The translations under genes were made by a program, and so were the position numbers. DNA of 64,000 bases from a virus. The stretch is from IMG/VR virus record IMGVR_UViG_3300047560_001714, positions 123,936 through 187,935 of that record. One strand, given 5' to 3'. Of this stretch, positions 1 through 64,000 are shown in pieces (within the stretch, counting starts at the first letter, position 1; the number at the start of each line of letters is the position of its first letter). Below the pieces are notes generated by a model that was not told where the DNA came from, did no database searches, and saw nothing but the letters and a program-made list of their open reading frames with translations.

Positions 1-3000
1 ATCACTTACGATCTTGTTCTTGGTTCAAACTTTAGAACCGTTAGAGCTGCAACATCATATTTGCGTTCATATTCAAGTGTTGTACCAAGTTCGCAAAAAA
101 TACAAACAATCGCCGGGGTTAATAAAACTAGAGATTTAGCAAATGCGTTAATAACCAGCAATACTTCTGCACAAGCGACTATTAAAGCATTGTCAGCAAT
201 CGTAACAGGGGTAATATTTGATGGTATTACTTATGCACCATCTTTAGTATATGCAAATCCAGTAGGTATTTCTGATACATCAAATATCGCAAAAGCAAAA
301 AATATTTTAATTGCAAATAGAGCATTTATACAAAATGAAATTACCGCGTACATCTCGGCCACCTATTCAATCAAATTAATCAATAGATATAACGTATTGA
401 CATGTCAACGTGACGTTGGCTTGGTCGTTGATGCTATGGTTTATGATTTATTTTATGGTGGAAATAGTCAAACCAGAGATGCTGGTGAAGCATATTATGC
501 TTCTGGTGTTAGTAGTATTTTTGGTGAAGAAACGTACACTGTTGCTGCATATGGGCGATTAAAAACCGTTATACAACAAATTGTTGCTGGTACCACCGTA
601 ACAAAAACATATGGAAATACCGAAACACAAGTTACAACAAACGCACCGTCTAGTATTACATATACAGCAACAGCGACAACTAGTGCAATTACCGCAATTG
701 GTACTAAAATCATTACATGTACTAGTGTACCATCTAATATTGGGATAGGTTCACCGATTAGTGGTACAAATATACCATCTAATAGCTATGTAATTGGTTT
801 TACCGATACGACTATAACCATTTCTAATAATGTTACGACAGCGGTTGCATCAGGTGTAACATTAACGATCAATGGGTCTTTTGCAACGACATTGGCGTCA
901 TTGAGTGATATATTAATCGATTATGTGGCAAATGGTGCATATGATACGACCAGTTATATACTATCACAACCAATTGTTACCGGTCAAAGCAGTGGTTTAA
1001 TAACCGCACAATCAACTATCCTTGCAGGCAAAGCTGGTATTCAAACAAGTGTAATTGATTTCTTAAATAAAGGCGGTGGTGTATCGATTAACATAGAAAT
1101 GGGTGGTAATAAATCTATGTTAGCTAACGATTTTGCTATGGTCAATGACTTAGGCTATGCAATTTTAGCAACAAATGGTGGATTATCCGAACAGGTTTCG
1201 ACATTCTCGTATTATTGTCACACCCATTACTGGGCAAACAACGGTGGACAAATTAGATCGGTTGGTGGATCAAACGCACACGGTTCTTATGGGTTGCGTT
1301 CATCTGGCTATGACGTTACTGAGTTACCAGATTCGGTTACATTAGCAAATAATTTACTACAGACCGCTAAAATATATAAACAAGGGTCAACCGCCACATA
1401 TATGGTTGTTAACACTGACAAAACCCAAGTGGTATCGATCTGGATATACGGATATGAATATACTCCGACTAATTTATGTGAAATTGAAATAGATCATTCA
1501 TTATATGGTGGTCCTATTGCTAGATATGGGGTTTCAACAATTGAGCATACCAATATTACTATTAATGGCCAAAATGTTCTTAAAGTAAACTTTTCGTCAA
1601 CTGGTATGGATGGTACAACTGTTACTGGGTTAGCAACTGACTTATATAATGGGCAATTGGTAACTATTATTTCATTCCAAAGTGTTAAATGTTACAATAT
1701 TGATAACGTTAGACCGACTCGTCCGTCAACCGCATTGCAATATACAGATAATCTTGGAAGTATTTACCGTGTTATTTCTTATAATTTAACAGAATCAACC
1801 GGTGAAACCCTTCCAGCAAATATTGCTATTTTACAAACAGATGCTGGATTTAACTATTACCAATTACTTACCGATACATCAAGTTTAACAGTTGTTGACC
1901 CAAATGATCCCTCAAAAACACAAGGTTCAAAAGTTGGTGACACTAAAATTGCGATAGTTGCAATTTCACAAAAAGCAATTATCGACCAAATTAACAAAGG
2001 TACATATATTACCGCGTGGAGTGGAAGAATCCATAAGATATCTAGCTACACTTTACCACAAGTTATTGCAACCGGTACTTACTATAGTTGGAATAGTACA
2101 ACTAAGGTTTTAGTTGTATCATCTGTGTATGGGGTAATAGAGGTCAATGATATCGTGGTTGGTTCTGGCATTACCGGCAACCCAACTGTTGTAAGCTCAA
2201 CTTATGACTCTGAAACTCTTAGAACATCTGTTACCTTATCAACCGCATCAGGAATAACAACACCAAGTGGTTCTATTACGTTTGGTATATCCGCAAATGC
2301 ATATATTTCAATTGAATCCACACCAATCGCAAATAATTCTGCCGATGGAACTGTTATATCAGCACTTACACACAAAAGTACAGCAACACAATTAAATAGT
2401 TTGACCGCAAAAACGGTTACTTTTGATATACCATACAGTCAATACAACGTTGTACCAGCAATTGACAGTTATGTTACAATTGCTAATAATGCAACGACCG
2501 CATTTAATGGAACTTATCAAGTTATCGGTAATATTAGTCAAACTGAAATAGCGGTATCCTCTGTTTCAACACTAGCCGTTGGTATGGTTATATTACCACC
2601 GTCTATTAGTGGGGTTACCGCAAGTGGAAACGGGACCTCTATAACCTTTACCTTTGCATCACAAGCATCAATGCCATTTGTTGTTGGCGGTTCAATTAAA
2701 GTTGCAGGTATTATTCCAACCGCATATAATGGTGTGTATACTATTACTGGTGTTAGCTCAACATACATTACGGTTGCCGGAACCGTTGCTAGCTCAATAA
2801 CACAAACTGGTATTATATCTGCACACGATGGGTATATTCCTGATAGTTGTATTATTCAATCAATTAATAGCTCAACTAACTCTTTTGTGGTTAGTCCAGC
2901 GTGCTGGGTGCCATCGAATACGGTGATCAATGCTATTTTATTAGCAACACTAAAAGATATTACTATCGTAAATGGTGGTTCAAATTATTCTTCCACTATT

Positions 3001-6000
3001 CCACCAACTATTTCTATAACAGGTGGTGGTGCGTTAGTTAATGCCCAAGCAACCTGTGTGGTAATTGATGGAACTATTTCAAAAATTGTTATAATTAGCA
3101 CAGGGTATGGTTATACCAGCGTACCTGCGGTGGCGGTGGCTGGTAATGCTATCCTAACCGCTAGTATAACAAATACCACGTCAACGACCTTAACCGCTAA
3201 TAGTGGTATTAATACCACCGCCATTGCATTAAGTTATGCGAGTGACCCAGGTACATTTACACTTGGAAGTGGTGCAAACGTACTTACATTATCGGCGGCT
3301 AGTACGGTAACAACTGCTAATCCAGATGTGCCGGAATATCCATATTACGATGTTACATTTACCACCACTGGAACCGCACAAACTGTCGGTAACTACTTCA
3401 GAATAACTGGTAATAATAATGCATTATACAATGGATTCTGGAAATGTACTGCAAGTGCAGCAAACTCGTTGACATTACGCATGCCATTAGATCCAGGTAA
3501 GGCTGGTACAGCCACAGAAACCACAAATGCAACCGCATCTATGGCTACTTCTAGCATTGCTGGTACAACCTTAACCATCGGTGGTGCTGTCACAGGCACG
3601 GTGGCTATTGGTATGTACTTAACAGGTGGTACTATCCCATCTGGAACTTATATTACTAGCGGTTCTGGCACAACATGGACTATTAACCAAAGTGTTACAC
3701 AAGCATCAACAACGATAACTGGAACTAACAATCTAATTACGTTGGGGTCATCAAATGGTCTTTCGGTTGGTGATCAAATTATATTTACTGGAACATCATT
3801 TGGTGGTATAACAGCGTCAACCGTATATTATATCAGTGAGGTGGTATCATCAACACAGATATCTATAACAACTAGTTCTACCACACCAGCAGCAAGTGCA
3901 AATGTCACATTAACAACAGCCACTGGAATTATGTCATTCTATACCAATAAAGCAAATTTTGGTCATACCTATACGGTATCGTCATTTGCTAGTAAAACTG
4001 GTACAGGACCATACTTAGTTACGTTAAATATTCCAACTGTGGTTACACCAATATTAGTTGGAAGTAAATGGATAGTTGCTGGTAACGCTACCACAGCATA
4101 CAACGGAACTTACACCGTAACCGCAAGTACAACTAGTACAGTTCAGTTGAGTTATTCTAGTGATCCCGGTACCTATGGTGCTGGTACAACCACTATTATT
4201 AACACTTCGGTTGCAACACTTGAGATAACCGGTGCGACAAGTAATGGAATCGGTATCAGTAAACCATTCTCCACCGCGACACAAGCAACTTTACGTGCTG
4301 GATATGCTGCAAATGTTACCGCGCAAATTACAACTCGAATCAGTACATGTCGTGCAACATCGCACGATTTCTTAGATATTGGTACTGGTGGATACAGTAC
4401 ATCGAACTATCCATATCAAATTTACGGAAACCCAGCGCAATCAAAAGATCAATCAAAAGAGATTAAAGAAGATGGTGTTGGGCGTGTGTTTTATGTTAGT
4501 ACTGACCAAGATGGTATTTTCCGAGTTGGTCGATTCTTTACTGTTGACCAAGGAACTGGTTCTGTAACATTTAGTTCTAACTTTGCGTTATCAAATATTG
4601 ATGGGTTAGGATTTAAAACTGGCGCCGTTGTTCGTGAATTCTCAACCGATAGTACAATGACAACGAACGCATCTGATGTTATACCAGTTCAAAGTGCTAT
4701 TCGTGGATATATTGACAAACGCCTTGGTATAGATCACGGTGGTAATCCATTAGTTGCTAGGGATTTGGTCGGTCCAGGCTACCTACCATTAACTGGTATT
4801 ATTGCAATGAAAGGTACCTTATTAATGGGTGGGAACTCGATTACTAACTTACCATTACCATCATTGTCTGGTGATGCTGCCAATAAAGCATATGTCGATT
4901 CATTAAATTTATTAAGTAAACTTGGTGACGTTGACACTCTTACAAACGCACCTTCAAATGGCCAATTTTTTGTATTTGATGGAACCACCTCAAAATGGAA
5001 AAATTCATCTATATCTGGAAATGTAGCTATAACATATTCTGGTGGTGTGCTTAGTACAGCAATCAATACTGGTGTTATTACTGATTCAATGATTAATAGT
5101 AATGCGGCGATTGCACAAAGTAAACTAAGTTTAAATGCCGCGACAACACGAGTAAGTGCAGCTGGAATTGCCCAATCTGACCGTGGATTAGCAAGTTTCA
5201 ACAATACCCAATTTACAGCAACCAATGGATGGATCGAGTTACAATCCGCAACATCGGCCGCAACCGGTGTTACTTATAGTAAAATACAGTATATGAGTAA
5301 TGGTACCGTATTGGGTAACAATACTGGTGCAGCTGCAGTACCACGCGAAATAACATTTGGTGATGTTGTAACAAACGGTAATGGATTGAAAAATACATCA
5401 TTTGCGTTCTCAGGTATTGTATCAGTGACTTATGATGGGTCAAATACCGCAAATAACACATACACCTCTCAGGCTGTTACAACCATCGGGGCTAGTGATA
5501 GTTTGGTAAAAACTGACAATGCTGGAAAAATTGATGTTACCGCATTGAAAATCGATGGAAAGTTGATTATTGATACAACCGCGTCACCAGCTAGTGTTGA
5601 TTTCTACACACCAAACACATATAAATTTATGTCATCCACTGGTACAACGTCATCGGACACAGTTACAACCACCTTTGGTACATTGGATACTGGTACTGGA
5701 ACATTAAAAACCACGACCATCACATCTGGATTGACAAACTTAGTTCAAAACCAAGGTACCATTACCGGTAATTGGCGTATGACGTCTGGTAGTATATTAG
5801 ATTTAAATACCAATTCTACCACATTAAAAGCCTATAACATTACGACAGATGGTACTGATACTGGTGCTGGCACAATTCAAGGGGCTTGGACCTTAACTGG
5901 TGCTAGTAAGTTACAAGCGACTTATGCTGATTTGGCCGAATTCTATGAAGGTGACAAAGAATATGAACCAGGTACCGTGCTTGTATTTGGCGGTGATAAA

Positions 6001-6300
6001 GAAGTCACGATCTCAACATCGGTAAACGATACCGCGTTGGCTGGTGTCGTGACAACAAATCCAGCATACATTATGAATGCAGAACAAGCTGGTAACAGAA
6101 ACTGTATTGCATTGATAGGTAGAACACCTTGCAAAGTCATTGGTAGAATTAAAAAAGGTGAATTACTAACAACATCTAATACACCAGGATATGCGGTTAA
6201 AGCATTAAATCCAACATTGGGTGCTATTATTGGTAAAGCATTGGAAAACAAAGACTACGGTGAAGCCGGTGTAATTGAAATTGCCGTAGGGAGAGCATAA
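1..6300 (+). CDS. Very large tail fibre/virion structural protein, 5'-partial; C-terminal intramolecular-chaperone-like domain
   Basis: Frame is open from base 1 (ITYDLVLGSNF...). S/T/G-rich beta repeats with several A(Y/F)NG(T/V)Y modules. C-terminus YADLAEFYEGDKEYEPGTVLVFGG...IIGKAL is typical of phage tail IMC-like domains. Confidence 0.8.
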   Translation: MTYDLVLGSNFRTVRAATSYLRSYSSVVPSSQKIQTIAGVNKTRDLANALITSNTSAQATIKALSAIVTGVIFDGITYAPSLVYANPVGISDTSNIAKAKNILIANRAFIQNEITAYISATYSIKLINRYNVLTCQRDVGLVVDAMVYDLFYGGNSQTRDAGEAYYASGVSSIFGEETYTVAAYGRLKTVIQQIVAGTTVTKTYGNTETQVTTNAPSSITYTATATTSAITAIGTKIITCTSVPSNIGIGSPISGTNIPSNSYVIGFTDTTITISNNVTTAVASGVTLTINGSFATTLASLSDILIDYVANGAYDTTSYILSQPIVTGQSSGLITAQSTILAGKAGIQTSVIDFLNKGGGVSINIEMGGNKSMLANDFAMVNDLGYAILATNGGLSEQVSTFSYYCHTHYWANNGGQIRSVGGSNAHGSYGLRSSGYDVTELPDSVTLANNLLQTAKIYKQGSTATYMVVNTDKTQVVSIWIYGYEYTPTNLCEIEIDHSLYGGPIARYGVSTIEHTNITINGQNVLKVNFSSTGMDGTTVTGLATDLYNGQLVTIISFQSVKCYNIDNVRPTRPSTALQYTDNLGSIYRVISYNLTESTGETLPANIAILQTDAGFNYYQLLTDTSSLTVVDPNDPSKTQGSKVGDTKIAIVAISQKAIIDQINKGTYITAWSGRIHKISSYTLPQVIATGTYYSWNSTTKVLVVSSVYGVIEVNDIVVGSGITGNPTVVSSTYDSETLRTSVTLSTASGITTPSGSITFGISANAYISIESTPIANNSADGTVISALTHKSTATQLNSLTAKTVTFDIPYSQYNVVPAIDSYVTIANNATTAFNGTYQVIGNISQTEIAVSSVSTLAVGMVILPPSISGVTASGNGTSITFTFASQASMPFVVGGSIKVAGIIPTAYNGVYTITGVSSTYITVAGTVASSITQTGIISAHDGYIPDSCIIQSINSSTNSFVVSPACWVPSNTVINAILLATLKDITIVNGGSNYSSTIPPTISITGGGALVNAQATCVVIDGTISKIVIISTGYGYTSVPAVAVAGNAILTASITNTTSTTLTANSGINTTAIALSYASDPGTFTLGSGANVLTLSAASTVTTANPDVPEYPYYDVTFTTTGTAQTVGNYFRITGNNNALYNGFWKCTASAANSLTLRMPLDPGKAGTATETTNATASMATSSIAGTTLTIGGAVTGTVAIGMYLTGGTIPSGTYITSGSGTTWTINQSVTQASTTITGTNNLITLGSSNGLSVGDQIIFTGTSFGGITASTVYYISEVVSSTQISITTSSTTPAASANVTLTTATGIMSFYTNKANFGHTYTVSSFASKTGTGPYLVTLNIPTVVTPILVGSKWIVAGNATTAYNGTYTVTASTTSTVQLSYSSDPGTYGAGTTTIINTSVATLEITGATSNGIGISKPFSTATQATLRAGYAANVTAQITTRISTCRATSHDFLDIGTGGYSTSNYPYQIYGNPAQSKDQSKEIKEDGVGRVFYVSTDQDGIFRVGRFFTVDQGTGSVTFSSNFALSNIDGLGFKTGAVVREFSTDSTMTTNASDVIPVQSAIRGYIDKRLGIDHGGNPLVARDLVGPGYLPLTGIIAMKGTLLMGGNSITNLPLPSLSGDAANKAYVDSLNLLSKLGDVDTLTNAPSNGQFFVFDGTTSKWKNSSISGNVAITYSGGVLSTAINTGVITDSMINSNAAIAQSKLSLNAATTRVSAAGIAQSDRGLASFNNTQFTATNGWIELQSATSAATGVTYSKIQYMSNGTVLGNNTGAAAVPREITFGDVVTNGNGLKNTSFAFSGIVSVTYDGSNTANNTYTSQAVTTIGASDSLVKTDNAGKIDVTALKIDGKLIIDTTASPASVDFYTPNTYKFMSSTGTTSSDTVTTTFGTLDTGTGTLKTTTITSGLTNLVQNQGTITGNWRMTSGSILDLNTNSTTLKAYNITTDGTDTGAGTIQGAWTLTGASKLQATYADLAEFYEGDKEYEPGTVLVFGGDKEVTISTSVNDTALAGVVTTNPAYIMNAEQAGNRNCIALIGRTPCKVIGRIKKGELLTTSNTPGYAVKALNPTLGAIIGKALENKDYGEAGVIEIAVGRA

Positions 6301-7142
6301 TGGCACGTCAAATAATTAATATTGGAACAACAGTAAATGATCGCAGCGGTGACCCGCTGCGAACAGCATTTGATAAAGCAAATCATAATTTTACAGAACT
6401 TTATAGCGCGGTCGGCGCAGATATTCAAATTCCAGCGCAAACTGGTAATAACGGAAAATACCTTACAACCAACGGTCAAGAACTAACGTGGGCAACGATA
6501 GAACCCCCTAGTTCGACACCATCCAATAGTATAGTGAATGGATCATATACCGTATCCGTTGATACTTTTGGCGTATTAAATGTCCCATTATCTCAGTTTA
6601 ATACCGCTCAAGTATTTGCCCCAACGAATGAAACGTTAATGTTAGGTAACAGTAGCCATTATGTACAAATACGAGGGACAGATGGTGCAATTATGTTCCC
6701 TGATTATTCAGTACAATCCACCGCATATCCTGGAATAGTCAATCGAGCAAACGGAAGTGAAACACTAGCGGTTGGTGTTAATATCTTGTCAGCCGATTTT
6801 TTACGTGTACGACTAGTGGCGGGAATGGGTGACACCTTAAATGTCGAAATTCAATACAATCGGGATATTACCGCATCCGTTATATTGACATCAACAACTG
6901 TTGCTTACGGAGTGGCTGACGAATCTATGAACCTGTGGAACGGTAGTACGGTTCTACAGGCTAACACAACCACATGGTATACCATAAATGCCAATACTCT
7001 TACAACATCCGGTGATATGGTAACTGCAATTTTTGCAGATAGTAGTTATCATAAAATGTATCGAATAACGGTAATAGTAAGACATATACCTAATATAACT
7101 ACGCTCGGTGATGCCTATTGTTCGATAGAAGTCTTAAAATAA
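6300..7142 (+). CDS. Virion protein with T4 gp9/gp10-like baseplate N-terminal domain
   Basis: MARQIINIGTTVNDRSGDPLRTAFDKANHNFTELY resembles the T4 gp10 N-terminus (INIG..DDGTGD.LR...K.N.NF.ELY). Confidence 0.7.
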   Translation: MARQIINIGTTVNDRSGDPLRTAFDKANHNFTELYSAVGADIQIPAQTGNNGKYLTTNGQELTWATIEPPSSTPSNSIVNGSYTVSVDTFGVLNVPLSQFNTAQVFAPTNETLMLGNSSHYVQIRGTDGAIMFPDYSVQSTAYPGIVNRANGSETLAVGVNILSADFLRVRLVAGMGDTLNVEIQYNRDITASVILTSTTVAYGVADESMNLWNGSTVLQANTTTWYTINANTLTTSGDMVTAIFADSSYHKMYRITVIVRHIPNITTLGDAYCSIEVLK

Positions 7143-7159
7143 ATTGAATTACCGCTGAA

Positions 7160-7166
7160 ATAAATA
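7160..7166 (+). promoter_or_regulatory. T4-like late promoter core ATAAATA
   Basis: ATAAATA about 20 nt upstream of ATG 7186; the same motif recurs before other structural genes. Confidence 0.5.
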
Positions 7167-7185
7167 CACCATAGGATATTAAAAT

Positions 7186-7746
7186 ATGACAATTCAAACA
7201 ATAAACTTAGGAAGTTACGCCAACGATGGAACGGGTGATGATTTACGAACAGCATTTCAAAAAGTAAATGCAAATTTTACAGAACTTAGCCATACGGTAA
7301 CTATTGCCAACGCCGAAAATATCGGGAATGGTACTGGACTATTTGCGCAACGTGCTAATGCAAATTTACAATTCAAATCATTGTTATCGGATGATAATAG
7401 TGTTATTATAACCCATTCGGCGGATTGGGTTAATCTTCAATCAGTAACACAGGTTGAGTTAGACACCGCCCCGCTATTAGGGGCAAATCTCGGCCTTAAT
7501 GGACATAATATTTATGGCCCAGGTGACGTTCAAACAACAATATGGGGTGAAGATATGAAACTTTTAAGTTCATTGGTTACCACATTATTATATTCTAATA
7601 CTAACATTCATGTTGATCTTGGGTATATTAATATTCCAACTGGGGCATCATCGTTGAACCCTCGCGGGGTATCTTTGGATTTTGGTGGATTTCTTGGTAA
7701 TCCTAGAAACGATGTTGAATTTGGGTTCTTTGATGCAACCCCATAA
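7186..7746 (+). CDS. Virion protein with gp9/gp10-like N-terminal domain (paralogue of 6300-7142)
   Basis: MTIQTINLGSYANDGTGDDLRTAFQKVNANFTEL. Confidence 0.7.
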   Translation: MTIQTINLGSYANDGTGDDLRTAFQKVNANFTELSHTVTIANAENIGNGTGLFAQRANANLQFKSLLSDDNSVIITHSADWVNLQSVTQVELDTAPLLGANLGLNGHNIYGPGDVQTTIWGEDMKLLSSLVTTLLYSNTNIHVDLGYINIPTGASSLNPRGVSLDFGGFLGNPRNDVEFGFFDATP

Positions 7747-7760
7747 TTACGAGAATATTA

Positions 7761-10091
7761 ATGACTAATATATGGAATATTCGTTCTGGTGAAAATATTG
7801 GAACAATAAATGAACGAACCCCGGTGGATATACGATTGCCAATTTCGTTCGACCAGTTGCCATCCGATTTGACATTCACAGTCATTTCTGGTAGTCTTCC
7901 TGGTGGGTTATACATAAAAAACCAACATATAATTGGTATGGCATATGAGGTGGCAAGAAATACAAACTTTACATTTTGTATAAGAGCATCATCCAGTGCT
8001 GGTATTTCAGATAGAACTATGGTTATAACTATAGCTGGCCCTGACACACCAGAATTTATCACATTGGCTGGGAATCAGATTAGAAATCTCGATATAGGGC
8101 CAAACCACCAATTATTTGTTGTATCTAACACGTATGTCGATTATCAACTAGAGGCATTTGACCCAGATACAGCGGCTGGCCAAAAATTAAGCTATTTTAT
8201 ACCAAGTAAAGACGGTGAATTGCCACCTGGATTATCATTGACAGAAGATGGTCGAATATATGGCATTATAAAACCAGTCTTAACCTTAAAAAAATCTGAT
8301 GGAAACGGTGCATTTGATACTGCCCAATTTGATGATACGCCATACGACTTTGGTATAAGATCATCAAATGGATATGACTCATATTATTATGAATCAAAAT
8401 CTTATGACTTTTCATTACCGGCAGCACGTCCACAATCTCTCAACCGTAACTACGAGTTTTATGTAACAGTTACTGACGGTGATTCATATGTCCGACGCAA
8501 GTTTGCAATATATGTTGTTGGTGATGATTACTTCCGCGCCGATAGTACAAGTTTCATTAATGATACAGGATTCTTTACCGCAGACGTTACATATATGTCT
8601 GCACCAATATGGCTTACAAAATCCAATTTGGGTGAGTTTAGAGCAAATAATTATGTATTAGTTAAGTTAGATACCTATGATGTAAGTCAGGTAATCTATA
8701 GTATAGATAATATTAATCATTTACCACCAGGTATGAAATTTGATCCAATTACCGGTGATATATTTGGTAAAATCCCATATCAACCAGCTATTACCAAAAC
8801 ATATACGTTTACAATCACAGCCACACGGTATGGTAATAAGGATGAAACAGCAGAATCTTCTAGAACATTTAGCATGTCCGTGTTTGGTGAACTGGATAGT
8901 GTGTTATCATGGGTGACTGATAGTAATTTAGGTTCATTGGATGCAAATTCTCCATCTGTATTAAAAGTATCGGCGGTATGTAGTCTACCATCATCAGTAT
9001 TAATTTATCACATTACAAGCGGGTCACTACCACCTGGGTTAACCCTTGATGTAAATGGGGAAATTGTTGGAAATATTCAACAATTTAAAGATGTTTCTAA
9101 AAATATCAATGGTATTCTAGCATTTGATACTAACGATACCACTTTCGATAACAATACAACTATATTTGACCGAGTATTCACATTTACAGTCCAAGTACGT
9201 GACCAATATAGTATAAACACTAACACTAAACAATTCACATTGAGTGTTAATACCCCAGACAAAATTCCATATAGTAATATTAAAGTAATGCCACTGTTGA
9301 AACCTGCGCATCGTGCTATGTGGAAAGATTTTATTAATGACACAACCATCTTTCCACCTGATAGTATTTACCGCACAAATGACCAAACTTTTGGGATTCA
9401 AACCAACATGGAAATGACCATATATGCCGGAATCAATACAACGGATGCCGCCGCATATATTAGTGCAATGGGTTTAAATCATAAAAAGAAAAGATTTAAC
9501 TTCGGTAGTATAAAAAAGGCGTTGGCCAGAGAAACATACACTAGTGATGTGATATATGAAGTAATATACATCGAAATGATAGATCCATATGAACCAAATG
9601 GTAAAAAATTAGCACCAAGTTTATCAAAGTTAGGAAAAATGTCACCACCGATTACTGTTGATGAAAGTGTTGATTTTTGGGATATGCCTTTAAACCAATT
9701 AGATGCATCTCAAAATAGACCACATAATATAATAACGGTTGACAGCACCGGATATAAAAGTTCGAACTCGCAGCCATCAACTTATTATCCAAACAGCATT
9801 TCTAATTGGCGTAAAAGAATTCGTGCGATCGGTTCAACTGATAGAAAATTCTTACCATTATGGATGAGAACAATTCAATCTGAAACAAAACTAGAACTTG
9901 GATTTACTTTAGCGATACCACTCTGTTTTTGTAAACCAGGTACCGCTGATGACATATTATTAAATATAAAACACAGTTCATTTGATTTTAAACAAATTGA
10001 TTACACCATTGACAGATATATAATTGATGCGGTCGATGGATATACCAATGATAAATATTTGGTATTTAGAAACGATAGGATAACAATATGA
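7761..10091 (+). CDS. Virion structural protein with multiple putative Ig (He_PIG-like) domains
   Basis: Repeated GSLP(G/P)GL.L...G.I.G modules ending in FT(F/I)T(V/I) strands; tail-gene context. Confidence 0.7.
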   Translation: MTNIWNIRSGENIGTINERTPVDIRLPISFDQLPSDLTFTVISGSLPGGLYIKNQHIIGMAYEVARNTNFTFCIRASSSAGISDRTMVITIAGPDTPEFITLAGNQIRNLDIGPNHQLFVVSNTYVDYQLEAFDPDTAAGQKLSYFIPSKDGELPPGLSLTEDGRIYGIIKPVLTLKKSDGNGAFDTAQFDDTPYDFGIRSSNGYDSYYYESKSYDFSLPAARPQSLNRNYEFYVTVTDGDSYVRRKFAIYVVGDDYFRADSTSFINDTGFFTADVTYMSAPIWLTKSNLGEFRANNYVLVKLDTYDVSQVIYSIDNINHLPPGMKFDPITGDIFGKIPYQPAITKTYTFTITATRYGNKDETAESSRTFSMSVFGELDSVLSWVTDSNLGSLDANSPSVLKVSAVCSLPSSVLIYHITSGSLPPGLTLDVNGEIVGNIQQFKDVSKNINGILAFDTNDTTFDNNTTIFDRVFTFTVQVRDQYSINTNTKQFTLSVNTPDKIPYSNIKVMPLLKPAHRAMWKDFINDTTIFPPDSIYRTNDQTFGIQTNMEMTIYAGINTTDAAAYISAMGLNHKKKRFNFGSIKKALARETYTSDVIYEVIYIEMIDPYEPNGKKLAPSLSKLGKMSPPITVDESVDFWDMPLNQLDASQNRPHNIITVDSTGYKSSNSQPSTYYPNSISNWRKRIRAIGSTDRKFLPLWMRTIQSETKLELGFTLAIPLCFCKPGTADDILLNIKHSSFDFKQIDYTIDRYIIDAVDGYTNDKYLVFRNDRITI

Positions 10092-10681
10092 GTAATATAA
10101 ATTATGCAGCAATTGATGTCACATACCCGATTGCGGGACAAGACAATAATAGTCAAGGATTTCGTGATAACTTTGCGGCAATTCAGACCGCATTAAGCGA
10201 GGCGGATGCTGCAATAACAAATTTAGAAGCAAAAGCACTGTTAAACACCGATATTGGTGTTGAAAGTACAGACCCAGCTATTAATGATTTACTTGGTAGT
10301 AGTATTACCAATGGTTCATTTAATCAATTTTATAGTGTAATCAATGCTGACACCATTACAACGTCAGTCAAAGATGTTGATTTGAGAAATGGTTCATTCC
10401 AAACATTTACATATACCGCTAACCGTGCGATTAGATTTAACTATTGGCCATCTGAATTATATGCGGTTGTTAGACTTCACTTAATTAATGAATCTGGTGC
10501 TTCCAGAACCCCAACCTTTTCGACTGTTAATAACGGTACTATTCATATGGAGCAATCATTTCCTGAAGATTTTACTGTCCTCGATGCCACACAAGCTGTT
10601 GTTGAAGCATGGAGTTATGACGGCGGGTTAAATGTATACATGCGTTTATTAGGAGTTTTCGATGCACCCGTTAGTGCATAA
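10088..10681 (+). CDS. Probable virion structural protein
   Basis: ATGA overlap with the previous gene; N-terminal QGFRDNF..I coiled segment. Confidence 0.55.
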   Translation: MSNINYAAIDVTYPIAGQDNNSQGFRDNFAAIQTALSEADAAITNLEAKALLNTDIGVESTDPAINDLLGSSITNGSFNQFYSVINADTITTSVKDVDLRNGSFQTFTYTANRAIRFNYWPSELYAVVRLHLINESGASRTPTFSTVNNGTIHMEQSFPEDFTVLDATQAVVEAWSYDGGLNVYMRLLGVFDAPVSA

Positions 10682-10892
10682 CTTAGGGTCATCGACCACC
10701 GCAGAACTTGAGGCCAAAGCTGCGGATTTATCAAAAAAATATTTTATGACGCATAATACTGAGCTAAAATCTCAAATTGTTGCAATACTTGAAACATATA
10801 AAGACGAAATTGCATCACGTAGACAAGCTGAATTTAATGCATTAATGGCTAAAAGCGAAAAAGGACTTGACAAACTCATTAATATCGATTAA
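10662..10892 (+). CDS. Small helical hypothetical protein
   Basis: 76 aa ORF continuing the operon. Confidence 0.55.
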   Translation: MHPLVHNLGSSTTAELEAKAADLSKKYFMTHNTELKSQIVAILETYKDEIASRRQAEFNALMAKSEKGLDKLINID

Positions 10893-10895
10893 AAT
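10867..10895 (+). promoter_or_regulatory. Sigma70-type promoter TTGACA-N17-TAAAAT
   Basis: TTGACA 10867-10872, 17-nt spacer, TAAAAT 10890-10895; predicted +1 falls at or near ATG 10902. Confidence 0.65.
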
Positions 10896-10901
10896 AGATT
10901 A

Positions 10902-11405
10902 ATGAGATTAGATAACTATAATAACCCAATTTTCAGTGAGCATGATGTTTTTAATATCATGTACGAAGGTAATATCAATGTATTAGCTAATATACAAGTT
11001 GATATTACTGATGAACTAACTAAATTGACAGATATTTCAGATATAGATTTTATAACACCAATCGATCCTGCTATATCTGTCAAATCATTAGACAACTCTC
11101 GACAACAAAGATGGTTAATGCCAGATGAATACAATTCATTTGATGTATACAACTATTGTCTTTCCAAATGCAATACTGAACTAGAAAAAACCAGAGTTAC
11201 CGAGGAATTTGAAGCATTTAAATTATATAAAATGGAAAAGGTCCTCCAATGGCTTAAATATTTCGTTGATTCATGTACGGAACATAAGATTTTTTGGGGT
11301 GTCGGTAGAGGGTCTAGTGTATCTAGTTACATTTTATACCTTTTAGGGGTACATAAAATTAATAGCATTAAATACAAGTTAGACTGGCGAGAATTTTTAC
11401 GTTAA
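10902..11405 (+). CDS. Stand-alone DNA polymerase III alpha (DnaE) palm-fragment homologue
   Basis: GVGRGSSVSSYILYLLGVHKINSIKYKLDWREFLR matches DnaE GPGRGSAAGSLVAY.LGIT.IDP.KYDLLFERFL. The ORF stops before the catalytic aspartates. Confidence 0.7.
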   Translation: MRLDNYNNPIFSEHDVFNIMYEGNINVLANIQVDITDELTKLTDISDIDFITPIDPAISVKSLDNSRQQRWLMPDEYNSFDVYNYCLSKCNTELEKTRVTEEFEAFKLYKMEKVLQWLKYFVDSCTEHKIFWGVGRGSSVSSYILYLLGVHKINSIKYKLDWREFLR

Positions 11406-11422
11406 TACAAAAGGAACTTAAT

Positions 11423-11728
11423 ATGGCTAAAAAACAAATTATTCACAAATCAATGCGCGGTAAAGCTGTTGATATGAACAAGTTAATGAATCAAAATGAG
11501 ATGACTTTAGCAGTTGGGAATGCTAAAGTTAACGCACGAGGGGATGAAATCGGCCCTGGTGGTAAAATCATATCAAACTTTGATAATATAACCACACCTG
11601 GTGGAATGGGTATTCAAAATCATCAGCCTAGACCCGCACCAGCGCAAGCAGAGGTGGTGGTACCACCAAAACCAGCAAAACAAGTAAAAGAGGACAGCAA
11701 TGATGTATTACCAGCGGGTGATGCATGA
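11423..11728 (+). CDS. Hypothetical protein
   Basis: AAGGA SD; Pro/Ala-rich tail; overlaps groES. Confidence 0.6.
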   Translation: MAKKQIIHKSMRGKAVDMNKLMNQNEMTLAVGNAKVNARGDEIGPGGKIISNFDNITTPGGMGIQNHQPRPAPAQAEVVVPPKPAKQVKEDSNDVLPAGDA

Positions 11729-12114
11729 GTGCAATTGACTGTAATAAGTTAATACCATTGCACGATGGCGTGATCGTTACCGATATGAACTTTGATGAAC
11801 AAGTTACTAAGGCCGGTATCGTAATAACTAGTGATAATGGCAAATCGGAAGGAATAAAACCACGATGGGGTAAGGTATATGCCATCGGACCGACCCAAAC
11901 TGATGTAAAAATAGGTGATTGGGTACTTGTTGAGCACGGTAGATGGACTCGGAAACTCGCAATTAAAACACCTGGGGTTGAACCATTTGATGTATTAAGA
12001 GTTGAAACGAAATCTATACTATTAGTCAGCAATACTCGCCCAGATGATGTATATTTGGGACAATCTAACGCATCCACCACCCAAACATTTGACTTTAGCA
12101 GTCCAATGTTCTAA
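11725..12114 (+). CDS. groES: GroES/Cpn10 co-chaperonin
   Basis: LIPLHDGVIV...TKAGIVI...GKVYAIGP...DVKIGDWVL matches the Cpn10 pattern. Confidence 0.85.
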   Translation: MSAIDCNKLIPLHDGVIVTDMNFDEQVTKAGIVITSDNGKSEGIKPRWGKVYAIGPTQTDVKIGDWVLVEHGRWTRKLAIKTPGVEPFDVLRVETKSILLVSNTRPDDVYLGQSNASTTQTFDFSSPMF

Positions 12115-12119
12115 AATAC

Positions 12120-12147
12120 AGTCGGGATTGCATATCCCGACTTTTTT
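12120..12147 (+). terminator. Intrinsic terminator
   Basis: AGTCGGGAT-tgcat-ATCCCGACT followed by a T run. Confidence 0.75.
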
Positions 12148-12176
12148 CATTAACAATCATCAAAAAGTAGGTAATA

Positions 12177-13112
12177 ATGGCCGCAAAAGAGCTGTGGACT
12201 GAAAAATATCGCCCATCAACACTAGACGGGTATGTATTTAAAGATAGTATTCAACAAAAACAGATTGAATCTTGGGTTACCGACCGTTCAATCCCTCATT
12301 TATTACTAAGTGGCAGTCCTGGAACTGGTAAAACCACTCTTGCAAAGGTATTATGCCATCTATTAGAGATTCCAAAGCTAGATTTTAAAGTAATTAACGC
12401 ATCTAGGCATACATCGATTGATTTTATCCGTGACACAATCGTAAATTTTACCCAAATGACCCCATTTGGACCATTCAAAGTCGTATTATTGGATGAAGCG
12501 GACTATCTTTCACCTAATGCACAAGCGGCATTACGTGGATTAATGGAGGAAAGACATTCAACCGCTAGATTTATTCTTACATGTAATCATTCTAACCGAA
12601 TTTTACCTGCGATTGTAAGTAGATGCCAGGGATTCCACGTCAACAAACTCGATATAACAGAATATACCACCAGAGTGGCTAAAATTCTAATTTCAGAGGA
12701 GGTGGTATTTGATTTGGATACATTAGATACGTTTGTTAAAGCCAATTATCCAGATTTACGCAAATGTATTAACATGGTTCAGCAATATAGTATTGGTGGT
12801 AAATTGATTGCACCAACTGACACCGATGCAGATGGATCTGATTATAAGTTTGGAATGGTTGAACTGTTTAAGAGTGGTAAAATTAGCGAAGCTAGAAAGT
12901 TGATATGCAGTAAAGCTAGACCAGAAGAAATTGAAGATATGTACCGCTGGTTATATGATAATATCGAACTATTTGGTGACAATGAAGAACAGCAAGAGTT
13001 GGCAATCTGTGTAATAAAGCAAGGATTAGTTGACCATACCCTAGTGATTGACCCAGAAATCAATTTATCCGCCACATTAATAAAACTATCACACATAAAA
13101 AAAGGGCCGTAA
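12177..13112 (+). CDS. Clamp loader AAA+ subunit (RFC-small/T4 gp44-like)
   Basis: WTEKYRP RFC box, Walker A GSPGTGKT, Walker B LLDEAD, SRC motif. Confidence 0.9.
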   Translation: MAAKELWTEKYRPSTLDGYVFKDSIQQKQIESWVTDRSIPHLLLSGSPGTGKTTLAKVLCHLLEIPKLDFKVINASRHTSIDFIRDTIVNFTQMTPFGPFKVVLLDEADYLSPNAQAALRGLMEERHSTARFILTCNHSNRILPAIVSRCQGFHVNKLDITEYTTRVAKILISEEVVFDLDTLDTFVKANYPDLRKCINMVQQYSIGGKLIAPTDTDADGSDYKFGMVELFKSGKISEARKLICSKARPEEIEDMYRWLYDNIELFGDNEEQQELAICVIKQGLVDHTLVIDPEINLSATLIKLSHIKKGP

Positions 13113-13122
13113 GGCCCTTTTT
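13099..13122. terminator. Bidirectional intrinsic terminator
   Basis: AAAAAGGGCC-gtaa-GGCCCTTTTT between the convergent clamp loader and phoH genes. Confidence 0.75.
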
Positions 13123-13839
13123 CTATTCTCCATAAATGCTCAATACTTCTTTTACTGCTGGATGACGCTCTATGTCCTGAGCGTTAAAATTAGCAATATC
13201 AATATGATGTAAATCTGTTCTTTGTGATATCAAGGTACAAAAATCAATCAAACCGTTGTCTTTAAGACGATCCGCTTGTTCTAAATCCCCAGTTACCACC
13301 ATAGTTGAGTTATCCCCTATTCTTGTTAGTAACATCTTCATTTGGTTTACGGTTGCATTTTGCATTTCATCTGCAACTATATACGCATTTTTAAAAGTTC
13401 TGCCCCTCATGTACGCGAGTGGGCTAATTTCAATAACACCATCCTCCAAATATTTTACTATATCTCTTTGCTGATAATATTCTGAAAATACGTCAAAGAT
13501 TGGTCTAGTCCACGGCGCCATTTTTTCATTTAATGTGCCAGGTAAAAATCCCAAATCTTCATCTACAGATACGGCAGGTCGTGTCACAACGATTTTTTCA
13601 ATTTTTCCTTCTTGTAATAACTTAATTCCATACTGAACTGCAAGCATAGTTTTACCTGTACCGGCGGGACCGATAGCAAATATTATACTTTTTCGTTCGT
13701 CTTGTAATTTACGCAAATAATCGCGCTGATGTTGATTGCGCGGTGATAATGATACCACTCGCCGTTTTTGTGGAAGGTATGGTTGAAAATCTATTATGTT
13801 GACTTCTGATGTAAAACGTTTTTTCACTTTTCTACTCAT
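13123..13839 (-). CDS. phoH: PhoH-family ATPase
   Basis: GPAGTGKT, RPAV...LGFLPG, PLAYMRGRTF, DEMQNAT..QMKMLLTRIG. Confidence 0.92.
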   Translation of the reverse strand: MSRKVKKRFTSEVNIIDFQPYLPQKRRVVSLSPRNQHQRDYLRKLQDERKSIIFAIGPAGTGKTMLAVQYGIKLLQEGKIEKIVVTRPAVSVDEDLGFLPGTLNEKMAPWTRPIFDVFSEYYQQRDIVKYLEDGVIEISPLAYMRGRTFKNAYIVADEMQNATVNQMKMLLTRIGDNSTMVVTGDLEQADRLKDNGLIDFCTLISQRTDLHHIDIANFNAQDIERHPAVKEVLSIYGE

Positions 13840-13914
13840 TCAGTATCTCCTACGATTTTGAGCAACGTAGGACGTGTAGTAACTGCCATGTAAACTACAT
13901 AGGTCCTACTTAAG

Positions 13915-13922
13915 TATTTATA
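13915..13922 (-). promoter_or_regulatory. T4-like late promoter TATAAATA upstream of phoH
   Basis: The + strand reads TATTTATA at 13915-13922. Confidence 0.5.
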
Positions 13923-13960
13923 ATAACGGCTAAATAAAGATAACATATACGGGATTTATT

Positions 13961-14548
13961 ATGAAAGATGTATTAGACGTAATTAAAAACATCCAAAGTT
14001 TATATGAGAACAACTCCAATCTTTCAGCTTTGAAAGATTTTGAACGTGTTTTAGCAGAAATGGATCTGTATGCATATAACAATTGGGAAGATGGGGAATT
14101 AGCGTATGGCCCCAAAATTGATAGACATTGGATTACCGCTGGATTTATGTGGCCACAGAAAAAAATGCCTGATCCAATTGGTGCAAAGAGATTATTAGGT
14201 CTTGGATGCAAAGTTAAATATCAAAAATCACATTTACTTGAAGCACGCCCTATCCGCACACCAGATGATATCAGACCTGGTACAAAAAAAGGAAAAGTTG
14301 ATAGAAATCCAATTTGGATTGTCGAAATTCAGATGCCCAAAAAAGTCGCCTTTGATATGTACAAAGGATACATGGACAAGATGAAAGCTGAAAATGCTGA
14401 TAATACTCCAGCATTAACGAATGCAACCGCACCAGCGACACCAGCACCAACCGCACCAGCAATGGCACCAGGAATGGCACCAGGCGGCGCCGCAGGTGGG
14501 GCTCCTAATATGTCGGCAGCAGGAGGGGCGCCAGCACCGGCGATTTAA
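13961..14548 (+). CDS. Hypothetical protein with Ala/Pro/Gly-rich C-terminal tail
   Basis: 195 aa; low-complexity tail APATPAPTAPAMAPGMAPGG. Confidence 0.65.
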   Translation: MKDVLDVIKNIQSLYENNSNLSALKDFERVLAEMDLYAYNNWEDGELAYGPKIDRHWITAGFMWPQKKMPDPIGAKRLLGLGCKVKYQKSHLLEARPIRTPDDIRPGTKKGKVDRNPIWIVEIQMPKKVAFDMYKGYMDKMKAENADNTPALTNATAPATPAPTAPAMAPGMAPGGAAGGAPNMSAAGGAPAPAI

Positions 14549-14549
14549 T

Positions 14550-15293
14550 ATGGCAAATTTACAAGAAAGTTTACGAAAAAATGACCTTATACATTTAGTT
14601 GATAAAGTTTTTGAGATAGATGCATACCAAAGTAAAATCGGTGATGATAAAAACGTGGTCGTATTGAGCTTTACCGTTGACTCAGAAGACCCAGCAAAAG
14701 ACTTAGAGAATTTTGTAGAAATGGGGTATGACTTTGTGTTAGATGCCGACGTCAGTCCTGGTGAATCTGATGATGGTAAATATAAAGTTTTTATTGAATT
14801 AGAACGCAACCGACATACCGCTGAACAAATCCTAGAAATTTTAGATGGTGTTGAACGCATAACTGGGATGCCAGATATGAGATTTAGATACTTTAAAAAC
14901 TTTACTAGTCACGATGCAAATTTAGAAAATCTAGCTAACATAATTCCAATTACAAAAGCATCATATGAACGTGCAACCAACCCAGAAAGCATGGATAACT
15001 TTAGTAACTTTTTCTCAAATAGTTCATCCGATAAAGTTGATGTAATAGGGGAAACGATTAAATTTAATAAACTACGAGCTGACCCACTCTCGTTCAGAAT
15101 TATCAATAGTGGGTTGAAAGAAGATGTGTATGCATCTATAAAAGGCCCAATTATGATAGAAAGCAAAGATATTGCCGAAGTAATGTTCTATACAAAATAT
15201 ATTGGTAATTACAATATTAATAAAATAGGAAATACTTTTATCTTTGAGAATAACGGATGGGCCGTATCTATGGAGAGAAATAATGGCATTTGA
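14550..15293 (+). CDS. Hypothetical protein (likely start MANLQESL)
   Basis: ATG 14550 lies just after the upstream stop; the longer upstream extension is a shadow of low-complexity DNA. Confidence 0.65.
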   Translation: MANLQESLRKNDLIHLVDKVFEIDAYQSKIGDDKNVVVLSFTVDSEDPAKDLENFVEMGYDFVLDADVSPGESDDGKYKVFIELERNRHTAEQILEILDGVERITGMPDMRFRYFKNFTSHDANLENLANIIPITKASYERATNPESMDNFSNFFSNSSSDKVDVIGETIKFNKLRADPLSFRIINSGLKEDVYASIKGPIMIESKDIAEVMFYTKYIGNYNINKIGNTFIFENNGWAVSMERNNGI

Positions 15294-15909
15294 TTTTAGC
15301 TTTACTGAAGCAAAACTGGCGCAATTATTACCAGGGAATAAGTACGTGGAGTACTGGTTTGACGCCCTGAATATGATTTTGCCAGATTATGAAATAAACA
15401 CACTATTGCGTGTAAGTGCATTTATTGCGCAAACCGCGCATGAAAGCGGCAACTATAAATGTTTAAAAGAAAACTTAAATTATAGAGCAGTCACCTTACG
15501 TAAAGTATTCCCAAAATACTTTCCAACCGATGCATTGGCTGCACAATATGCACAAAAACCAGAAAAAATCGCAAATAAAGTCTATGGTGGCAGAATGGGG
15601 AACGGTCCAGAATCATCAGGTGACGGATTCCGTTACTGCGGTCGTGGCTTAATTCAGTTAACTGGTAAAACCAACTATACTAAATTTGCCGAATCTATCG
15701 ATACACCATTAGCCGACATTCCTGAATATTTAGGCACGTTTGAAGGAGCACTTCAATCCGCGTGCTGGTTCTGGGAAGAAAATGGACTTAACAAATGGGC
15801 AGATAAAGGTGATATGTTAACGTTAACCAAACGTATTAACGGTGGAACTATCGGTCTTCAAGATCGTATTAAACACTATCATCATGCAATGCACGTTTTA
15901 GGACAATAA
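15283..15909 (+). CDS. Glycoside hydrolase family 19 endolysin
   Basis: AFIAQTAHESG, ENLNY, YGGRMGN, YCGRGLIQLTGK.NY, TKRINGG..GL.DR; GGAG SD before ATG 15283. Confidence 0.9.
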   Translation: MAFDFSFTEAKLAQLLPGNKYVEYWFDALNMILPDYEINTLLRVSAFIAQTAHESGNYKCLKENLNYRAVTLRKVFPKYFPTDALAAQYAQKPEKIANKVYGGRMGNGPESSGDGFRYCGRGLIQLTGKTNYTKFAESIDTPLADIPEYLGTFEGALQSACWFWEENGLNKWADKGDMLTLTKRINGGTIGLQDRIKHYHHAMHVLGQ

Positions 15910-15938
15910 TATTAATAGACACGATTATGGAGTAAATT

Positions 15939-16439
15939 ATGTCAGCAAAAGATTACAACAAATTAACCGCCGCAGAACAGGCGGGTGAAGATTTTATGTC
16001 AAAAAACTGGAGACCAATGATGGCAATCACATACATGATGACATGTATTTTTGATTTTATCGCTGGACCAATCCTTTATAATGTATTACAATACTACAAT
16101 CCTGGGCAACATTTAGATATGTGGCAACCATTAACACTACAAGGTGGTGGTTTATACCATATCGCAATGGGTGTTGTATTAGGTATTACCGCACATGGTA
16201 GAACACAAGAAAAAATTAATGGAGCTGATGCCCCTGCACCAGCAATGCCTGGTATTGGTGGAATGATTAGCAGTTTTGCACCACAACCAGCTGCACCGGC
16301 GCCACAGCCACAATTTGCACCACAGCCACAATTTGCACCACAACCAGCTGCATACCAACCGCCAGAACCGATGGCTGCACCTGTTCAAAGTGGTAAATTA
16401 GGCCGTATTGTTCCACAAGAAGATGACCCATTACTATAA
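15939..16439 (+). CDS. Putative holin (3TM/GTA-holin-like) with Pro/Gln-rich tail
   Basis: WRP motif followed by hydrophobic segments; directly after the endolysin. Confidence 0.55.
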   Translation: MSAKDYNKLTAAEQAGEDFMSKNWRPMMAITYMMTCIFDFIAGPILYNVLQYYNPGQHLDMWQPLTLQGGGLYHIAMGVVLGITAHGRTQEKINGADAPAPAMPGIGGMISSFAPQPAAPAPQPQFAPQPQFAPQPAAYQPPEPMAAPVQSGKLGRIVPQEDDPLL

Positions 16440-16448
16440 GGAAATTAT

Positions 16449-16709
16449 ATGAAATTTTTAGCAACCATTTTATTATTAGTACCATTCACAATTTTAGCAG
16501 ACGACGCAGTTGTTGAAAAAGCTGCTGAAGTTAAAGTTGAACAAGCGGCGGACGTTAAACCAGAAACTGCTAAAGAAGAAGTTAAAAAAGAAGACGTTAA
16601 AAAAGAAGAAGTTAAAAAAGAAGACGTTAAAAAAGAAGAATCCAAACCAGCTGGAAAACCAGGAAAGAAAAAGCATCGTAAATACGAAGGCCGTAAAGTT
16701 CCTGTATAA
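16449..16709 (+). CDS. Small exported protein with signal peptide and KKE(E/D)V repeats
   Basis: MKFLATILLLVPFTILA resembles a Sec signal; no lipobox Cys. Confidence 0.6.
   Translation: MKFLATILLLVPFTILADDAVVEKAAEVKVEQAADVKPETAKEEVKKEDVKKEEVKKEDVKKEESKPAGKPGKKKHRKYEGRKVPV
16572..16640 (+). repeat. 15-bp tandem repeat (about 4.6 copies)
   Basis: AAAGAAGA(A/C)GTTAAA units. Confidence 0.9.
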
Positions 16710-16718
16710 AAACAGTTC

Positions 16719-16747
16719 TTGACAGGTTACTCTAATTATTGTATAAT
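16719..16747 (+). promoter_or_regulatory. Consensus sigma70 promoter for dnaJ-clpA
   Basis: TTGACA-N17-TATAAT. Confidence 0.85.
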
Positions 16748-16780
16748 TACCTATATACAACTTTGGAGTAACCTAATTAT

Positions 16781-17626
16781 ATGACACATTATTCAACATT
16801 AGGCGTTTCTGAAAACGCATCTCAAGACGAAATTAAACAAGCATATCGTCGATTAGCAAATAAACATCACCCCGACAAAGGCGGCGATCAAGCAACATTC
16901 AAATCAATATCAGCCGCATACGATGTGGTGGGCGACCCCCAAAAACGTGCGGAATATGATAATCATCAACGATATGAACAAATGGGGCATTCATTTGGTG
17001 GAGGTGGCTTTGCACATTTTCATCAAGGAAACTTTCATGATATATTTGGGCACGCATCACCATTTGGTGACATGTTTGGTAGACGCGCCGTTCATAAAAA
17101 CCGAGACTTAAATTTAAACTGTACAATATCACTTGCCGATTCCTTTATCGGTAAGCAATTTGAAACTAGATATAGATTACCAAGTGGTAATGAATCTAGT
17201 GTTGTAATTTCTGTACCAGCAGGGGTTGCAAATGGTGATACAATAAAGTATAATGGTTTGGGTGATGACACTATTAGTAATATCCCTCGCGGAAACTTAA
17301 ATATAACTATTTTAGTACAGCATGACGAAAAATTTGACAGAGTGGGCGATGACCTGTATACTACTGTCGAAATCAACCCAATCGAAGCAATAATTGGATG
17401 TACAAAGCAAGTACAAACAATTACCGGTGCAATGACAAAAGTTGATATTCGTCCAGGTGTTGAAACCGGCACCGAATTTGCAAAACCAGGTGGTGGATTC
17501 AAAAATATCCATACCAACATGCTAGGTAGGTTTGTGGTACTTGTTAAGATTAAAACACCAACTATCACTGACCGAGATTTACTCTCACAACTTAGCGATA
17601 TAAACAATAAACTTAATTCACTTTAA
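16781..17626 (+). CDS. dnaJ: J-domain co-chaperone (DnaJ/CbpA-type, no zinc finger)
   Basis: YSTLGV...[21 protein letters not shown]-rich linker, DnaJ_C-like GDDLY segment. Confidence 0.9.
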
Positions 17627-17642
17627 CAACGAGGTATACAAT

Positions 17643-19910
17643 ATGGTAGAGCCAAGCGCAGAATTTGAAGCAGTACTAGGTGTAGCGTTAGAAACAGCAA
17701 AAGACTTGCATCATGAATACATTACATTAGAGCATGTGATGCATGCAATGTTGTCAAGTGAAGATTTCACTTCATATCTAGTGGGATATGGGTGTAATGT
17801 TAGTACACTAAAATCTAAACTTGTGGCACATTTACAAAATAAATGTGACGACATTATTAGCAAGACACGTGTTGAAACGCCTCGTAAGACACCAGCATTT
17901 GAACGAATGTTAAATAAAGTGTTCACGCAAGTAATCTTTAACAATAGACAAAAAGTCGAAGTTACTGATGCGTTTTTAACTATGTTAGCCGAAAAAAATT
18001 CGTGGGCTGTATATTATGCTAGTGAGGCGGGAATCGATAAAGCAAAATTTGCGGATTATATTCAAACTAATGCAATTCTCGATGCCCCTGTACCATCCGG
18101 TAACGACAAACGGTCAACTAAAGCATTGCAAGCATTCGCAACGAATCTAAACGACGAAGTTAACAAAGGAAAAATCGATCCGGTAATTGGTCGTGCAAAT
18201 GAGCTTGAAAATATTGCGTTAGCGTTGGGCAGACGTAGTAAAAATAATGTTATCCTAGTCGGTGACCCAGGCGTTGGTAAAACTGCGATTGCCGAAGGTT
18301 TGGCACACAATATTGTAAATGATGTGGTACCAGAATTCCTAAAAGGATATACTGTGTACAACTTAGATATTTCTGCAATGTTAGCTGGATCTAAATATCG
18401 TGGTGATTTTGAAGAACGCTTTAAACAAGTTATCAAAGCATTGGATGAAAAAGGTAAAACCGTATTATTCATCGATGAAGCACACATGATTAATGGTGCC
18501 GGTGCTGGGCAAAATTCTGCCAATGATTTGGCAAATATGATGAAACCAGCATTAAGTAAAGGTAACATTAAAGTAATTGCATCGACAACATGGGATGAGT
18601 ATCGTAAACATTTTGAAAAAGATCGTGCATTAATGCGTCGTTTCCAACGAATCACAGTTGATGAACCATCACAAGAAATGACATTCAAGATTCTAAGTGG
18701 TATTAAAAAATACTATGAAAAACATCACGATGTTAAAATTAAAGATTGCGCATTACATGCGGCGATTAAATTATCAGTCAAATACCAAGCTGATAAAAAA
18801 CTCCCAGATAAAGCAATTGACTTAATTGATGTTGCATGTTCACGTTTTAACTTAAAAGTTGCGGATCAGCGTGTTGTTGCTGAACGAGAAATTCAATTTG
18901 AATTGGCAAAAATGGTTAATTTACCAGAAGAGCAAGTTATGGAAACCGAAAGTGCCCATATTGCAACTCTCCAAGAAAAAATTGAAAATGATGTCTTTGG
19001 TCAAGATTTGGCATTGACTGAAATCGTTGACAAAATTATCGTTGCGCAAGCTGGATTAAAACCCGACAACAAACCAATCGGTTCATTTGTATTCATGGGT
19101 CCAACTGGTTGTGGTAAAACTGAAACAGCGAAATCATTAGCACACCACTTAAATGTTAAATTACTTAGATTCGATATGTCTGAGTATCAAGAAAAACATA
19201 GTGTTAGCAAACTATTAGGTGCACCTCCTGGGTATGCTGGTTATGATGATAATGCTGGTGCGTTGATAACACAACTCCAAGAAAATCCAAATGCGGTGTT
19301 ATTACTAGATGAAATTGAAAAATCTCACCCAGATGTATCAACCGTGTTGTTACAAATGATGGATAACGGTTTTATTACTGGTAGTAATGGTAAAAAAGCG
19401 GATTGCAGAAATATTGTAATGATTATGACAACTAATGCTGGCGCTCAATCCGCTGAAAAAAATGCAATCGGATTTGGGTCGCAAGAGAAAGCATATTCGG
19501 ATGCTGATCTAAAAAAATTCTTTACACCAGAGTTTCGTAACCGTTTGGATGGTATTATTACATTCAATAAACTTGGTAAAGAAAGTATGGTTAAAGTGGT
19601 TAATAAATTTATCGATGAAGTCAGAGCACAAGTTAAAGATAAAGGTGTTAAGATTAAATTGACAAAAGATGCCACAGCATGGTTACTTGATAACGGATTT
19701 GATCCAAAAATGGGCGCAAGACCATTACATAGATTGATTGATAAAGAAATCAAGCGTGATTTAGCAAAACTAATGTTGTTTGGCGAATTGCAAAACGGTG
19801 GAACATTAACCGTTGGCGTTGAAAATAATCAACTTTCACTATCAGTTAAACCAAAACTGGTGAAAGAATCACTACTTATAACAGTTGATACTGACGAGGT
19901 TATTATTTAA
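17643..19910 (+). CDS. clpA: ClpA-type Hsp100 AAA+ unfoldase
   Basis: N-domain HEYITLEH, two Walker sets (GDPGVGKT, GPTGCGKT), GSKYRGDFE, GAPPGYAG pore loop, IGF loop, FTPEFRNRLD; no ClpB middle domain. Confidence 0.9.
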   Translation: MVEPSAEFEAVLGVALETAKDLHHEYITLEHVMHAMLSSEDFTSYLVGYGCNVSTLKSKLVAHLQNKCDDIISKTRVETPRKTPAFERMLNKVFTQVIFNNRQKVEVTDAFLTMLAEKNSWAVYYASEAGIDKAKFADYIQTNAILDAPVPSGNDKRSTKALQAFATNLNDEVNKGKIDPVIGRANELENIALALGRRSKNNVILVGDPGVGKTAIAEGLAHNIVNDVVPEFLKGYTVYNLDISAMLAGSKYRGDFEERFKQVIKALDEKGKTVLFIDEAHMINGAGAGQNSANDLANMMKPALSKGNIKVIASTTWDEYRKHFEKDRALMRRFQRITVDEPSQEMTFKILSGIKKYYEKHHDVKIKDCALHAAIKLSVKYQADKKLPDKAIDLIDVACSRFNLKVADQRVVAEREIQFELAKMVNLPEEQVMETESAHIATLQEKIENDVFGQDLALTEIVDKIIVAQAGLKPDNKPIGSFVFMGPTGCGKTETAKSLAHHLNVKLLRFDMSEYQEKHSVSKLLGAPPGYAGYDDNAGALITQLQENPNAVLLLDEIEKSHPDVSTVLLQMMDNGFITGSNGKKADCRNIVMIMTTNAGAQSAEKNAIGFGSQEKAYSDADLKKFFTPEFRNRLDGIITFNKLGKESMVKVVNKFIDEVRAQVKDKGVKIKLTKDATAWLLDNGFDPKMGARPLHRLIDKEIKRDLAKLMLFGELQNGGTLTVGVENNQLSLSVKPKLVKESLLITVDTDEVII

Positions 19911-19917
19911 CATCTAC

Positions 19918-19954
19918 GCCCGGTTGATAAATACAATATCAACCGGGCTTTTTT
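19918..19954 (+). terminator. Intrinsic terminator with a late-promoter core inside it
   Basis: 12-bp stem GCCCGGTTGATA/TATCAACCGGGC plus T6; ATAAATA at 19927-19933. Confidence 0.7.
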
Positions 19955-20329
19955 ATGCGTATAATAGAATTACTAGAGACTATAAATTTTAAAGACGACG
20001 AATTTGTCAAACCAGTTGGCGACGAGGGAAAACGTGAAATAGCATTTGACGTTCCAGAAGATATTATTTTTTATATGCGGAACGATGATAACGCATTTCG
20101 TAATCATTTATACCCAGTAATCGCTAAATGTTTAGATTTAATTTCATCTAATAAAAAAACACACCCATCTTTATTTGCAGATGCGGTAAAAGAATGTTAT
20201 AATTCTTATATATCTGAATATCCAATCAGAGAACTAGGCAAATCTATCGATAAACAACATCATAAAGATACTTGTATTAAATTACATGATGAAGTTATTG
20301 ATGAAATCAACAATGGAAAATATGATTAA
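19955..20329 (+). CDS. Hypothetical protein, putative internal head protein (MRIIELLE leader)
   Basis: Leader ending in LLE is shared in style with neighbouring genes. Confidence 0.6.
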   Translation: MRIIELLETINFKDDEFVKPVGDEGKREIAFDVPEDIIFYMRNDDNAFRNHLYPVIAKCLDLISSNKKTHPSLFADAVKECYNSYISEYPIRELGKSIDKQHHKDTCIKLHDEVIDEINNGKYD

Positions 20330-20350
20330 CACTACACAACAGGTACACAC

Positions 20351-20980
20351 ATGGGCGGACACGCTATTCCAAATACATCACCAATCAAAAAAGATGATTT
20401 CAATGCTATAATTGAACAATTATCAACGTATCTACCAAATGGACTACAAATTTTTCCATTTGGTAGTGCTGGTAAAAAAATAATAAGCAATGACCTAGAT
20501 CTATTCATAGATAATCATCAACTAGAGAAAATATTCGACTGCGATAATCCTAAAAAACACCTACAACAATATTTTATTAATCAAGGCCTAACATCGTCTA
20601 GGTCAGGTATTGCTGTACACGTTGGTATACCATTTGACAATACAACAATTCAAGTTGATTTAATTGCGGTTGATTATCCAATGATTATACAGCAATTACA
20701 TGACCATACATATGACGATGATACCGTATCTGGAAAAACTATCATCAGTATGTGGTGTGATTTGGCTAGAATGTCATCTCCATCTTTATTATTCAGCCCA
20801 TATACTGGATTGTTTATTAGAGATACCAGAGAATTTATCACAGCTGATAAAAACACGATCGCAAAATTTATTATTGGCCAACACGCCTCTGGTGATGATT
20901 TACGCTCGCCCTCACGAATACTAAAAGCAGTTAAAAACCAAGACGCAATTAGTGAACTAACAAATAAGTATAATCTATGA
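20351..20980 (+). CDS. Pol-beta-superfamily nucleotidyltransferase-like protein
   Basis: GSAGKKIISNDLDL (GS...DxD) plus QVDL as the third acidic residue. Confidence 0.65.
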   Translation: MGGHAIPNTSPIKKDDFNAIIEQLSTYLPNGLQIFPFGSAGKKIISNDLDLFIDNHQLEKIFDCDNPKKHLQQYFINQGLTSSRSGIAVHVGIPFDNTTIQVDLIAVDYPMIIQQLHDHTYDDDTVSGKTIISMWCDLARMSSPSLLFSPYTGLFIRDTREFITADKNTIAKFIIGQHASGDDLRSPSRILKAVKNQDAISELTNKYNL

Positions 20981-22017
20981 AAAAACTTGGCAGAGTATTT
21001 AATCACGTAGAAGATTTAACCTTTTTCTACGGGTCGGCGGGTGCGCGTGAAGCACTACAACATTTAACTGAAATTTGTGAATCACCACACCAACTTAGAA
21101 TGAAATGGGACGGTGGATGCCAAGTATATTGGGGCAGAGACGACAATAACAACTTTGTTATGGCTAGTCACAATAGTTGGGCCAGAGGAGTTGCCGCATA
21201 TACCGCTGAAGATATGGAAACCTTTATTGCTGATAACAGTGGCACTAAATCAGAACAACGTGATGCGTTTGCAAAGCAATATTCGCAACTATTTGGCATT
21301 CTTGAACAAGTTACCCCATTGCAAAGTGGATTTTATTACGCAGATGTATTATTTTACGAAAAACAGCTGCAGAGTAACTCGTATGATCTATATCCAAACT
21401 CAAAAACTGGATATCATATCAAAAAAAACACAACTATTGGGCAAATAATACCAGAATTGCAAGCATTGATGGTGTGTCATGGGTTTTTTGACGAATTTGG
21501 CGAACCTGATTCAGCACAACAGCCTATAAGTTTTGAATATTCAAAACCACCAATTGTTATTTTACCAGCCTATTACAACAAAACAGTACCATTTGTTAAT
21601 TTTCATGCACTCGACCATCTTATTAATATCAGTGATAAGGTAATTGATGAATTTCTGCAACCAATTGCTGGTGTAAGTGCATTTAAAGATTATTTGTATC
21701 AATATTCAAACTATAAAGCAAAAAGATATGAACTTGATACCCTTGGTCAAGATTTTGAACAATGGGTTTCAACAAGTAAACTTAGTTCTAACCAAAAATC
21801 TAAGATATTGGCTAGAAACTCTGAAACCAATGGTGCATCTATACTATTCAATGTTGTAAATCAGATACGAATGTTAAAAAATACAATAATTGACCAGTTA
21901 GAAACCACAATTGGTGATATTAAAGTAACTAATCCAGAAGGATGGGTTAGATATGCAGACACCACTAAACAATTTGGAAATATTAAACTAGTACCGAGGC
22001 ACACATGGCAACCATAG
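20977..22017 (+). CDS. RNA-ligase/capping-like covalent nucleotidyltransferase (DUF6267-like)
   Basis: Motif I KWDG, motif IV EGWV, motif V KLVPR. Confidence 0.6.
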   Translation: MKKLGRVFNHVEDLTFFYGSAGAREALQHLTEICESPHQLRMKWDGGCQVYWGRDDNNNFVMASHNSWARGVAAYTAEDMETFIADNSGTKSEQRDAFAKQYSQLFGILEQVTPLQSGFYYADVLFYEKQLQSNSYDLYPNSKTGYHIKKNTTIGQIIPELQALMVCHGFFDEFGEPDSAQQPISFEYSKPPIVILPAYYNKTVPFVNFHALDHLINISDKVIDEFLQPIAGVSAFKDYLYQYSNYKAKRYELDTLGQDFEQWVSTSKLSSNQKSKILARNSETNGASILFNVVNQIRMLKNTIIDQLETTIGDIKVTNPEGWVRYADTTKQFGNIKLVPRHTWQP

Positions 22018-22547
22018 GAATTAATTTTGGCAGATTTAACCCACCACACATTGGTCACATTAAAATGTGGGAATCTTTAATAAATGATAACGATTTTGCA
22101 TATATTGGACATAACCCAAACACAGTAAACAGTGATAACCCATTACCAGCAGATGAAAAAGAAACAGTAATTAAGACATTATGTCCAATAATTAAACAAC
22201 TTTACCAATCTAGTACGTTATTGACATTAGCATCACAAGCATATAGCGATACGAAGTTACTTAACGAACCATTGGAACTAAATGTGTATTCAGATGAAGA
22301 CTGGTTGATTACTGCTATTAGGTTATACAACAATAATGAAAATATGCATGGATATTTTAAATTTGACACTATCAATCAAGTTAAAACTGAACGAATTACG
22401 TCATCGACCGCTGTTAAGGAAGCAGTAACTAATGATGATAGAGAAGCATTTACATTCGCATCAGGATTTGATGCAGATACGCTAATTCAGATAAATACCA
22501 AAGGCATTAAGTTCTTTGACCTAGTGAGAGAACATATGAAAACTTAG
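22005..22547 (+). CDS. HIGH-motif cytidylyl/adenylyltransferase (NadD/CoaD-like fold)
   Basis: FGRFNPPHIGH and ITSSTAVK (ISST-type motif). Confidence 0.8.
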   Translation: MATIGINFGRFNPPHIGHIKMWESLINDNDFAYIGHNPNTVNSDNPLPADEKETVIKTLCPIIKQLYQSSTLLTLASQAYSDTKLLNEPLELNVYSDEDWLITAIRLYNNNENMHGYFKFDTINQVKTERITSSTAVKEAVTNDDREAFTFASGFDADTLIQINTKGIKFFDLVREHMKT

Positions 22548-22555
22548 GATATTTA

Positions 22556-23233
22556 ATGAAGTTACGTGAATTATTTAACAATGAAGTACTTGACGAGATG
22601 TCAATGCTCATTGGACCAGTGTCTGATTCAAAGTTGTATGACCCAGTATCAAATCATACAATTTATAAAACATATAAATCAAAAGCAGACATTATTGGTA
22701 AACTCAATAATAATATTACATTATACTATTGCACACGCGGTGGCCGCAATGCATACATGGCTGTTTATAGTGAAGGGAAACCTAACGATGAACAAATAGC
22801 TTATTTAATGGAATATTCCCGCGATACAAACCCACCTATTGGTCCACACGCCGTACAAAAATGGTTGTGGACCAATCCTAAATATCGTAATCTAATCGGT
22901 GATCTACCTACCAAGATATTCTTTGAATTAATTGACGATTATCATACCGTTACCGCCGATTTAGAACAAACCCCCGCTGGCCGTGATTTTTGGATGCGCA
23001 AAATAAAGCAAGCATTTGGTCGTGGATTAAATGTGTATTACGTCGATTTTGAAAAAAATGATTTAATACAATTGCGAACCCCTGCTGACATGAACCGAAT
23101 AAACTTTACGCATGGCGTATGGACCCCAGCTGAATCATCTCTCGATAAAGTTTTTGCAATCTCAACTAAAAAACTCACTAAACCAAAGTTCGCACCAACT
23201 AAACCAGCAAACCCGTTAGGAATAAAATTATGA
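22556..23233 (+). CDS. GNAT-like acetyltransferase with (L)xE leader
   Basis: WTNPKYRNLIG (motif A-like) and TADLEQTPAGRDFW (motif B-like); leader MKLRELFNNEVLDE. Confidence 0.5.
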   Translation: MKLRELFNNEVLDEMSMLIGPVSDSKLYDPVSNHTIYKTYKSKADIIGKLNNNITLYYCTRGGRNAYMAVYSEGKPNDEQIAYLMEYSRDTNPPIGPHAVQKWLWTNPKYRNLIGDLPTKIFFELIDDYHTVTADLEQTPAGRDFWMRKIKQAFGRGLNVYYVDFEKNDLIQLRTPADMNRINFTHGVWTPAESSLDKVFAISTKKLTKPKFAPTKPANPLGIKL

Positions 23234-24027
23234 GAGCAAGAGAATTTATATTCGAAGCAGCAATCCATGATGCTCCACCAAATGCCGTTAGTCAAGAAGA
23301 AAAACACCGATTGGCACCAAATGGACAACCAAGTAACTTGAACCCAGTTCAATATGTTCAAGTTAGAACACCTGCCTTCAAATCATGGTTCGGTAACTGG
23401 GAATCGAGTAAAACATGCAGTAAAATCCTAGATGAAAATGGTGAACCACAGGTAATGTATCACGGAACATCAGCTGATATTGCCGAATTCTCAAGTGAGT
23501 TTCTTGGTACAGGAGTGGATCAATATGGCTCTGGTTTTTATTTTACTAGTGCAAAACACACAGCATCTGGATATGCAAATGAAACTGGTGCAGTATACCC
23601 CACTTTTTTAAATGTTAGAAAACCATTACTGAATACAAAACTTGGTAGATTATCATACACACAAATTCAAAGTATTATAATGCTTTCACCAGATTTAGAT
23701 GATTCACTTGCCAATTACGGTGATGTAAAGTATGAAGGCAAACATAAAGTAATGCGTGAAGCAATCATGGCGCATTTTGAATATCAAGATGGATCGACCA
23801 CTATATTAGAAACATTACACGCATTAGGCAATGACTTTTTCAAAAATAGTGCCAGTGCGTTTTTACAAGCAATCAAACAAGTATTAAAATATGACGGGGT
23901 TATGGTCAAATTCGACAATGAAATATTTGTGGTTGCATTTGAATCAAATCAAATTAAATCTGCAATTGGTAACACTGGTGGATTTAAACGCAAGGTAAAT
24001 ACCATGACCAGCGAGGAATCACAATGA
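23230..24027 (+). CDS. ADP-ribosyltransferase-like protein (ART-PolyVal/MuF-type)
   Basis: FKSWFGNWE..SKILDENGEPQVMYHGT, GFYFT, YDGV...EIFVVAF..NQIKS; leader MRAREFIFE. Confidence 0.7.
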   Translation: MRAREFIFEAAIHDAPPNAVSQEEKHRLAPNGQPSNLNPVQYVQVRTPAFKSWFGNWESSKTCSKILDENGEPQVMYHGTSADIAEFSSEFLGTGVDQYGSGFYFTSAKHTASGYANETGAVYPTFLNVRKPLLNTKLGRLSYTQIQSIIMLSPDLDDSLANYGDVKYEGKHKVMREAIMAHFEYQDGSTTILETLHALGNDFFKNSASAFLQAIKQVLKYDGVMVKFDNEIFVVAFESNQIKSAIGNTGGFKRKVNTMTSEESQ

Positions 24028-25649
24028 GAGATATATTAAATAAACTTCAATCCATTGATGATATAGAAATGGACGAGGCCCCGCTTCCTCCAGAATGGGA
24101 TAAAGAAGTTTTCAAACCTGATTGGAACAAAGGTGTAAAGACACCAAATCAAGTATACAAAGAACGAATTAAGTATGCAGTAGAAAGAGCACAGAAACTA
24201 GGTAAAGGTTCATCGAGAACTGCGTTTGACATTGAATACGAAGGACGAGCAACCGTGCTTAAAGTCGCACATAATGCAAAAGGTATGGCGCAAAATGCCG
24301 CAGAAGCATCTGTGCTAAATGATGGATATATTGAGAGTATCGGAATTGTTATACCGCTAATTGACTACGATGAAGAACACAACCCACCAGTATGGATACA
24401 CACTGAAAAAGCAACCAAAGCAACACAGAAACAACTTTGCAGCATCATGAAATGCGGTACTCTTGAAAATTTGATTACGCTTGTTAAAATCAATGTTGGG
24501 GAACTTATGTATAGCTATACCCGAACACTAGATGAAATTCGCCAGCAATATAAATTATCAGACGACGATGTTGAAACATTGGAAGAATATGTCAATCTGG
24601 TGTCAGATTTATCAACTGGTAAAAAAGATCTTTTACTAGCAGATTTTACATTACCTGGTAACTGGGGGTTATACAATGGTAATCCGGTTATTGTTGACGT
24701 TGGCTTTACCACTGGTGTACGCCAGGCGCATTACTTCCGTGAAAATAGAGATAATAAAATGAGAGATATATTAGACAAATTAGAAAAAATTCAACTAACT
24801 GAAAGTATTCAATTAGATGAAAAATCAGTATCAAAGAACCAACAACAATTTATGGGTATGGTTCACGCTGCACAAAAAGGTGAAAAACCTGCGAGTAAAG
24901 AAGTTGCAAAAGTCGCTAAATCAATGAAGAAAAAAGATGTAACAGACTTTGCAAAAACTAAACACAAAGGTTTACCAACCAAAGTCGAAACAACAAAACA
25001 CATTCCAGATGAAGATGAAATGGCTGATGAAGAATTGTCAATGTTTTCAAGACATAACGTTGGTACACGTCGCGGTAGAGGGCAAGGGGATAACCCTTGG
25101 AATAAACTGCATAAACATGGGCGCGGTATGAAAGGTCGTACTAGAAAAGATGTAAAAGAGGAAGACGTTTCAGAAGAATGCGCAGCTGTTGGTACTATTA
25201 CTAAACAAAATACAACAAAAGATGTTAATAAAAAAACACCACAAAAAAACTTAGATGCATTCAATTTAGAAGAAGCATTAATTGATATGTATAACTCTTT
25301 GATGGAAGGTGGTATTCATCGCTTGTCAAAAGAAGCACAGAATAGTATAAAAGGTGCGGTAACAACACCAGACGCAAATAACAATGCCGGGGATGCATAT
25401 AAATCATACCGGTTTGGATTAGCATTGGCTGGTGCGCCAGACTATCCAACAAAAGCAGTGAATGATATTGGCGGTGATCCTTTGTTAACAACTTATACCG
25501 ATGAAGAAATGAAAATGGTTCAATATGCTGGAAAACAAGTTGGGGTTGGACAAATCAAACGCCTTACATCAAATAGAAGTAAAGAACGCGATGATACTAA
25601 CACACAAAGTGCAATATCACCAGCAAAGAAAAATAAGTATGGTGTATAA
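24024..25649 (+). CDS. Fusion: N-terminal protein-kinase-like domain plus C-terminal charged internal-protein region (DUF3008-like segment)
   Basis: LGKGSSR, VLK, QNAAE, LADFTLPGN, VDVG. A second MRDIL start at 24759 is followed by KNQQQFMGMVHAAQKGEKPASKEVAKVAKSM. Confidence 0.6.
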   Translation: MRDILNKLQSIDDIEMDEAPLPPEWDKEVFKPDWNKGVKTPNQVYKERIKYAVERAQKLGKGSSRTAFDIEYEGRATVLKVAHNAKGMAQNAAEASVLNDGYIESIGIVIPLIDYDEEHNPPVWIHTEKATKATQKQLCSIMKCGTLENLITLVKINVGELMYSYTRTLDEIRQQYKLSDDDVETLEEYVNLVSDLSTGKKDLLLADFTLPGNWGLYNGNPVIVDVGFTTGVRQAHYFRENRDNKMRDILDKLEKIQLTESIQLDEKSVSKNQQQFMGMVHAAQKGEKPASKEVAKVAKSMKKKDVTDFAKTKHKGLPTKVETTKHIPDEDEMADEELSMFSRHNVGTRRGRGQGDNPWNKLHKHGRGMKGRTRKDVKEEDVSEECAAVGTITKQNTTKDVNKKTPQKNLDAFNLEEALIDMYNSLMEGGIHRLSKEAQNSIKGAVTTPDANNNAGDAYKSYRFGLALAGAPDYPTKAVNDIGGDPLLTTYTDEEMKMVQYAGKQVGVGQIKRLTSNRSKERDDTNTQSAISPAKKNKYGV

Positions 25650-25946
25650 ATGAGACAAATAAGAATAACTACTGCTGACTTACTACCAGCCGAAGATAAC
25701 GATTGCTATTTGTCACCAGATGATCCAATCCATGAACTTAAAAAAGCAAGTATGTTAGGTGGGTTAGGAAGTGCAGATGCATTGGCAAAATACGATAATT
25801 CAAGTTTACCAACTATTGTTGGTAATAACAATGCACAAATTATGCGTGAACAAAATATAAAACCAGGTACAGAAGAATGGTTTAAACTTTGGTTCTCGAA
25901 ACCTAACTTAACTGGAAGTACAGATGAAAATAGCAGAAATTATTAA
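25650..25946 (+). CDS. Hypothetical protein
   Basis: 98 aa, abuts the upstream stop; IKPGTEEWFKLWF motif. Confidence 0.55.
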   Translation: MRQIRITTADLLPAEDNDCYLSPDDPIHELKKASMLGGLGSADALAKYDNSSLPTIVGNNNAQIMREQNIKPGTEEWFKLWFSKPNLTGSTDENSRNY

Positions 25947-26112
25947 AGAAACCGCAACCACGGGTGCAACCTCATCATCTGATGTTAGCATCGGTAATGC
26001 AACTTACCCAAATAAAAAAGCCTCACGTAAAGGAAAAAACCCAGATGGTACAAAAAAGAATGCTATTGATAGCAACGTTAACCTATTCACTGGGGAATGC
26101 CTTAAACGATGA
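25924..26112 (+). CDS. Small putative internal head protein (MKIAEIIKE leader)
   Basis: Leader ending in IKE; basic remainder. Confidence 0.5.
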   Translation: MKIAEIIKETATTGATSSSDVSIGNATYPNKKASRKGKNPDGTKKNAIDSNVNLFTGECLKR

Positions 26113-26118
26113 TAAATA
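26112..26118 (+). promoter_or_regulatory. T4-like late promoter core ATAAATA
   Basis: About 20 nt upstream of ATG 26138, which has a GGAG SD. Confidence 0.55.
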
Positions 26119-26137
26119 CTAGATACTGGAGTTAATT

Positions 26138-27214
26138 ATGACAACTAAACGAAATACCACTCAGTCATTATCTGAGTTTGCGCCACCTGCGGTGGTTGAA
26201 CCACAAGCTGTATCAACACTACCTGATGGTGGAACTGATAAAGAGGGTGCAATGGCGAAAGCTGATCTTTTTAAATTATCGAATTACAGTTATCGATTAT
26301 TTAAAAAAATTGAAGACAACGATCAATTAGAATCTTGGGTTCAAGCAAAAATTACCAAAGCTGCTGATTATATTGCATCAGTGTACCACTACTTAGAATA
26401 CGAAATGAAGTTTTCTGAATATGGTCACAAATTAGATAATAGCGATGTACTATCAGAAAATCAAAAAACTGAATTACGAAATAAATTAACTGAAGCACGT
26501 GCGTCAATTAAAGCTCTTAAATTAGCGCAAGCACAAAAAATGGATGAAGCAAAGAATCCAAAAACTGACAAAGCTGATAAAGATTATGATGATGATGGTG
26601 AGATTGAATCTTCAAAAGATGAAGTAATCGGTAGTCGTCGTAAAGCGGCTGGACTTGATGAAACAGTTACCCCTGTTACGAAAACACCAAAGATTGCTGA
26701 TAAAAAAGGCGGCAATACACCAGGTGCCCCTAAGAAAAAAGGCACAGGCGGCGATGAGTTTAAAAAAGCCCTTGAAAAAGAAATGAAAGAAGGTGCGGAA
26801 AAACCTAGTGCAGATCTTTCTAAAAAAGAAAAATCATCAGTTGCAAAAAAAGCACAAAAAGGTGGTGACATTGGTAAACCAGGTAAAAACTTTGATAAAG
26901 TAGCTAAAAAAGCTGGTGGTGGTGAAAAAGGTAAAAAAATTGCTGCCGCTGCAATGTGGAAAAATATCAAAGAAAGTGCTGAAATGGCGTTTGGTGAAGG
27001 CGTATATGAAACTGGTACCGATGAATGCATGATGTCAAAAGAAGCTAAGAAAGAACCAGCTATGAAACATAATGTAATTAGCAAAGGTAATTTTAAAAAA
27101 TTAGAAAAATCAGGCAAAACACCATTTAAAATTGAAGATGCATCTGAGGAAAACGTTGAACAAATCAATGAATCCACCGAACTTTCTACAATCAAAATGT
27201 TGAGTGGTTTATAA
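26138..27214 (+). CDS. K/E-rich putative prohead core/internal protein
   Basis: Highly charged; many (L/I/M)xE sites; C-terminus INESTELSTIKMLSGL. Confidence 0.6.
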   Translation: MTTKRNTTQSLSEFAPPAVVEPQAVSTLPDGGTDKEGAMAKADLFKLSNYSYRLFKKIEDNDQLESWVQAKITKAADYIASVYHYLEYEMKFSEYGHKLDNSDVLSENQKTELRNKLTEARASIKALKLAQAQKMDEAKNPKTDKADKDYDDDGEIESSKDEVIGSRRKAAGLDETVTPVTKTPKIADKKGGNTPGAPKKKGTGGDEFKKALEKEMKEGAEKPSADLSKKEKSSVAKKAQKGGDIGKPGKNFDKVAKKAGGGEKGKKIAAAAMWKNIKESAEMAFGEGVYETGTDECMMSKEAKKEPAMKHNVISKGNFKKLEKSGKTPFKIEDASEENVEQINESTELSTIKMLSGL

Positions 27215-27215
27215 A

Positions 27216-27800
27216 ATGGATATGAAGAAAATTCTTCAAGCGTTATCAGAACCTTCTGTACCCAAAGAGGGTTCTGATTCTATGAAGAAATTTATTGGTA
27301 TCATAAACGAGGGGGCATCACCCCATAAAGTTAGCTTACCAGTTCAAATGGCAATGAATCACTATTCTACACCAGTTGAAAAACCAAAACCAGCCACTCT
27401 TTCATTATTTACAAAATACATAGCTGAAGCTGATGCGGCAATCGTCAAACAAAAGAATGATGAGTATATTGCAAAACGTAACATAACAAATCAGTATGCA
27501 AAATATATCGCTGAACGCGTATTGATGAAAGATTCGATCCCTGGCCATTCCCCTGGATTTACTGGTGGGGTGGGACCTGGTATTCAACCAGCAATGGAGG
27601 AACACGATAATCCCAAAGATGTGGTTAGTATGGATATTCCATTGCTAATACGGTTGCTCGAATACGCGCGGGAAGATGCCCAAACTGATATGGACCTGCA
27701 TAATGTTACGGAAAAATTGATAGAATTAAGTGGCAATGGTGATGTTTTATCGATGCATGAATACGATATAATTGTAAACAATGCTAACAAACGGAAATAA
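27216..27800 (+). CDS. Putative internal head protein
   Basis: MDMKKILQALSE leader; IINE site. Confidence 0.55.
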   Translation: MDMKKILQALSEPSVPKEGSDSMKKFIGIINEGASPHKVSLPVQMAMNHYSTPVEKPKPATLSLFTKYIAEADAAIVKQKNDEYIAKRNITNQYAKYIAERVLMKDSIPGHSPGFTGGVGPGIQPAMEEHDNPKDVVSMDIPLLIRLLEYAREDAQTDMDLHNVTEKLIELSGNGDVLSMHEYDIIVNNANKRK

Positions 27801-27801
27801 T

Positions 27802-29556
27802 ATGAAACAAAATAATATAAATGCCGCCGAGTATGCACAGCAAATGTCAATTTCATCGAATATGGCGAACGCATTGGTTGAGAGTTTTGGATATGAACCA
27901 CAATTAGACGAACTTTCAATGCAAGATCTAGGTGATTTTGGGCGTGGTGCGCTAAGTGGTGCAACCTTTGGATTTAATAAAAATATAGCGGCGGGTGCCA
28001 ATAGTTTATTCAAAGGTACTAAGTATAAAGATGAACTTCAAAAACAAGTACAAGCTGACCGTGAAGCCGAAATGAGAAGTCCAAAAGCATACAATGCTGG
28101 CGACATCGCGGGGGCGGTAGCAATGCCAATTCCTGGCGCAACCGCATTAAAAGGTGCAATGGCAGCTGGAAAACTTGGAAAAACTGCAATGGCTGCATCA
28201 AACCTGGGTAAAGCTGCGACAATTGGTGGTAAAACAGCCGCTATAGGTGGAAAAGCGGCCTACCAAGGCATTGGCTCAATGACCGGTAAAGCTGCCTCGG
28301 ATGCATTATCCGCACACACCCTAGGTGATACCGATAAAATTATGCAATTGCAACAAGAAATCGGGACCACCCCGGATGGGAAATTTGGGCCTAAATCAAA
28401 AGCAAAATTAAAAGCATGGCAAGCGGCAAATAATTTACCAGTTACTGGTGTACCAGATGCAGCTACAATGGACGTCCTTGGTCTTGCCGAGAGTATTGCT
28501 AGAATGGAAAAACGTCTTCAAGAAAGTTTTGCGGAAGGTCTTGGTGATAAAATTATTGGGTGGGGCGCAAAAGCTGCCAAAGATGCGTTTACTAAAGGTA
28601 GTTCTGGGTTTGGTAAAGCAAAACCATTCATTAGAAACGTCCCAAGTAACGCCTCAGTACCAGCAACATCATCAAAAGCCGGTGAATTCATTCCAAAATC
28701 AAATTTACCTGCGACAGCAGCCCAAGCTGCTGAAAAAGACGCAATTGATTCAACCGCTACTGGTTTTAATGTCGCAAAATCATCAAAAGATGGTGAATTC
28801 ATTCCAAAATCAAACTTACCTGCGAAAGCAGCCCAAGCGGGTGAAAAGGATGCAATTGATTCAACCGCTACTGGGTTTAACGTAGCAAAAACACCGCCAA
28901 CCACTGGCGAATATATACCAAGTATGAAAGTCGGTGGAAAAACCGCAAATGTTGATAAAAATATCGCGGATGGTTCATTTAGAGAAATTGAACAAAAAGC
29001 ATTGGGTGATAATAGATTATCATCTGCTGATAAAGTATCAATTAATAAGAACGGTATTAAAGATTGGATTACTAAAAACCCTAAAAAAGCAAGTATGCTA
29101 GGATATCTAGGGTTAATCGCGGCGTCAAATCTTGGCGATAATGACACCCCGCCCGGTATGCCTGGAATGGCTAAATCGGCACCAGGAATGCCCGGAATGG
29201 CTAAATCGGCACCAGGAATGCCCGGAATAGCTAAATCGGAACCAACCGCTCCTGTCTCACCAAAAGTTGACGACTTAGGCGGACCATCTGATATGGATAA
29301 AGTGTTTCCAAAAACTGTAAAAGCTAATCCAAAATCAGCACAACCACATATTAGAAGTAAACCACACGCACCCACACCACCAACTGGTGATCCACAAATA
29401 AAACAATGGCAACGGTTATTGAATGCGAACGGTGCCAACTTAAAAGTCGATGGGAAATATAGTCCAGAGATGCAATCAGCATACGAGAAAATATTCCCAC
29501 AATATCAACGCGAATCAAAAGAGCTAGAACGAATAGTTCAATTATCACGCAGATAA
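27802..29556 (+). CDS. Putative internal/ejection protein with two peptidoglycan-binding-like modules and internal repeats
   Basis: LQQEIGTTPDGKFGPKS...WQAANNLPVTG and WQRLLNANGANLKVDGKY resemble PG_binding_1; G/A-rich helices. Confidence 0.6.
   Translation: MKQNNINAAEYAQQMSISSNMANALVESFGYEPQLDELSMQDLGDFGRGALSGATFGFNKNIAAGANSLFKGTKYKDELQKQVQADREAEMRSPKAYNAGDIAGAVAMPIPGATALKGAMAAGKLGKTAMAASNLGKAATIGGKTAAIGGKAAYQGIGSMTGKAASDALSAHTLGDTDKIMQLQQEIGTTPDGKFGPKSKAKLKAWQAANNLPVTGVPDAATMDVLGLAESIARMEKRLQESFAEGLGDKIIGWGAKAAKDAFTKGSSGFGKAKPFIRNVPSNASVPATSSKAGEFIPKSNLPATAAQAAEKDAIDSTATGFNVAKSSKDGEFIPKSNLPAKAAQAGEKDAIDSTATGFNVAKTPPTTGEYIPSMKVGGKTANVDKNIADGSFREIEQKALGDNRLSSADKVSINKNGIKDWITKNPKKASMLGYLGLIAASNLGDNDTPPGMPGMAKSAPGMPGMAKSAPGMPGIAKSEPTAPVSPKVDDLGGPSDMDKVFPKTVKANPKSAQPHIRSKPHAPTPPTGDPQIKQWQRLLNANGANLKVDGKYSPEMQSAYEKIFPQYQRESKELERIVQLSRR
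28681..28902 (+). repeat. 111-bp (37 aa) tandem duplication
   Basis: GGTGAATTCATTCCAAAATCAAA at 28681 and 28792. Confidence 0.9.
29152..29241 (+). repeat. 30-bp tandem repeat x3 (PGMPG(M/I)AKS(A/E))
   Basis: Visible directly in DNA and protein. Confidence 0.9.
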
Positions 29557-29559
29557 TAC

Positions 29560-29583
29560 AATGGGGTCTATGACCCCATTTTT
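29560..29583 (+). terminator. Intrinsic terminator ending the internal-protein block
   Basis: AATGGGGTC-tat-GACCCCATT plus T run. Confidence 0.7.
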
Positions 29584-29597
29584 AATTCAAAAATAGC

Positions 29598-29625
29598 TTG
29601 ACATCTAACAAATTTTTGATATAAT
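29598..29625 (+). promoter_or_regulatory. Sigma70 promoter with extended -10
   Basis: TTGACA-N16-TATAAT with TGn. Confidence 0.7.
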
Positions 29626-29659
29626 ATACACTCTTTCAACGAACCACTAAAGGAAACAC

Positions 29660-29914
29660 ATGAGTAGAGCATATGGCCCTGAAGAAAAATCAAAACTCGA
29701 TAAATTAATTAACGAAGGTGGTACGATACTTCGTGAAATTGATGATTTAAGAGAAAGCCTTAAAGATACAGTTAAGGCGGTTGCTGAAGAATTACAAATT
29801 AAACCAGCAGTAATTAATAAAGCAATTAAAATTGCACACAAAGGCGATTTCCAAACTCATAATGAAGATTGGGAAGAAGTTGAAGCAATTTTAGATATTA
29901 CAAAACGTATTTAA
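29660..29914 (+). CDS. Small DNA-binding protein (T4 DsbA/GapR-like)
   Basis: 84 aa, helical; LREIDDLRESLKDTVKAVAEEL.IKPAVINKAIKI. Confidence 0.45.
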   Translation: MSRAYGPEEKSKLDKLINEGGTILREIDDLRESLKDTVKAVAEELQIKPAVINKAIKIAHKGDFQTHNEDWEEVEAILDITKRI

Positions 29915-29992
29915 GTTACCCCCAGTAGGGTTCAGGACGAACCCTACTTATTTTTGGTAAGTGTAAGCCGCAAATTACACAAGGATGTGAAA

Positions 29993-32845
29993 ATGAGTTA
30001 CGTCGATGCAATGTTTGACAAACAAGCCGATATTATTAAAGTTGTAGAACGCACAAATGGCAAACGGACTTTCAGAGAATTCCCAGCCAAGCATACATTT
30101 TATGTCGCTGATACAAAAGGTAAACACGAATCAATATTTGGTTCACCCGTTCGAAAAATCAATTGTAAATCCACAAAAGAATTTCGTAAAGAACTTAGTA
30201 TAAACAATAGTAGACAATTATTTGAAAGTGATTTAAATCCAATCTTTGTTTGTTTAAGTGAACAGTACGAACATCAAGAACCCCCAAAATTAAACATTGC
30301 TTGGTTCGATATCGAGACCGATATGCAACCATTTGCGGTACCATCTCAACAATTTGTTAAAATTAGAAACCATTCATCTCTTTCTGATATAAAAGAGGTT
30401 ACGGTATTCCAATTAGGACAACTCGAAAACAAAGATTCGTATGATGTATACGATGATAATAAAAACAAGTGGGTTAATGTACTAACCTGTCGGCATTTAC
30501 AACCTGGCCCTGGATATGCCGCGCCAGATGATGCGTTTATGCCAATTACATCAATTGCTGTACATTTACAGTGGCTTGATACGTTAATTTGTTTAGCGGT
30601 TCCACCAAAAACACTATCGATGGAGGAGGCGCACGAGTTAATCAAAGATATTCCCAATACTATATTATATACAACTGAATCTGAATTATTAAATGCATTT
30701 CTTTCATTAATAGAGGATGCAGATGTTCTAAGTGGGTGGAACAGTGAAGGATTCGATATACCATACACCGTAAATAGAATAGCAAAAACGTTAGGTAAAA
30801 ACGATACTCGTAGATTATGCTTATTTGATGAATTACCAAGACGCCGCGAATACGAAAAATATGGTAAGAACGCGGTTACATATGATTTAGTGGGTAGAAT
30901 CCACTTAGATAGTTTAGATTTATATAGAAAATATACATATGAGGAACGTCATAGCTATCGATTAGATGCTATTGCGGAATATGAACTAAAAGATCATAAA
31001 ACTGCGTATGAAGGTACGTTAGATCAATTATACAACAATGATTTTAGAAAATTTATTGAATATAATAGACAAGATACCTTTCTTCTTGAAAAACTTGATC
31101 GAAAACTTAAATTTCTTGAATTAGCAAATGCGATTGCACACGAGAACACTGTATTACTACCAACAGTAATGGGTGCGGTGGCGGTAACTGAACAGGCAAT
31201 CATAAACGAAGCACATCGCCGTGGGTTGCAAGTACCTAATCGTAGAAAAAAAGACGATAAAGAAAAAAGTATGGCCGCCGGTGCATATGTTGCACATCCA
31301 AAATGTGGGATACAAGATTGGATCGGTTCGCTTGATATTAATTCTCTATATCCATCAGTTATTAGAGCATTAAATATGGGTCCCGAAACAATTATCGGCC
31401 AACTTAGACCAGTATTGACTGATGCATATTTACGTGCCCAAATAGCAAAAGGAAAATCAATTACCGCAGCTTGGGAAGGTATATTCGGTTCATTAGAATT
31501 TCTTGCAGTTATCAATAAAGAAATAGGAACTGAATTAATTATCGACTGGGAAGACGGTACTAGCGATCGTGTCAGTGCAGCAGAAGTATACAAAATAGTA
31601 TACGAAAGTAACCAGCCTTGGATGCTAAGTGCAAACGGTACTATATTCACCACCGAGCGTGAAGGTGTGATTCCAGGCTTACTGGCTAGATGGTATGCTG
31701 AACGACAAGAAATGCAAGCAAAACTCGCGTTAGCAGAAAAGGCGGGTAATGCGGAGGAAGTCGAATACTGGGATAAACGTCAATTAGTTAAAAAAATTAA
31801 CCTCAATTCATTGTATGGTGCAATTTTAAACGAGGGATGCCGATTCTATGATAAACGTATTGGACAATCAACCACATTAACTGGTAGACAAATCGCCAAA
31901 CATATGGCGGCGTCAGTTAATGAATTTATAACCGGTGAATATGACCACGTAGGTGAATCTGTTATATACGGGGATACCGATAGCTGTTATTTCTCAGCAT
32001 ATTCAACCTATAAAAAAGATATTGATGCTGGGTTAATTCCTTGGACAAAAGAAGATATTATTACATTATATGACCATATTGGTAATGAAGTAAATAAAAC
32101 ATTTTCCGACTTTATGTTAACCACGTTCCATTGTCCATTGTCTCGCGGTGCTGTGATACGTGCAGGTAGAGAAATTGTTGGAAGTAAAGCACTCTTTATT
32201 AAAAAGAAACGATATGCGGTAATGGTATTTGATAAAGATGGTAAACGTAAAGATAAAAACGGCAAAGACGGTGATATTAAAGCGATGGGACTTGATCTCA
32301 AACGGTCTGATACACCTGATTATATTCAAAATTTCTTATCTAAAATCTTAGAAATGGTGTTAGGTGGTGTTAACGAGCAGGAAGTGTTGCAATATATATC
32401 CAGTTTCCGTTCAGAATTTAAAGCAAAACCTGGCTGGGAAAAAGGAACACCTAAACGTGCCAATAATACAACCAAGTACAGATTACTAGAAGAAAAAAAC
32501 GGGAAATCAAACGTACCCGGACATGTTCGCGCTAGTATCAACTGGAATACATTAAAAAATATATTTGGTGACAAATATTCGATGGGTATTGCGGATGGTG
32601 CAAAAGTAATCGTATGTAAACTCAAATCTAACACATTAGGATTTACATCTGTGGCATATCCAGTTGATGAATTAAGATTACCACAGTGGTTTAAAGATTT
32701 ACCATTCGACCATGCTGAAATGGAAGCGGTGTTGATTGATAAAAAAATAGATAATTTAATTGGCGTACTGAACTGGGATCTTAAAAGTACAAAACAACAC
32801 AACACATTTAAATTACTATTTAAAAAGAAAACTGTTGACAAATAA
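29993..32845 (+). CDS. Family B DNA polymerase (T4 gp43-like)
   Basis: ExoI DIETD, ExoII GWNSEGFDIPY, ExoIII YNRQD, DINSLYPS, KINLNSLYG, YGDTDS; AAGGA SD. Confidence 0.95.
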   Translation: MSYVDAMFDKQADIIKVVERTNGKRTFREFPAKHTFYVADTKGKHESIFGSPVRKINCKSTKEFRKELSINNSRQLFESDLNPIFVCLSEQYEHQEPPKLNIAWFDIETDMQPFAVPSQQFVKIRNHSSLSDIKEVTVFQLGQLENKDSYDVYDDNKNKWVNVLTCRHLQPGPGYAAPDDAFMPITSIAVHLQWLDTLICLAVPPKTLSMEEAHELIKDIPNTILYTTESELLNAFLSLIEDADVLSGWNSEGFDIPYTVNRIAKTLGKNDTRRLCLFDELPRRREYEKYGKNAVTYDLVGRIHLDSLDLYRKYTYEERHSYRLDAIAEYELKDHKTAYEGTLDQLYNNDFRKFIEYNRQDTFLLEKLDRKLKFLELANAIAHENTVLLPTVMGAVAVTEQAIINEAHRRGLQVPNRRKKDDKEKSMAAGAYVAHPKCGIQDWIGSLDINSLYPSVIRALNMGPETIIGQLRPVLTDAYLRAQIAKGKSITAAWEGIFGSLEFLAVINKEIGTELIIDWEDGTSDRVSAAEVYKIVYESNQPWMLSANGTIFTTEREGVIPGLLARWYAERQEMQAKLALAEKAGNAEEVEYWDKRQLVKKINLNSLYGAILNEGCRFYDKRIGQSTTLTGRQIAKHMAASVNEFITGEYDHVGESVIYGDTDSCYFSAYSTYKKDIDAGLIPWTKEDIITLYDHIGNEVNKTFSDFMLTTFHCPLSRGAVIRAGREIVGSKALFIKKKRYAVMVFDKDGKRKDKNGKDGDIKAMGLDLKRSDTPDYIQNFLSKILEMVLGGVNEQEVLQYISSFRSEFKAKPGWEKGTPKRANNTTKYRLLEEKNGKSNVPGHVRASINWNTLKNIFGDKYSMGIADGAKVIVCKLKSNTLGFTSVAYPVDELRLPQWFKDLPFDHAEMEAVLIDKKIDNLIGVLNWDLKSTKQHNTFKLLFKKKTVDK

Positions 32846-32863
32846 CCAAAAATTCGATATAAT
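32835..32863 (+). promoter_or_regulatory. Consensus sigma70 promoter overlapping the polB 3' end
   Basis: TTGACA-N17-TATAAT. Confidence 0.8.
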
Positions 32864-32885
32864 AATCAAAAATTAGGAATTATAG

Positions 32886-33617
32886 ATGAAAGACTTTTTA
32901 AAGGACTTAGTTTCACATACTCATAGTTTAGGGGTTATACCTATAATTAGAGTAACCGCAAACAACGGTGAGGTACGTGTTGATTCATTAGCGGAAGACC
33001 ATTCTGTTATTTTAAATGCAAAAACACACCAACCTGTCGCCAATTTAGATGGTGTATTTGGTATGCCTAATCTTAATAAGTTAGATTTGCATCTGAAATG
33101 TCCAGAATATAAAGAAAATGCATCTATCGATTTAATGTATGATGTAAGTTCAGAACAACAAATCCCATCCGGGTTGCTATTTAAAAATAGCGTTGGTGAC
33201 TATACTAATGAATATCGATTCATGTCTAGGAAAATTGTTGACCAGAAACTTGATGAATTTGAATGCCCAGATGTTAGATGGGATATCGAGTTTCAACCAG
33301 CTCAAACAAGTATCCAACGTTTTAAATATCAAATAGGAACCCACTTAGAGGACCCATCATTTTCAATTTCGTTACAATCATCTGATATTGTGTTTAAATT
33401 CGGTTCAATTGTATCACACGCTGGGTCCTTCGTGTTTCAATCAAATGTTTCTGGAAAGTTGCGGTCAACTTTGATATTTCCAAAAAATATCGTATTGAGT
33501 GTCCTTAACTTATCTGGCGACAAAACAATTAAATTATCTGATAGTGGTGCAATGCTAATATCAGTTGATAGTGGAATAGCAGTATATGATTATATATTTC
33601 CAGCGGAGTTAGATTAA
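32886..33617 (+). CDS. Probable sliding clamp (gp45/PCNA-like)
   Basis: 243 aa alternating beta/alpha pattern, directly after PolB, and a clamp loader is present in the window. Assigned mainly from size and context. Confidence 0.5.
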   Translation: MKDFLKDLVSHTHSLGVIPIIRVTANNGEVRVDSLAEDHSVILNAKTHQPVANLDGVFGMPNLNKLDLHLKCPEYKENASIDLMYDVSSEQQIPSGLLFKNSVGDYTNEYRFMSRKIVDQKLDEFECPDVRWDIEFQPAQTSIQRFKYQIGTHLEDPSFSISLQSSDIVFKFGSIVSHAGSFVFQSNVSGKLRSTLIFPKNIVLSVLNLSGDKTIKLSDSGAMLISVDSGIAVYDYIFPAELD

Positions 33618-33877
33618 TGGAAAGTTACATTACCCTAGACGAACTTGAAATGTTACGGCTAATCGACAAAGCATTAGTATCAACAGTTCCAGCGGTTGTT
33701 CAATGCAGAGAACAGTTGTTAACGCTAGTTAACCTAGCGCATAGTGATGAAAAATTAAAAGGAGGCTGCATTGACAAACTATTATTTGAAAATACTATTT
33801 TGCGGGTCGCGGCTGACGTTACACGAAACACAGAAAAACAAAACTTTTTACAACCAACCATAATGAAAGGAATCTAA
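33617..33877 (+). CDS. Hypothetical protein
   Basis: Coupled TAATG overlap. Confidence 0.5.
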   Translation: MESYITLDELEMLRLIDKALVSTVPAVVQCREQLLTLVNLAHSDEKLKGGCIDKLLFENTILRVAADVTRNTEKQNFLQPTIMKGI

Positions 33878-33879
33878 AA

Positions 33880-34119
33880 ATGGCTAAGAATTATAAAACA
33901 TTCTCATATTTTGAAAGCAGACCCGATATCGTAAAAATCTTTGAAGATTTAGAATCATTCCACGATTTTTGTAGAATTGAGTTGCGTCCCTATGATCCAG
34001 CTGAATTATATCGCAAAGATTCAAAATCCTGGAATGCATATATTGCCAGTAAACGTCCAAAAAAACCATACCAAGGTAATAAACCTTGGACCCAGAAACC
34101 AAAGTTTGAAAAGAAGTAA
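33880..34119 (+). CDS. Hypothetical protein
   Basis: AAGGA SD; 79 aa. Confidence 0.6.
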   Translation: MAKNYKTFSYFESRPDIVKIFEDLESFHDFCRIELRPYDPAELYRKDSKSWNAYIASKRPKKPYQGNKPWTQKPKFEKK

Positions 34120-34170
34120 AGGAACAATGGTGGGGGAGAAATCCCCCACCGTACTAAATCAAGGAATGAT

Positions 34171-34542
34171 ATGGCACTTACATACCCAACTTATTCAATT
34201 AACGGTAACTATATAAGCACCACAACTGGTGCATACCCCAGTACTAGTACTAGTACTAGTTCTAATACTATATCAGCTAATACATTTACAACCAGTGGTG
34301 GTACACCAGTATTCACGCTGTCAGATGGCCCACCAACCACATCATTATCTATCAAAGGTGACATTGTAATGAATGGTGAAAGTCTTGAAGACAGATTAGC
34401 AAGAATAGAAAATATGCTGTTTATTCCGCAACGTAAATTAGCATTAGAACAGAAATACGAAATACTACGTAACGCGTGGTTAGCGTATCAAGAAGCTGCG
34501 GATGCTTGTAAAAATTGGGAATTGCTTAAAGGCGATGATTAA
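34171..34542 (+). CDS. Hypothetical protein, S/T-rich N-terminus
   Basis: AAGGA SD; AGTACT microrepeat at about 34241-34261. Confidence 0.6.
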   Translation: MALTYPTYSINGNYISTTTGAYPSTSTSTSSNTISANTFTTSGGTPVFTLSDGPPTTSLSIKGDIVMNGESLEDRLARIENMLFIPQRKLALEQKYEILRNAWLAYQEAADACKNWELLKGDD

Positions 34543-34568
34543 TAACACAACCTATCAATAACACTTAT

Positions 34569-34760
34569 ATGAAAATGAACTTAGATCTAAACGGATTAAC
34601 GTTAACCCCACGTCAGCAAAACGCTATCAATAAACTAATCGATACAGTTGAACTCGATATTATAAATGATAACCTAGTCAATACATGCGACTCTATTACA
34701 TACAATGCCGATGGTTCTAAAACATATACAATAATAGGAAAATTCGATGAGTTTGAGTGA
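34569..34760 (+). CDS. Hypothetical protein
   Basis: 63 aa, co-oriented with neighbours. Confidence 0.45.
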   Translation: MKMNLDLNGLTLTPRQQNAINKLIDTVELDIINDNLVNTCDSITYNADGSKTYTIIGKFDEFE

Positions 34761-34908
34761 ACAAGAATTAAAAGATAAAATAGCAATGGTGGAAAAAGAT
34801 ATATCATCGAATATATCAAATATTAAACATTTGAACGTTCTCTCTGAATATAAAGAGTATCTACAAGACGAACTCAAACAATTACAACAATTAAGCAAGA
34901 ATAACTAA
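34747..34908 (+). CDS. Small coiled-coil hypothetical protein (53 aa, below the ORF-track cut-off)
   Basis: MSLSEQELKDKIAMVEKDISS...LKQLQQLSKNN fills the gap up to ATG 34910. Confidence 0.5.
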   Translation: MSLSEQELKDKIAMVEKDISSNISNIKHLNVLSEYKEYLQDELKQLQQLSKNN

Positions 34909-34909
34909 T

Positions 34910-35344
34910 ATGAAAGCACAAACACCTGCCGAAGGTATTTACAAAAATGCCGAATTTTGCGACTCTGTTTTTTATACCGTTCCATGTTCTTGCGGTAGTC
35001 CAGATGATGAAATTGAATTTTCAGTCGAGGTTGACGAATTTGATATCATATCCGTAAACACGTATTTTACACCAAAGAATGCACATTGGAAAAAACTGGT
35101 TGACGAACACTCAAAATTTGACAGCATCTTTTTATGGAATTTAGAGTATAGTATTCGTTCATTTATAAACGGGTTGTACCAACGTCTACTGGTTACTTAC
35201 CAAGTATGGACACAAGGCTATATAAAAACGTATTCAACCACCATATTGTCAGAACAACAAGCATTAAATTATGCTAATGTTTTAAAATCAGCAATTGCTG
35301 ATAAACAAAAATTTGCACAAAAACGGAAAAAAAATAATGATTAA
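34910..35344 (+). CDS. Hypothetical protein
   Basis: 144 aa; contains a CSC motif. Confidence 0.6.
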   Translation: MKAQTPAEGIYKNAEFCDSVFYTVPCSCGSPDDEIEFSVEVDEFDIISVNTYFTPKNAHWKKLVDEHSKFDSIFLWNLEYSIRSFINGLYQRLLVTYQVWTQGYIKTYSTTILSEQQALNYANVLKSAIADKQKFAQKRKKNND

Positions 35345-35714
35345 ATTTTTTAAAAAGTTTTTTTCTAAATCAAGTAAAGAATTACCTAGTACCCCTTTTC
35401 CACAAAAACCATTGACGGCAAAAGAAATTGCCAACAAAAAGAAAGAACCGTGGGTTGATGTAATCGGATTCAAAGTTAACAAGGATAACATTCGAAATGG
35501 GTTTTACGAACTTGACTGGAATGATTATTTTATTATAGAATTAAAAAAAGAAGAATATGGGTTCGATGGTGATCCCGATGAAGAAATTGTTTCAAGATGG
35601 TTTAGAGATGTATGTATGAATGCGGCCGCTGCCGAAGGTATTGATATGACTGATAGAGCAGCTGGATATCTAAACGTTACTAATTTTAACCGTAGCTTAG
35701 GGAATAACCAATGA
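35337..35714 (+). CDS. Hypothetical protein (likely start MIKFFKK)
   Basis: Overlapping-start coupling with neighbours. Confidence 0.6.
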   Translation: MIKFFKKFFSKSSKELPSTPFPQKPLTAKEIANKKKEPWVDVIGFKVNKDNIRNGFYELDWNDYFIIELKKEEYGFDGDPDEEIVSRWFRDVCMNAAAAEGIDMTDRAAGYLNVTNFNRSLGNNQ

Positions 35715-36292
35715 GTTCAACTAATCGTTCAAGTGCGCGTGATAAACATATTTCAGATTATTACGTTACACCAACCAAAAGTATCGCTGAATTCATTACT
35801 GCATTTGAAGCAGACTACGGATCTCTCGGTTCAGAAATATTAGATCCTTGCGCTGGCGGTGATACTCATAATCCAATGAGTTATCCAGTTGCACTAAATG
35901 CAGCTGGGTATAAAAATATAACTACTATCGACTCAAGACTTGATTCATTAGCTGGTTTAAAAGGTATCGACTATTTAGACTTTGATATAAGTACATTACC
36001 AACGCAACCAGATTGTATTATAACTAACCCACCATTTAACCAAGCACTTGAAATAATCAAAAAGGCATTGGATGACGTGCAACCGGGCGGGTATGTTATT
36101 ATGCTATTACGGTTAAACTTTCTTGGTTCAAAAACAAGATTTCCATTCTGGCAGCATAATATGCCAATGGTGTGTTATGTTCATTCAGCCCGAATGAAAT
36201 TCTTAAACACTGGCGGAACCGATTCTATTGAGTACATGCATTGTGTATGGAAAAAGGGTTCCACCACCCCAACAACACTTAAAATTATTTAA
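35711..36292 (+). CDS. Amino (N6-adenine/N4-cytosine type) DNA methyltransferase, orphan
   Basis: ILDPCAGG SAM-binding motif and IITNPPF catalytic motif. Confidence 0.8.
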   Translation: MSSTNRSSARDKHISDYYVTPTKSIAEFITAFEADYGSLGSEILDPCAGGDTHNPMSYPVALNAAGYKNITTIDSRLDSLAGLKGIDYLDFDISTLPTQPDCIITNPPFNQALEIIKKALDDVQPGGYVIMLLRLNFLGSKTRFPFWQHNMPMVCYVHSARMKFLNTGGTDSIEYMHCVWKKGSTTPTTLKII

Positions 36293-36293
36293 T

Positions 36294-37283
36294 ATGACGT
36301 ATATTTTAGTGGATTTATCCAACACATTTTACCGAGCAAGACACGCAATCAAAGGTTCTTCTGATTTGAAACTGGGGATGGCATTTCATATTACATTTAA
36401 CAGTATTAAAAAAGCATGGCAAGATTTTGGTGGTAAACACGTTGTGGTTTGTTTAGAGGGGCGGTCTTGGCGTAAAGATTTCTATGGTCCATACAAAGCA
36501 AACCGAACCGCAACTCGCGCAGCCATGAGTGTCTCCGAGCAAGAGGAAGAACAACTGTTTTGGGAGGCATTTACGGAATTTAAAACATTTATTGCAGAAA
36601 AAACCAACTGTACAGTATTACATCATCCGCAACTTGAAGCTGATGATTTGATTGCTGGATTTATCCAAATGCATCCAGAATCCAAGCATGTGATTATATC
36701 GTCCGATAGTGATTTTCAACAGCTAATAAATGCAAATGTAAGCCAATATAATGGAATTGCAGACCAACATATCACAATTGATGGGTATTACGATGCAAAA
36801 GGTACGCCAATCAAAGATAAAAAAACTGGCGAACTGAAAAAACCATTAGATCCTGAATGGATGCTATTTGAAAAATGCATTCGTGGTGACACTAGTGATA
36901 ATATCTTTTCTGCATACCCAGGTGTGCGTACTAAAGGTACAAAGAATAAAGTAGGATTATTAGAAGCATTTGGCGATCGTAAAGATAAAGGCTATGCATG
37001 GAATAATTTAATGCTGCAAAGATGGGTTGACCACAATGGTGTTGAACATCGCGTATTAGATGATTACGAACGAAATCGTAAACTTATTGATTTGACCAAA
37101 CAACCAATTGAATTCCGTTCTGCTATAGAAGATACAATAAAAGAAAATGCTGTTCCAAAGGGAATTTCCCAAGTCGGCATTAAAATGTTAAAATTTTGTC
37201 AACAATATGATATGAAACGAATTATGGATAGTGTTCAACACTATTCCGAGCCGTTGCAAGCAAATTACGTTGGTGAAATCTAG
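36294..37283 (+). CDS. 5'-3' exonuclease/T4 RNase H-like (FEN family)
   Basis: LVDLSN, WRKDFY..YKANR, LEADDLIA, SSDSDFQQL, GDTSDNI. Confidence 0.88.
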   Translation: MTYILVDLSNTFYRARHAIKGSSDLKLGMAFHITFNSIKKAWQDFGGKHVVVCLEGRSWRKDFYGPYKANRTATRAAMSVSEQEEEQLFWEAFTEFKTFIAEKTNCTVLHHPQLEADDLIAGFIQMHPESKHVIISSDSDFQQLINANVSQYNGIADQHITIDGYYDAKGTPIKDKKTGELKKPLDPEWMLFEKCIRGDTSDNIFSAYPGVRTKGTKNKVGLLEAFGDRKDKGYAWNNLMLQRWVDHNGVEHRVLDDYERNRKLIDLTKQPIEFRSAIEDTIKENAVPKGISQVGIKMLKFCQQYDMKRIMDSVQHYSEPLQANYVGEI

Positions 37284-37293
37284 TAAAAACTAC

Positions 37294-37322
37294 TTGACAT
37301 CGGTTGGTTAATAATCTATAAT
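37294..37322 (+). promoter_or_regulatory. Consensus sigma70 promoter inside an inverted repeat
   Basis: TTGACA-N17-TATAAT; arms at 37300-37311 and 37335-37346. Confidence 0.85.
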
Positions 37323-37353
37323 AGCATTTTCAATTTAACCAACCGAGGTACAT

Positions 37354-37824
37354 ATGACAACACGGCTGCTTTTTCCTACATCAACCAATGTATCATCTTT
37401 ATTATCTACTGTAAAGAATAAGGTCACCAAGTCTATCACTAAGTTCAAATTTAATGAAAAATGGAAAGACCGTAATAAACAATATGGTGATATCTATACT
37501 CAACTACTTGAGGTTGACGCACTTTGCATACAAGGATTTATATTTGTTGAAGCCACACCAGAAATCGTGGCAAAATTAGATAATCTTGGTTTTACCTTAG
37601 TTGAGGGATTTGCCCACGAACAAATTATAAAAAAATTTTCTTGTACTGTATACAATGAAAAATATAATGTAGCAATATCTCTTTATAATACAGAAACCAA
37701 ATCTGCTATTTTGACAGCACATAAAATCGTTAATGATTCGTTATTAGAGGTTATGGTAAAAAATCCAGTTGTCAGTTTATTTGTTTTTAGTACAGCGGTC
37801 ACTCAACTTATGGAGGATACATGA
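37354..37824 (+). CDS. Hypothetical early protein
   Basis: GAGGT SD; directly behind the promoter. Confidence 0.6.
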   Translation: MTTRLLFPTSTNVSSLLSTVKNKVTKSITKFKFNEKWKDRNKQYGDIYTQLLEVDALCIQGFIFVEATPEIVAKLDNLGFTLVEGFAHEQIIKKFSCTVYNEKYNVAISLYNTETKSAILTAHKIVNDSLLEVMVKNPVVSLFVFSTAVTQLMEDT

Positions 37825-38291
37825 GTGAAATTCACGCATTACCGATAATCGATGGAAGTTTGTGGGTGGTGGAGCAAGATGGTGAAAAAATTGCCACACT
37901 TCGCAAACAAGAAAATAATAAATTCTTGTTGTCATCAAACTATGACAACAAGATGTGGTTTAACAAACAAGAAGATGTCGTAAACACCTTTGGGGAAACT
38001 TTTTTCTTAAAAACACCCATAAATAATAAACAAATCGCGCCATATGATTGTCATGGATTTGTCACAAAAGATAAACCATATAACGCAATGTATGATGTTA
38101 AAAGAAAATTGCCGTTGTTTACAAAAAGTAAGCAAAGTAAAAGTTTATATTGTGCAGGATGGTACACAGTTAAATTTAAAAACTGGGTGCTGATCTTTTG
38201 TCCAAAGTTGGTTACTATCGACCAATACGAAAGTCATGGTCCATTTCATACTAAATTAGAAGCGAAACATTTTAAATGCAACATCAAATAA
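37821..38291 (+). CDS. Hypothetical protein
   Basis: ATGA overlap. Confidence 0.6.
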   Translation: MSEIHALPIIDGSLWVVEQDGEKIATLRKQENNKFLLSSNYDNKMWFNKQEDVVNTFGETFFLKTPINNKQIAPYDCHGFVTKDKPYNAMYDVKRKLPLFTKSKQSKSLYCAGWYTVKFKNWVLIFCPKLVTIDQYESHGPFHTKLEAKHFKCNIK

Positions 38292-38521
38292 ACCCTACCC
38301 CAATTACGCAATTTGCACAATTACTTCGTGCGGCTGAACTATCTCAGCAAAGAGAAGTAAAAATACCCATCAATCAAGCTAGATTGTTAAATATTACACT
38401 GATGGAGGTGTTAGATAAACTAACACAAGATTATGAATCTTTATATAATTTACTAAAATCATCTGCAGAAACTGAAAATATTTCAGTGGAAGTCGATGGT
38501 GGTGGGTTTATTAATAAGTAA
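38276..38521 (+). CDS. Hypothetical protein
   Basis: 81 aa, helical. Confidence 0.55.
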   Translation: MQHQINPTPITQFAQLLRAAELSQQREVKIPINQARLLNITLMEVLDKLTQDYESLYNLLKSSAETENISVEVDGGGFINK

Positions 38522-38525
38522 AGGG

Positions 38526-38532
38526 ATAAATA
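38526..38532 (+). promoter_or_regulatory. T4-like late promoter core ATAAATA
   Basis: About 25 nt upstream of ATG 38557. Confidence 0.45.
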
Positions 38533-38556
38533 TATACGTAGTTAATGGAGACGTAT

Positions 38557-38850
38557 ATGGCTAGACCTAAACCAAATGTATTAATAGAACATACTGACAA
38601 ATCAACTTATAAAATTACCCAAATATTAGAGGCAGATGCGGTATGGGCGGTGTTCTATAACAATACCGCATTTAATCTAAAAAATTGTAATGCATTGACC
38701 AGTCATCCTGGACCAAAATATAAAAAGACGTCGTTCAGCAATCCTGGACACGCACATAATTTAGCAGAAAAGTTAAACACATTATTTAATACATCAGCGT
38801 TTAATGTTGTAAAACTATCAAATGGTGGTATTGTGTATGATACCAAATAG
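38557..38850 (+). CDS. Hypothetical protein (MARPKPNVL)
   Basis: GGAG SD at 38547-38550. Confidence 0.6.
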   Translation: MARPKPNVLIEHTDKSTYKITQILEADAVWAVFYNNTAFNLKNCNALTSHPGPKYKKTSFSNPGHAHNLAEKLNTLFNTSAFNVVKLSNGGIVYDTK

Positions 38851-39250
38851 AAATGATTTAACTAAAATATTCCTTAATCAATGGAACGTTAGCGCGGATG
38901 AGGTAAATGTAAAGTTTTATTCGCGCAAATGGTGGCACTCCTTTAGGACTCGTGATCCATCATATAGATTATCCGACGAAGGATATAAATTTCTACTTGA
39001 CACATTGAATTTAACAGCGTATACTGTACCCTTTAATGAGTCGATTGAGAAAAGCCCTCAAACAATGATATTTCTTAGTAGGTATATTAATTGTCCCTAC
39101 TATTTGACACATCAAAGTATTACGGTATTTTCAGAAATAAAAAGTTTTGAACTTCATTTATTTTCCGATGATATACGTAAATACGGTTTGTTAAAAGCGG
39201 TTACAGCACGCAATGAAGCAATTGCAAAACTTAACGAAAAAAGTTCTTGA
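38837..39250 (+). CDS. Hypothetical protein
   Basis: Overlaps the upstream stop. Confidence 0.6.
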   Translation: MIPNRNDLTKIFLNQWNVSADEVNVKFYSRKWWHSFRTRDPSYRLSDEGYKFLLDTLNLTAYTVPFNESIEKSPQTMIFLSRYINCPYYLTHQSITVFSEIKSFELHLFSDDIRKYGLLKAVTARNEAIAKLNEKSS

Positions 39251-39346
39251 CAATGTTTTTAAAAGTCTGTAAAATATGTACCAAGAGTTGAGACACTAGA
39301 TTGATAAAAAATAGTTCTTGACAATGTTGTAAACAAGATGTATAAT
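39247..39346 (+). promoter_or_regulatory. Two tandem sigma70 promoters
   Basis: TTGACA-N17-TAAAAT (39247-39275) and TTGACA-N17-TATAAT (39318-39346); both contain AGTTCTTGACAATGTT. Confidence 0.8.
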
Positions 39347-39389
39347 TCACACTTTATTTTTTTATTTTTTCACACAGAGAGAGATTACT

Positions 39390-40478
39390 ATGAGTATTGA
39401 TACAAACACCCGTGCACTTGGACCAAAAGCTGCTAAAAAAGCAATCATGAAATGCTTAAACATTAAACGTCCACTATTCTTGTGGGGTCCTCCAGGAATC
39501 GGCAAATCAGACTTAATTAAACAAATTGGCGATGAAACTGATTCGCTTGTTATCGATATTCGTCTCGCATTGTGGGATCCAACCGATATCAAAGGTGTTC
39601 CATATTTCTGTCAAGAAGACAACACGATGAAATGGGCACCACCTGCTGAATTGCCATCATTAGCATTTGCGGCTGGTTTTAAAAGAATTATTTTATTCTT
39701 GGATGAAATGAATTCCGCAGCACCATCGGTACAAAATGCAGCATATCAGTTAGTATTAAATCGCCGCGTTGGAACATATGAATTACCAGATAACGTTGTA
39801 ATCGTTGCAGCTGGTAACCGCGAAGGTGATAAAGGTAGTGCGTTTAAAATGCTTGCACCATTGGCTAACCGTTTCATCCATTTAGAAATGGAAGCAAGAT
39901 TTGACGATTGGTTTGAATGGGCAACTGAAAACAAGATCAATAAAGATGTTGTTGGTTTCTTAAACTGGTCAAAAGGCGATTTATACAAATTTGACCCAAA
40001 ATCAGCAAGTCGTGCGTTTGCCACCGCCCGTTCTTGGTCATTCGTGAGTGAATTAGTTGACGCAAATGACACTGATGATGATACAATGATGTCATTATTG
40101 TGTGGCGCGGTTGGGGAAGGTATTGCATCAAAGTTTGCGGCATATCAAAAACTTTCTGGCAAAATGCCTAATCCAGATGATATTTTAACCGGTCGTATTA
40201 CCACATTGCAACACAAAGAAATTTCAGCAATGTATGCGTTGACCATTGCATTATGCTATGAGTTAAAAGATGCAAGTGACCGTGGCGATGCTGATTGGAA
40301 TGACAAAATCAATTATTTCTTTACATTTATGATGGAAAATTTTGAAACAGAATTAGTTATCATGGGTGTTAAATTGGCAATTGCGACATATAAATTACCA
40401 ATCAATATTGACAAAGTAGCAATCTTCTTTGAATTCAATAAAAAGTATGGTAAATATATTTCAGCTGGCGCTGTATAA
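39390..40478 (+). CDS. MoxR-like AAA+ ATPase
   Basis: GPPGIGKS, LFLDEMN, AAGNR, LANRF. Confidence 0.85.
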   Translation: MSIDTNTRALGPKAAKKAIMKCLNIKRPLFLWGPPGIGKSDLIKQIGDETDSLVIDIRLALWDPTDIKGVPYFCQEDNTMKWAPPAELPSLAFAAGFKRIILFLDEMNSAAPSVQNAAYQLVLNRRVGTYELPDNVVIVAAGNREGDKGSAFKMLAPLANRFIHLEMEARFDDWFEWATENKINKDVVGFLNWSKGDLYKFDPKSASRAFATARSWSFVSELVDANDTDDDTMMSLLCGAVGEGIASKFAAYQKLSGKMPNPDDILTGRITTLQHKEISAMYALTIALCYELKDASDRGDADWNDKINYFFTFMMENFETELVIMGVKLAIATYKLPINIDKVAIFFEFNKKYGKYISAGAV

Positions 40479-40535
40479 TCATTCACCAAAACCGGTGCCC
40501 CATATCGGGGCACCATCTATTAATTAGGAGTTTTA

Positions 40536-41735
40536 ATGTCCGATCAAGTCTTAGAAAAAATCACAGATAATATTATTACCGCAAAAGTTGGGTTATTACT
40601 TAGACACCCATTTTTTGGTAATATTTCTGCTAGGTTAAAAATTATGGAAGGTGGTGAATGGTGTCAAACTGCCGCAACCGATGGGCGTCATATATTTTTT
40701 AGTCGCACTTTTTTTGAAAAACTTTCAGTTCGTGAAATAGAGTTTGTTATCGCTCACGAAATCTTGCATAACGTGTTTGACCATATGTCACGGCGAGAAG
40801 GTAGACACCCACGAATCTTTAATTTTGCAAATGATTACTGTGTTAATGGACAAATTGTTCGTGATAAAATTGGTGATCATGGATTCTTCGATGACAAAAT
40901 GTTACACGATACCAAGTATTATGGGATGGGTTCTGAAGAAATCTATGACCATCTCAAAGATTTGAACGATGAAATGTTAGACAAACTCGGTGAATTGGTT
41001 GACCAACATATTGATTGGAGTAAACCAGATCCAAACGATCCATCAAGACCAGTTTATTCCAGTGACGAATTGCAAACTATTCGTGATGAAATGCGCGAAA
41101 AAATAATTTCAGCATCTCAAGCGGCAGGTTCCGAAAAAACACCGGATCTTGTTAGAAAAATGATCGAGGAGTTTGGTGATCCAAAACTAGATTGGCGTGC
41201 AATGTTAAGACAACACATTCAAAGTTTAATTAAAGATGATTATTCTTGGATGCGTCCAAATCGTAAAAGTTGGCATTTGTCAGCGGTACTACCTGGTTCA
41301 AACTTACGCGATACTATTGACATTTGCATTTGTATTGATATGTCTGGTTCAATTGGTGACGAACAAGCAAAAGATTTCTTATCTGAAATCAAAGGTATTA
41401 TGGAAGAATATCAAGACTTTAAAATTAAGTTATGGTGTTTTGATACTGATGTTTACAACGAACAAGATTTTGATGGGTATTCGATGGATGACTTCCATTC
41501 ATATCAACCAATCGGTGGCGGTGGCACGGAATTCATGTGCAATTGGGATTACATGAAAGAACATGATATTGCCCCACAAAAGCTTATTATGTTCACTGAT
41601 GGATACCCTTGTGGTAGTTGGGGTGATGAAGATTATTGCGATACTATCTTTGTTATCCACGGTTCAGAAACCATCGTACCACCTTGGGGTGAACATGCTT
41701 ATTATGTGTTTGATGATGCTAAACAAAAAGCATAA
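40536..41735 (+). CDS. VWA-like protein with N-terminal HEXXH metallopeptidase-like domain (DUF2201-type)
   Basis: TAATDG, HEILH, MIDAS DMSGS, GGGGTEF, FTDG. Confidence 0.8.
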   Translation: MSDQVLEKITDNIITAKVGLLLRHPFFGNISARLKIMEGGEWCQTAATDGRHIFFSRTFFEKLSVREIEFVIAHEILHNVFDHMSRREGRHPRIFNFANDYCVNGQIVRDKIGDHGFFDDKMLHDTKYYGMGSEEIYDHLKDLNDEMLDKLGELVDQHIDWSKPDPNDPSRPVYSSDELQTIRDEMREKIISASQAAGSEKTPDLVRKMIEEFGDPKLDWRAMLRQHIQSLIKDDYSWMRPNRKSWHLSAVLPGSNLRDTIDICICIDMSGSIGDEQAKDFLSEIKGIMEEYQDFKIKLWCFDTDVYNEQDFDGYSMDDFHSYQPIGGGGTEFMCNWDYMKEHDIAPQKLIMFTDGYPCGSWGDEDYCDTIFVIHGSETIVPPWGEHAYYVFDDAKQKA

Positions 41736-42019
41736 TGGCAATTCATAACGGAACCCCCAATCCGTTAAATTATTTCAAAATGCGGAGAGTATGTTATGCA
41801 CCTCCGCATTTTGCAATCTATAACCTATCTCGATTTATGCCACGGCAAGTAAATAATATTACCGAATGGATTGAAGATAATTTAACTGGAAGATTTTATA
41901 TTGGTCAAGGAATAATACTTGACAACACTAATACAATTGTGTATAATACACGAATTGGATTTGAAAGTGAATCGGAACTCACTTTCTTCATTCTTGCTTG
42001 TCCACATATTTATATGTGA
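41735..42019 (+). CDS. Hypothetical protein
   Basis: TAATG coupling. Confidence 0.55.
   Translation: MAIHNGTPNPLNYFKMRRVCYAPPHFAIYNLSRFMPRQVNNITEWIEDNLTGRFYIGQGIILDNTNTIVYNTRIGFESESELTFFILACPHIYM
41919..41947 (+). promoter_or_regulatory. Consensus sigma70 promoter embedded in a coding sequence
   Basis: TTGACA-N17-TATAAT. Confidence 0.7.
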
Positions 42020-42057
42020 TAAGTAACAATAGAAATAGATAATAATAAGGAAATTAT

Positions 42058-42306
42058 ATGTCAGAAACAGAAAATCTTAATCAAGAAGAGCAAGCACAAT
42101 CTCAAGCGCAACCACAACAACCCGAAACCAACGATTTAACTATTAATGACTTAAATGCATTAAAAACAATTATGGACGTGGCTATTTCACGTGGTGCATT
42201 CAAAGGCAACGAAATGGTTGCAATCGGTCAAACCTATAATAAACTTTCTGGTTTCTTAGATGAAATCGCAAAACAATCAGCTGCAGCAGGTAACACCAAT
42301 GGCTGA
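42058..42306 (+). CDS. Hypothetical protein
   Basis: AAGGA SD. Confidence 0.6.
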   Translation: MSETENLNQEEQAQSQAQPQQPETNDLTINDLNALKTIMDVAISRGAFKGNEMVAIGQTYNKLSGFLDEIAKQSAAAGNTNG

Positions 42307-42928
42307 GTTAAAACACGTTGGTAGAATTATTACTTCTGGTAAAAAATGTTTAGTTGCATATAGAACATTACCAGGTGACGCATATAGTTGTTTGATCGTT
42401 CCAACTGAAAACTTACCAGATAGTTACCATGATGCGTTAATTAATTTGGTTGAAAGTAATGCTGGACAAACCGCACATGAATTCGCTGAGGCATTAGATA
42501 GAACACAATTCCCAGATGGTAGTCGAATGTTGCCAGCTCTACATACACAAGGTAGATTGGTAAAGATTCCTACGAACCAAGTGGAAATGATGCCAACCAA
42601 TTCATCATCAATTATCTTGTCAGAACTAAATCAAATAATCGCCGATCAACGAGGAATTGCCGTCGATGAATTATCAATTCAACCCGGAACCTCACAAGAA
42701 AAGGCAAATGAGTTAGCAAAAGTCAAAGAATTAATTGACCAAGATTATACAAAAACCACATCAGAAAGTGTGAACACCCCAGAGCCAACGGTTGATTTAT
42801 CTGATCCTGCGGTTGCAGCAAAATACTATCGGTCACAAGCCGATAAGCTTTCAAAAGAAGCTGCAAACTTCCGTAGATTAGCTGAGGATTTAGTGCCGAC
42901 AGCTAAAAAATCAAAAGAAAAAGCATGA
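42299..42928 (+). CDS. Hypothetical protein (MAELKHVG)
   Basis: AGGT SD; overlapping start. Confidence 0.6.
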   Translation: MAELKHVGRIITSGKKCLVAYRTLPGDAYSCLIVPTENLPDSYHDALINLVESNAGQTAHEFAEALDRTQFPDGSRMLPALHTQGRLVKIPTNQVEMMPTNSSSIILSELNQIIADQRGIAVDELSIQPGTSQEKANELAKVKELIDQDYTKTTSESVNTPEPTVDLSDPAVAAKYYRSQADKLSKEAANFRRLAEDLVPTAKKSKEKA

Positions 42929-43239
42929 TAGGGGACGATTCAGATTTACCGAAATCGGTATCTGATGGATGGCCAGGTATATTTAATGAGGTAACCGTTA
43001 ATCGGTTACCCATCCCATACCTTAGGTGTATAATAATCACGTTTGTTGATGGGACTGAATGGTGTATTAATACCACTAATAATGACAAACGAAATCCATC
43101 CTTTAAAGCTAGCATTTATGAATTTATCGATACTTATCAAGATAAAATCGACAACATAAGTGTAAAAGTCAATACCAAGAAACTCAAGAATGACGTAAAA
43201 AAAGCAATAACTAACTTATTAAGGAAATTAAAATTATGA
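42925..43239 (+). CDS. Hypothetical protein
   Basis: ATGA overlaps at both ends. Confidence 0.55.
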   Translation: MIGDDSDLPKSVSDGWPGIFNEVTVNRLPIPYLRCIIITFVDGTEWCINTTNNDKRNPSFKASIYEFIDTYQDKIDNISVKVNTKKLKNDVKKAITNLLRKLKL

Positions 43240-43964
43240 CAGTTAAACTTGTGTCATATTCCCAACCAACGGATGAATTCAAAGATCAAGGCATCACAGA
43301 TGCGCAGGAATTAATTGCATTTTGCGCACGGGTATCAAACCCAGCAAATCAATTCAATACCGAAACCAGCGACAAATTAATAAATTATCTAATATCACAC
43401 GCACATTGGTCACCCCTTGAAATGGTGAATGTTTGCTTAGAAGTGAATACAACTCGTGATATTGCAAGACAATTACTAAGACATCGAAGTTTTTCTTTCC
43501 AAGAATTTAGCCAACGCTATGCCGACCCAGTTAAAGATTTAAATTTTGTGGTGCGTGAAGCTAGATTACAAGACCCAACTAATAGACAAAATAGTATCAC
43601 ATTAGATCTCACTATTGCCGAAAACCGAGAACTCCTAAAAATCTGGGACGAAAAACAAAAAGATGTAATTCGCCTAACCAGAGAAACGTATTCTTGGGCT
43701 ATCGCAAACAACATTGCAAAAGAACAGGCAAGAGCGGTATTACCGGAAGGATTGATGGAAAGTAAATTGTACATCAATGGGACTTTACGATCTTGGATTC
43801 ATTATATTCAGGTCCGGTCTCACAAATCAACCCAAAAAGAACATAGGTTGATTGCATTTGAATGTGCGAAAGCCATTTCCAAAATATTCCCAATGTCAGA
43901 AGAATTTGTTGCCAAACCAGCAAAAAGACCTTGGTTTAAAAAACTAAAACTATTTAAAAAATAA
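43236..43964 (+). CDS. thyX: Flavin-dependent thymidylate synthase
   Basis: HWSPLE, RQLLRHRSFSFQEFSQRY, EQARAVLP. Confidence 0.93.
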   Translation: MTVKLVSYSQPTDEFKDQGITDAQELIAFCARVSNPANQFNTETSDKLINYLISHAHWSPLEMVNVCLEVNTTRDIARQLLRHRSFSFQEFSQRYADPVKDLNFVVREARLQDPTNRQNSITLDLTIAENRELLKIWDEKQKDVIRLTRETYSWAIANNIAKEQARAVLPEGLMESKLYINGTLRSWIHYIQVRSHKSTQKEHRLIAFECAKAISKIFPMSEEFVAKPAKRPWFKKLKLFKK

Positions 43965-43998
43965 CACAAGGAATGCCGGGGAAACCCGGCATATTTGT

Positions 43999-44685
43999 AT
44001 GCTAGAAATTTTAAAATCAAAAATAATCACGTGGACACAAGAGGACGCTGACAAATTTCATAACTATAAATTTATGAATTATGGTATGCACGGTGAATAC
44101 CTATGGGACTGCACCCAGGATGGGACATTCTTATGGCGGAATGTTACCGCACAATTCTTCCACAATAATGGTTCAATATATAAATTGACTAAAATTTTTA
44201 CAAGAAATGACTGGGAATTACACAATAAATTATACGACCGAATTTCATCAATTAATGATTGTAAAATTGATATACCAATTACTTGTTCATATCATACCAT
44301 AAACAATGAAAACTGGATGTATTCCGTTGTTAACCGCCCATTTAATACACTCGGCGATGATTTGTTAATTAAGATACTACGAGAGGGATTAACAACAGAT
44401 GTACTGTTGGATAGAGTTGAAAAAATAACTACTTTGTTAAATCATTTTAATCACATGGCAGATGTGTATAATTGCAACTTCCCATATGCAATTCCAAAAA
44501 TGGTTTTTCATAATAACGACATGTGTTGGGTGGATTTTAAAAATTGGTGTATTCCATTTGAGACTTATGTACAAAATAATATAACATTTCTATATAGATC
44601 ATTGTTTATGTTAGAATCCACCCATAATGTCACTTTAAATAAAAAACAAATAATGGACGCAGCCAGAATACAATGGAAAATATAA
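43999..44685 (+). CDS. Hypothetical protein (possibly a degenerate kinase-like fold)
   Basis: 228 aa; YK, WELH and WVDF spacing is only weakly kinase-like. Confidence 0.5.
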   Translation: MLEILKSKIITWTQEDADKFHNYKFMNYGMHGEYLWDCTQDGTFLWRNVTAQFFHNNGSIYKLTKIFTRNDWELHNKLYDRISSINDCKIDIPITCSYHTINNENWMYSVVNRPFNTLGDDLLIKILREGLTTDVLLDRVEKITTLLNHFNHMADVYNCNFPYAIPKMVFHNNDMCWVDFKNWCIPFETYVQNNITFLYRSLFMLESTHNVTLNKKQIMDAARIQWKI

Positions 44686-44906
44686 GATATGAAATGACAA
44701 AAGATAATATAATTATACATTCTGCGGAATGTCCTATTAATCTGTTTCAACACATTATTCCGTACCGAGATCATAATATATGTGATATGACGAAAATTTA
44801 TCACAATAATAAAGAATATATATTATATGGTGCATTACCGCCAGAATTTGCTGCTGCAACTGGGATTTCGTTAGATGACCATCTATTCTATATTAATGGA
44901 AAATAA
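44673..44906 (+). CDS. Hypothetical protein
   Basis: 77 aa; its stop overlaps the stop of the convergent GT gene. Confidence 0.45.
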   Translation: MENIRYEMTKDNIIIHSAECPINLFQHIIPYRDHNICDMTKIYHNNKEYILYGALPPEFAAATGISLDDHLFYINGK

Positions 44907-46820
44907 AGTATGCAACCAAGCAAAATCATTTATTCGTGATAGTGCATTGGTATTATCTTTATTAGCCTCACCATATATTCTACCAGAGTTAGCCCCCAAT
45001 AATACATATTCACCGTATTCAGCATTATTATTAATAGAACACCAAACATTTAACCAATATTCGTTGTCGGTGGGATTATTACCAGCAATAAGACCACTAC
45101 TTAATTTTACACATTCTCTAAATGCTGAACGCCATGCGGTAAATGGGTCGGTATTAAATGTTGATACATTTGATACTTGTGGCATAACCTTAAACGACGG
45201 TGAAATTCCTGTCGTCATATCAATGCTAGTGGTTTCAACACCTAGTGTTAGATGGGTTGGTAATAGCTTCACACCACCGTACCCATATTCCAAACCATTC
45301 ACTGGGTTCTTGCTGTACCAAGTATGAACTATGTCATATTCCAATCTATTTACAGTATGGGTTAAGTCAAATCCATCCACAATATATGCATCCGCATCCA
45401 CCACCCAAAACATTGGGGTTGATACTAATTTCGCAGCAGCTTTGTGCGCATTATGAATTCCGTTCACATTACGAATTCGGTAAATATTTCGACCACCAGT
45501 AATAGATACTAACCTATTATAATTTTCATCAGCACAAGATTCATTATACGATATAAAAACAATATCATACTGCTTGCGAATACTAGCCTCTATGTCATGT
45601 TCTTTTTTATCAATAAAAAACCTACTTTCAAATTCTCGTTTGGACACCTTGGAATTACGCGACATCAAACATATTCCATTCATTTCACCACTATTCTTAA
45701 ATACATGAGTTATAGATTTATCAAAAATATTATCACTGGTAAATATTAGATCAAATTCAAAATCCGGCAACACCTCGACATCATTCCACACTACCCAGAA
45801 CATGGCTAGTAATTCAGTCTCACATATCTTCACATATTCATCGTATGAATCAGTATAGTAAACATTATATTTCTTATATCTACTAGCCTCGATATCATGT
45901 TCTTTTTTATCAATAAAAAACCTACTTTCAAATTCTCGTTTGGATACCTTGGTATTTCGTGACATCAAACATATTCCATTCATTTCACCACTATTCTTAA
46001 ATACATGAGTTATAGATTTATCAAAAATATTATCACTGGTAAATATTAGATCAAATGTGAAATTTGGCAATACTTCAACATCATTCCACACCACCCAGAA
46101 CATATCTCTGGGTTCGGTTGCACATACGTTCACGTATTCGTCGTATGAATCAATATAGTAAACATTATATTTCTTATATCGACTAGCTTCTATGTCATAT
46201 TCTTTTTTATCAATAAAAAACCTACTTTCAAATTCTCGTTTGGATACCTTATGTTCACTCGACATCAAACATATACCATTCATTTCACCACTATTCTTAA
46301 ATACATGCGTTATGGTTTTATCAAAAGTATTACTGCGATGAAGTATTAAATCAAATGTGAAATTTGGCAACACCTCGATGTCATTCCATACAATCCAAAA
46401 CATATCTCTGGTTTCCGTTGAGCATATACTCTCATATTCATCATATGAATCAGTGTAATATACATTATACCGGCGAGGTATACTGGCGATAATATCGACT
46501 TCTTTTGAGTTAATAAAAAATCTATTATTGATCTCTCTATCTGAAATACTGGCATATTTTGATAAAAAGCATACACCATCAAACGTGTCACCATTCTTAA
46601 ATACATGAATATATTTTTCATCCCATTCAGGAATCTCATACTCAAATTTAAAGTCCAAATTAACATCAATATCATTCCAGACTAACCAATAAAATTTAGT
46701 CATCACCCGCGCGGACGCCTCGCTCGCGCTCGTCGCGTGCTTTGCAAGTGGATAACGTTGCTTGAATTCTTTGAAACCGGTATCATCTTTTGATGATGAA
46801 ATAAAAATTATATCATACAT
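44883..46820 (-). CDS. GT-A glycosyltransferase with four N-terminal degenerate GT-like modules
   Basis: C-terminal domain YDIVFISYNE...MFWVVDAD...YGGVKL; upstream modules carry WND in place of DAD. Confidence 0.7.
   Translation of the reverse strand: MYDIIFISSSKDDTGFKEFKQRYPLAKHATSASEASARVMTKFYWLVWNDIDVNLDFKFEYEIPEWDEKYIHVFKNGDTFDGVCFLSKYASISDREINNRFFINSKEVDIIASIPRRYNVYYTDSYDEYESICSTETRDMFWIVWNDIEVLPNFTFDLILHRSNTFDKTITHVFKNSGEMNGICLMSSEHKVSKREFESRFFIDKKEYDIEASRYKKYNVYYIDSYDEYVNVCATEPRDMFWVVWNDVEVLPNFTFDLIFTSDNIFDKSITHVFKNSGEMNGICLMSRNTKVSKREFESRFFIDKKEHDIEASRYKKYNVYYTDSYDEYVKICETELLAMFWVVWNDVEVLPDFEFDLIFTSDNIFDKSITHVFKNSGEMNGICLMSRNSKVSKREFESRFFIDKKEHDIEASIRKQYDIVFISYNESCADENYNRLVSITGGRNIYRIRNVNGIHNAHKAAAKLVSTPMFWVVDADAYIVDGFDLTHTVNRLEYDIVHTWYSKNPVNGLEYGYGGVKLLPTHLTLGVETTSIDMTTGISPSFKVMPQVSNVSTFNTDPFTAWRSAFRECVKLSSGLIAGNNPTDNEYWLNVWCSINNNAEYGEYVLLGANSGRIYGEANKDNTNALSRINDFAWLHTLFSINIE
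45570..46469 (-). repeat. Three near-identical 300-bp (100 aa) tandem repeats
   Basis: TCTTTTTTATCAATAAAAAACCTACTTTCAAATTCTCGTTTGGA at 45601, 45901 and 46201. Confidence 0.95.
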
Positions 46821-47712
46821 TATGAATTTTACCCAACCGTCTTGGTGAATTATTGTATATGGTCTTCACAAAGGTTGAACCAATTGGGTCTAATTCAGTG
46901 ATTTCTAATTTACATAAATCACGTATCTTATTCCCATAGATGTTTGCTTCACTTTCTGCATCCATCATTGATACATTTGTATTATAATAGTCTGTTAGCC
47001 AATCAAAATCTCTTACGTGTGAATAATCCCAATCAGTGCACATTGTTTTAAAACATCCTTCTCTTGCACCTAATATTGACCAAATTCCATTATTAACATC
47101 TCTACCCACATTGCACCATACTAACAACCTATGGTAATTCTGCCACCAGATCGTGTGTAAATCGGTAACTTTTTCACCTTGATTTAGACACATTTTAACA
47201 CCTTCTCTAAATCCAGCTCGCCATGCTTGAAATGGAGATTCATTTGTAAAACTTTCACTATAACATTCTGGAAATTGATAATATTTGTCATTAAAACAGA
47301 ACTCGACTTGGCCTTTTACATCACCGTCTAGTACATTTTCGTGGGTTCGCATATTGTTAACGAACTGTTTAGTCCACATTTTTAATCCACCATTTCCATA
47401 CATCAACCCATTTACATTGTTTTTACCACACCAACTAAATACGTGGTCGGATGTAAGCTCCAATGCATCCAAATCGATTTCTAACTTTAAAAACTGCTGA
47501 TCTATTATATTATCAGCATCCACTGTGACAAAATATTCAGTATCACTCGCGCGAGCGCATGCCTTATGCGCGGCATCACTTCCCTTAACACCATGAACTC
47601 GTTTAGCCCACGGAACTTTTTTTAATAAATCCGCATAATTTTTTTCTGCATTTGGTTCATCGTAACTTAAAAATACAATATCTTGGTCAATTACTTTTAT
47701 TATATTACTCAT
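46813..47712 (-). CDS. GT-A glycosyltransferase (paralogue of the catalytic domain of 44883-46820)
   Basis: IVFLSYDEPNA...AAHKACA...FVTVDAD...YGNGGLK...AWRAGFREGVK. Confidence 0.7.
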   Translation of the reverse strand: MSNIIKVIDQDIVFLSYDEPNAEKNYADLLKKVPWAKRVHGVKGSDAAHKACARASDTEYFVTVDADNIIDQQFLKLEIDLDALELTSDHVFSWCGKNNVNGLMYGNGGLKMWTKQFVNNMRTHENVLDGDVKGQVEFCFNDKYYQFPECYSESFTNESPFQAWRAGFREGVKMCLNQGEKVTDLHTIWWQNYHRLLVWCNVGRDVNNGIWSILGAREGCFKTMCTDWDYSHVRDFDWLTDYYNTNVSMMDAESEANIYGNKIRDLCKLEITELDPIGSTFVKTIYNNSPRRLGKIHNV

Positions 47713-48316
47713 CAATCACCTCTAACCCATACTTATCAAATATAGTTTTAGTTGCAATTGATATTTTAGTTATATCATGCTCAAACTTACTTTCAAATGG
47801 AACATACACACCCATAAGTAGTTGTGATGGCGGAAATGATATAGTTCTAATTAAAAAATCAAAGTCACTCTCTAATAATACATAAAATGAAATAGTCGAT
47901 GGGGTGGTTCCATTTAATAATCTCTGTCTACATCCCTCGTTTGTAACATTAAATTCCCAATGATTCGTTTTTTTGTTCCATTTAACCACCACATCCGTAT
48001 CATTTGATGGTTGTGAATGAATCCAAACAAATAAATTGTTCTTAAAATCCAATGATGTGTTATATAATGGTATCAACCCTAGTGTTTTTTCATCATCAAT
48101 CACGATAACATCAACTTTATAGTCTGAAAACCTTTCTTTCCCTGTCAGTAATCGTTCAAATGCATCAAATGATATCTCTATACCATGCTCGTATACTGTC
48201 GATATTTCCGACGAAACACTAATTAATGTCCCATCTTGGTGATTATAATAGGCATAGTACTTTGGTGTTGCAACTTGGAACTCATTTGTTAATTGTTTTT
48301 TAGATTTCCTAGCCAT
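47705..48316 (-). CDS. Hypothetical protein in the GT operon
   Basis: GGAGG SD; overlaps both neighbours. Confidence 0.6.
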   Translation of the reverse strand: MARKSKKQLTNEFQVATPKYYAYYNHQDGTLISVSSEISTVYEHGIEISFDAFERLLTGKERFSDYKVDVIVIDDEKTLGLIPLYNTSLDFKNNLFVWIHSQPSNDTDVVVKWNKKTNHWEFNVTNEGCRQRLLNGTTPSTISFYVLLESDFDFLIRTISFPPSQLLMGVYVPFESKFEHDITKISIATKTIFDKYGLEVIDE

Positions 48317-49142
48317 TTAAAGCCTCCAGTATGTCTAATATATACGGTGTAACAAAATCTTTCTCTATATAATGTATAATTGGTGTTTGTTTTAAGTTTC
48401 CAATATACAAACATCCATTATTACTAAAAGAATAATGCACTGCGTATCTCCAATCGGAAGGAATAATACTCCATCCTTGTAATGGTGGTTTCATATGTAT
48501 AAATTCAAATGGTGATATCATACTAGCAACCTGATGGCCAGTGATCTGGATTGCTAATGCTGCGGAAACATCCATACTTAACCAATTTTGATATGATTTC
48601 GGGGCAAGTAATCCATAACAATGCTCCCAATTTTTACATACAAACTCTAACACCTTATAAAACTCAAGCGCGGCATCGGATTTCTTAAAATAATGCAACC
48701 CATAATATACGTTTGGTAAATTGTTTTCTATAAATGTTTTACGATGCACTGGATCTGTAACAATTTGCTCGGATTTATAGTTTTTTACGGTCGAACAAAA
48801 ATGCAAATCATAATTTGAGCAAAAATCCCACCATCTGGATATATCACTAAGTACCAACATATCGGTATCCAATACTATGGTTTCATCATATGGGGTTGCA
48901 TGGTACACCTTCCATCTGTTTTCAACCTTCCAAGTACTTAAACTAGCGGAATCATCCCAAGGAATTGGAATAATGTTATCAAAAATTGGTTTGTATGTTT
49001 CTGGAACTATATCATTTGTTATGATTGATACATTATTAACAACTGGTTGACTATATTTGATCGAGAGCGCCAACGCGTATGCTTGTCTAACATAATCAAC
49101 ATTATCAGTGTTCTGTGCTACAACAACAAATCCTTTAGACAC
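48309..49142 (-). CDS. GT8/mannosyltransferase-like glycosyltransferase
   Basis: PYDETIVLDTD (DxD), F.HMKP; GGAGG SD before GTG 49142. Confidence 0.65.
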   Translation of the reverse strand: MSKGFVVVAQNTDNVDYVRQAYALALSIKYSQPVVNNVSIITNDIVPETYKPIFDNIIPIPWDDSASLSTWKVENRWKVYHATPYDETIVLDTDMLVLSDISRWWDFCSNYDLHFCSTVKNYKSEQIVTDPVHRKTFIENNLPNVYYGLHYFKKSDAALEFYKVLEFVCKNWEHCYGLLAPKSYQNWLSMDVSAALAIQITGHQVASMISPFEFIHMKPPLQGWSIIPSDWRYAVHYSFSNNGCLYIGNLKQTPIIHYIEKDFVTPYILDILEALNG

Positions 49143-49983
49143 CAATACCTCCATCAATAAATCTGGCTAAACTCATTTTATTCATAATATGAACATCCAT
49201 TCCACTTGTTTTAACTAGTAAGTATTCACCATGATACTCAGGTTTTTGTGTTAGCATCTGAACCTTATTACCAGAAATACTTACTAATATATCGGTATCC
49301 GTTGAAAATACCATTGATCCCGGTAATGCTACAGCAAAATCAGAAAACATCTTACCATTCATAATATGAATGGCGATACTAAATGCAAAGTCATTACGGT
49401 ATAGTGATGATTCAATACTATATAACACTCGATAGTATTCCCAATTATTCCGAATATACGTTAATAAATCAAAAAATGACTCCATTACTGGGGATTTCTT
49501 AAATACAAACACCGTTGCCCAATAAAATGGAATAGAATAGCTGTTAACTCTTTCAAATTCAGTTGAGGTACGCCATTCTGATATATCCATACTTTTTTTA
49601 TATATTTGAAAATCGTAGTCTCGTTCTAATGCCATCGCTAATATAGAAGAATTAATAATATAGTCACTATCTATAACTAAGGTTGTTTCATATGGGCTTA
49701 ATTCATAAACATTCACTCTGGAACTATTTTTCCATATGATTTTAGTCGATGCCATCGCCCCATCATTAAGTATACGGTATTGTTCAGATTGATCACTTGA
49801 TATATCAATAATTGTATCAAATGCATGAGTCGGATATGCTGATGTTACCCAATTAACACTATCAGTAATTAGTGTAACCGGGATATTTAGATATGTCTTA
49901 ACGCGTTCAGCAGCATATACTGCTAGTTTCACGTAATCAACCTTTGAGTTATTTTGCGCAAATATTACCGCACCAATAGTCAT
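49135..49983 (-). CDS. GT8/mannosyltransferase-like glycosyltransferase (paralogue)
   Basis: PYETTLVIDSD (DxD), YRNDFAFSIA. Confidence 0.65.
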   Translation of the reverse strand: MTIGAVIFAQNNSKVDYVKLAVYAAERVKTYLNIPVTLITDSVNWVTSAYPTHAFDTIIDISSDQSEQYRILNDGAMASTKIIWKNSSRVNVYELSPYETTLVIDSDYIINSSILAMALERDYDFQIYKKSMDISEWRTSTEFERVNSYSIPFYWATVFVFKKSPVMESFFDLLTYIRNNWEYYRVLYSIESSLYRNDFAFSIAIHIMNGKMFSDFAVALPGSMVFSTDTDILVSISGNKVQMLTQKPEYHGEYLLVKTSGMDVHIMNKMSLARFIDGGIGV

Positions 49984-50330
49984 AGTTCAATAATATCCTG
50001 TATTTTTCGTTTTGTCGATAATGATGCATACTTTGTTGCATACACATTCAATGATTCAAAATATTGTTGAGATATTGTATTATAAAACTCTTGTACATCA
50101 CCAATTATTACTGGTAACATATTAATATCAACGAATGCTACCTCATGCGTATACCCAGAATCTATCATTAGCTTTGTAAACGTTAATAACTCTGGGCTTA
50201 TAACAAAAGTTGCGCCATTTATGTAATATATGAGTTGTTGGTTAAACTCCTCTAACATAATTCTACGCTGATTAGATAATGTTGCCATATAATTGGCAAC
50301 ATCAAAGGCTTTTTCAATTCTTTCATCCAT
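49980..50330 (-). CDS. Hypothetical protein heading the GT operon
   Basis: AGGA SD; ATGA overlap with the next gene. Confidence 0.55.
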   Translation of the reverse strand: MDERIEKAFDVANYMATLSNQRRIMLEEFNQQLIYYINGATFVISPELLTFTKLMIDSGYTHEVAFVDINMLPVIIGDVQEFYNTISQQYFESLNVYATKYASLSTKRKIQDIIEL

Positions 50331-50390
50331 AAAAATGTCCTATAATTACTATTAGTTATCTTTGTATGAATGAATAATTTATAATTTTGG

Positions 50391-51275
50391 TTAAACCAAG
50401 GTTGGCGTGGTTGCTGATACGTTAGTACCGCTTGCTTTTATCATTTCAATCGTGGTATTCAATGATCCGTCAACATATTCATCAACACCCCACCCACCAG
50501 GATAGGATAAGTCTTCGTAAGTTATCGTGAACCTAAGTTGACTAGTGGTTGGCGAATTAACGTTAATACTAACTTTATTTGGTGTATATGTTGGATTTTC
50601 CGTTGATTTAGTACATATTAACTGATTACTAGATGTTAAATTAACGGCGCCAATTGAATATATAGTTCCATTTCCAGTACTAGTCGTGGTTGTTCTAGCA
50701 AAAGTTACAGAACCCATGTTAGTTAACATTGTGGTCCAAGATGAATTTTTTGTATTTGTTGACCCACCGGTACGAGATGTGGTAATAATAAACCTACTTC
50801 CGGTATTAAAGAAACAACGTAATGCATCCGCTGACCCAAAGTTCATAGTTGCGGTATGAGTAATCGTTGTATTCCACGATGAGGTATTTGTATTGGTATA
50901 CACTGTTGTTCTAGCAGATTGTTCAGTATATGGCAAACTCGTCGATAGTCGATCTGTTACCACACTATCCGCCATTGTACCATAAGATACCAATACGGCA
51001 TCGGTCACCTTTGCCGATGTGGTTATTGCTGTCAATGTTTCCGTTGCATTTGTTTGGAACTGTCTAGTTCGTATCAAATCTGATCGTAGATTACTCCACT
51101 GTTGTGCAGATATTTTAGCACCAACCGCAACTTGTGAGCTTAACACAGATTGATTATACCCATATGAACCATCCGCGACACCGGCGGGGGTTTGCCCACC
51201 GGTACCTAATACAACTGATACTTTTTTCTGAATAGTATTATAATCTGCGCTATATATTTTCGAGCCAACTGCCAT
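50391..51275 (-). CDS. Virion structural/tail protein (paralogue of the N-terminus of 51299-54811)
   Basis: DYN.IQ..V..VLGTG, WSNLRSD, RTGGSTNTKNSSWTTMLTNM. Confidence 0.65.
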   Translation of the reverse strand: MAVGSKIYSADYNTIQKKVSVVLGTGGQTPAGVADGSYGYNQSVLSSQVAVGAKISAQQWSNLRSDLIRTRQFQTNATETLTAITTSAKVTDAVLVSYGTMADSVVTDRLSTSLPYTEQSARTTVYTNTNTSSWNTTITHTATMNFGSADALRCFFNTGSRFIITTSRTGGSTNTKNSSWTTMLTNMGSVTFARTTTTSTGNGTIYSIGAVNLTSSNQLICTKSTENPTYTPNKVSINVNSPTTSQLRFTITYEDLSYPGGWGVDEYVDGSLNTTIEMIKASGTNVSATTPTLV

Positions 51276-51295
51276 ATATTATCCTTTTTTGCTCA

Positions 51296-51302
51296 TATTT
51301 AT
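51296..51302 (-). promoter_or_regulatory. Late promoter core ATAAATA overlapping the upstream stop codon
   Basis: The + strand reads TATTTAT; about 20 nt upstream of ATG 51275. Confidence 0.45.
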
Positions 51303-54300
51303 CCAGGTGTGATCCCAGTGCCCCACATTATCTTTACATACCCATTGCCGCCAGATTCAGGCGGAACCACACTGCGAGTATGAGAATAACCCGAACCACT
51401 ATTACCACCATTAGGATATCCACCAGACGCCGGACCACTATGACTATTATCACCATGACTTATAGTTGCTTGACCAACCCCACCCGCTGTTGCTACATAA
51501 TTTCCCGCAACAGCTATATCACCTGCGGTTAATCCAGTTACAGTAGCAGTTCCACCGGAAATGGTTGACTTACCGCCATTGACGCCGGTAGATCCATATC
51601 CATAATATCCGCCTGAACCTCCACCAGCTACAATCTTAATTCCCGTGGCGGTGTCGAATGTGGTTGAAGCACCCGCAGTGGTTGCCGCGCCACCACGTCC
51701 AATGGTGAATGTTGGTTTTGTTATTTTAGAGGTACCAGTTCCAACCGGTATTAACGCCGATACCCGTGCACCGCCGCCTCCACCTGCACCAGAAGAACCC
51801 CAATTATCATTACCTTGGTAGCCGCCGCCTCCGCCGCCGCCTCCCCACACAATAACTTTAAATACAGTCACACCGGCAGGTACATCCCATGTAAATGTTC
51901 CTGCGTTTCTAAATATAACAGCACCACTTTGTGTTAATGACGTATCAGCTACTTGAACAATATTACTAGTACATAACCTAGTGGCTGTTTCAAATCCAGG
52001 AGAGGTATATACGCTTAACGTAAATTGCTCAGGAATGCTAGATTCTGTAACATAGTCGTTCGACACGGTAAGTTTCCAAACCAGTGATGATGAGGTGACT
52101 GCGAACGCACCGGTATATGGACTAAATGGTAATGGATAATCGAAATCTAATACTTCAAAGATCGATGTACTACCCGGCAATTGGATTGGGTTTAATTTTA
52201 TATAATACACCGACCCAGCTGGTACATTAGCATTTGCAAATGTAACAGTTAATTCAGTTCCTTCATTAACTGCCAAATATGGTGACGTTGCTAAAGTACC
52301 GGAGGTTATCGTCATAGTACCAGTTGGTGGTGTTAGCGAAGAATCCAAAATCGAAACAGTATTACTATACACGATACCAGTCGTGTTAGATGCTGAAATT
52401 GGTCTTAATGAAAAGAGAACACTTTCAGGGGTTGCACCCTCAGTAAACAAATCAGCTCTAACACGCCATGTCCAAACGAGGGAGGTTGACGTAATAGAAA
52501 TAGCACCATCAGTACCAATAGATGGGCCACTAACGTACTCATAATCCCAGTCAGTAATAGCACCAACCCTACGTTTAGCTGTACCTTCTGACACCAAATA
52601 CATAATAGCATTCACATTTATATTCTGAACAGTACACGTCAATGTAAACGTATTACTAGTGTCCTCATCAATTATTGCTGGATCAGCCGGTGTGATTGTT
52701 AAAGTATAAACCGGTGTACTAGAAGTATTATTAATAGTAGCCGTCGCACTTGCTTGAATAGGACTTGTATATGATGATTCTCTGGCTTCCCATACAACTG
52801 TTTCATTAGTTTCAGTAAGATGATCCTCAACAACCACAAAATTCCAAGTCATAGATGAACCAGTTGTTACAAATGTTCCGCCAGCTGGATTGGTTGATGC
52901 GGTAAATGCTGGGCCGCTAACTAATGTAAAATCGGTTCCATAGGTTGCGGTTCCGCCCCAAGTAAAATACAATTGTGTACCAACTGGTACATTAAGCATA
53001 GTTAATACAACACTAAAATTAATAGTTCTAGTTGTACCAGCGGTTTCCGCAAGTGGTAAACTTGATGTGGTCGTTATTGATACGCCATACGAAAAATCAC
53101 TAGATGTACTAAGAATCATAACCGGTGATGTGATTAATCCTGGAATATCGGGACCATTCAAAGTTTCTTGGAAAGTAATACTAAACGATTCGGTATTTTC
53201 GCTAGTTCGATCAGCTCTAGCCGCCCGGACTAATGTTCCTTTATGATTAGTTATAGCGACCGTACCAGTCATTCCATCTGATGAATTAGCGGATGGTTCG
53301 AAGTCATCACCAGTTAAACTAGTTCTAGTGTTTGTTCCGGTACTAGGCCGAGTTTTCCAATATAAAATAGACCCTGTAAATGTGGACGGTGTTGTAATAT
53401 CATATGTTACACCAGTGGTACCTTCACTAATAATAGTTACACCGTGTTGGTCAACCGAATACCCATCAGATGGCCCAGGTGCAACTGGTAACTCGGTAGC
53501 TGGTGGGGTAACAACCGCTGGGGTTTTTGATAAATCCCCAATAGAAATTGATGGACTAGAAATAGTACCACCATTAGGTTTAGTAAAAGTTAAAATGAAT
53601 GATTCAGGGGTCACTCCCTCGCTAGTGTTATCAGCTGCAGCAACCAATGTTGGGGTTGACCCGGAATAGGTTGTAACACCGTTTACTGTACTAGATGTGA
53701 TTACAACATATCCGTGTAAAGAGTCCGCAAATAATGGTGATGGATTATTAAGATCCGAGGTAGTTATGTTTGCACCAGACACGACGTAATAAATATTAGT
53801 ACCAACTGGGACGTTAGTTGTCGTTATAGTAACAACAACTCCAGTTCCACCTTCATCGATACTATTCTTGTTCGCGGTCACCGAATAAGTTGGTGTAAGT
53901 GGTAAGGTTGGCGGGGTTACAACAACAGTGGAACCACCTGGGAACGAGCTTGTTCCGGCTGGTACTGGTACTTCCACGTTGACCCCAGTTGCTCGATACG
54001 ATTGTACTGTGCTAATCAATGAACCATCCACGTTTTCATCGACATTCCCGGCGGCTGCATCTGTAAATCTAATAGTAAAAATAATTTGGGATGAATCTGA
54101 ATTTTTACGTGCTAAAATAGTATATGTATTTGGGTTATACGTTGAATTTTCAGTAGTTTTTGTAAAAATAGTTTGGTCTGCAAGCGTTAACTGGTAGAAT
54201 CCAATAGAGGCAGCTGGGCTACCAGTACCTGAACAAGTTGTACTAGAGTTATTGAATACAATAGTCTGCATGTTTGTTAGCATGGTGGACCAAGATGTAT

Positions 54301-54811
54301 TCTTTGCATTCGTTGACCCGCCAGTACGAGATGCATAAAATTCAATAGTACTTCCAGAATTAAAATAAAATCTAGCCATATCTGCCGTTGAGAAATCAAC
54401 TGACACAGTATGAGTACTAGTACCGTTCCACGCGGACGAAAGTGTCCCTGTTACCAATGTAGTACGAGTTGCTTGTGATACCGGTGGTTTCACTAGTTTG
54501 TTGGCGGCTATTGTTGCCGCCATAGTAGAAAATAAGTTTATATCCGCCGCTGTTAATAAAGTCTTAGACGCCAACGATGGTAAACTTGAGCTTGGGTCTG
54601 TGCCAGTCTGATGCCATCTGGCGTGAATCATATCACTTCGTAAGTTTGCCCAACTACCAATAGATATCAGAGATTTACTAGTAAGTTGATTACTAGTAAC
54701 TAACTGTCCATATCCAAATTCAGCATTCCCCGTTCCTAACACTTGTGCAACCAAATTTTGAATACTATTGTAATCATTTGGGCTAATTAATGATAAAGTT
54801 TGAACTGGCAT
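51299..54811 (-). CDS. Tail fibre/adhesin with Ig/Calx-beta-like repeats and a C-terminal glycine-rich domain
   Basis: Repeated (I/V).EG....V.....NVP.G...Y modules; TWDVPAGVTVFKVIVWGGGGGGG. Confidence 0.7.
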   Translation of the reverse strand: MPVQTLSLISPNDYNSIQNLVAQVLGTGNAEFGYGQLVTSNQLTSKSLISIGSWANLRSDMIHARWHQTGTDPSSSLPSLASKTLLTAADINLFSTMAATIAANKLVKPPVSQATRTTLVTGTLSSAWNGTSTHTVSVDFSTADMARFYFNSGSTIEFYASRTGGSTNAKNTSWSTMLTNMQTIVFNNSSTTCSGTGSPAASIGFYQLTLADQTIFTKTTENSTYNPNTYTILARKNSDSSQIIFTIRFTDAAAGNVDENVDGSLISTVQSYRATGVNVEVPVPAGTSSFPGGSTVVVTPPTLPLTPTYSVTANKNSIDEGGTGVVVTITTTNVPVGTNIYYVVSGANITTSDLNNPSPLFADSLHGYVVITSSTVNGVTTYSGSTPTLVAAADNTSEGVTPESFILTFTKPNGGTISSPSISIGDLSKTPAVVTPPATELPVAPGPSDGYSVDQHGVTIISEGTTGVTYDITTPSTFTGSILYWKTRPSTGTNTRTSLTGDDFEPSANSSDGMTGTVAITNHKGTLVRAARADRTSENTESFSITFQETLNGPDIPGLITSPVMILSTSSDFSYGVSITTTSSLPLAETAGTTRTINFSVVLTMLNVPVGTQLYFTWGGTATYGTDFTLVSGPAFTASTNPAGGTFVTTGSSMTWNFVVVEDHLTETNETVVWEARESSYTSPIQASATATINNTSSTPVYTLTITPADPAIIDEDTSNTFTLTCTVQNINVNAIMYLVSEGTAKRRVGAITDWDYEYVSGPSIGTDGAISITSTSLVWTWRVRADLFTEGATPESVLFSLRPISASNTTGIVYSNTVSILDSSLTPPTGTMTITSGTLATSPYLAVNEGTELTVTFANANVPAGSVYYIKLNPIQLPGSTSIFEVLDFDYPLPFSPYTGAFAVTSSSLVWKLTVSNDYVTESSIPEQFTLSVYTSPGFETATRLCTSNIVQVADTSLTQSGAVIFRNAGTFTWDVPAGVTVFKVIVWGGGGGGGGYQGNDNWGSSGAGGGGGARVSALIPVGTGTSKITKPTFTIGRGGAATTAGASTTFDTATGIKIVAGGGSGGYYGYGSTGVNGGKSTISGGTATVTGLTAGDIAVAGNYVATAGGVGQATISHGDNSHSGPASGGYPNGGNSGSGYSHTRSVVPPESGGNGYVKIMWGTGITPG

Positions 54812-54821
54812 AGGAATCCTC

Positions 54822-56360
54822 TTATAAAATTACAGATTCAACCAATTTTACATTGATATCATCGTTGCTTTCTAATGCAATACCAAAAATGAGACTATCG
54901 GTTGAGGTCAACGCAACTTGGGCACATCCATTATTAGACGCCACCAGTAAATCACCTTTCTTAACTGCACCAATAATTTTAACAGGTACTCTACCTTTTA
55001 ATGCTATAAAAGTTCCATCAATTAACCCTGAATTCATCATATATGCAGGATTGCCTGATACCGCCCCTAATGCACGTTTACCAAGGGTAGATTCAGTAAC
55101 CTCTTTCTCACCACCAACAACGACAACTGTTCCAATCTCATATTCCGCATCAGCCAAGTATTTTTCAGCTAAGTCAGCGTAATATGCTTTAGTTGCGGTA
55201 CCGTGAAAGAAAGTTGCTTTAATAGAACCGGGAGATATGGTAACCCCATCAACTGTTTCCTCAACCGATGTACGTGCAGCAATAGTCCCAGATGTTGCTG
55301 TTGTACTAGCTGTTTTGTATGACCCGCTTACCGATAACGAATCTGCTTGTGTTGCAACACCGCTAAAGGTCGATGCATACACAGTTGTAAATTTATGCGA
55401 ATCATCACCTAATTTTGAAACATTATTTTCACCAGGGATCACATCCACACCATTTAAAATCAATGGTGTTTTTGTTAACTTAGTAACATTGTCAAGAGTA
55501 CTCACAACTGTTGTTTTAAATACAATTTGACTGTTAAGTTGATTGAAAAAAGTTGGTGTTAATTGACCATCATTATAAACTTTTAATCGTTCATTTGGAT
55601 ACCCAACGGTGTAACCAACGTCCGCAAAATTAACTAATTGGGTAAATCTAGCACTTGCAGCACGAATGAAATCAGATGGTAAATAGCCACCTAATCGGTC
55701 AGCATTTGTTGCGGTCCCCCAGAAACGATGCGCGGTGGTGGTTTGACCTAACTGAGTATCATCTGTTGTATTTCGCAAAGTAATCCCTTGCTGTATCTTA
55801 CCAAATCCAGTAATCTGACTAGCTTGTGCTAATTCAAACATTGCATCTTTACTCACAATAAATGCAACATCATTCCCGACATATGCTGCAATTACCTGAT
55901 GAGTTGCCCCACCAGTTTGTGTTGTTGCAACAACCTCCATTGAACGCATTTCAGTGGTGGATGAGGCTTTGGTTTGTGGGCCAATTAATACGAATGCGTT
56001 ACCATCCCACGCTTTTAATTGCTGATTCGAGGTATCCCACCAAAAATCGCCTTGTGTTAACCCAGATGGTGGTGCTGTTACTGGTGCAACCTCCGCTCCG
56101 CCGGTAGTTCTAAATGATAAACCATCATAGAACTTTAATTTTTTACTGCCACTATCAAACCAAATCTGTCCTTTAATTCTGTTAGGTGGTGGGGTCGTAC
56201 CAGCAAAATTTTCTAATAAATATACAAAATTCTCATTTTGTGCTTCACCGTAGCCAGAATAATTTTTGCCAATTAGTTTAATATCCAATGTGGTGTCAAT
56301 CGTTCCATCAGCAACACTAGCTACTGGCGTGTTATTGTATGTATTAATGGTATATGCCAT
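54822..56360 (-). CDS. Tail fibre with IMC-like C-terminus
   Basis: N-terminal GKNY.GYGE..NENF..LLENFA...GQIWFD; C-terminal YADLAEKY...GTVVVVGG. Confidence 0.72.
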   Translation of the reverse strand: MAYTINTYNNTPVASVADGTIDTTLDIKLIGKNYSGYGEAQNENFVYLLENFAGTTPPPNRIKGQIWFDSGSKKLKFYDGLSFRTTGGAEVAPVTAPPSGLTQGDFWWDTSNQQLKAWDGNAFVLIGPQTKASSTTEMRSMEVVATTQTGGATHQVIAAYVGNDVAFIVSKDAMFELAQASQITGFGKIQQGITLRNTTDDTQLGQTTTAHRFWGTATNADRLGGYLPSDFIRAASARFTQLVNFADVGYTVGYPNERLKVYNDGQLTPTFFNQLNSQIVFKTTVVSTLDNVTKLTKTPLILNGVDVIPGENNVSKLGDDSHKFTTVYASTFSGVATQADSLSVSGSYKTASTTATSGTIAARTSVEETVDGVTISPGSIKATFFHGTATKAYYADLAEKYLADAEYEIGTVVVVGGEKEVTESTLGKRALGAVSGNPAYMMNSGLIDGTFIALKGRVPVKIIGAVKKGDLLVASNNGCAQVALTSTDSLIFGIALESNDDINVKLVESVIL

Positions 56361-56382
56361 GTTAATAAATTCCTTTTTATAG

Positions 56383-56390
56383 TATTTATA
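56383..56390 (-). promoter_or_regulatory. T4-like late promoter TATAAATA
   Basis: The + strand reads TATTTATA; about 23 nt upstream of ATG 56360. Confidence 0.6.
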
Positions 56391-56400
56391 TTAAAGTATT

Positions 56401-58329
56401 CTATAAAATAGATTGGAAAGTCCAAACCCCTGATGTAAGAATAAAAATACGAATAGATAATACTTCAGATATAGTACACATTACTCTACATTTTGTCGTA
56501 TCCTCATGTTCATCCGCTGGGAACAACATTTGTAAATAATTTGCAATCTGGGTATTACGTGCGCTATCATCAACCCCATATGCGGTAGCATCCATTGAAA
56601 TAGCCAATGGAAATATTTTAACTGTATGTACCAGTTGTGCAAAATTTACCGCATCAGTGTTATCGGTTGCTGTAGCAACTGCAGTTATACGCTTGCTACT
56701 TACATTAACAACACCAGTGCCTTTCGGGGCAAGAACAATGTCACCGTTTGCCACTGACGAATTCACATAACTTATGGTTTGGTCATTAATATTAATGTTA
56801 TCGACTTGTAACTGATTTAATGTTCCAATTGAATTTAATCCAGGTGCGGATACAATTGTTGTACCTAATGATGTTTCAGAAATAACAGTGGTACTATTTA
56901 TTTTAAAAGTTTTTCCAGCAATGACTGAAACCGCATCGTTAAACGACCACCCATCCGCTAAACCCCAAATCATTGTCTTGTTATTATCAGAACCACCTTG
57001 TAAACTTATCCCACCGCCAGCAGCAGTCGAATTAGATGGGCTGTCGGTCTTACCAATTTCAATAAGTTTATCCTTTATTGCTAAATCGGTCGTATTAATT
57101 GTGGTAACATTACCTTTTACTGTTAATGTTCCTTGTACAACCACATCGCCATTTACATCCAACATTGCGGTTGGCGTATCTGTGTATATACCAACACGTT
57201 TTGTATTAGCATTAACAATCATTGCTGTACTAAATGTACCCGCGCTATTAAGATTTAACTTAAAATTTTGATCTGGTATGTTAGAACTAATACTAAACGC
57301 GGCATTTGATACTTGAATTTCCGATTGCCCACTATTTCCTAGTAACAACGGTGTGGTATTTAAAATAGATATCGTACCGATCGTTGCTGAGTTATATTGG
57401 GTTGATAAAAAGCTTTCAGCAGTTTTAATGTGACCATAAGTATCTATTAATGCCTCAGCAGCAGTTACCGTCGAATGTATCTTGGTATTATTCAATGAAC
57501 CAGAGTTGAACCCAACTTTAATATCATTTGATACATCGGCTAATAATACCGTGGTATTACCTACCTCGGATGCCAATGATACTGGTGTTGTACCATCTCT
57601 TAAAGCTACTGAAAATGTGGTTGCATCTGGGATATCCAAAACATAATATGTAATATCGGACTGTAACCCACCAATTGAATCTTTAAACCTAATCGCTTGC
57701 CCAACTAACAACGCACCGGTTGAAACCACTGAAATTAAATCATTGTCGCCATCAATAGAGGTAACGATCGTAACATTTAAATCTTTTGTAAAACCACTAA
57801 TAGGTTCGGCTGGTGTGAATTCAGTGGTACTATATATACCTAATAAAGTATCAGATACCATTAACATCACAACCGTATGAACTACCTCGTCCGTGTCCTG
57901 AATATCAGACACAACAAATCCGCATATCCCTTGAGTTGTTGTATATAATGGGCCAGCCAAAACTGTTGCAACACCATCGTTAAAATATAATTGTTGATTT
58001 TTAGAATCAATCCATATATCGCCTTGTGTTAGTCCTGATGGTGGTGTGGTAGATACAAAAGTTCCACTAGTAACTTTAAAAGTTGAACCATCATAAATTT
58101 TTAATCTGTTATCAGATGTATCAAACCACAACTGTCCAACAATTGGTTGATTTGGTGAGGTGGTGTTTGCAAAATTTTCCAATACATGAACGAGGTTTTC
58201 ATTCCAGTATTCACCGTAAGAATTAGCGTTCTTCCCTAATAAAGTTAGATCTGTTGATAACTGATCTATTGCACCATCAATAATCTCTGTTAAAATGGTG
58301 CCGTCTGTTTTATGTATAATGTAACTCAT
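56401..58329 (-). CDS. Tail fibre/baseplate protein (same N-terminal domain family)
   Basis: GKNANSYGEYWNENLVHVLENFA...GQLWFD. Confidence 0.7.
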   Translation of the reverse strand: MSYIIHKTDGTILTEIIDGAIDQLSTDLTLLGKNANSYGEYWNENLVHVLENFANTTSPNQPIVGQLWFDTSDNRLKIYDGSTFKVTSGTFVSTTPPSGLTQGDIWIDSKNQQLYFNDGVATVLAGPLYTTTQGICGFVVSDIQDTDEVVHTVVMLMVSDTLLGIYSTTEFTPAEPISGFTKDLNVTIVTSIDGDNDLISVVSTGALLVGQAIRFKDSIGGLQSDITYYVLDIPDATTFSVALRDGTTPVSLASEVGNTTVLLADVSNDIKVGFNSGSLNNTKIHSTVTAAEALIDTYGHIKTAESFLSTQYNSATIGTISILNTTPLLLGNSGQSEIQVSNAAFSISSNIPDQNFKLNLNSAGTFSTAMIVNANTKRVGIYTDTPTAMLDVNGDVVVQGTLTVKGNVTTINTTDLAIKDKLIEIGKTDSPSNSTAAGGGISLQGGSDNNKTMIWGLADGWSFNDAVSVIAGKTFKINSTTVISETSLGTTIVSAPGLNSIGTLNQLQVDNININDQTISYVNSSVANGDIVLAPKGTGVVNVSSKRITAVATATDNTDAVNFAQLVHTVKIFPLAISMDATAYGVDDSARNTQIANYLQMLFPADEHEDTTKCRVMCTISEVLSIRIFILTSGVWTFQSIL

Positions 58330-58331
58330 TA

Positions 58332-60446
58332 TTATCCGCCAGTATAAATTATATAATTTATCGTTAAATATGGATTCATCATGTTAAGTGGATCACCGTG
58401 GGTGTCTGATAATACACCACCACTATTCGCTAGGCCAGAACCGCTACTAGAGCTAGGTAAACCATATCCAGGGGTAGCATTGGCATCCGCAGCTGCACCA
58501 GGAATACCAGCGGCATAATATTGGGCTGATGAACTTCTCATATTATGTTTATGTTCTGGTAAATTACCAACAGTAATAGAGCGATATTCACTTCCAGAAC
58601 CTTGCCCAACCACATCAGCGGTTGCATCAACCACTCTGTTAATTGCACCACCACCAGCATCAATCATTACTTTAATATTAGTTTTACTTGGAATGGTTTT
58701 CGCATTGTCCATGTTATCTCTACCCAATGCAAAGCGTCCGCGTAAATCTGGTAACGCAAATGTGGCATTACCTACTAATAAATTAGCTGGTTTATATGTA
58801 TAACCAATCAATCCATACAACGTTAAATAATCTGCAATCAGAACTTCACTACCATCACATAATAGATATCCACTTGGAATAGTATTACCAGCAAATGGCA
58901 GAATAGTACCAACTGGTACCGTTGGAATACTAGCAACAAACGCACCTTTCGTTATTCTTTTTAATCCGCCAGCTTGACCAATACCGTCACGATACAACAA
59001 AATCTGATCGGCGTTTGTGGCCGATGAAATAGACGGTCTTCCAGTGATTATAGATGATGATACAGTCGTCGTGAATGCAGCAGTTCCACTATTTTGTCCA
59101 TCAAAAACAATGTCATTACTTACAACATCACCGTCAACTCTAAATGTGGTTGAGCTTGACAACTTAGATGCGGTAATACTACCAGAAAACGACCCGTTGA
59201 ATGTACCAGCAAAGGTACCAACAAAAGACTGGGCATATATATTTCTAAATCTATATGTCGGTGAACCAATGTCGTAAATATTATCAGTAATTGGTGATAT
59301 TATAGTTGTCCCCAATGCACTTGAGTCTTGAATTACCTCAGTGGTCAAACCAAGATATAACCTATCAGATGTATATAACGCTCCACCAAATTGCGATGTT
59401 TTTAATACAGCCAATCCACCATTAGTGAATATACTAGCGGAATCATTTGCGGTTGCACCAGATGCATCCAACGTACTATTAACTATAATATTACCAGATA
59501 ACGCTAAATTTCCGTTAACGTCTAATGCTTCTTGTGGTGCGGTGGTATTAATACCAATCTTTGATGTTGCAGTAACATGAAGTGCAGTATTGATTGTTGT
59601 ATTATTGGTAACATTGAATGATAATGAGTTACCACTAGTTTTTGAATATAATATGGTACCAGATGTACCAGTACTAATATTAAAACTTAAATCAGAACCT
59701 ATACTTACACCACCTGCGGCACGCACGCTCAGTGGCACATCCATTGGTACCGATGCATCTGACCGAATAAATTTACTTGCCGCGACACTAGAACCACCCA
59801 CAACCAATGCGGTTGCTTGGTTTGTGGTTCCCCAAATTTTCGCGCTAGAATCAACCGATGTAATATTAATACCAGCATTAATGATACTAAACCCTGCTAT
59901 TGACAATTTTGGGGTGAATGATGCACTACTAATAATTAATACCAACATATTATCAGAATATATACTGGTAATATTATGTGAAATGTCGTTGGTATCTATA
60001 ACTGTTTCAACAACGGGTCCAGTTTTTAATCCAACACTATATTGTGGACCTACTAATACCCAGGTTGAACCAGAATAAATGAATAATTGTTGGGTGTCGG
60101 TACTTACCCAGATGTCACCATTATTTCCAGTCAATGGTCTGGCATCATATGATGCTTTAACAATTGAACCAGCAGGTGACCAGCTTGTGCCATCGTAAAT
60201 TTTTAATACAGATGCCCCAATACTGTTATCATACCAAAGTTGTCCTTCCACTGGATTAACTGGTTCTGAACCACTTGCAAAGTTTTCCAATAAATGCAAG
60301 AAATTCTCACCGATTACTGAACCATACCCTGCATAGTTTTTACCAGGTAACGTTAAACTTGTTTCATTATTAATAATACGATCTTCAACCACAAGTGGTG
60401 GTTTAGATGGATTTGTGGTTTCGGTATATTTTACTTGATATGTCAT
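58332..60446 (-). CDS. Short tail fibre with phage tail collar domain
   Basis: PVGTILPFAG..IPSGYLLCDGSEV...Y..LY.LIG.TY....FALPDLRGRF. Confidence 0.82.
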   Translation of the reverse strand: MTYQVKYTETTNPSKPPLVVEDRIINNETSLTLPGKNYAGYGSVIGENFLHLLENFASGSEPVNPVEGQLWYDNSIGASVLKIYDGTSWSPAGSIVKASYDARPLTGNNGDIWVSTDTQQLFIYSGSTWVLVGPQYSVGLKTGPVVETVIDTNDISHNITSIYSDNMLVLIISSASFTPKLSIAGFSIINAGINITSVDSSAKIWGTTNQATALVVGGSSVAASKFIRSDASVPMDVPLSVRAAGGVSIGSDLSFNISTGTSGTILYSKTSGNSLSFNVTNNTTINTALHVTATSKIGINTTAPQEALDVNGNLALSGNIIVNSTLDASGATANDSASIFTNGGLAVLKTSQFGGALYTSDRLYLGLTTEVIQDSSALGTTIISPITDNIYDIGSPTYRFRNIYAQSFVGTFAGTFNGSFSGSITASKLSSSTTFRVDGDVVSNDIVFDGQNSGTAAFTTTVSSSIITGRPSISSATNADQILLYRDGIGQAGGLKRITKGAFVASIPTVPVGTILPFAGNTIPSGYLLCDGSEVLIADYLTLYGLIGYTYKPANLLVGNATFALPDLRGRFALGRDNMDNAKTIPSKTNIKVMIDAGGGAINRVVDATADVVGQGSGSEYRSITVGNLPEHKHNMRSSSAQYYAAGIPGAAADANATPGYGLPSSSSGSGLANSGGVLSDTHGDPLNMMNPYLTINYIIYTGG

Positions 60447-60447
60447 T

Positions 60448-61056
60448 TTATACTCCCACTAATCCAGTTAAACTTTGAATTCTAACTGTATAATCCACCT
60501 GAATTAACCGATTTAATGATTTTTGTACTGGATGGAATATTACATGTGTCAATAATAACTCATCACCAGTTGAACTATAACTTTTTAACCCAAGTTCATC
60601 GAATACATACGCACTTTCATTATTTGTTACGTTATCATATGCAAGTTGGTCGGTTGGCTCACCATAATCCAACAAACAAGTTACAAAAACATCAGTATAA
60701 TTAGTACCAGTAACATGTCTAGGCTCAATAAAATTACGTGTAGGATCAACATTATTACTAGATCTATCATCAACAACTTTTGCATACGTTTCATTATACA
60801 ATGACGCATTTACACCAGAACTATTTGGTGTCAAATATGTAATAATACCAGTGGGATCAACAGCGGTACCACCATTTCCAAATGCCATTTTATATATAAA
60901 ACCATTCCCGCTGTTTGCTATACTATTGGCTAACGCAATACTCATATGTTCATAATGTATTGCGTTACGCTTGTTTACGAATATTTCGTTGGTATCTGGG
61001 GACCATATTTTAATATGGCCCTCAATGTGAATACCGGTTTTATCTTTAGTTTGCAT
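60448..61056 (-). CDS. Virion structural protein
   Basis: NAIH, MAFGNGG, FDELGL, LLTHVIFHPVQKS in a baseplate context. Confidence 0.6.
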   Translation of the reverse strand: MQTKDKTGIHIEGHIKIWSPDTNEIFVNKRNAIHYEHMSIALANSIANSGNGFIYKMAFGNGGTAVDPTGIITYLTPNSSGVNASLYNETYAKVVDDRSSNNVDPTRNFIEPRHVTGTNYTDVFVTCLLDYGEPTDQLAYDNVTNNESAYVFDELGLKSYSSTGDELLLTHVIFHPVQKSLNRLIQVDYTVRIQSLTGLVGV

Positions 61057-61077
61057 AGAACTCTCTCTTTATCCCTA

Positions 61078-61084
61078 TATTTAT
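61078..61084 (-). promoter_or_regulatory. Late promoter core ATAAATA
   Basis: The + strand reads TATTTAT; about 22 nt upstream of ATG 61056. Confidence 0.5.
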
Positions 61085-61109
61085 CATACCAAAATAACTA
61101 TGAGTTTAA

Positions 61110-64000
61110 TTACCTCATTGATGTGTAATGAACCCCAGGAACCGCATCTATAAAGGTATATTGACTTCCATCGTATGATAAAGTTGGTGTTGAAACCCCC
61201 CACACTTTACCAGTTCTGTGTACAATAGTAACATACGTTCCATAATCTAATTTATTTGTTAACCAAATTGTGTTAGTACCATTAGCTGAAAATTCTGCAT
61301 CCATCTGTACATCACCTTCTGAACTTTCAGGATGAATATTTACATCGTGAACTTTATATGGGGCTTTCTTTAATCGAATGTTACCAATGAAGAATTGCCA
61401 ATTAGTATAATCATCTTTAAAACGTGTTGTGCTAGTATGTGCAACTATACATCTATAAGTGTAACTATTTACAATCACAATATCCCCAATAATATACGAT
61501 TGACCTGACTCCCATACTGAATTGTCGTTATATCCACCAACAAATACCTCAATATCATCAGTCATACCATATCCATCTGGAATGGTTGATGTAAAGCCAT
61601 CAACGTATGTGCGTTCAACCGATGATACCGATGGTGTCAATGATATTTCTAATTCATTTGTTCCGTTTGACATTACCTGTTGAATGTTAATATTATCAAC
61701 ATATGGTATATTTTCAGATGCACCAATCTCTTGAACATATGTTCCTGCAACATGGATAGTAGGCGTACCAGTACCAAGTGTACCACGACGAATTTTACTC
61801 AATACGTTCCCGGTTATTCCAAAAAACTCAATTCTCTCACCACGAATTTCGATAATACCAGGTTTATTTGCTGCTGGATTAGGTAAATCAAAATTGCTTG
61901 CATCCTCAACCGTAATAGTAATATCATTAACATGTAAATCTTGTACCAACTTAGTTTGTTTATGGGCACTCAATCTCTTATAATGGGTTCTATTCAACAT
62001 ATCCTTAAACTGCATGTATGATGTTGTATATTTTAATATATTATTTCCATATACCATTATCATAAACGTATCAGCATCAGACACTAGGGAATTTATTAAC
62101 ACGGTTTGTCTATCATCATCTAACTTAAAGTCAACACTCTTTGTTAATAACTTACCATTCATTACCACCCAAACATAATTATCATCGACCGGTTGATTTC
62201 TTAATTTAATAGACCCACCAGTGATATTTTTATATGTAAAATATTCAACACTATCAGGTGTTAATACAATAGAATTATTAATAACTTCGGTTGTTGTCTC
62301 AATATTTAAACTATCATGAATGTACGAACTAACCACCTCTATGTACTCATAATCAGTATTATTTGTAATAGTCAATTGTGCTTTTGCATTTTTAGTCTGT
62401 GGTGTTATAAAGTAACCATTCTCATTTACCACACTGACAATCAATGTATGATTTGCATATTTTGCTGCAATTGATCTAACCAAGGTTATTTCATTAGTTG
62501 TTACATCAAAAGTATATTCAGATCCAATTCTTAATATCGTATTATCAACATATAAATAAATTTTATCTATTCCAACTGTATGCGGTAAGAACTTAGAATC
62601 ATCAATTAGATACTTCAACTTATTTTTCTTTACAGTGAAATAAATGTTGTTTGGTCCAGCTAAAATTACACTACCATCCGATATGGTTTTACCTATAACA
62701 ATCATGCTTGATTCTAACGGATATGAATTACCAATATAAGAATCTATTTGCATTACTTGCGATGGGTTGGCAATTCTTTCATTACTAGTAACAGCAAAGG
62801 TTGATGCGGCACTGTTAACAATGATAAAAGTTATTAAATCATTCAGAGCTGGGGCAACTGAAAATCTTAAACCGACCATATTACTTAATGGATAGTCTGT
62901 GCTAGTCGCAAAGATCGTGCAGTCTGACACAATTCCATTTACATAAACCAACGACGAAATAGTTGATGAATATTCAGCATTTGTAATAAATTCGGTTGTT
63001 TCCCCATCGGCAACAATAGAATCATAATCTAATATATTGTTTCCACTTACACCAATATTAAATATTGACACAATACTTTTAGCAGCTGGTGTCACCTGGA
63101 GTTCAATTGTTTGATCTTTAAAATTAACATCGTATCCAGTTGAAGAAACTATCTCATCATCAACTTTGACAATAATAGCTTCCATACTATTTGGTAATTG
63201 CGACATATTAAATATGGTCGAAACACCATCAGCAACAATGGTATCAACTTTAACATGTGCTGCACCATTTCTTGGACTATCAAATACTTTTATTGCAACT
63301 GCATCAACTACTTGTCCTGGAACAACTTCTTCTGGTGCTGGACTAGTCGTTTCACTTACAAACGCGTCACCATCAACAACTATATCATCCGCCGCAATAC
63401 CAGTGGCAGTACTATACGCCATATTTCCGCCAGTTAATGCCGTATCATAATCATCAACTTGGGGTGCAATCGCACCGTCACTCGTACTTCTACGTAAAGT
63501 AAATATGTCACCCTCGTTTACAGTTTCTGAAAAATATGATGGTAACATAATTGCTACACTAGATGCACCAACGACAACTGCTGGCGCACTAGATGTACCA
63601 ATAATTGGTGTTGCCATAATTGCATTTACGTTCGTTTGGTCAGGTGTTCCAAAATTAACATCATCAATACGTTTTGGTTGATATATTCCTTTTACCTCTA
63701 ACATATTACTTGCATTAATCACATATTTCATAGTAAGAACCATACCGAGAATAGCATCACGCGCAACGGTATAATCCTGATTTTCAGAAATTGGATGTCT
63801 AAAAGTAATTGATGTATTATTACTAACATCACCAAATACTATTTGATTTAAAGTAACAGTCGTCAATGTAATCGCCGTAACTTTAGTTTCGTAACTGAAT
63901 AATAATGGATTACTGTCACAAGTGACCACATCATCCACGGAAATTCCGGTGGTTGAATGTAAATTAAGAATATGAGATCCTTTTGCGGTTACTGCGCTAA
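61110..64000 (-). CDS. Large baseplate-wedge-like structural protein, 5'-partial
   Basis: Frame is open to the window edge; repeated V.V.NG/DG beta modules. Confidence 0.65.
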   Translation of the reverse strand, partial: SAVTAKGSHILNLHSTTGISVDDVVTCDSNPLLFSYETKVTAITLTTVTLNQIVFGDVSNNTSITFRHPISENQDYTVARDAILGMVLTMKYVINASNMLEVKGIYQPKRIDDVNFGTPDQTNVNAIMATPIIGTSSAPAVVVGASSVAIMLPSYFSETVNEGDIFTLRRSTSDGAIAPQVDDYDTALTGGNMAYSTATGIAADDIVVDGDAFVSETTSPAPEEVVPGQVVDAVAIKVFDSPRNGAAHVKVDTIVADGVSTIFNMSQLPNSMEAIIVKVDDEIVSSTGYDVNFKDQTIELQVTPAAKSIVSIFNIGVSGNNILDYDSIVADGETTEFITNAEYSSTISSLVYVNGIVSDCTIFATSTDYPLSNMVGLRFSVAPALNDLITFIIVNSAASTFAVTSNERIANPSQVMQIDSYIGNSYPLESSMIVIGKTISDGSVILAGPNNIYFTVKKNKLKYLIDDSKFLPHTVGIDKIYLYVDNTILRIGSEYTFDVTTNEITLVRSIAAKYANHTLIVSVVNENGYFITPQTKNAKAQLTITNNTDYEYIEVVSSYIHDSLNIETTTEVINNSIVLTPDSVEYFTYKNITGGSIKLRNQPVDDNYVWVVMNGKLLTKSVDFKLDDDRQTVLINSLVSDADTFMIMVYGNNILKYTTSYMQFKDMLNRTHYKRLSAHKQTKLVQDLHVNDITITVEDASNFDLPNPAANKPGIIEIRGERIEFFGITGNVLSKIRRGTLGTGTPTIHVAGTYVQEIGASENIPYVDNINIQQVMSNGTNELEISLTPSVSSVERTYVDGFTSTIPDGYGMTDDIEVFVGGYNDNSVWESGQSYIIGDIVIVNSYTYRCIVAHTSTTRFKDDYTNWQFFIGNIRLKKAPYKVHDVNIHPESSEGDVQMDAEFSANGTNTIWLTNKLDYGTYVTIVHRTGKVWGVSTPTLSYDGSQYTFIDAVPGVHYTSMR

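Follow-up and report, generated by a model that had tools for sequence, protein, structure and literature searches.

The kinase-like, ADP-ribosyltransferase (ART) and GNAT-like proteins encoded in a block of 12 ORFs on a 188-kb fragment of an uncultured jumbo T4-type phage, together with about ten other proteins, are probably packed in the capsid and injected with the DNA. As a whole, we hold it to be somewhat better than an even bet that this terminator-bounded block (19955-29556) consists of late-transcribed genes for head-internal cargo that would be tagged, cut, and injected. All positions (Table 1) refer to the window, i.e., the whole stretch of 64,000 nucleotides that was analysed (IMGVR_UViG_3300047560_001714:123936-187935).

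Table 1 Features of the block and its boundaries
Feature	Position	Strand	Remarks
Hairpin terminator closing the ClpA gene	19918..19948	+	ATAAATA in loop (19927-19933), 28 nt ahead of ATG 19955
124-aa protein	19955..20329	+	short leader, aa 1-8
Pol-beta-type nucleotidyltransferase-like (NTase) protein	20351..20980	+	G38, S39, D48, D50 invariant in orthologues
DUF6267 protein	20977..22017	+	leaderless; Pfam 37.9 bits vs. cut-off 27
NMNAT/cytidylyltransferase-like protein	22005..22547	+	leaderless; HxGH motif
GNAT-like protein, candidate cargo	22556..23233	+	leader aa 1-14, L-D-E end before conserved body
ART-PolyVal ADP-ribosyltransferase, candidate cargo	23230..24027	+	leader aa 1-9; PF18760
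Three-module polyprotein, 541 aa	24024..25649	+	leader, kinase-like domain, second leader, DUF3008, C-terminal module
98-aa protein	25650..25946	+	no leader; conserved in 32 related loci
62-aa small protein, candidate cargo	25924..26112	+	leader aa 1-9
Second ATAAATA late-promoter-like box	26112..26118	+	26 nt ahead of ATG 26138
358-aa Lys/Glu-rich conserved protein	26138..27214	+	ten hydrophobic-x-E sites; C-terminal tag
194-aa conserved protein	27216..27800	+	N-terminus related to long leader form; two internal Y-I-A-E sites
591-aa protein	27781..29556	+	L-V-E joint followed by SFGY, Gly/Ala-rich segment, peptidoglycan-binding domain, C-terminal tag aa 579-591
Bidirectional terminator, 3' end of block	29560..29580	.	

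The boundaries described in an earlier note on this DNA were recovered: a terminator lies at either end, and a perfect sigma70 promoter (29598-25) follows just 3' of the second, while no strong sigma70 promoter was found inside the block. Late transcription is supported by ATAAATA boxes, which occur 23-43 nt 5' of 23 contig genes (1.2 expected), baseplate and fibre genes among them, with the same spacing as those before 19955 and 26138. The surroundings of the block are replication and chaperone genes, and no head genes adjoin it. As the contig, about half a genome, contains no head gene, the head protease and its specificity are known only through relatives. Two of these (G002 and G003, PolB 64–66% identical) code for the gp21 protease family, and G003 additionally encodes a T4 portal and gp23, a capsid protein with L-A-E followed by S ahead of the Pfam-matched body, and a 79-aa ORF in the gp67 position that begins with the leader described below.

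This leader family reads M-[RK]-x-[RK]-E-[LFI]-[ILF]-x-E over 9 residues (consensus of 164 distinct leaders: M-[RK]-[IAL]-[RK]-E-[LFI]-[ILF]-x-E) or takes a long form of 15–18 residues. The motif is short. For counting, a strict pattern at the ORF start was used (M-[KR]-x(2-3)-[ED]-[FILM]-[FILMVS]), which opens 13 of the 251 contig ORFs against a composition expectation of 0.42, and 1000 shuffles gave a mean of 0.52 and a maximum of 4. Its occurrence was N-terminal vs. internal in 14 vs. 1 cases on the contig, and in 72 vs. 18 cases among 1398 ORFs of 80 related loci. The definition given in the earlier note, [LIM]xE near the N-terminus, was not above chance, being found within the first 16 residues of 64/251 contig ORFs vs. 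6/13 in the block. That a quarter of all ORFs obey this loose rule is what speaks for a chance resemblance of AT-rich N-termini, but for the strict family, with 13 observed vs. about 0.5 expected and conservation across hundreds of homologues, such an explanation was rejected and retains almost no probability. Five of the 12 block ORFs (19955, 22556, 23230, 24024, and 25924) belong to the strict family, which is enriched in the block over the remaining contig (Fisher p = 2e-4). Their leaders were among those quoted in the note; four block ORFs (20351, 20977, 22005, and 25650) have none. In three further proteins the noted sites fared differently: relatives of 27216 share its N-terminus without the LSE, some but not all relatives of 26138 retain the LSE there, and in 27781 the LVE belongs to a conserved joint, for which 26 distinct contexts gave L-[IVT]-E followed by SFGY.

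In sequence, the leader is a close match to the capsid-targeting sequences (CTS) of T4 (NC_000866), which share an E-[FL]-[IF]-x-E core, i.e., those of IPII/IPIII (M-K-T-Y-Q-E-F-I-A-E), Alt (M-E-L-I-T-E-L-F-D-E), and also IPI. In T4, ten CTS residues are enough to bring a foreign protein into the head, cleavage by gp21 occurs after L/I-x-E, and Alt loses a C-terminal piece as well; the CTS has already been suggested as a general loading device (PMC9026906). In our reading, the 9-residue peptide, or its long form, would act like a T4 CTS and take the protein into the prohead scaffolding core, a gp21-type head protease would then cut after the Glu of hydrophobic-x-Glu at the start of the folded body, and joints of this kind would also be where multi-module proteins such as the 541-aa ORF are severed. 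The products, predicted to be the kinase-like enzyme, the H-Y-D ART, the GNAT-like protein, and small proteins, would remain inside the head until they exit together with the DNA, so that the three enzymes would reach their host targets ahead of phage gene expression.

We consider it improbable that the leader serves a different shared purpose, e.g., attaches proteins to the tail, baseplate, or membrane or helps translation to start efficiently. That view could draw on the peptidoglycan-binding 27781 protein and a tagged lytic transglycosylase, both of which might be tail-tip or periplasmic, but the leader is kept as amino acids and not as DNA (codons differ among genes, and the upstream DNA is unrelated), it is acidic and amphipathic and not a secretion signal, and the joint rule fits a head protease. 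Just as improbable is a tag for the phage's own Clp/DnaK machinery, serving timed unfolding or degradation instead of the capsid. ClpA lies directly 5' of the block in this phage and in relatives, ClpP, ClpS, DnaK, and DnaJ are also encoded on the contig, and some ClpX N-terminal signals begin Met-basic-hydrophobic; a degron would, however, account neither for the fixed hydrophobic-x-Glu at body starts and internal joints nor for the T4 CTS match or the late-promoter boxes.

The polyprotein consists of a long leader (aa 1-18), the kinase-like domain (aa 19-245), and a second leader copy (aa 246-266), followed by the DUF3008 module and a C-terminal module with an NKYGV end. Hydrophobic-x-E stands ahead of the P-L-P-x-x-W-D body start in 113/116 kinase-like homologues, including all 26 internal fusion joints, and at the joint in 40/45 members of the GNAT-like family. 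In both families leaders vary in length and type while the joint stays fixed. Leaderless variants have their first residue exactly at the joint, and in both AF2 models the leader and joint Glu fall at pLDDT < 50, outside the fold. A conserved Glu at the start of a domain could also serve another role. In all, the evidence from sequence supports the view that the GNAT-like, ART, and kinase-like proteins each start with a T4-type leader for capsid targeting that the protease would remove.

The kinase-like call made in the earlier note is confirmed by a predicted bilobal kinase-like fold (pLDDT 86) and by catalytic residues. Foldseek matches were protein-kinase-like, with 68 PDB matches at E <= 1e-3, those listed being APH, Bud32/PRPK, RIO-type, or eukaryotic-type kinases, and viral kinases, including the T7 group, were among the structural neighbours. 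Invariant or near-invariant residues in 34 sequences (G60, G62, K80, E94, D207, N213, D225, and G227) provide the Gly loop, beta3 Lys, helix-C Glu, catalytic Asp...Asn, and DxG. The ADP-ribosyltransferase call is likewise confirmed by a PF18760 match well above the cut-off (1.6e-28, 100.7 bits vs. 31.2) and an intact H-Y-D triad, in which H78 is invariant, Y104 the majority residue, and D222 nearly invariant (strands assigned by eye); the ART-PolyVal active site has its His on strand 1, Tyr on strand 2, and Asp on strand 5 (PMC5512222). The ART of this phage has the short leader; in homologues 66–83% identical to it, the long form takes that place. A homologue in CBB is listed in the annotation table of the CBB paper and not mentioned in its main text. 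The acetyltransferase call is only partly upheld: it is moderately supported by the modelled fold as its sole basis (pLDDT 88.6; 50/50 listed VIA-align matches were acetyl-CoA/GNAT-fold domains with middling Z of 6.5–8.2 and rmsd of about 3 A over 105–123 residues, and the Foldseek search gave a like result), whereas none of the 45 family members had a Pfam match. G142, ahead of the helix after strand 4, is invariant. No ART or GNAT-like homologues were found in the 80 related loci, and homologues in other phages occur as ART-kinase and GNAT-kinase fusions.

The earlier note considered packaging of the nucleotidyltransferases possible. Three enzymes of the block lack a leader. The 20351 protein has no Pfam or PDB match, and its orthologue in L015 is fused behind a leader with a VLAE end exactly where the window protein starts. 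In the DUF6267 protein, for which no PDB relative was found, K43, W44, D45, and G46 are invariant, and we read this K-W-D-G as a possible ligase- or capping-type motif I; its orthologues in L017, L036, and L015 begin with a leader. The 22005 protein scored 20.2 bits in Pfam, under the cut-off of 21, with NCBIfam matches far below cut-offs, and its orthologues in L036 and L053 carry leaders. Leaders occur on orthologues in relatives, but with none on the two nucleotidyltransferases and the ligase-like protein here, nothing in this phage says that they are packaged.

Among the remaining proteins, 19955 had no family match in profile searches and has orthologues with the same leader and position in 14 related loci, and past its predicted cut site, 25924 reads much like the site at which the capsid protein of a relative is matured. 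Both of the C-terminal helices that the note found similar are present and conserved in relatives; that of 26138 (aa 346-358) follows I-N-E and is conserved in 41 orthologues, while the 27781 protein has a PG_binding_1 domain (1e-14). A tagged SLT lytic transglycosylase with a peptidoglycan-binding domain is encoded elsewhere on the contig. The 26138, 27216, and 27781 products would most likely be core or ejection proteins whose second type of tag, a C-terminal one, is taken off at a comparable site. The main rival to injection accepts prohead entry and cleavage of the tagged proteins but makes them assembly parts (core, scaffold, or DNA-condensing proteins) or has them expelled before DNA packaging, with the enzymes active, if at all, in the cell that produces the phage; we regard this as unlikely while giving it more weight than the other alternatives. 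In its favour, 26138 and 27216, the most conserved part of the block, are charged and rich in cut-site motifs, as are T4 gp22, gp67, and gp68, most of whose material exits the head after being cleaved into fragments. It sits poorly with enzymes that need ATP, NAD+, and acetyl-CoA, which the capsid does not supply, with an enzyme cargo that varies between relatives as arms-race effectors would, and with T4 Alt and IPI as precedents for injection.

Injected cargo, our preferred reading, resembles the T4 IPI/II/III and Alt system in its short N-terminal propeptide with the shared core, predicted to be cut after hydrophobic-x-Glu, in unrelated variable bodies with an ART among the candidate cargo, and in probably late genes scattered from the head genes; the C-terminus of Alt, too, is trimmed. 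It differs in that the leader is one residue shorter than the CTS, or of the long form, that half a genome holds about 15 tagged genes where T4 has a handful, that kinase-like and GNAT-like candidate cargo, multi-module proteins joined at cut-site motifs, and two C-terminally tagged proteins set it apart from T4, and that the ART belongs to the H-Y-D (ART-PolyVal) clade and not to the R-S-E clade of Alt. Polyvalent proteins of phages and conjugative elements, with 2 to 15 effector domains per polypeptide, draw on the same set of domains (ART-PolyVal, GNAT, and others) and are predicted to travel with the DNA (Iyer et al. 2017, PMC5512222). Their domains are fused and include an embedded metallopeptidase, whereas here most domains have a gene and an address tag to themselves, the joints suit a head protease, and several modules are combined only in 24024-25649, the ART and GNAT-like proteins being single-domain. 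The jumbo phages phiKZ, 201phi2-1, and SPN3US also hold a large cargo mass, and many of their ejection and inner-body proteins are cut after the Glu of a three-residue motif by a gp21-related protease, but at S/A-x-E, without a T4-like 10-residue CTS, and in a different lineage. Kinases of the T7 gp0.7 type share the protein-kinase-like fold, and a part in host takeover is plausible, but they are made early from injected DNA, are not packaged, and are only 11–18% identical. In the cultured jumbo phage XacN1, ORF170 is a kinase-like homologue with a leader-like start; it is not among the virion proteins reported in the XacN1 paper, and the virion chitinase and lipase have no such leader, which counts against the packaging reading. 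The earlier note knew of no description of a co-located packaged set, but much of the idea has precedents in T4 IPI-III/Alt, in the CTS loading proposal (PMC9026906), and in polyvalent proteins (PMC5512222).

More tentatively, and with clearly less confidence than in injection itself, these freshwater jumbo phages may possess a plug-in addressing system in which any protein with a 9-residue tag and a hydrophobic-x-Glu joint is loaded, alone or as a protease-cut polyprotein, with the three modifying enzymes pre-loaded for takeover or counter-defence. As part of the same reading, S-x-E-L-x-R-x-L-x-x-x-x-G behind hydrophobic-x-E might be a second, undescribed tag that anchors a pair of conserved proteins of the core or the ejection apparatus.

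Should the tag function as it does in T4, the 9-residue signature would reveal the injected arsenal straight from the phage genome, i.e., the proteins already at work ahead of all phage gene expression and the first to meet host defences. A packaged kinase, H-Y-D ADP-ribosyltransferase, and acetyltransferase-like enzyme would, if true, widen the injected host-modifying repertoire past T4 Alt. The joints and tags could also serve in engineering as alternative capsid-loading tags for T4-type heads, and the conservation of the joints suggests a simple route by which phages may gain, lose, and fuse cargo.

The strict form of the leader, a short N-terminal peptide with the consensus M-[RK]-[IAL]-[RK]-E-[LFI]-[ILF]-x-E (n = 164 distinct examples), heads 13 ORFs on the contig, where about 0.5 were expected and 1000 shuffles gave a maximum of 4, and is nearly restricted to N-termini. 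In a long form, the consensus is followed by x-K-[LI]-[DE]-x-[LI]-x-E. The loose rule of the earlier note, a leader ending in (L/I/M)-x-E, is too weak to be meaningful, as one quarter of all ORFs satisfy it. By the strict pattern, 5 ORFs of the block have the leader, an enrichment over the remainder of the contig (p = 2e-4). In ORF 24024 (541 aa; ORFs are named by their start in the window), which combines kinase-like and DUF3008 modules, a second leader copy stands at residue 246, and 10 further leader-bearing ORFs lie elsewhere on the contig, outside the window, including those for an SLT transglycosylase with a peptidoglycan-binding domain and for GP88-family, DUF6321 and amidoligase-like proteins. 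The likeness of the leaders is confined to the amino-acid level, the two copies in 24024 having just 15-16 identical bases. A DNA-level repeat or mobile cassette behind the common N-termini was ruled out, as the upstream DNA is unrelated and the codons differ.

The strongest new evidence, as read from protein sequences, is a joint rule, by which hydrophobic-x-E precedes the body of the protein. For the kinase-like family (at least 148 relatives; counts refer to the 120 homologues listed), the short-form leader starts 103 of 120 and the body starts with P-L-P-x-x-W-D in 116 of 120, while [LIVMF]-x-E stands directly before this motif in 113 of the 116, with any leader length or type. The joint is kept in all 26 fusions that have the kinase domain behind a GNAT, ART or other module. 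Among the GNAT-like proteins it precedes the conserved start [MST]-P-x-x-I in 40 of 45 aligned members, and some members are leaderless, starting exactly at the joint. In the related locus L015 the nucleotidyltransferase (NTase) is preceded, in one fused protein, by a leader whose last residues are V-L-A-E, exactly at the start point of the window NTase. Homologues that share 66-83% identity with the window ART have the long leader form in place of the short one. In both AlphaFold models (kinase-like and GNAT-like) the leader and the joint Glu lie outside the fold with pLDDT below 50, so that the conserved Glu is unlikely to be structural. Predicted cuts in the block fall after E8 of 19955, E14 of 22556 (GNAT-like), E9 of 23230 (ART), E18 and E260/E266 of 24024 and E9 of 25924. 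The shared leader could instead be a proteostasis tag linked to Clp, and the cargo block does adjoin ClpA, but such a tag leaves the joints unexplained and we regard it as very improbable compared with a capsid address.

With respect to a capsid address, the family of gp21, the T4-type head protease, was found in two larger relatives (88-90 bits). In one of these, G003, the T4 portal is followed by a leader-starting 79-aa ORF, then by two more ORFs, the protease (L094:11720-12355, minus strand), a scaffold-like protein and finally gp23. This gp23 has L-A-E followed by S eleven residues ahead of the Pfam-matched body, and the capsid protein of XacN1 has M-L-A-E followed by T at the equivalent place. 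Searches of the contig itself for the gp21 and gp23 families gave no match, leaving it without a head gene; since the gp21 search does match relatives, this blank points to a missing head module and not to a failure of the tool (the contig is about 51% complete according to CheckV). In a tagged 62-aa protein of the block, the stretch after the predicted cut site resembles the G003 capsid-protein maturation site (9/19 identical, alignment exact at the Glu, pairwise E 0.006), and the XacN1 capsid site is similar.

Xanthomonas phage XacN1 is a cultured jumbo phage with public virion mass-spectrometry data (ProteomeXchange PXD008065), and its ORF170 is a kinase-like homologue whose leader-like start ends F-L-S-E before A-P-L-P. 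The XacN1 paper and its supplement give ORF170 only as a predicted ORF and do not report it from virions; none of the enzymes that were detected there has the leader. The ART homologue of phage CBB, CBB_455, was found in the annotation table only, with no virion report in the CBB paper.

The similar C-terminal helices previously noticed on two proteins were borne out by a peptide common to the families of 26138 and 27781 (a 591-aa peptidoglycan-binding protein), S-x-[DE]-L-x-R-x-[LI]-x-x-x-x-G, preceded by hydrophobic-x-E. It occurs in 64 of 1398 ORFs of the relatives, every one from these two families. T4 Alt is also trimmed at its C-terminus (PMC9026906), a precedent which suggests that the peptide may be a removable C-terminal anchor.

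Among 80 related loci (PolB 64-75% identical) a gene order recurs: ClpA, a tagged 124-aa protein, NTase, DUF6267, NMNAT-like, the DUF3008 protein, a 98-aa protein, a small tagged protein, the 26138 and 27216 families, the large peptidoglycan-binding protein, an 84-aa protein and PolB. In many relatives ClpA is immediately 5' of the cargo block. The GNAT-like and ART genes were found in none of the 80 loci and are thus variable cargo. The DUF6267 and NMNAT-like orthologues have leaders in L015, L017, L036 and L053, and are leaderless in the window phage. Packaging of the nucleotidyltransferases, raised earlier as a possibility, therefore cannot be claimed for this phage, as leaders are found only on the orthologues in relatives. 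In L021 and L025 a 246-aa ORF, H-N-H-like at its start, apparently splits PolB after ~130 codons and may be a homing endonuclease or intron.

Regarding the enzymes, the ART matches PF18760 at 1.6e-28, and its H78, Y104 and D222 agree with the H-Y-D active site published for the ARTs of polyvalent proteins (PMC5512222). The kinase-like protein (model pLDDT 86) has all catalytic residues conserved, every PDB match among those listed is a protein-kinase-like enzyme, and its viral structural neighbours include uncharacterised proteins of RaK2 and CBB as well as T7-group kinases. For the GNAT-like protein a GNAT fold is supported by the predicted model (pLDDT 88.6), for which the best 50 VIA-align rows were all acetyl-CoA/GNAT-type domains, with Z of only 6.5-8.2; the Pfam scan of 45 family members gave no acetyltransferase model. 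PDB sequence searches (single-sequence and profile) with the GNAT-like, kinase-like, NTase and DUF6267 proteins returned nothing usable. Small ORFs of T4-like cyanophages (S-PM2 p146, S-RIM32) share 76-78% identity with the DUF3008 module, and in them, too, hydrophobic-x-E precedes K-S-V-S-K; S-PM2 p145, adjoining p146, has an L-I-E-S-Y-G motif resembling the 27781 joint. DUF3008 was not mentioned in the literature searched, nor were internal proteins in a cyanophage comparative paper.

Coordinates of features in the window, on the contig and in related loci
Feature	Position	Remark
Terminator, 12-bp stem	window 19918-19948	closes ClpA gene
Bidirectional terminator	window 29560-29580	closes block
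Promoter TTGACA-16-TATAAT, perfect, with TG extension	window 29598-29625	directly after block terminator
Leader-bearing ORFs outside the window	contig 428-2030, 22934-23335, 25959-26516, 54957-56303, 58991-61129, 64180-65967	
Clp/chaperone genes	window 16781-19910; contig 46070-47980, 48511-48828, 94838-95419	
Tagged 62-aa ORF	window 25924-26112	
DUF3008 module	window 24822-24990	
3683-aa ORF	window 1-6300 (contig 119184-130235)	
XacN1 ORF170	L098:3974-4621	
246-aa ORF region in PolB	L021, L025, ~10001-11180	

The ORFs of the block, from 19955 to 29556 in the window, are all on the plus strand. ATAAATA lies 28 nt 5' of the ATG of 19955 and 26 nt 5' of that of 26138, and on the whole contig it stands 23-43 nt upstream of 23 genes (1.2 expected), baseplate and fibre genes among them; several tagged ORFs outside the block also stand 3' of such boxes. 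We read the box as a putative T4-type late promoter, by which the block looks like a late unit amid early and middle genes. The promoter beyond the block stands before PolB and the conserved 84-aa gene, which it would serve. As 19955 and 20351 have a common frame, readthrough of the first into the second was considered; it was dropped, as in relatives the frame of one differs from that of the other.

The window makes up the final 64 kb of an IMG/VR contig of 187,935 bp. Judged by its genes, the phage is a T4-type jumbo phage: the window encodes a gp9/10-like baseplate protein, clamp loader, DnaJ, ClpA and a family-B polymerase, and with DnaK, ClpS and ClpP encoded elsewhere on the contig the chaperone and Clp protease set is near-complete. 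By PolB (42-46% identity), the cultured phages closest to it are Sinorhizobium phage Phosso, Agrobacterium phage Atu_ph07 and RaK2-like coliphages; no phage record was matched when the block was searched by megablast. Immediately 5' of the baseplate-like genes lies the 3683-aa ORF, which has an N-terminal motif in common with them and no Pfam match in its last 2079 residues.

According to the T4 record, IPII and IPIII start M-K-T-Y-Q-E-F-I-A-E, Alt starts M-E-L-I-T-E-L-F-D-E, and in IPI a related peptide of 19 residues ends I-T-E; the core E-[FL]-[IF]-x-E is common to these peptides and the leader described here. In T4, foreign proteins are taken into the head when they have just the first ten residues of IPIII, gp21 cleaves after L/I-x-E, and it has been suggested that T4-like phages may use the capsid-targeting sequence generally as a means of loading (PMC9026906). 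Compared with T4, the phage has more predicted cargo, more enzymatic cargo, polyprotein joints and a putative second tag. These features point to a probable internal-protein system of the T4 style, belonging to a divergent jumbo lineage.

Follow-up and report, generated by a model that had tools for sequence, protein, structure and literature searches.

The minimal family-X polymerase of ASFV, Pol X (O174L, 174 residues), is composed only of palm and thumb, is devoid of the 8-kDa dRP-lyase and fingers domains, and is paired with a viral ligase with which it acts in viral base excision repair. ASFV packages both its Pol X and its DNA ligase, the latter possessing an OB domain. A comparable association is found in PgVPolX from Phaeocystis globosa virus 16T, a functional PolX fused to a NAD+-dependent ligase, which fills and seals BER intermediates (PMC5537341). 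On the RNA side, RlaP (PF10127), a nucleotidyltransferase (NTase) of the Pol-beta superfamily persistently linked to a ligase, works with Rnl or RtcB RNA ligases and extends damaged 3' ends by 1-2 nt ahead of the ligation step (PMC12776372; PMC7824862). The nick-sealing, ATP-dependent RNA ligases NgrRnl (Rnl5, Naegleria), T. brucei REL1, and T4 Rnl2 carry EGxV and K..K motifs in addition to the KxDG lysine and are devoid of an OB domain. Lastly, NMNATs of the NadM, NadR, and archaeal types (2qjt, 1lw7, and 1f9a) exhibit a GRFxPxHxGH ATP-binding motif together with a [IL]-[ST]-S-[AS]-T motif, and phage NMNAT can be paired with NadV for NAD+ salvage. The locus described here resembles each of these systems in part: it comprises a PolX-like polymerase and a ligase-like enzyme, as in ASFV, and adds a HIGH nucleotidyltransferase and a small protein, up1, to that pair. 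Neither surveys of polyvalent proteins nor those of jumbo phages describe the trio of enzymes.

Organization of the locus

The window, a stretch of 64,000 nucleotides, belongs to an uncultured freshwater giant phage, the record of which (G000) is available for half of the genome. The whole stretch was found in two runs of one freshwater-metagenome sample, its possible source; runs outside that sample have at most a quarter of the stretch's words in common with it and indicate no habitat. The original prediction proposed three overlapping genes on the + strand, and these ORFs were confirmed. Gene A (20351..20980, + strand) encodes 209 residues, gene B (20977..22017, + strand) 346 residues, and gene C (22005..22547, + strand) 180 residues. 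The A/B junction is an ATGA overlap, and B and C overlap by 13 nt, a GAGG being located 6 nt 5' of the ATG of C. The motifs claimed for the three proteins were all located, with key residues invariant within each family, and the structure and profile matches reported below bear out three unrelated nucleotidyl-transfer folds. Upstream of A, up1 (19955..20329, + strand) encodes a 124-residue protein with a MRIIELLE leader. An intrinsic-terminator-like hairpin (19918..19948, + strand; 12 bp stem with 7 GC pairs, followed by a T run) is placed between a ClpB-like gene and up1, and is likely the upstream boundary of a up1-A-B-C transcription unit. No copy of the T4 late-promoter motif TATAAATA is present close to the three genes, and blastn of the region against GenBank phages returned no match.

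A, a predicted minimal family-X polymerase

The catalytic residues of A are G38-S39, D48-L-D50, and D103, with K42-K43 after the GS motif; G38, D48, D50, Q101, and D103 are the only invariant columns across 46 A-family proteins. The AlphaFold2 model of A (pLDDT 96.1) includes a thumb subdomain contiguous with the palm. All of its top 50 Foldseek hits are Pol lambda or Pol mu (E 7e-7, probability 1.0), and the best nine matches in VIA structural alignment are all family-X polymerases, aligned over palm and thumb (Z 8.4-10.8 over 157-171 residues). These include Pol beta (Z 10.8 over 164 residues; chain residues 104-335, from the palm onwards), Tth PolX (10.4), ASFV Pol X (5hr9; Z 10.3, 159 out of 176 residues aligned), Pol lambda (9.9), TdT (9.7), and Pol mu (8.4). 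The remaining Pol-beta NTases align with A over the palm only, about 95 residues, with VIA Z values of at most 7.7. Because CCA-adding enzymes, TUTases, and CD-NTases belong to this palm-only group, these three identities were rejected for A in favour of a family-X polymerase, which sharpens the earlier assignment of A to the Pol-beta NTases. On the basis of its model, A is thus predicted to be a minimal family-X polymerase similar to ASFV Pol X, with which it shares about 13% sequence identity. With 209 residues aligned from the palm onwards, A is devoid of the 8-kDa dRP-lyase and fingers domains; in contrast, PgVPolX retains the 8-kDa domain. The second subdomain of A matches a PolX thumb, whereas that of RlaP is a helical domain (PMC12776372).

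This assignment comes from the structure, and sequence searches return little. Pfam PolX models do not match the A protein of the window at threshold; within the family, DNA_pol_B_palm and DNA_pol_B_thumb give sub-threshold hits in 3 and 1 of the 46 members, respectively (best E 0.016 and 0.0089). PF10127 matches neither A nor any of the 46 members at E <=0.1. A sequence search of the PDB with A alone reported nothing, tblastn of A and of a second A-family query against GenBank phages (50,697 records) found no match, and the family has essentially no counterpart in PHROGs. In a 2022 review of phage polymerases, ASFV is the only virus named for family X (PMC8775771). If our assignment is right, no family-X polymerase lineage would have been described in bacteriophages before the A family.

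B, a divergent ligase-type domain

The only Pfam match of B is PF19782 (DUF6267; E 1.7e-9). Its motif I, R41-x-K43-W-D-G46, is invariant in 39 B-family proteins, as are D123, H168, E321, G322, V324, K331, K337, and R341. Motif IV would correspond to E321-G-W-V324 and a motif V-like segment to K337-L-V-P-R341, while a GRxFNHxEDL motif, also invariant in the family, is located at the N-terminus. In the AlphaFold2 model (pLDDT 93.7), candidate motif III is D123 on strand 118-126, candidate motif IIIa is H168/F171 on strand 163-171, and candidate motifs IV and V lie on strands 322-325 (E321-G-W-V) and 335-338 (K337). A helical insert of about 100 residues (~205-307) between the candidate motifs IIIa and IV is the sole extra domain in the model. 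The protein stops 5 residues past R341 and is therefore devoid of a C-terminal OB-fold domain with motif VI.

When the model was compared with 48,161 representative chains using VIA, the top 19 matches were all ligases (Z 4.8-7.2), and against re-aligned PDB entries the top 50 were all ATP-dependent RNA or DNA ligases (Z 5-7.4). Across both sets, every Z is below 8 (4.8-7.4 over 131-188 aligned residues). The best match is NgrRnl (Z 7.4 over 178 residues), followed by REL1 (7.0) and by Rnl1 and Rnl2 (about 6.1); the best RNA-ligase matches to the nucleotidyltransferase domain of B, a group formed by NgrRnl, REL1, and T4 Rnl2, reach Z 7.0-7.4 over 177-188 aligned residues. DNA ligases score at most 6.0, AsfvLIG among them at 4.5-5.5, so that the RNA ligases lead by about 1. 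The NAD+-dependent LigA, the ligase type of PgVPolX, does not occur among the matches listed for B, an absence that falls short of an exclusion. By fold and motifs, B thus has a predicted divergent covalent nucleotidyltransferase domain of the ligase type. Like NgrRnl, REL1, and T4 Rnl2, it has the KxDG lysine, is equipped with EGxV and K..K motifs, and is devoid of an OB domain, but it has no detectable sequence similarity to these enzymes and carries its own helical insert and GRxFNHxEDL motif. Searches of the PDB with B alone or as a profile returned noise only, with no ligase link in sequence, and a comparison of the B alignment with T4 Rnl2 in hhalign gave no signal (probability 0.4%). 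None of PF09511, PF09414, PF01068, and PF01653, which cover Rnl1, Rnl2, and canonical ligases, is matched by B, and B is not Rnl1, Rnl2, or RtcB in sequence, in contrast to the partners of RlaP. Tblastn of B against GenBank phages found no match.

C, a HIGH nucleotidyltransferase, and up1

The C protein exhibits the motifs H15-I-G-H18 (within GRFNPPHIGH) and I131-T-S-S-T135 (within RITSST), and residues G9, R10, H15, G17, H18, R130, and S133 are invariant in 8 C-family proteins. C scores just below the Pfam CTP_transf_like cut-off (PF01467; 20.2 bits, cut-off 21), a model matched by 7 of the 8 family members at E <=0.01, and it hits phrog_395/3041, annotated 'cytidyltransferase', at 5e-8. The C profile retrieves 2qjt (1.8e-3) from the PDB, as well as 1lw7 and 1f9a. 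Its structural neighbours in the ESM Atlas are CTP_transf_like clusters (TM 0.8-0.9), and the fold assignment rests on the sequence motifs and this look-up. C is therefore predicted to be a HIGH nucleotidyltransferase, the nearest relatives of which are NMNATs of the NadM/NadR/archaeal type, with which it shares both signature motifs; against the NCBIfam NMNAT equivalogs it reaches 14-23 bits (cut-offs 112-409). Unlike the NMNAT of the phage NAD+ salvage pair, C has no NAMPT partner in the genomes checked, its conserved partners being the ligase-like enzyme and up1. Elsewhere, C-like domains are fused to P-loop kinase (AAA_33/Zeta) and PAP2 phosphatase domains. No significant similarity was detected between the DUF3008 protein E and the DUF5824 tail of the C homologue of phage Melnitz.

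The up1 protein, which carries a conserved EDLxFFMxNDxxFYRxHLYP motif, has no match in Pfam, PHROG, or the PDB, and its profile returns noise only from the last. In 39 of 82 related viral loci its gene immediately precedes A or B, and it occurs in 38 of the 55 loci with C versus none of the 25 that hold only A and B. In the complete relative G001, C is relocated and up1 lies directly upstream of it. Up1 is thus the fourth member of the module and co-varies with C.

Conservation of gene order and gene fusions

The survey of the gene neighbourhood found the genes co-located across the 82 related loci, always in the order A>B>C on one strand: 27 loci comprise all three genes, 28 comprise B and C, and 25 comprise A and B, while the remaining two hold B only and are both cut by contig ends. 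Fusions also link the three proteins. Among 150 A-family representatives, 20 are A-B and 3 are B-A fusions, an arrangement that, as in PgVPolX, makes a single protein of a PolX core and a ligase; triple A-B-C fusions occur in P0187 (with our own profiles) and P0266 (with Pfam). A B-C fusion is present in locus L080, and an ESM Atlas cluster joins CTP_transf_like to DUF6267. One A-B fusion (P0275) carries a weak HAD-like (DUF2608) match upstream, and in P0218 A-like domains are joined to CTP_transf_like and NUDIX. Since the order is kept in 80 of the 82 loci and the genes are fused in these several combinations, A, B, and C form one unit, as the original prediction had proposed.

DUF6267 is matched in about 410 GenBank phage records, mostly of T4-like cyanophages, where it adjoins a gene annotated 'cytitidyltransferase', and in at least 563 IMG/VR stretches; a literature search returned nothing on DUF6267 or on 'cytitidyltransferase'. 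B and C are the old core of the module.

Function of the module

We give about an even chance to up1-A-B-C being a conserved phage module that fills and seals broken nucleic acid, a probable role because hundreds of phages have these genes side by side or fused. From the folds, catalytic residues, and linkage, we infer the activities, the substrate, and the role of C. A would add the missing nucleotide(s) at the 3'-OH of a gap or end, and B, once charged as a Lys43-NMP intermediate, would activate the 5'-phosphate and then seal the nick. C, together with up1, may make or regenerate a NAD+-like NMP-phosphate-X compound that serves as nucleotidyl donor for B; alternatively, C may directly nucleotidylate the 5'-phosphate. 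Two results count against donor supply: LigA is missing from the top matches listed for B, and C falls well short of every NMNAT equivalog cut-off. DNA, namely a phage genome with single-strand gaps or breaks, is somewhat favoured over RNA as the more likely substrate: in cyanophage S-CAM4, the B-C pair is found within the replication cluster gp43-uvsX-gp41-MazG-...-gp61. Weighing against this reading are the canonical ATP-dependent DNA ligase that the phage already encodes, the missing 8-kDa dRP-lyase domain of A, and, for B, Z scores below 8 and no link to ligases in sequence. If the predicted activities hold, A and B (209 and 346 residues) would be very small fill-and-seal enzymes, possibly useful as tools.

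The main alternative, possible but on the unlikely side, is a module that repairs RNA, in particular tRNA, and counters host anticodon nucleases and similar RNases; A would restore 3' nucleotides as RlaP does, B would be a nick-sealing RNA ligase of a new family, and C and up1 would process or activate ends. Repair by a Pol-beta NTase that works together with an RNA ligase is well established, as exemplified by the 1-2 nt added by RlaP (PMC12776372; PMC7824862), and the nearest folds of B, those of NgrRnl, REL1, and T4 Rnl2/Rnl1, together with its missing OB domain, lean towards RNA and count against a DNA substrate. However, A matches family-X DNA polymerases over palm and thumb while RNA-specific NTases align over the palm only, and it has no match to the RlaP model PF10127. 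The kinase and phosphatase fusions of C-like domains (AAA_33/Zeta and PAP2) would agree with RNA repair, but no AAA_33/Pnkp-type kinase was found in the G000 record or in the complete 364.5 kb genome of its relative G001, and in cyanophages without DNA ligase the B-C core lies among DNA replication genes. In favour of RNA repair, the available half of the G000 genome returned no canonical RNA ligase. With its 17 tRNA genes, the phage does hold something for an RNA-repair system to protect, an observation that counts against the DNA reading.

The position of DUF6267 between gp41 and gp61 in S-CAM4, and its abundance in T4-like cyanophages beside 'cytitidyltransferase', also suit another reading, in which B with C serves these phages as their DNA ligase, replicative or general, and is the 'missing' gp30 equivalent of the cyanomyoviruses; A would have been added later, and giant phages would retain B for a specialised role beside another ligase. 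No match to PF01068, PF01653, or PF09511 was found in S-CAM4 or Melnitz, which thus lack Rnl1 and canonical DNA ligases of both the ATP- and the NAD-dependent kind, in agreement with a 2010 review that reports no g30 homologues in cyanomyoviruses and allows that distant ones might exist (PMC2984593). A ligase-fold DUF6267 tied to a HIGH nucleotidyltransferase is thus a candidate for DNA sealing in cyanomyoviruses without canonical ligase. We nevertheless consider a gp30 equivalent quite unlikely. G000, in which it is located at G000:C1:95894-96481, G001, and G002 all encode a canonical ATP-dependent ligase in addition to DUF6267, and the two are therefore not complementary; an OB or DNA-binding domain is missing from B; and T4-type replication can be served by the host ligase (PMC2984593). 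Unlikely too, taken as a whole, is a combined reading in which B and C form a self-contained, cofactor-regenerating ligase system that is the missing DNA ligase of T4-like cyanophages, and A founds the first phage family-X lineage. C and up1 would then synthesise a NMP-phosphate-X donor, NAD+ or an analogue, from which the OB-less B charges Lys43, and strand sealing could continue while host defences deplete NAD+ or ATP.

Very unlikely, in our view, is a conflict system centred on nucleotides or NAD, in which the three enzymes would act on a nucleotide signal or NAD derivative by making, capping, or destroying it, or would nucleotidylate host proteins, and which encompasses the earlier ideas of second-messenger synthesis and of a supply for the adjacent ART. 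The kinship of C with NMNATs, the union of A-like domains with CTP_transf_like and NUDIX in P0218, and the protein modification predicted for Pol-beta NTases in polyvalent proteins (PMC5512222) would agree with it, but A resembles templated polymerases, CD-NTases and AMPylators being alike only in the shared palm, and B resembles polynucleotide ligases; nothing in the fold or fusion data suggests second-messenger synthesis. No NAMPT or NAPRTase was found in G000, G001, S-CAM4, or Melnitz, which therefore encode no NAD salvage pathway. As for the ART, the window has an ART-PolyVal gene downstream of C, separated from it by a single gene, but homologues of it and of the preceding gene, D, are missing from all 82 related loci. 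The proposal that the module supplies this ART is thus not supported, and the adjoining ART is incidental to the module.

Leader sequences and packaging

The leader tested was a N-terminal M-[RK]-x-x-E-[LFI] segment ending in a L/I-x-E cleavage-type site. The trio had been predicted to be devoid of the leader seen in neighbouring genes, and this holds true in the window, where A, B, and C start with MGGHAI, MKKLGR, and MATIGI, respectively. Elsewhere, most B and C homologues start with a MRxxE[LF] leader, as does up1 of the window, and many A homologues start with M-I-L-x-E-GGN. The subclade of this phage has lost the leader from A, B, and C, and only up1 has kept it. A prohead protease of the T4 gp21 type is encoded by the complete relative G001, in keeping with the L/I-x-E leaders. 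Since B and C carry this T4-type capsid-targeting-like leader in most relatives, the enzymes of those phages may be packaged in the head and then injected, and the module may travel with the genome as a repair kit.

Organization of the locus

The overlapping plus-strand ORFs of the trio, A (20351-20980), B (20977-22017), and C (22005-22547), have exactly the coordinates and overlaps originally noted, ATGA at the A/B junction and 13 nt between B and C, and all the motifs quoted for them are present and correspond to invariant columns of the three families. They belong to a tightly packed run headed by up1 (19955-20329; 124 aa), which a strong terminator-like hairpin (19918-19948) separates from a DnaJ-like gene (16781-17626) and a ClpB/ClpA-like double AAA+ gene (17643-19910). 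These last two genes form one unit (16719-19948), from a perfect sigma-70 consensus promoter (12 of 12; 16719-16747) to the hairpin. In 37 of the 82 related viral loci, the ClpB-like gene is found no more than 6 kb from the module. No T4-type late promoter was found near the trio. In the window, TATAAATA is rarer than expected (4 copies vs 12.7; 13915, 42007, and 56383 on the minus strand, 62551 on the plus strand). At least two copies lie just 5' of minus-strand gene starts, e.g., 23 nt ahead of the gene at 54822-56360, a placement that fits T4-type late promoter use.

Predicted folds and families of the three proteins

Protein A returned no Pfam or PHROG match; a word search yields only four close relatives, and an exhaustive profile search 249. 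Its AlphaFold2 model (pLDDT 96.1) has Pol lambda or Pol mu as all of its top 50 Foldseek hits (E from 7e-7, prob 1.0). A second, Foldseek-independent search, the source of the Z scores, reports Pol beta (Z 10.8, 164 aa), Thermus PolX (10.4), Leishmania Pol beta (10.3), ASFV Pol X (10.3, 159/176 residues), a palm-thumb fragment of Pol beta with XRCC1 (10.2), Pol lambda (9.9), a third Pol beta entry, the catalytic domain with XRCC1 (9.7), TdT (9.7), and Pol mu (8.4), the last of the top nine. TUTases, poly(A) polymerases, CCA-adding enzymes, and CD-NTases remain at Z ≤7.7, with only ~95 palm residues aligned. Since family-X DNA polymerases are the sole top-level matches and the other Pol-beta nucleotidyltransferases align over the palm alone, the model identifies A as a predicted palm-plus-thumb mini PolX, devoid of the 8-kDa and fingers domains as is ASFV Pol X. 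The A family was not found in PHROGs, nor among 50,697 GenBank phage records, and for viral family X, ASFV is the only virus mentioned in a review on phage polymerases from 2022 (PMC8775771).

Protein B belongs to Pfam DUF6267, of which no mention was found in the literature, and has 347 unnamed viral relatives. In its AlphaFold2 model (pLDDT 93.7), a beta-rich core follows a helix at the N terminus, and a helical stretch of ~100 residues (205-307) is inserted ahead of the two last strands. Foldseek returned weak matches. Alignment with 48,161 representative chains put covalent nucleotidyltransferases in all of the top 19 places, including NgrRnl (Z 7.2), REL1 (7.0), T4 Rnl2 (6.1), Trl1 (5.8), and DNA ligases (4.8-5.7); upon re-alignment to the PDB, the best 50 entries are all ATP-dependent RNA or DNA ligases, NgrRnl reaching Z 7.1-7.4 over 177-179 aa. 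The individual Z scores are modest, but a match list of ligases only cannot be chance. The invariant residues of the family include ligase motif I and candidate counterparts of motifs III, IIIa, IV, and V; the family also has an invariant N-terminal motif of its own, GRxFNHxEDL. As the protein stops just past the putative motif V, it is devoid of an OB domain, an architecture it shares with RNA ligases. No sequence-level link to a solved ligase was detected, either by profile against the PDB or by hhalign against T4 Rnl2, and no LigA-like entry is among the matches listed.

Protein C carries the motifs GRFNPPHIGH and RITSST. It scores slightly below the Pfam CTP_transf_like cut-off, while 7/8 family members match this model, and it matches PHROG "cytidyltransferase" families. 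The best solved relatives of its profile are NadM, NadR, and archaeal NMNAT. C reaches only 14-23 bits with all NCBIfam NMNAT/NaMNAT models, the cut-offs of which are 112-409; by its sequence it is thus classed as a HIGH-superfamily enzyme with NMNAT as its nearest relative, and not as an NMNAT equivalog. In the ESM Atlas, C neighbours viral CTP_transf_like clusters, and fusions to P-loop kinases (AAA_33/Zeta), NTP_transf_2, PAP2, or DUF5824 occur in some of them. The C profile also has a weak match (E 0.003) outside the window, at G000:C1:40509-41600 of the phage record, which may be another HIGH-family enzyme.

Conservation of the module

Scanning IMG/VR yielded at least 563 stretches encoding a B relative, of which 80, with two further loci, make up the 82 loci compared. 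The order A>B>C on a single strand is always kept (ABC 27, BC 28, AB 25), the two loci with B alone being at contig ends. The gene-neighbourhood survey and the fusions support the reading of the three as one functional unit. The 150 A-family representatives include 20 A-B and 3 B-A fusions. Two proteins are triple A-B-C fusions, P0187 (own profiles) and P0266 (Pfam; 877 aa; A-like 19-220, DUF6267 254-616, CTP_transf_like from 637), the latter with its domains in the gene order of the window; locus L080 has a B-C fusion, and CTP_transf_like and DUF6267 are also joined in one ESM Atlas cluster. Further fusion partners are DUF2608 (HAD-like, weak match), GNAT, a sigma-70 region 4 helix-turn-helix, NUDIX, and Cu/Zn superoxide dismutase. 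This last combination with DUF6267, seen in a viral ESM Atlas cluster of 65 members and in P0040 (542 aa), is odd and hints at oxidative damage.

The small gene up1 directly adjoins A or B upstream in 39/82 loci and occurs in 38/55 loci holding C vs 0/25 AB-only loci. In G001, a complete 364.5 kb relative scored as an AB locus, C is encoded elsewhere, with up1 directly upstream. Hence up1 is a member of the module that travels with C, a new point of this analysis.

A cyanophage-type DUF6267 query retrieves ~410 GenBank phage records, mostly T4-like phages of Synechococcus and Prochlorococcus, in which the gene abuts or overlaps one annotated "cytitidyltransferase". In S-CAM4, the B-C pair lies within the replication cluster gp43-uvsX-gp41-MazG-...-gp61, and in Melnitz the two homologues have a single small gene between them. 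The B-C pair is the old core. No PF01068, PF01653, or PF09511 ligase was found in S-CAM4 or Melnitz, in agreement with the statement that g30 homologues were not found in cyanomyoviruses (PMC2984593). The giant phages G000 (this record), G001, and G002 encode a canonical ATP-dependent ligase alongside the DUF6267 protein (in G000 a DNA ligase at G000:C1:95894-96481, outside the window; PF01068, 67.5 bits, 453-aa frame), so replicative ligase is too simple a description of B in this clade.

Putative function

PolX and ligase activities together are the classic last steps of base-excision, single-strand-break, or end-joining repair. ASFV provides a viral precedent for the pairing, and so does PgVPolX, a viral PolX-NAD+-ligase fusion with demonstrated coupled fill-and-seal activity (PMC5537341). 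By this logic A and B would form a fill-and-seal pair, and DNA is somewhat favoured over RNA as its substrate. RNA repair, analogous to the pairing of RlaP with Rnl (PMC12776372; PMC7824862), is a serious rival: B most resembles RNA ligases, and the phage has many tRNAs (17 tRNA genes clustered with a tmRNA-like gene at G000:C1:62328-79477, outside the window). The PolX thumb of A, the location of B-C among cyanophage replication genes, and the failure to find a Pnkp-type kinase (AAA_33) in G000 or G001 argue instead for DNA. The superfamilies of all three enzymes are known, as is the logic of coupling PolX to a ligase; the ligase branch formed by DUF6267, the PolX lineage of phages, and the constant linkage of the two to up1 and a HIGH transferase are uncharacterised.

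In the fill-and-seal reading, C may supply or regenerate the nucleotidyl donor. HIGH transferases make NMP-phosphate-X compounds, the donor class of covalent ligases, NAD+ being AMP-NMN, which makes this role chemically attractive. The match list of B, the bit scores of C, and a search for NAMPT, which was not found in G000, G001, S-CAM4, or Melnitz, lend it no direct support; C is the weak point of the module reading. The original prediction, a single pathway of three nucleotidyltransferases, survives in part: the folds are sharpened (A, PolX; B, ligase fold) and the trio is linked, while second-messenger synthesis and supply of the adjacent ART are not supported. Adjacency to the ART is incidental in the window, as D (phrog_1349) and the ART-PolyVal gene (together 22556-24027, both leader-bearing) have homologues in 0/82 loci. 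A homologue of the second half of E comes directly after C in L002/L003, the closest relatives, so D and ART look like a recent insertion. Readings as a second-messenger system, capping for ART, or protein AMPylation find little support.

Leader sequences and genomic setting

ORF E (24024-25649) contains its start sequence twice (MRDILNKL at residue 1, MRDILDKL at residue ~246), and relatives encode its DUF3008-holding second half as a separate gene; E is therefore two leader-headed modules in one ORF. Most B and C homologues begin MR(L/Y/F/A)x(E/D)(L/F)...E and many A homologues M-I-L-x-E-GGN. The B/C type is also found on up1, D, ART, and at least 13 ORFs genome-wide (M-[RK]-x-x-E-[LFI]; e.g., G000:C1:380-880, 22877-23332, 54954-56300, and 59938-60351), scattered along the 188 kb record in both orientations, indicating a genome-wide tag that is not cluster-specific. 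That A, B, and C lack the leader of their neighbours is true of the subclade of the window (with L002/3, L009-12, L015, L019, and L053), where all three have lost it and are translationally coupled and up1 alone keeps it. T4 gp21-type prohead proteases cleave after L/I-x-E, which fits the leaders, and G001 encodes such a protease; capsid targeting in the relatives is plausible from these sequences.

The IMG/VR record (187.9 kb, the window being its final 64 kb) is 51% complete according to CheckV, which implies a giant phage with a genome of about 370 kb. The window also encodes a family-B DNA polymerase and tail genes, and at 1-6300 an open frame of >2,099 aa, with no Pfam match, runs off its start. 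The whole stretch is present in two runs of one freshwater-metagenome sample, the possible source of this DNA.
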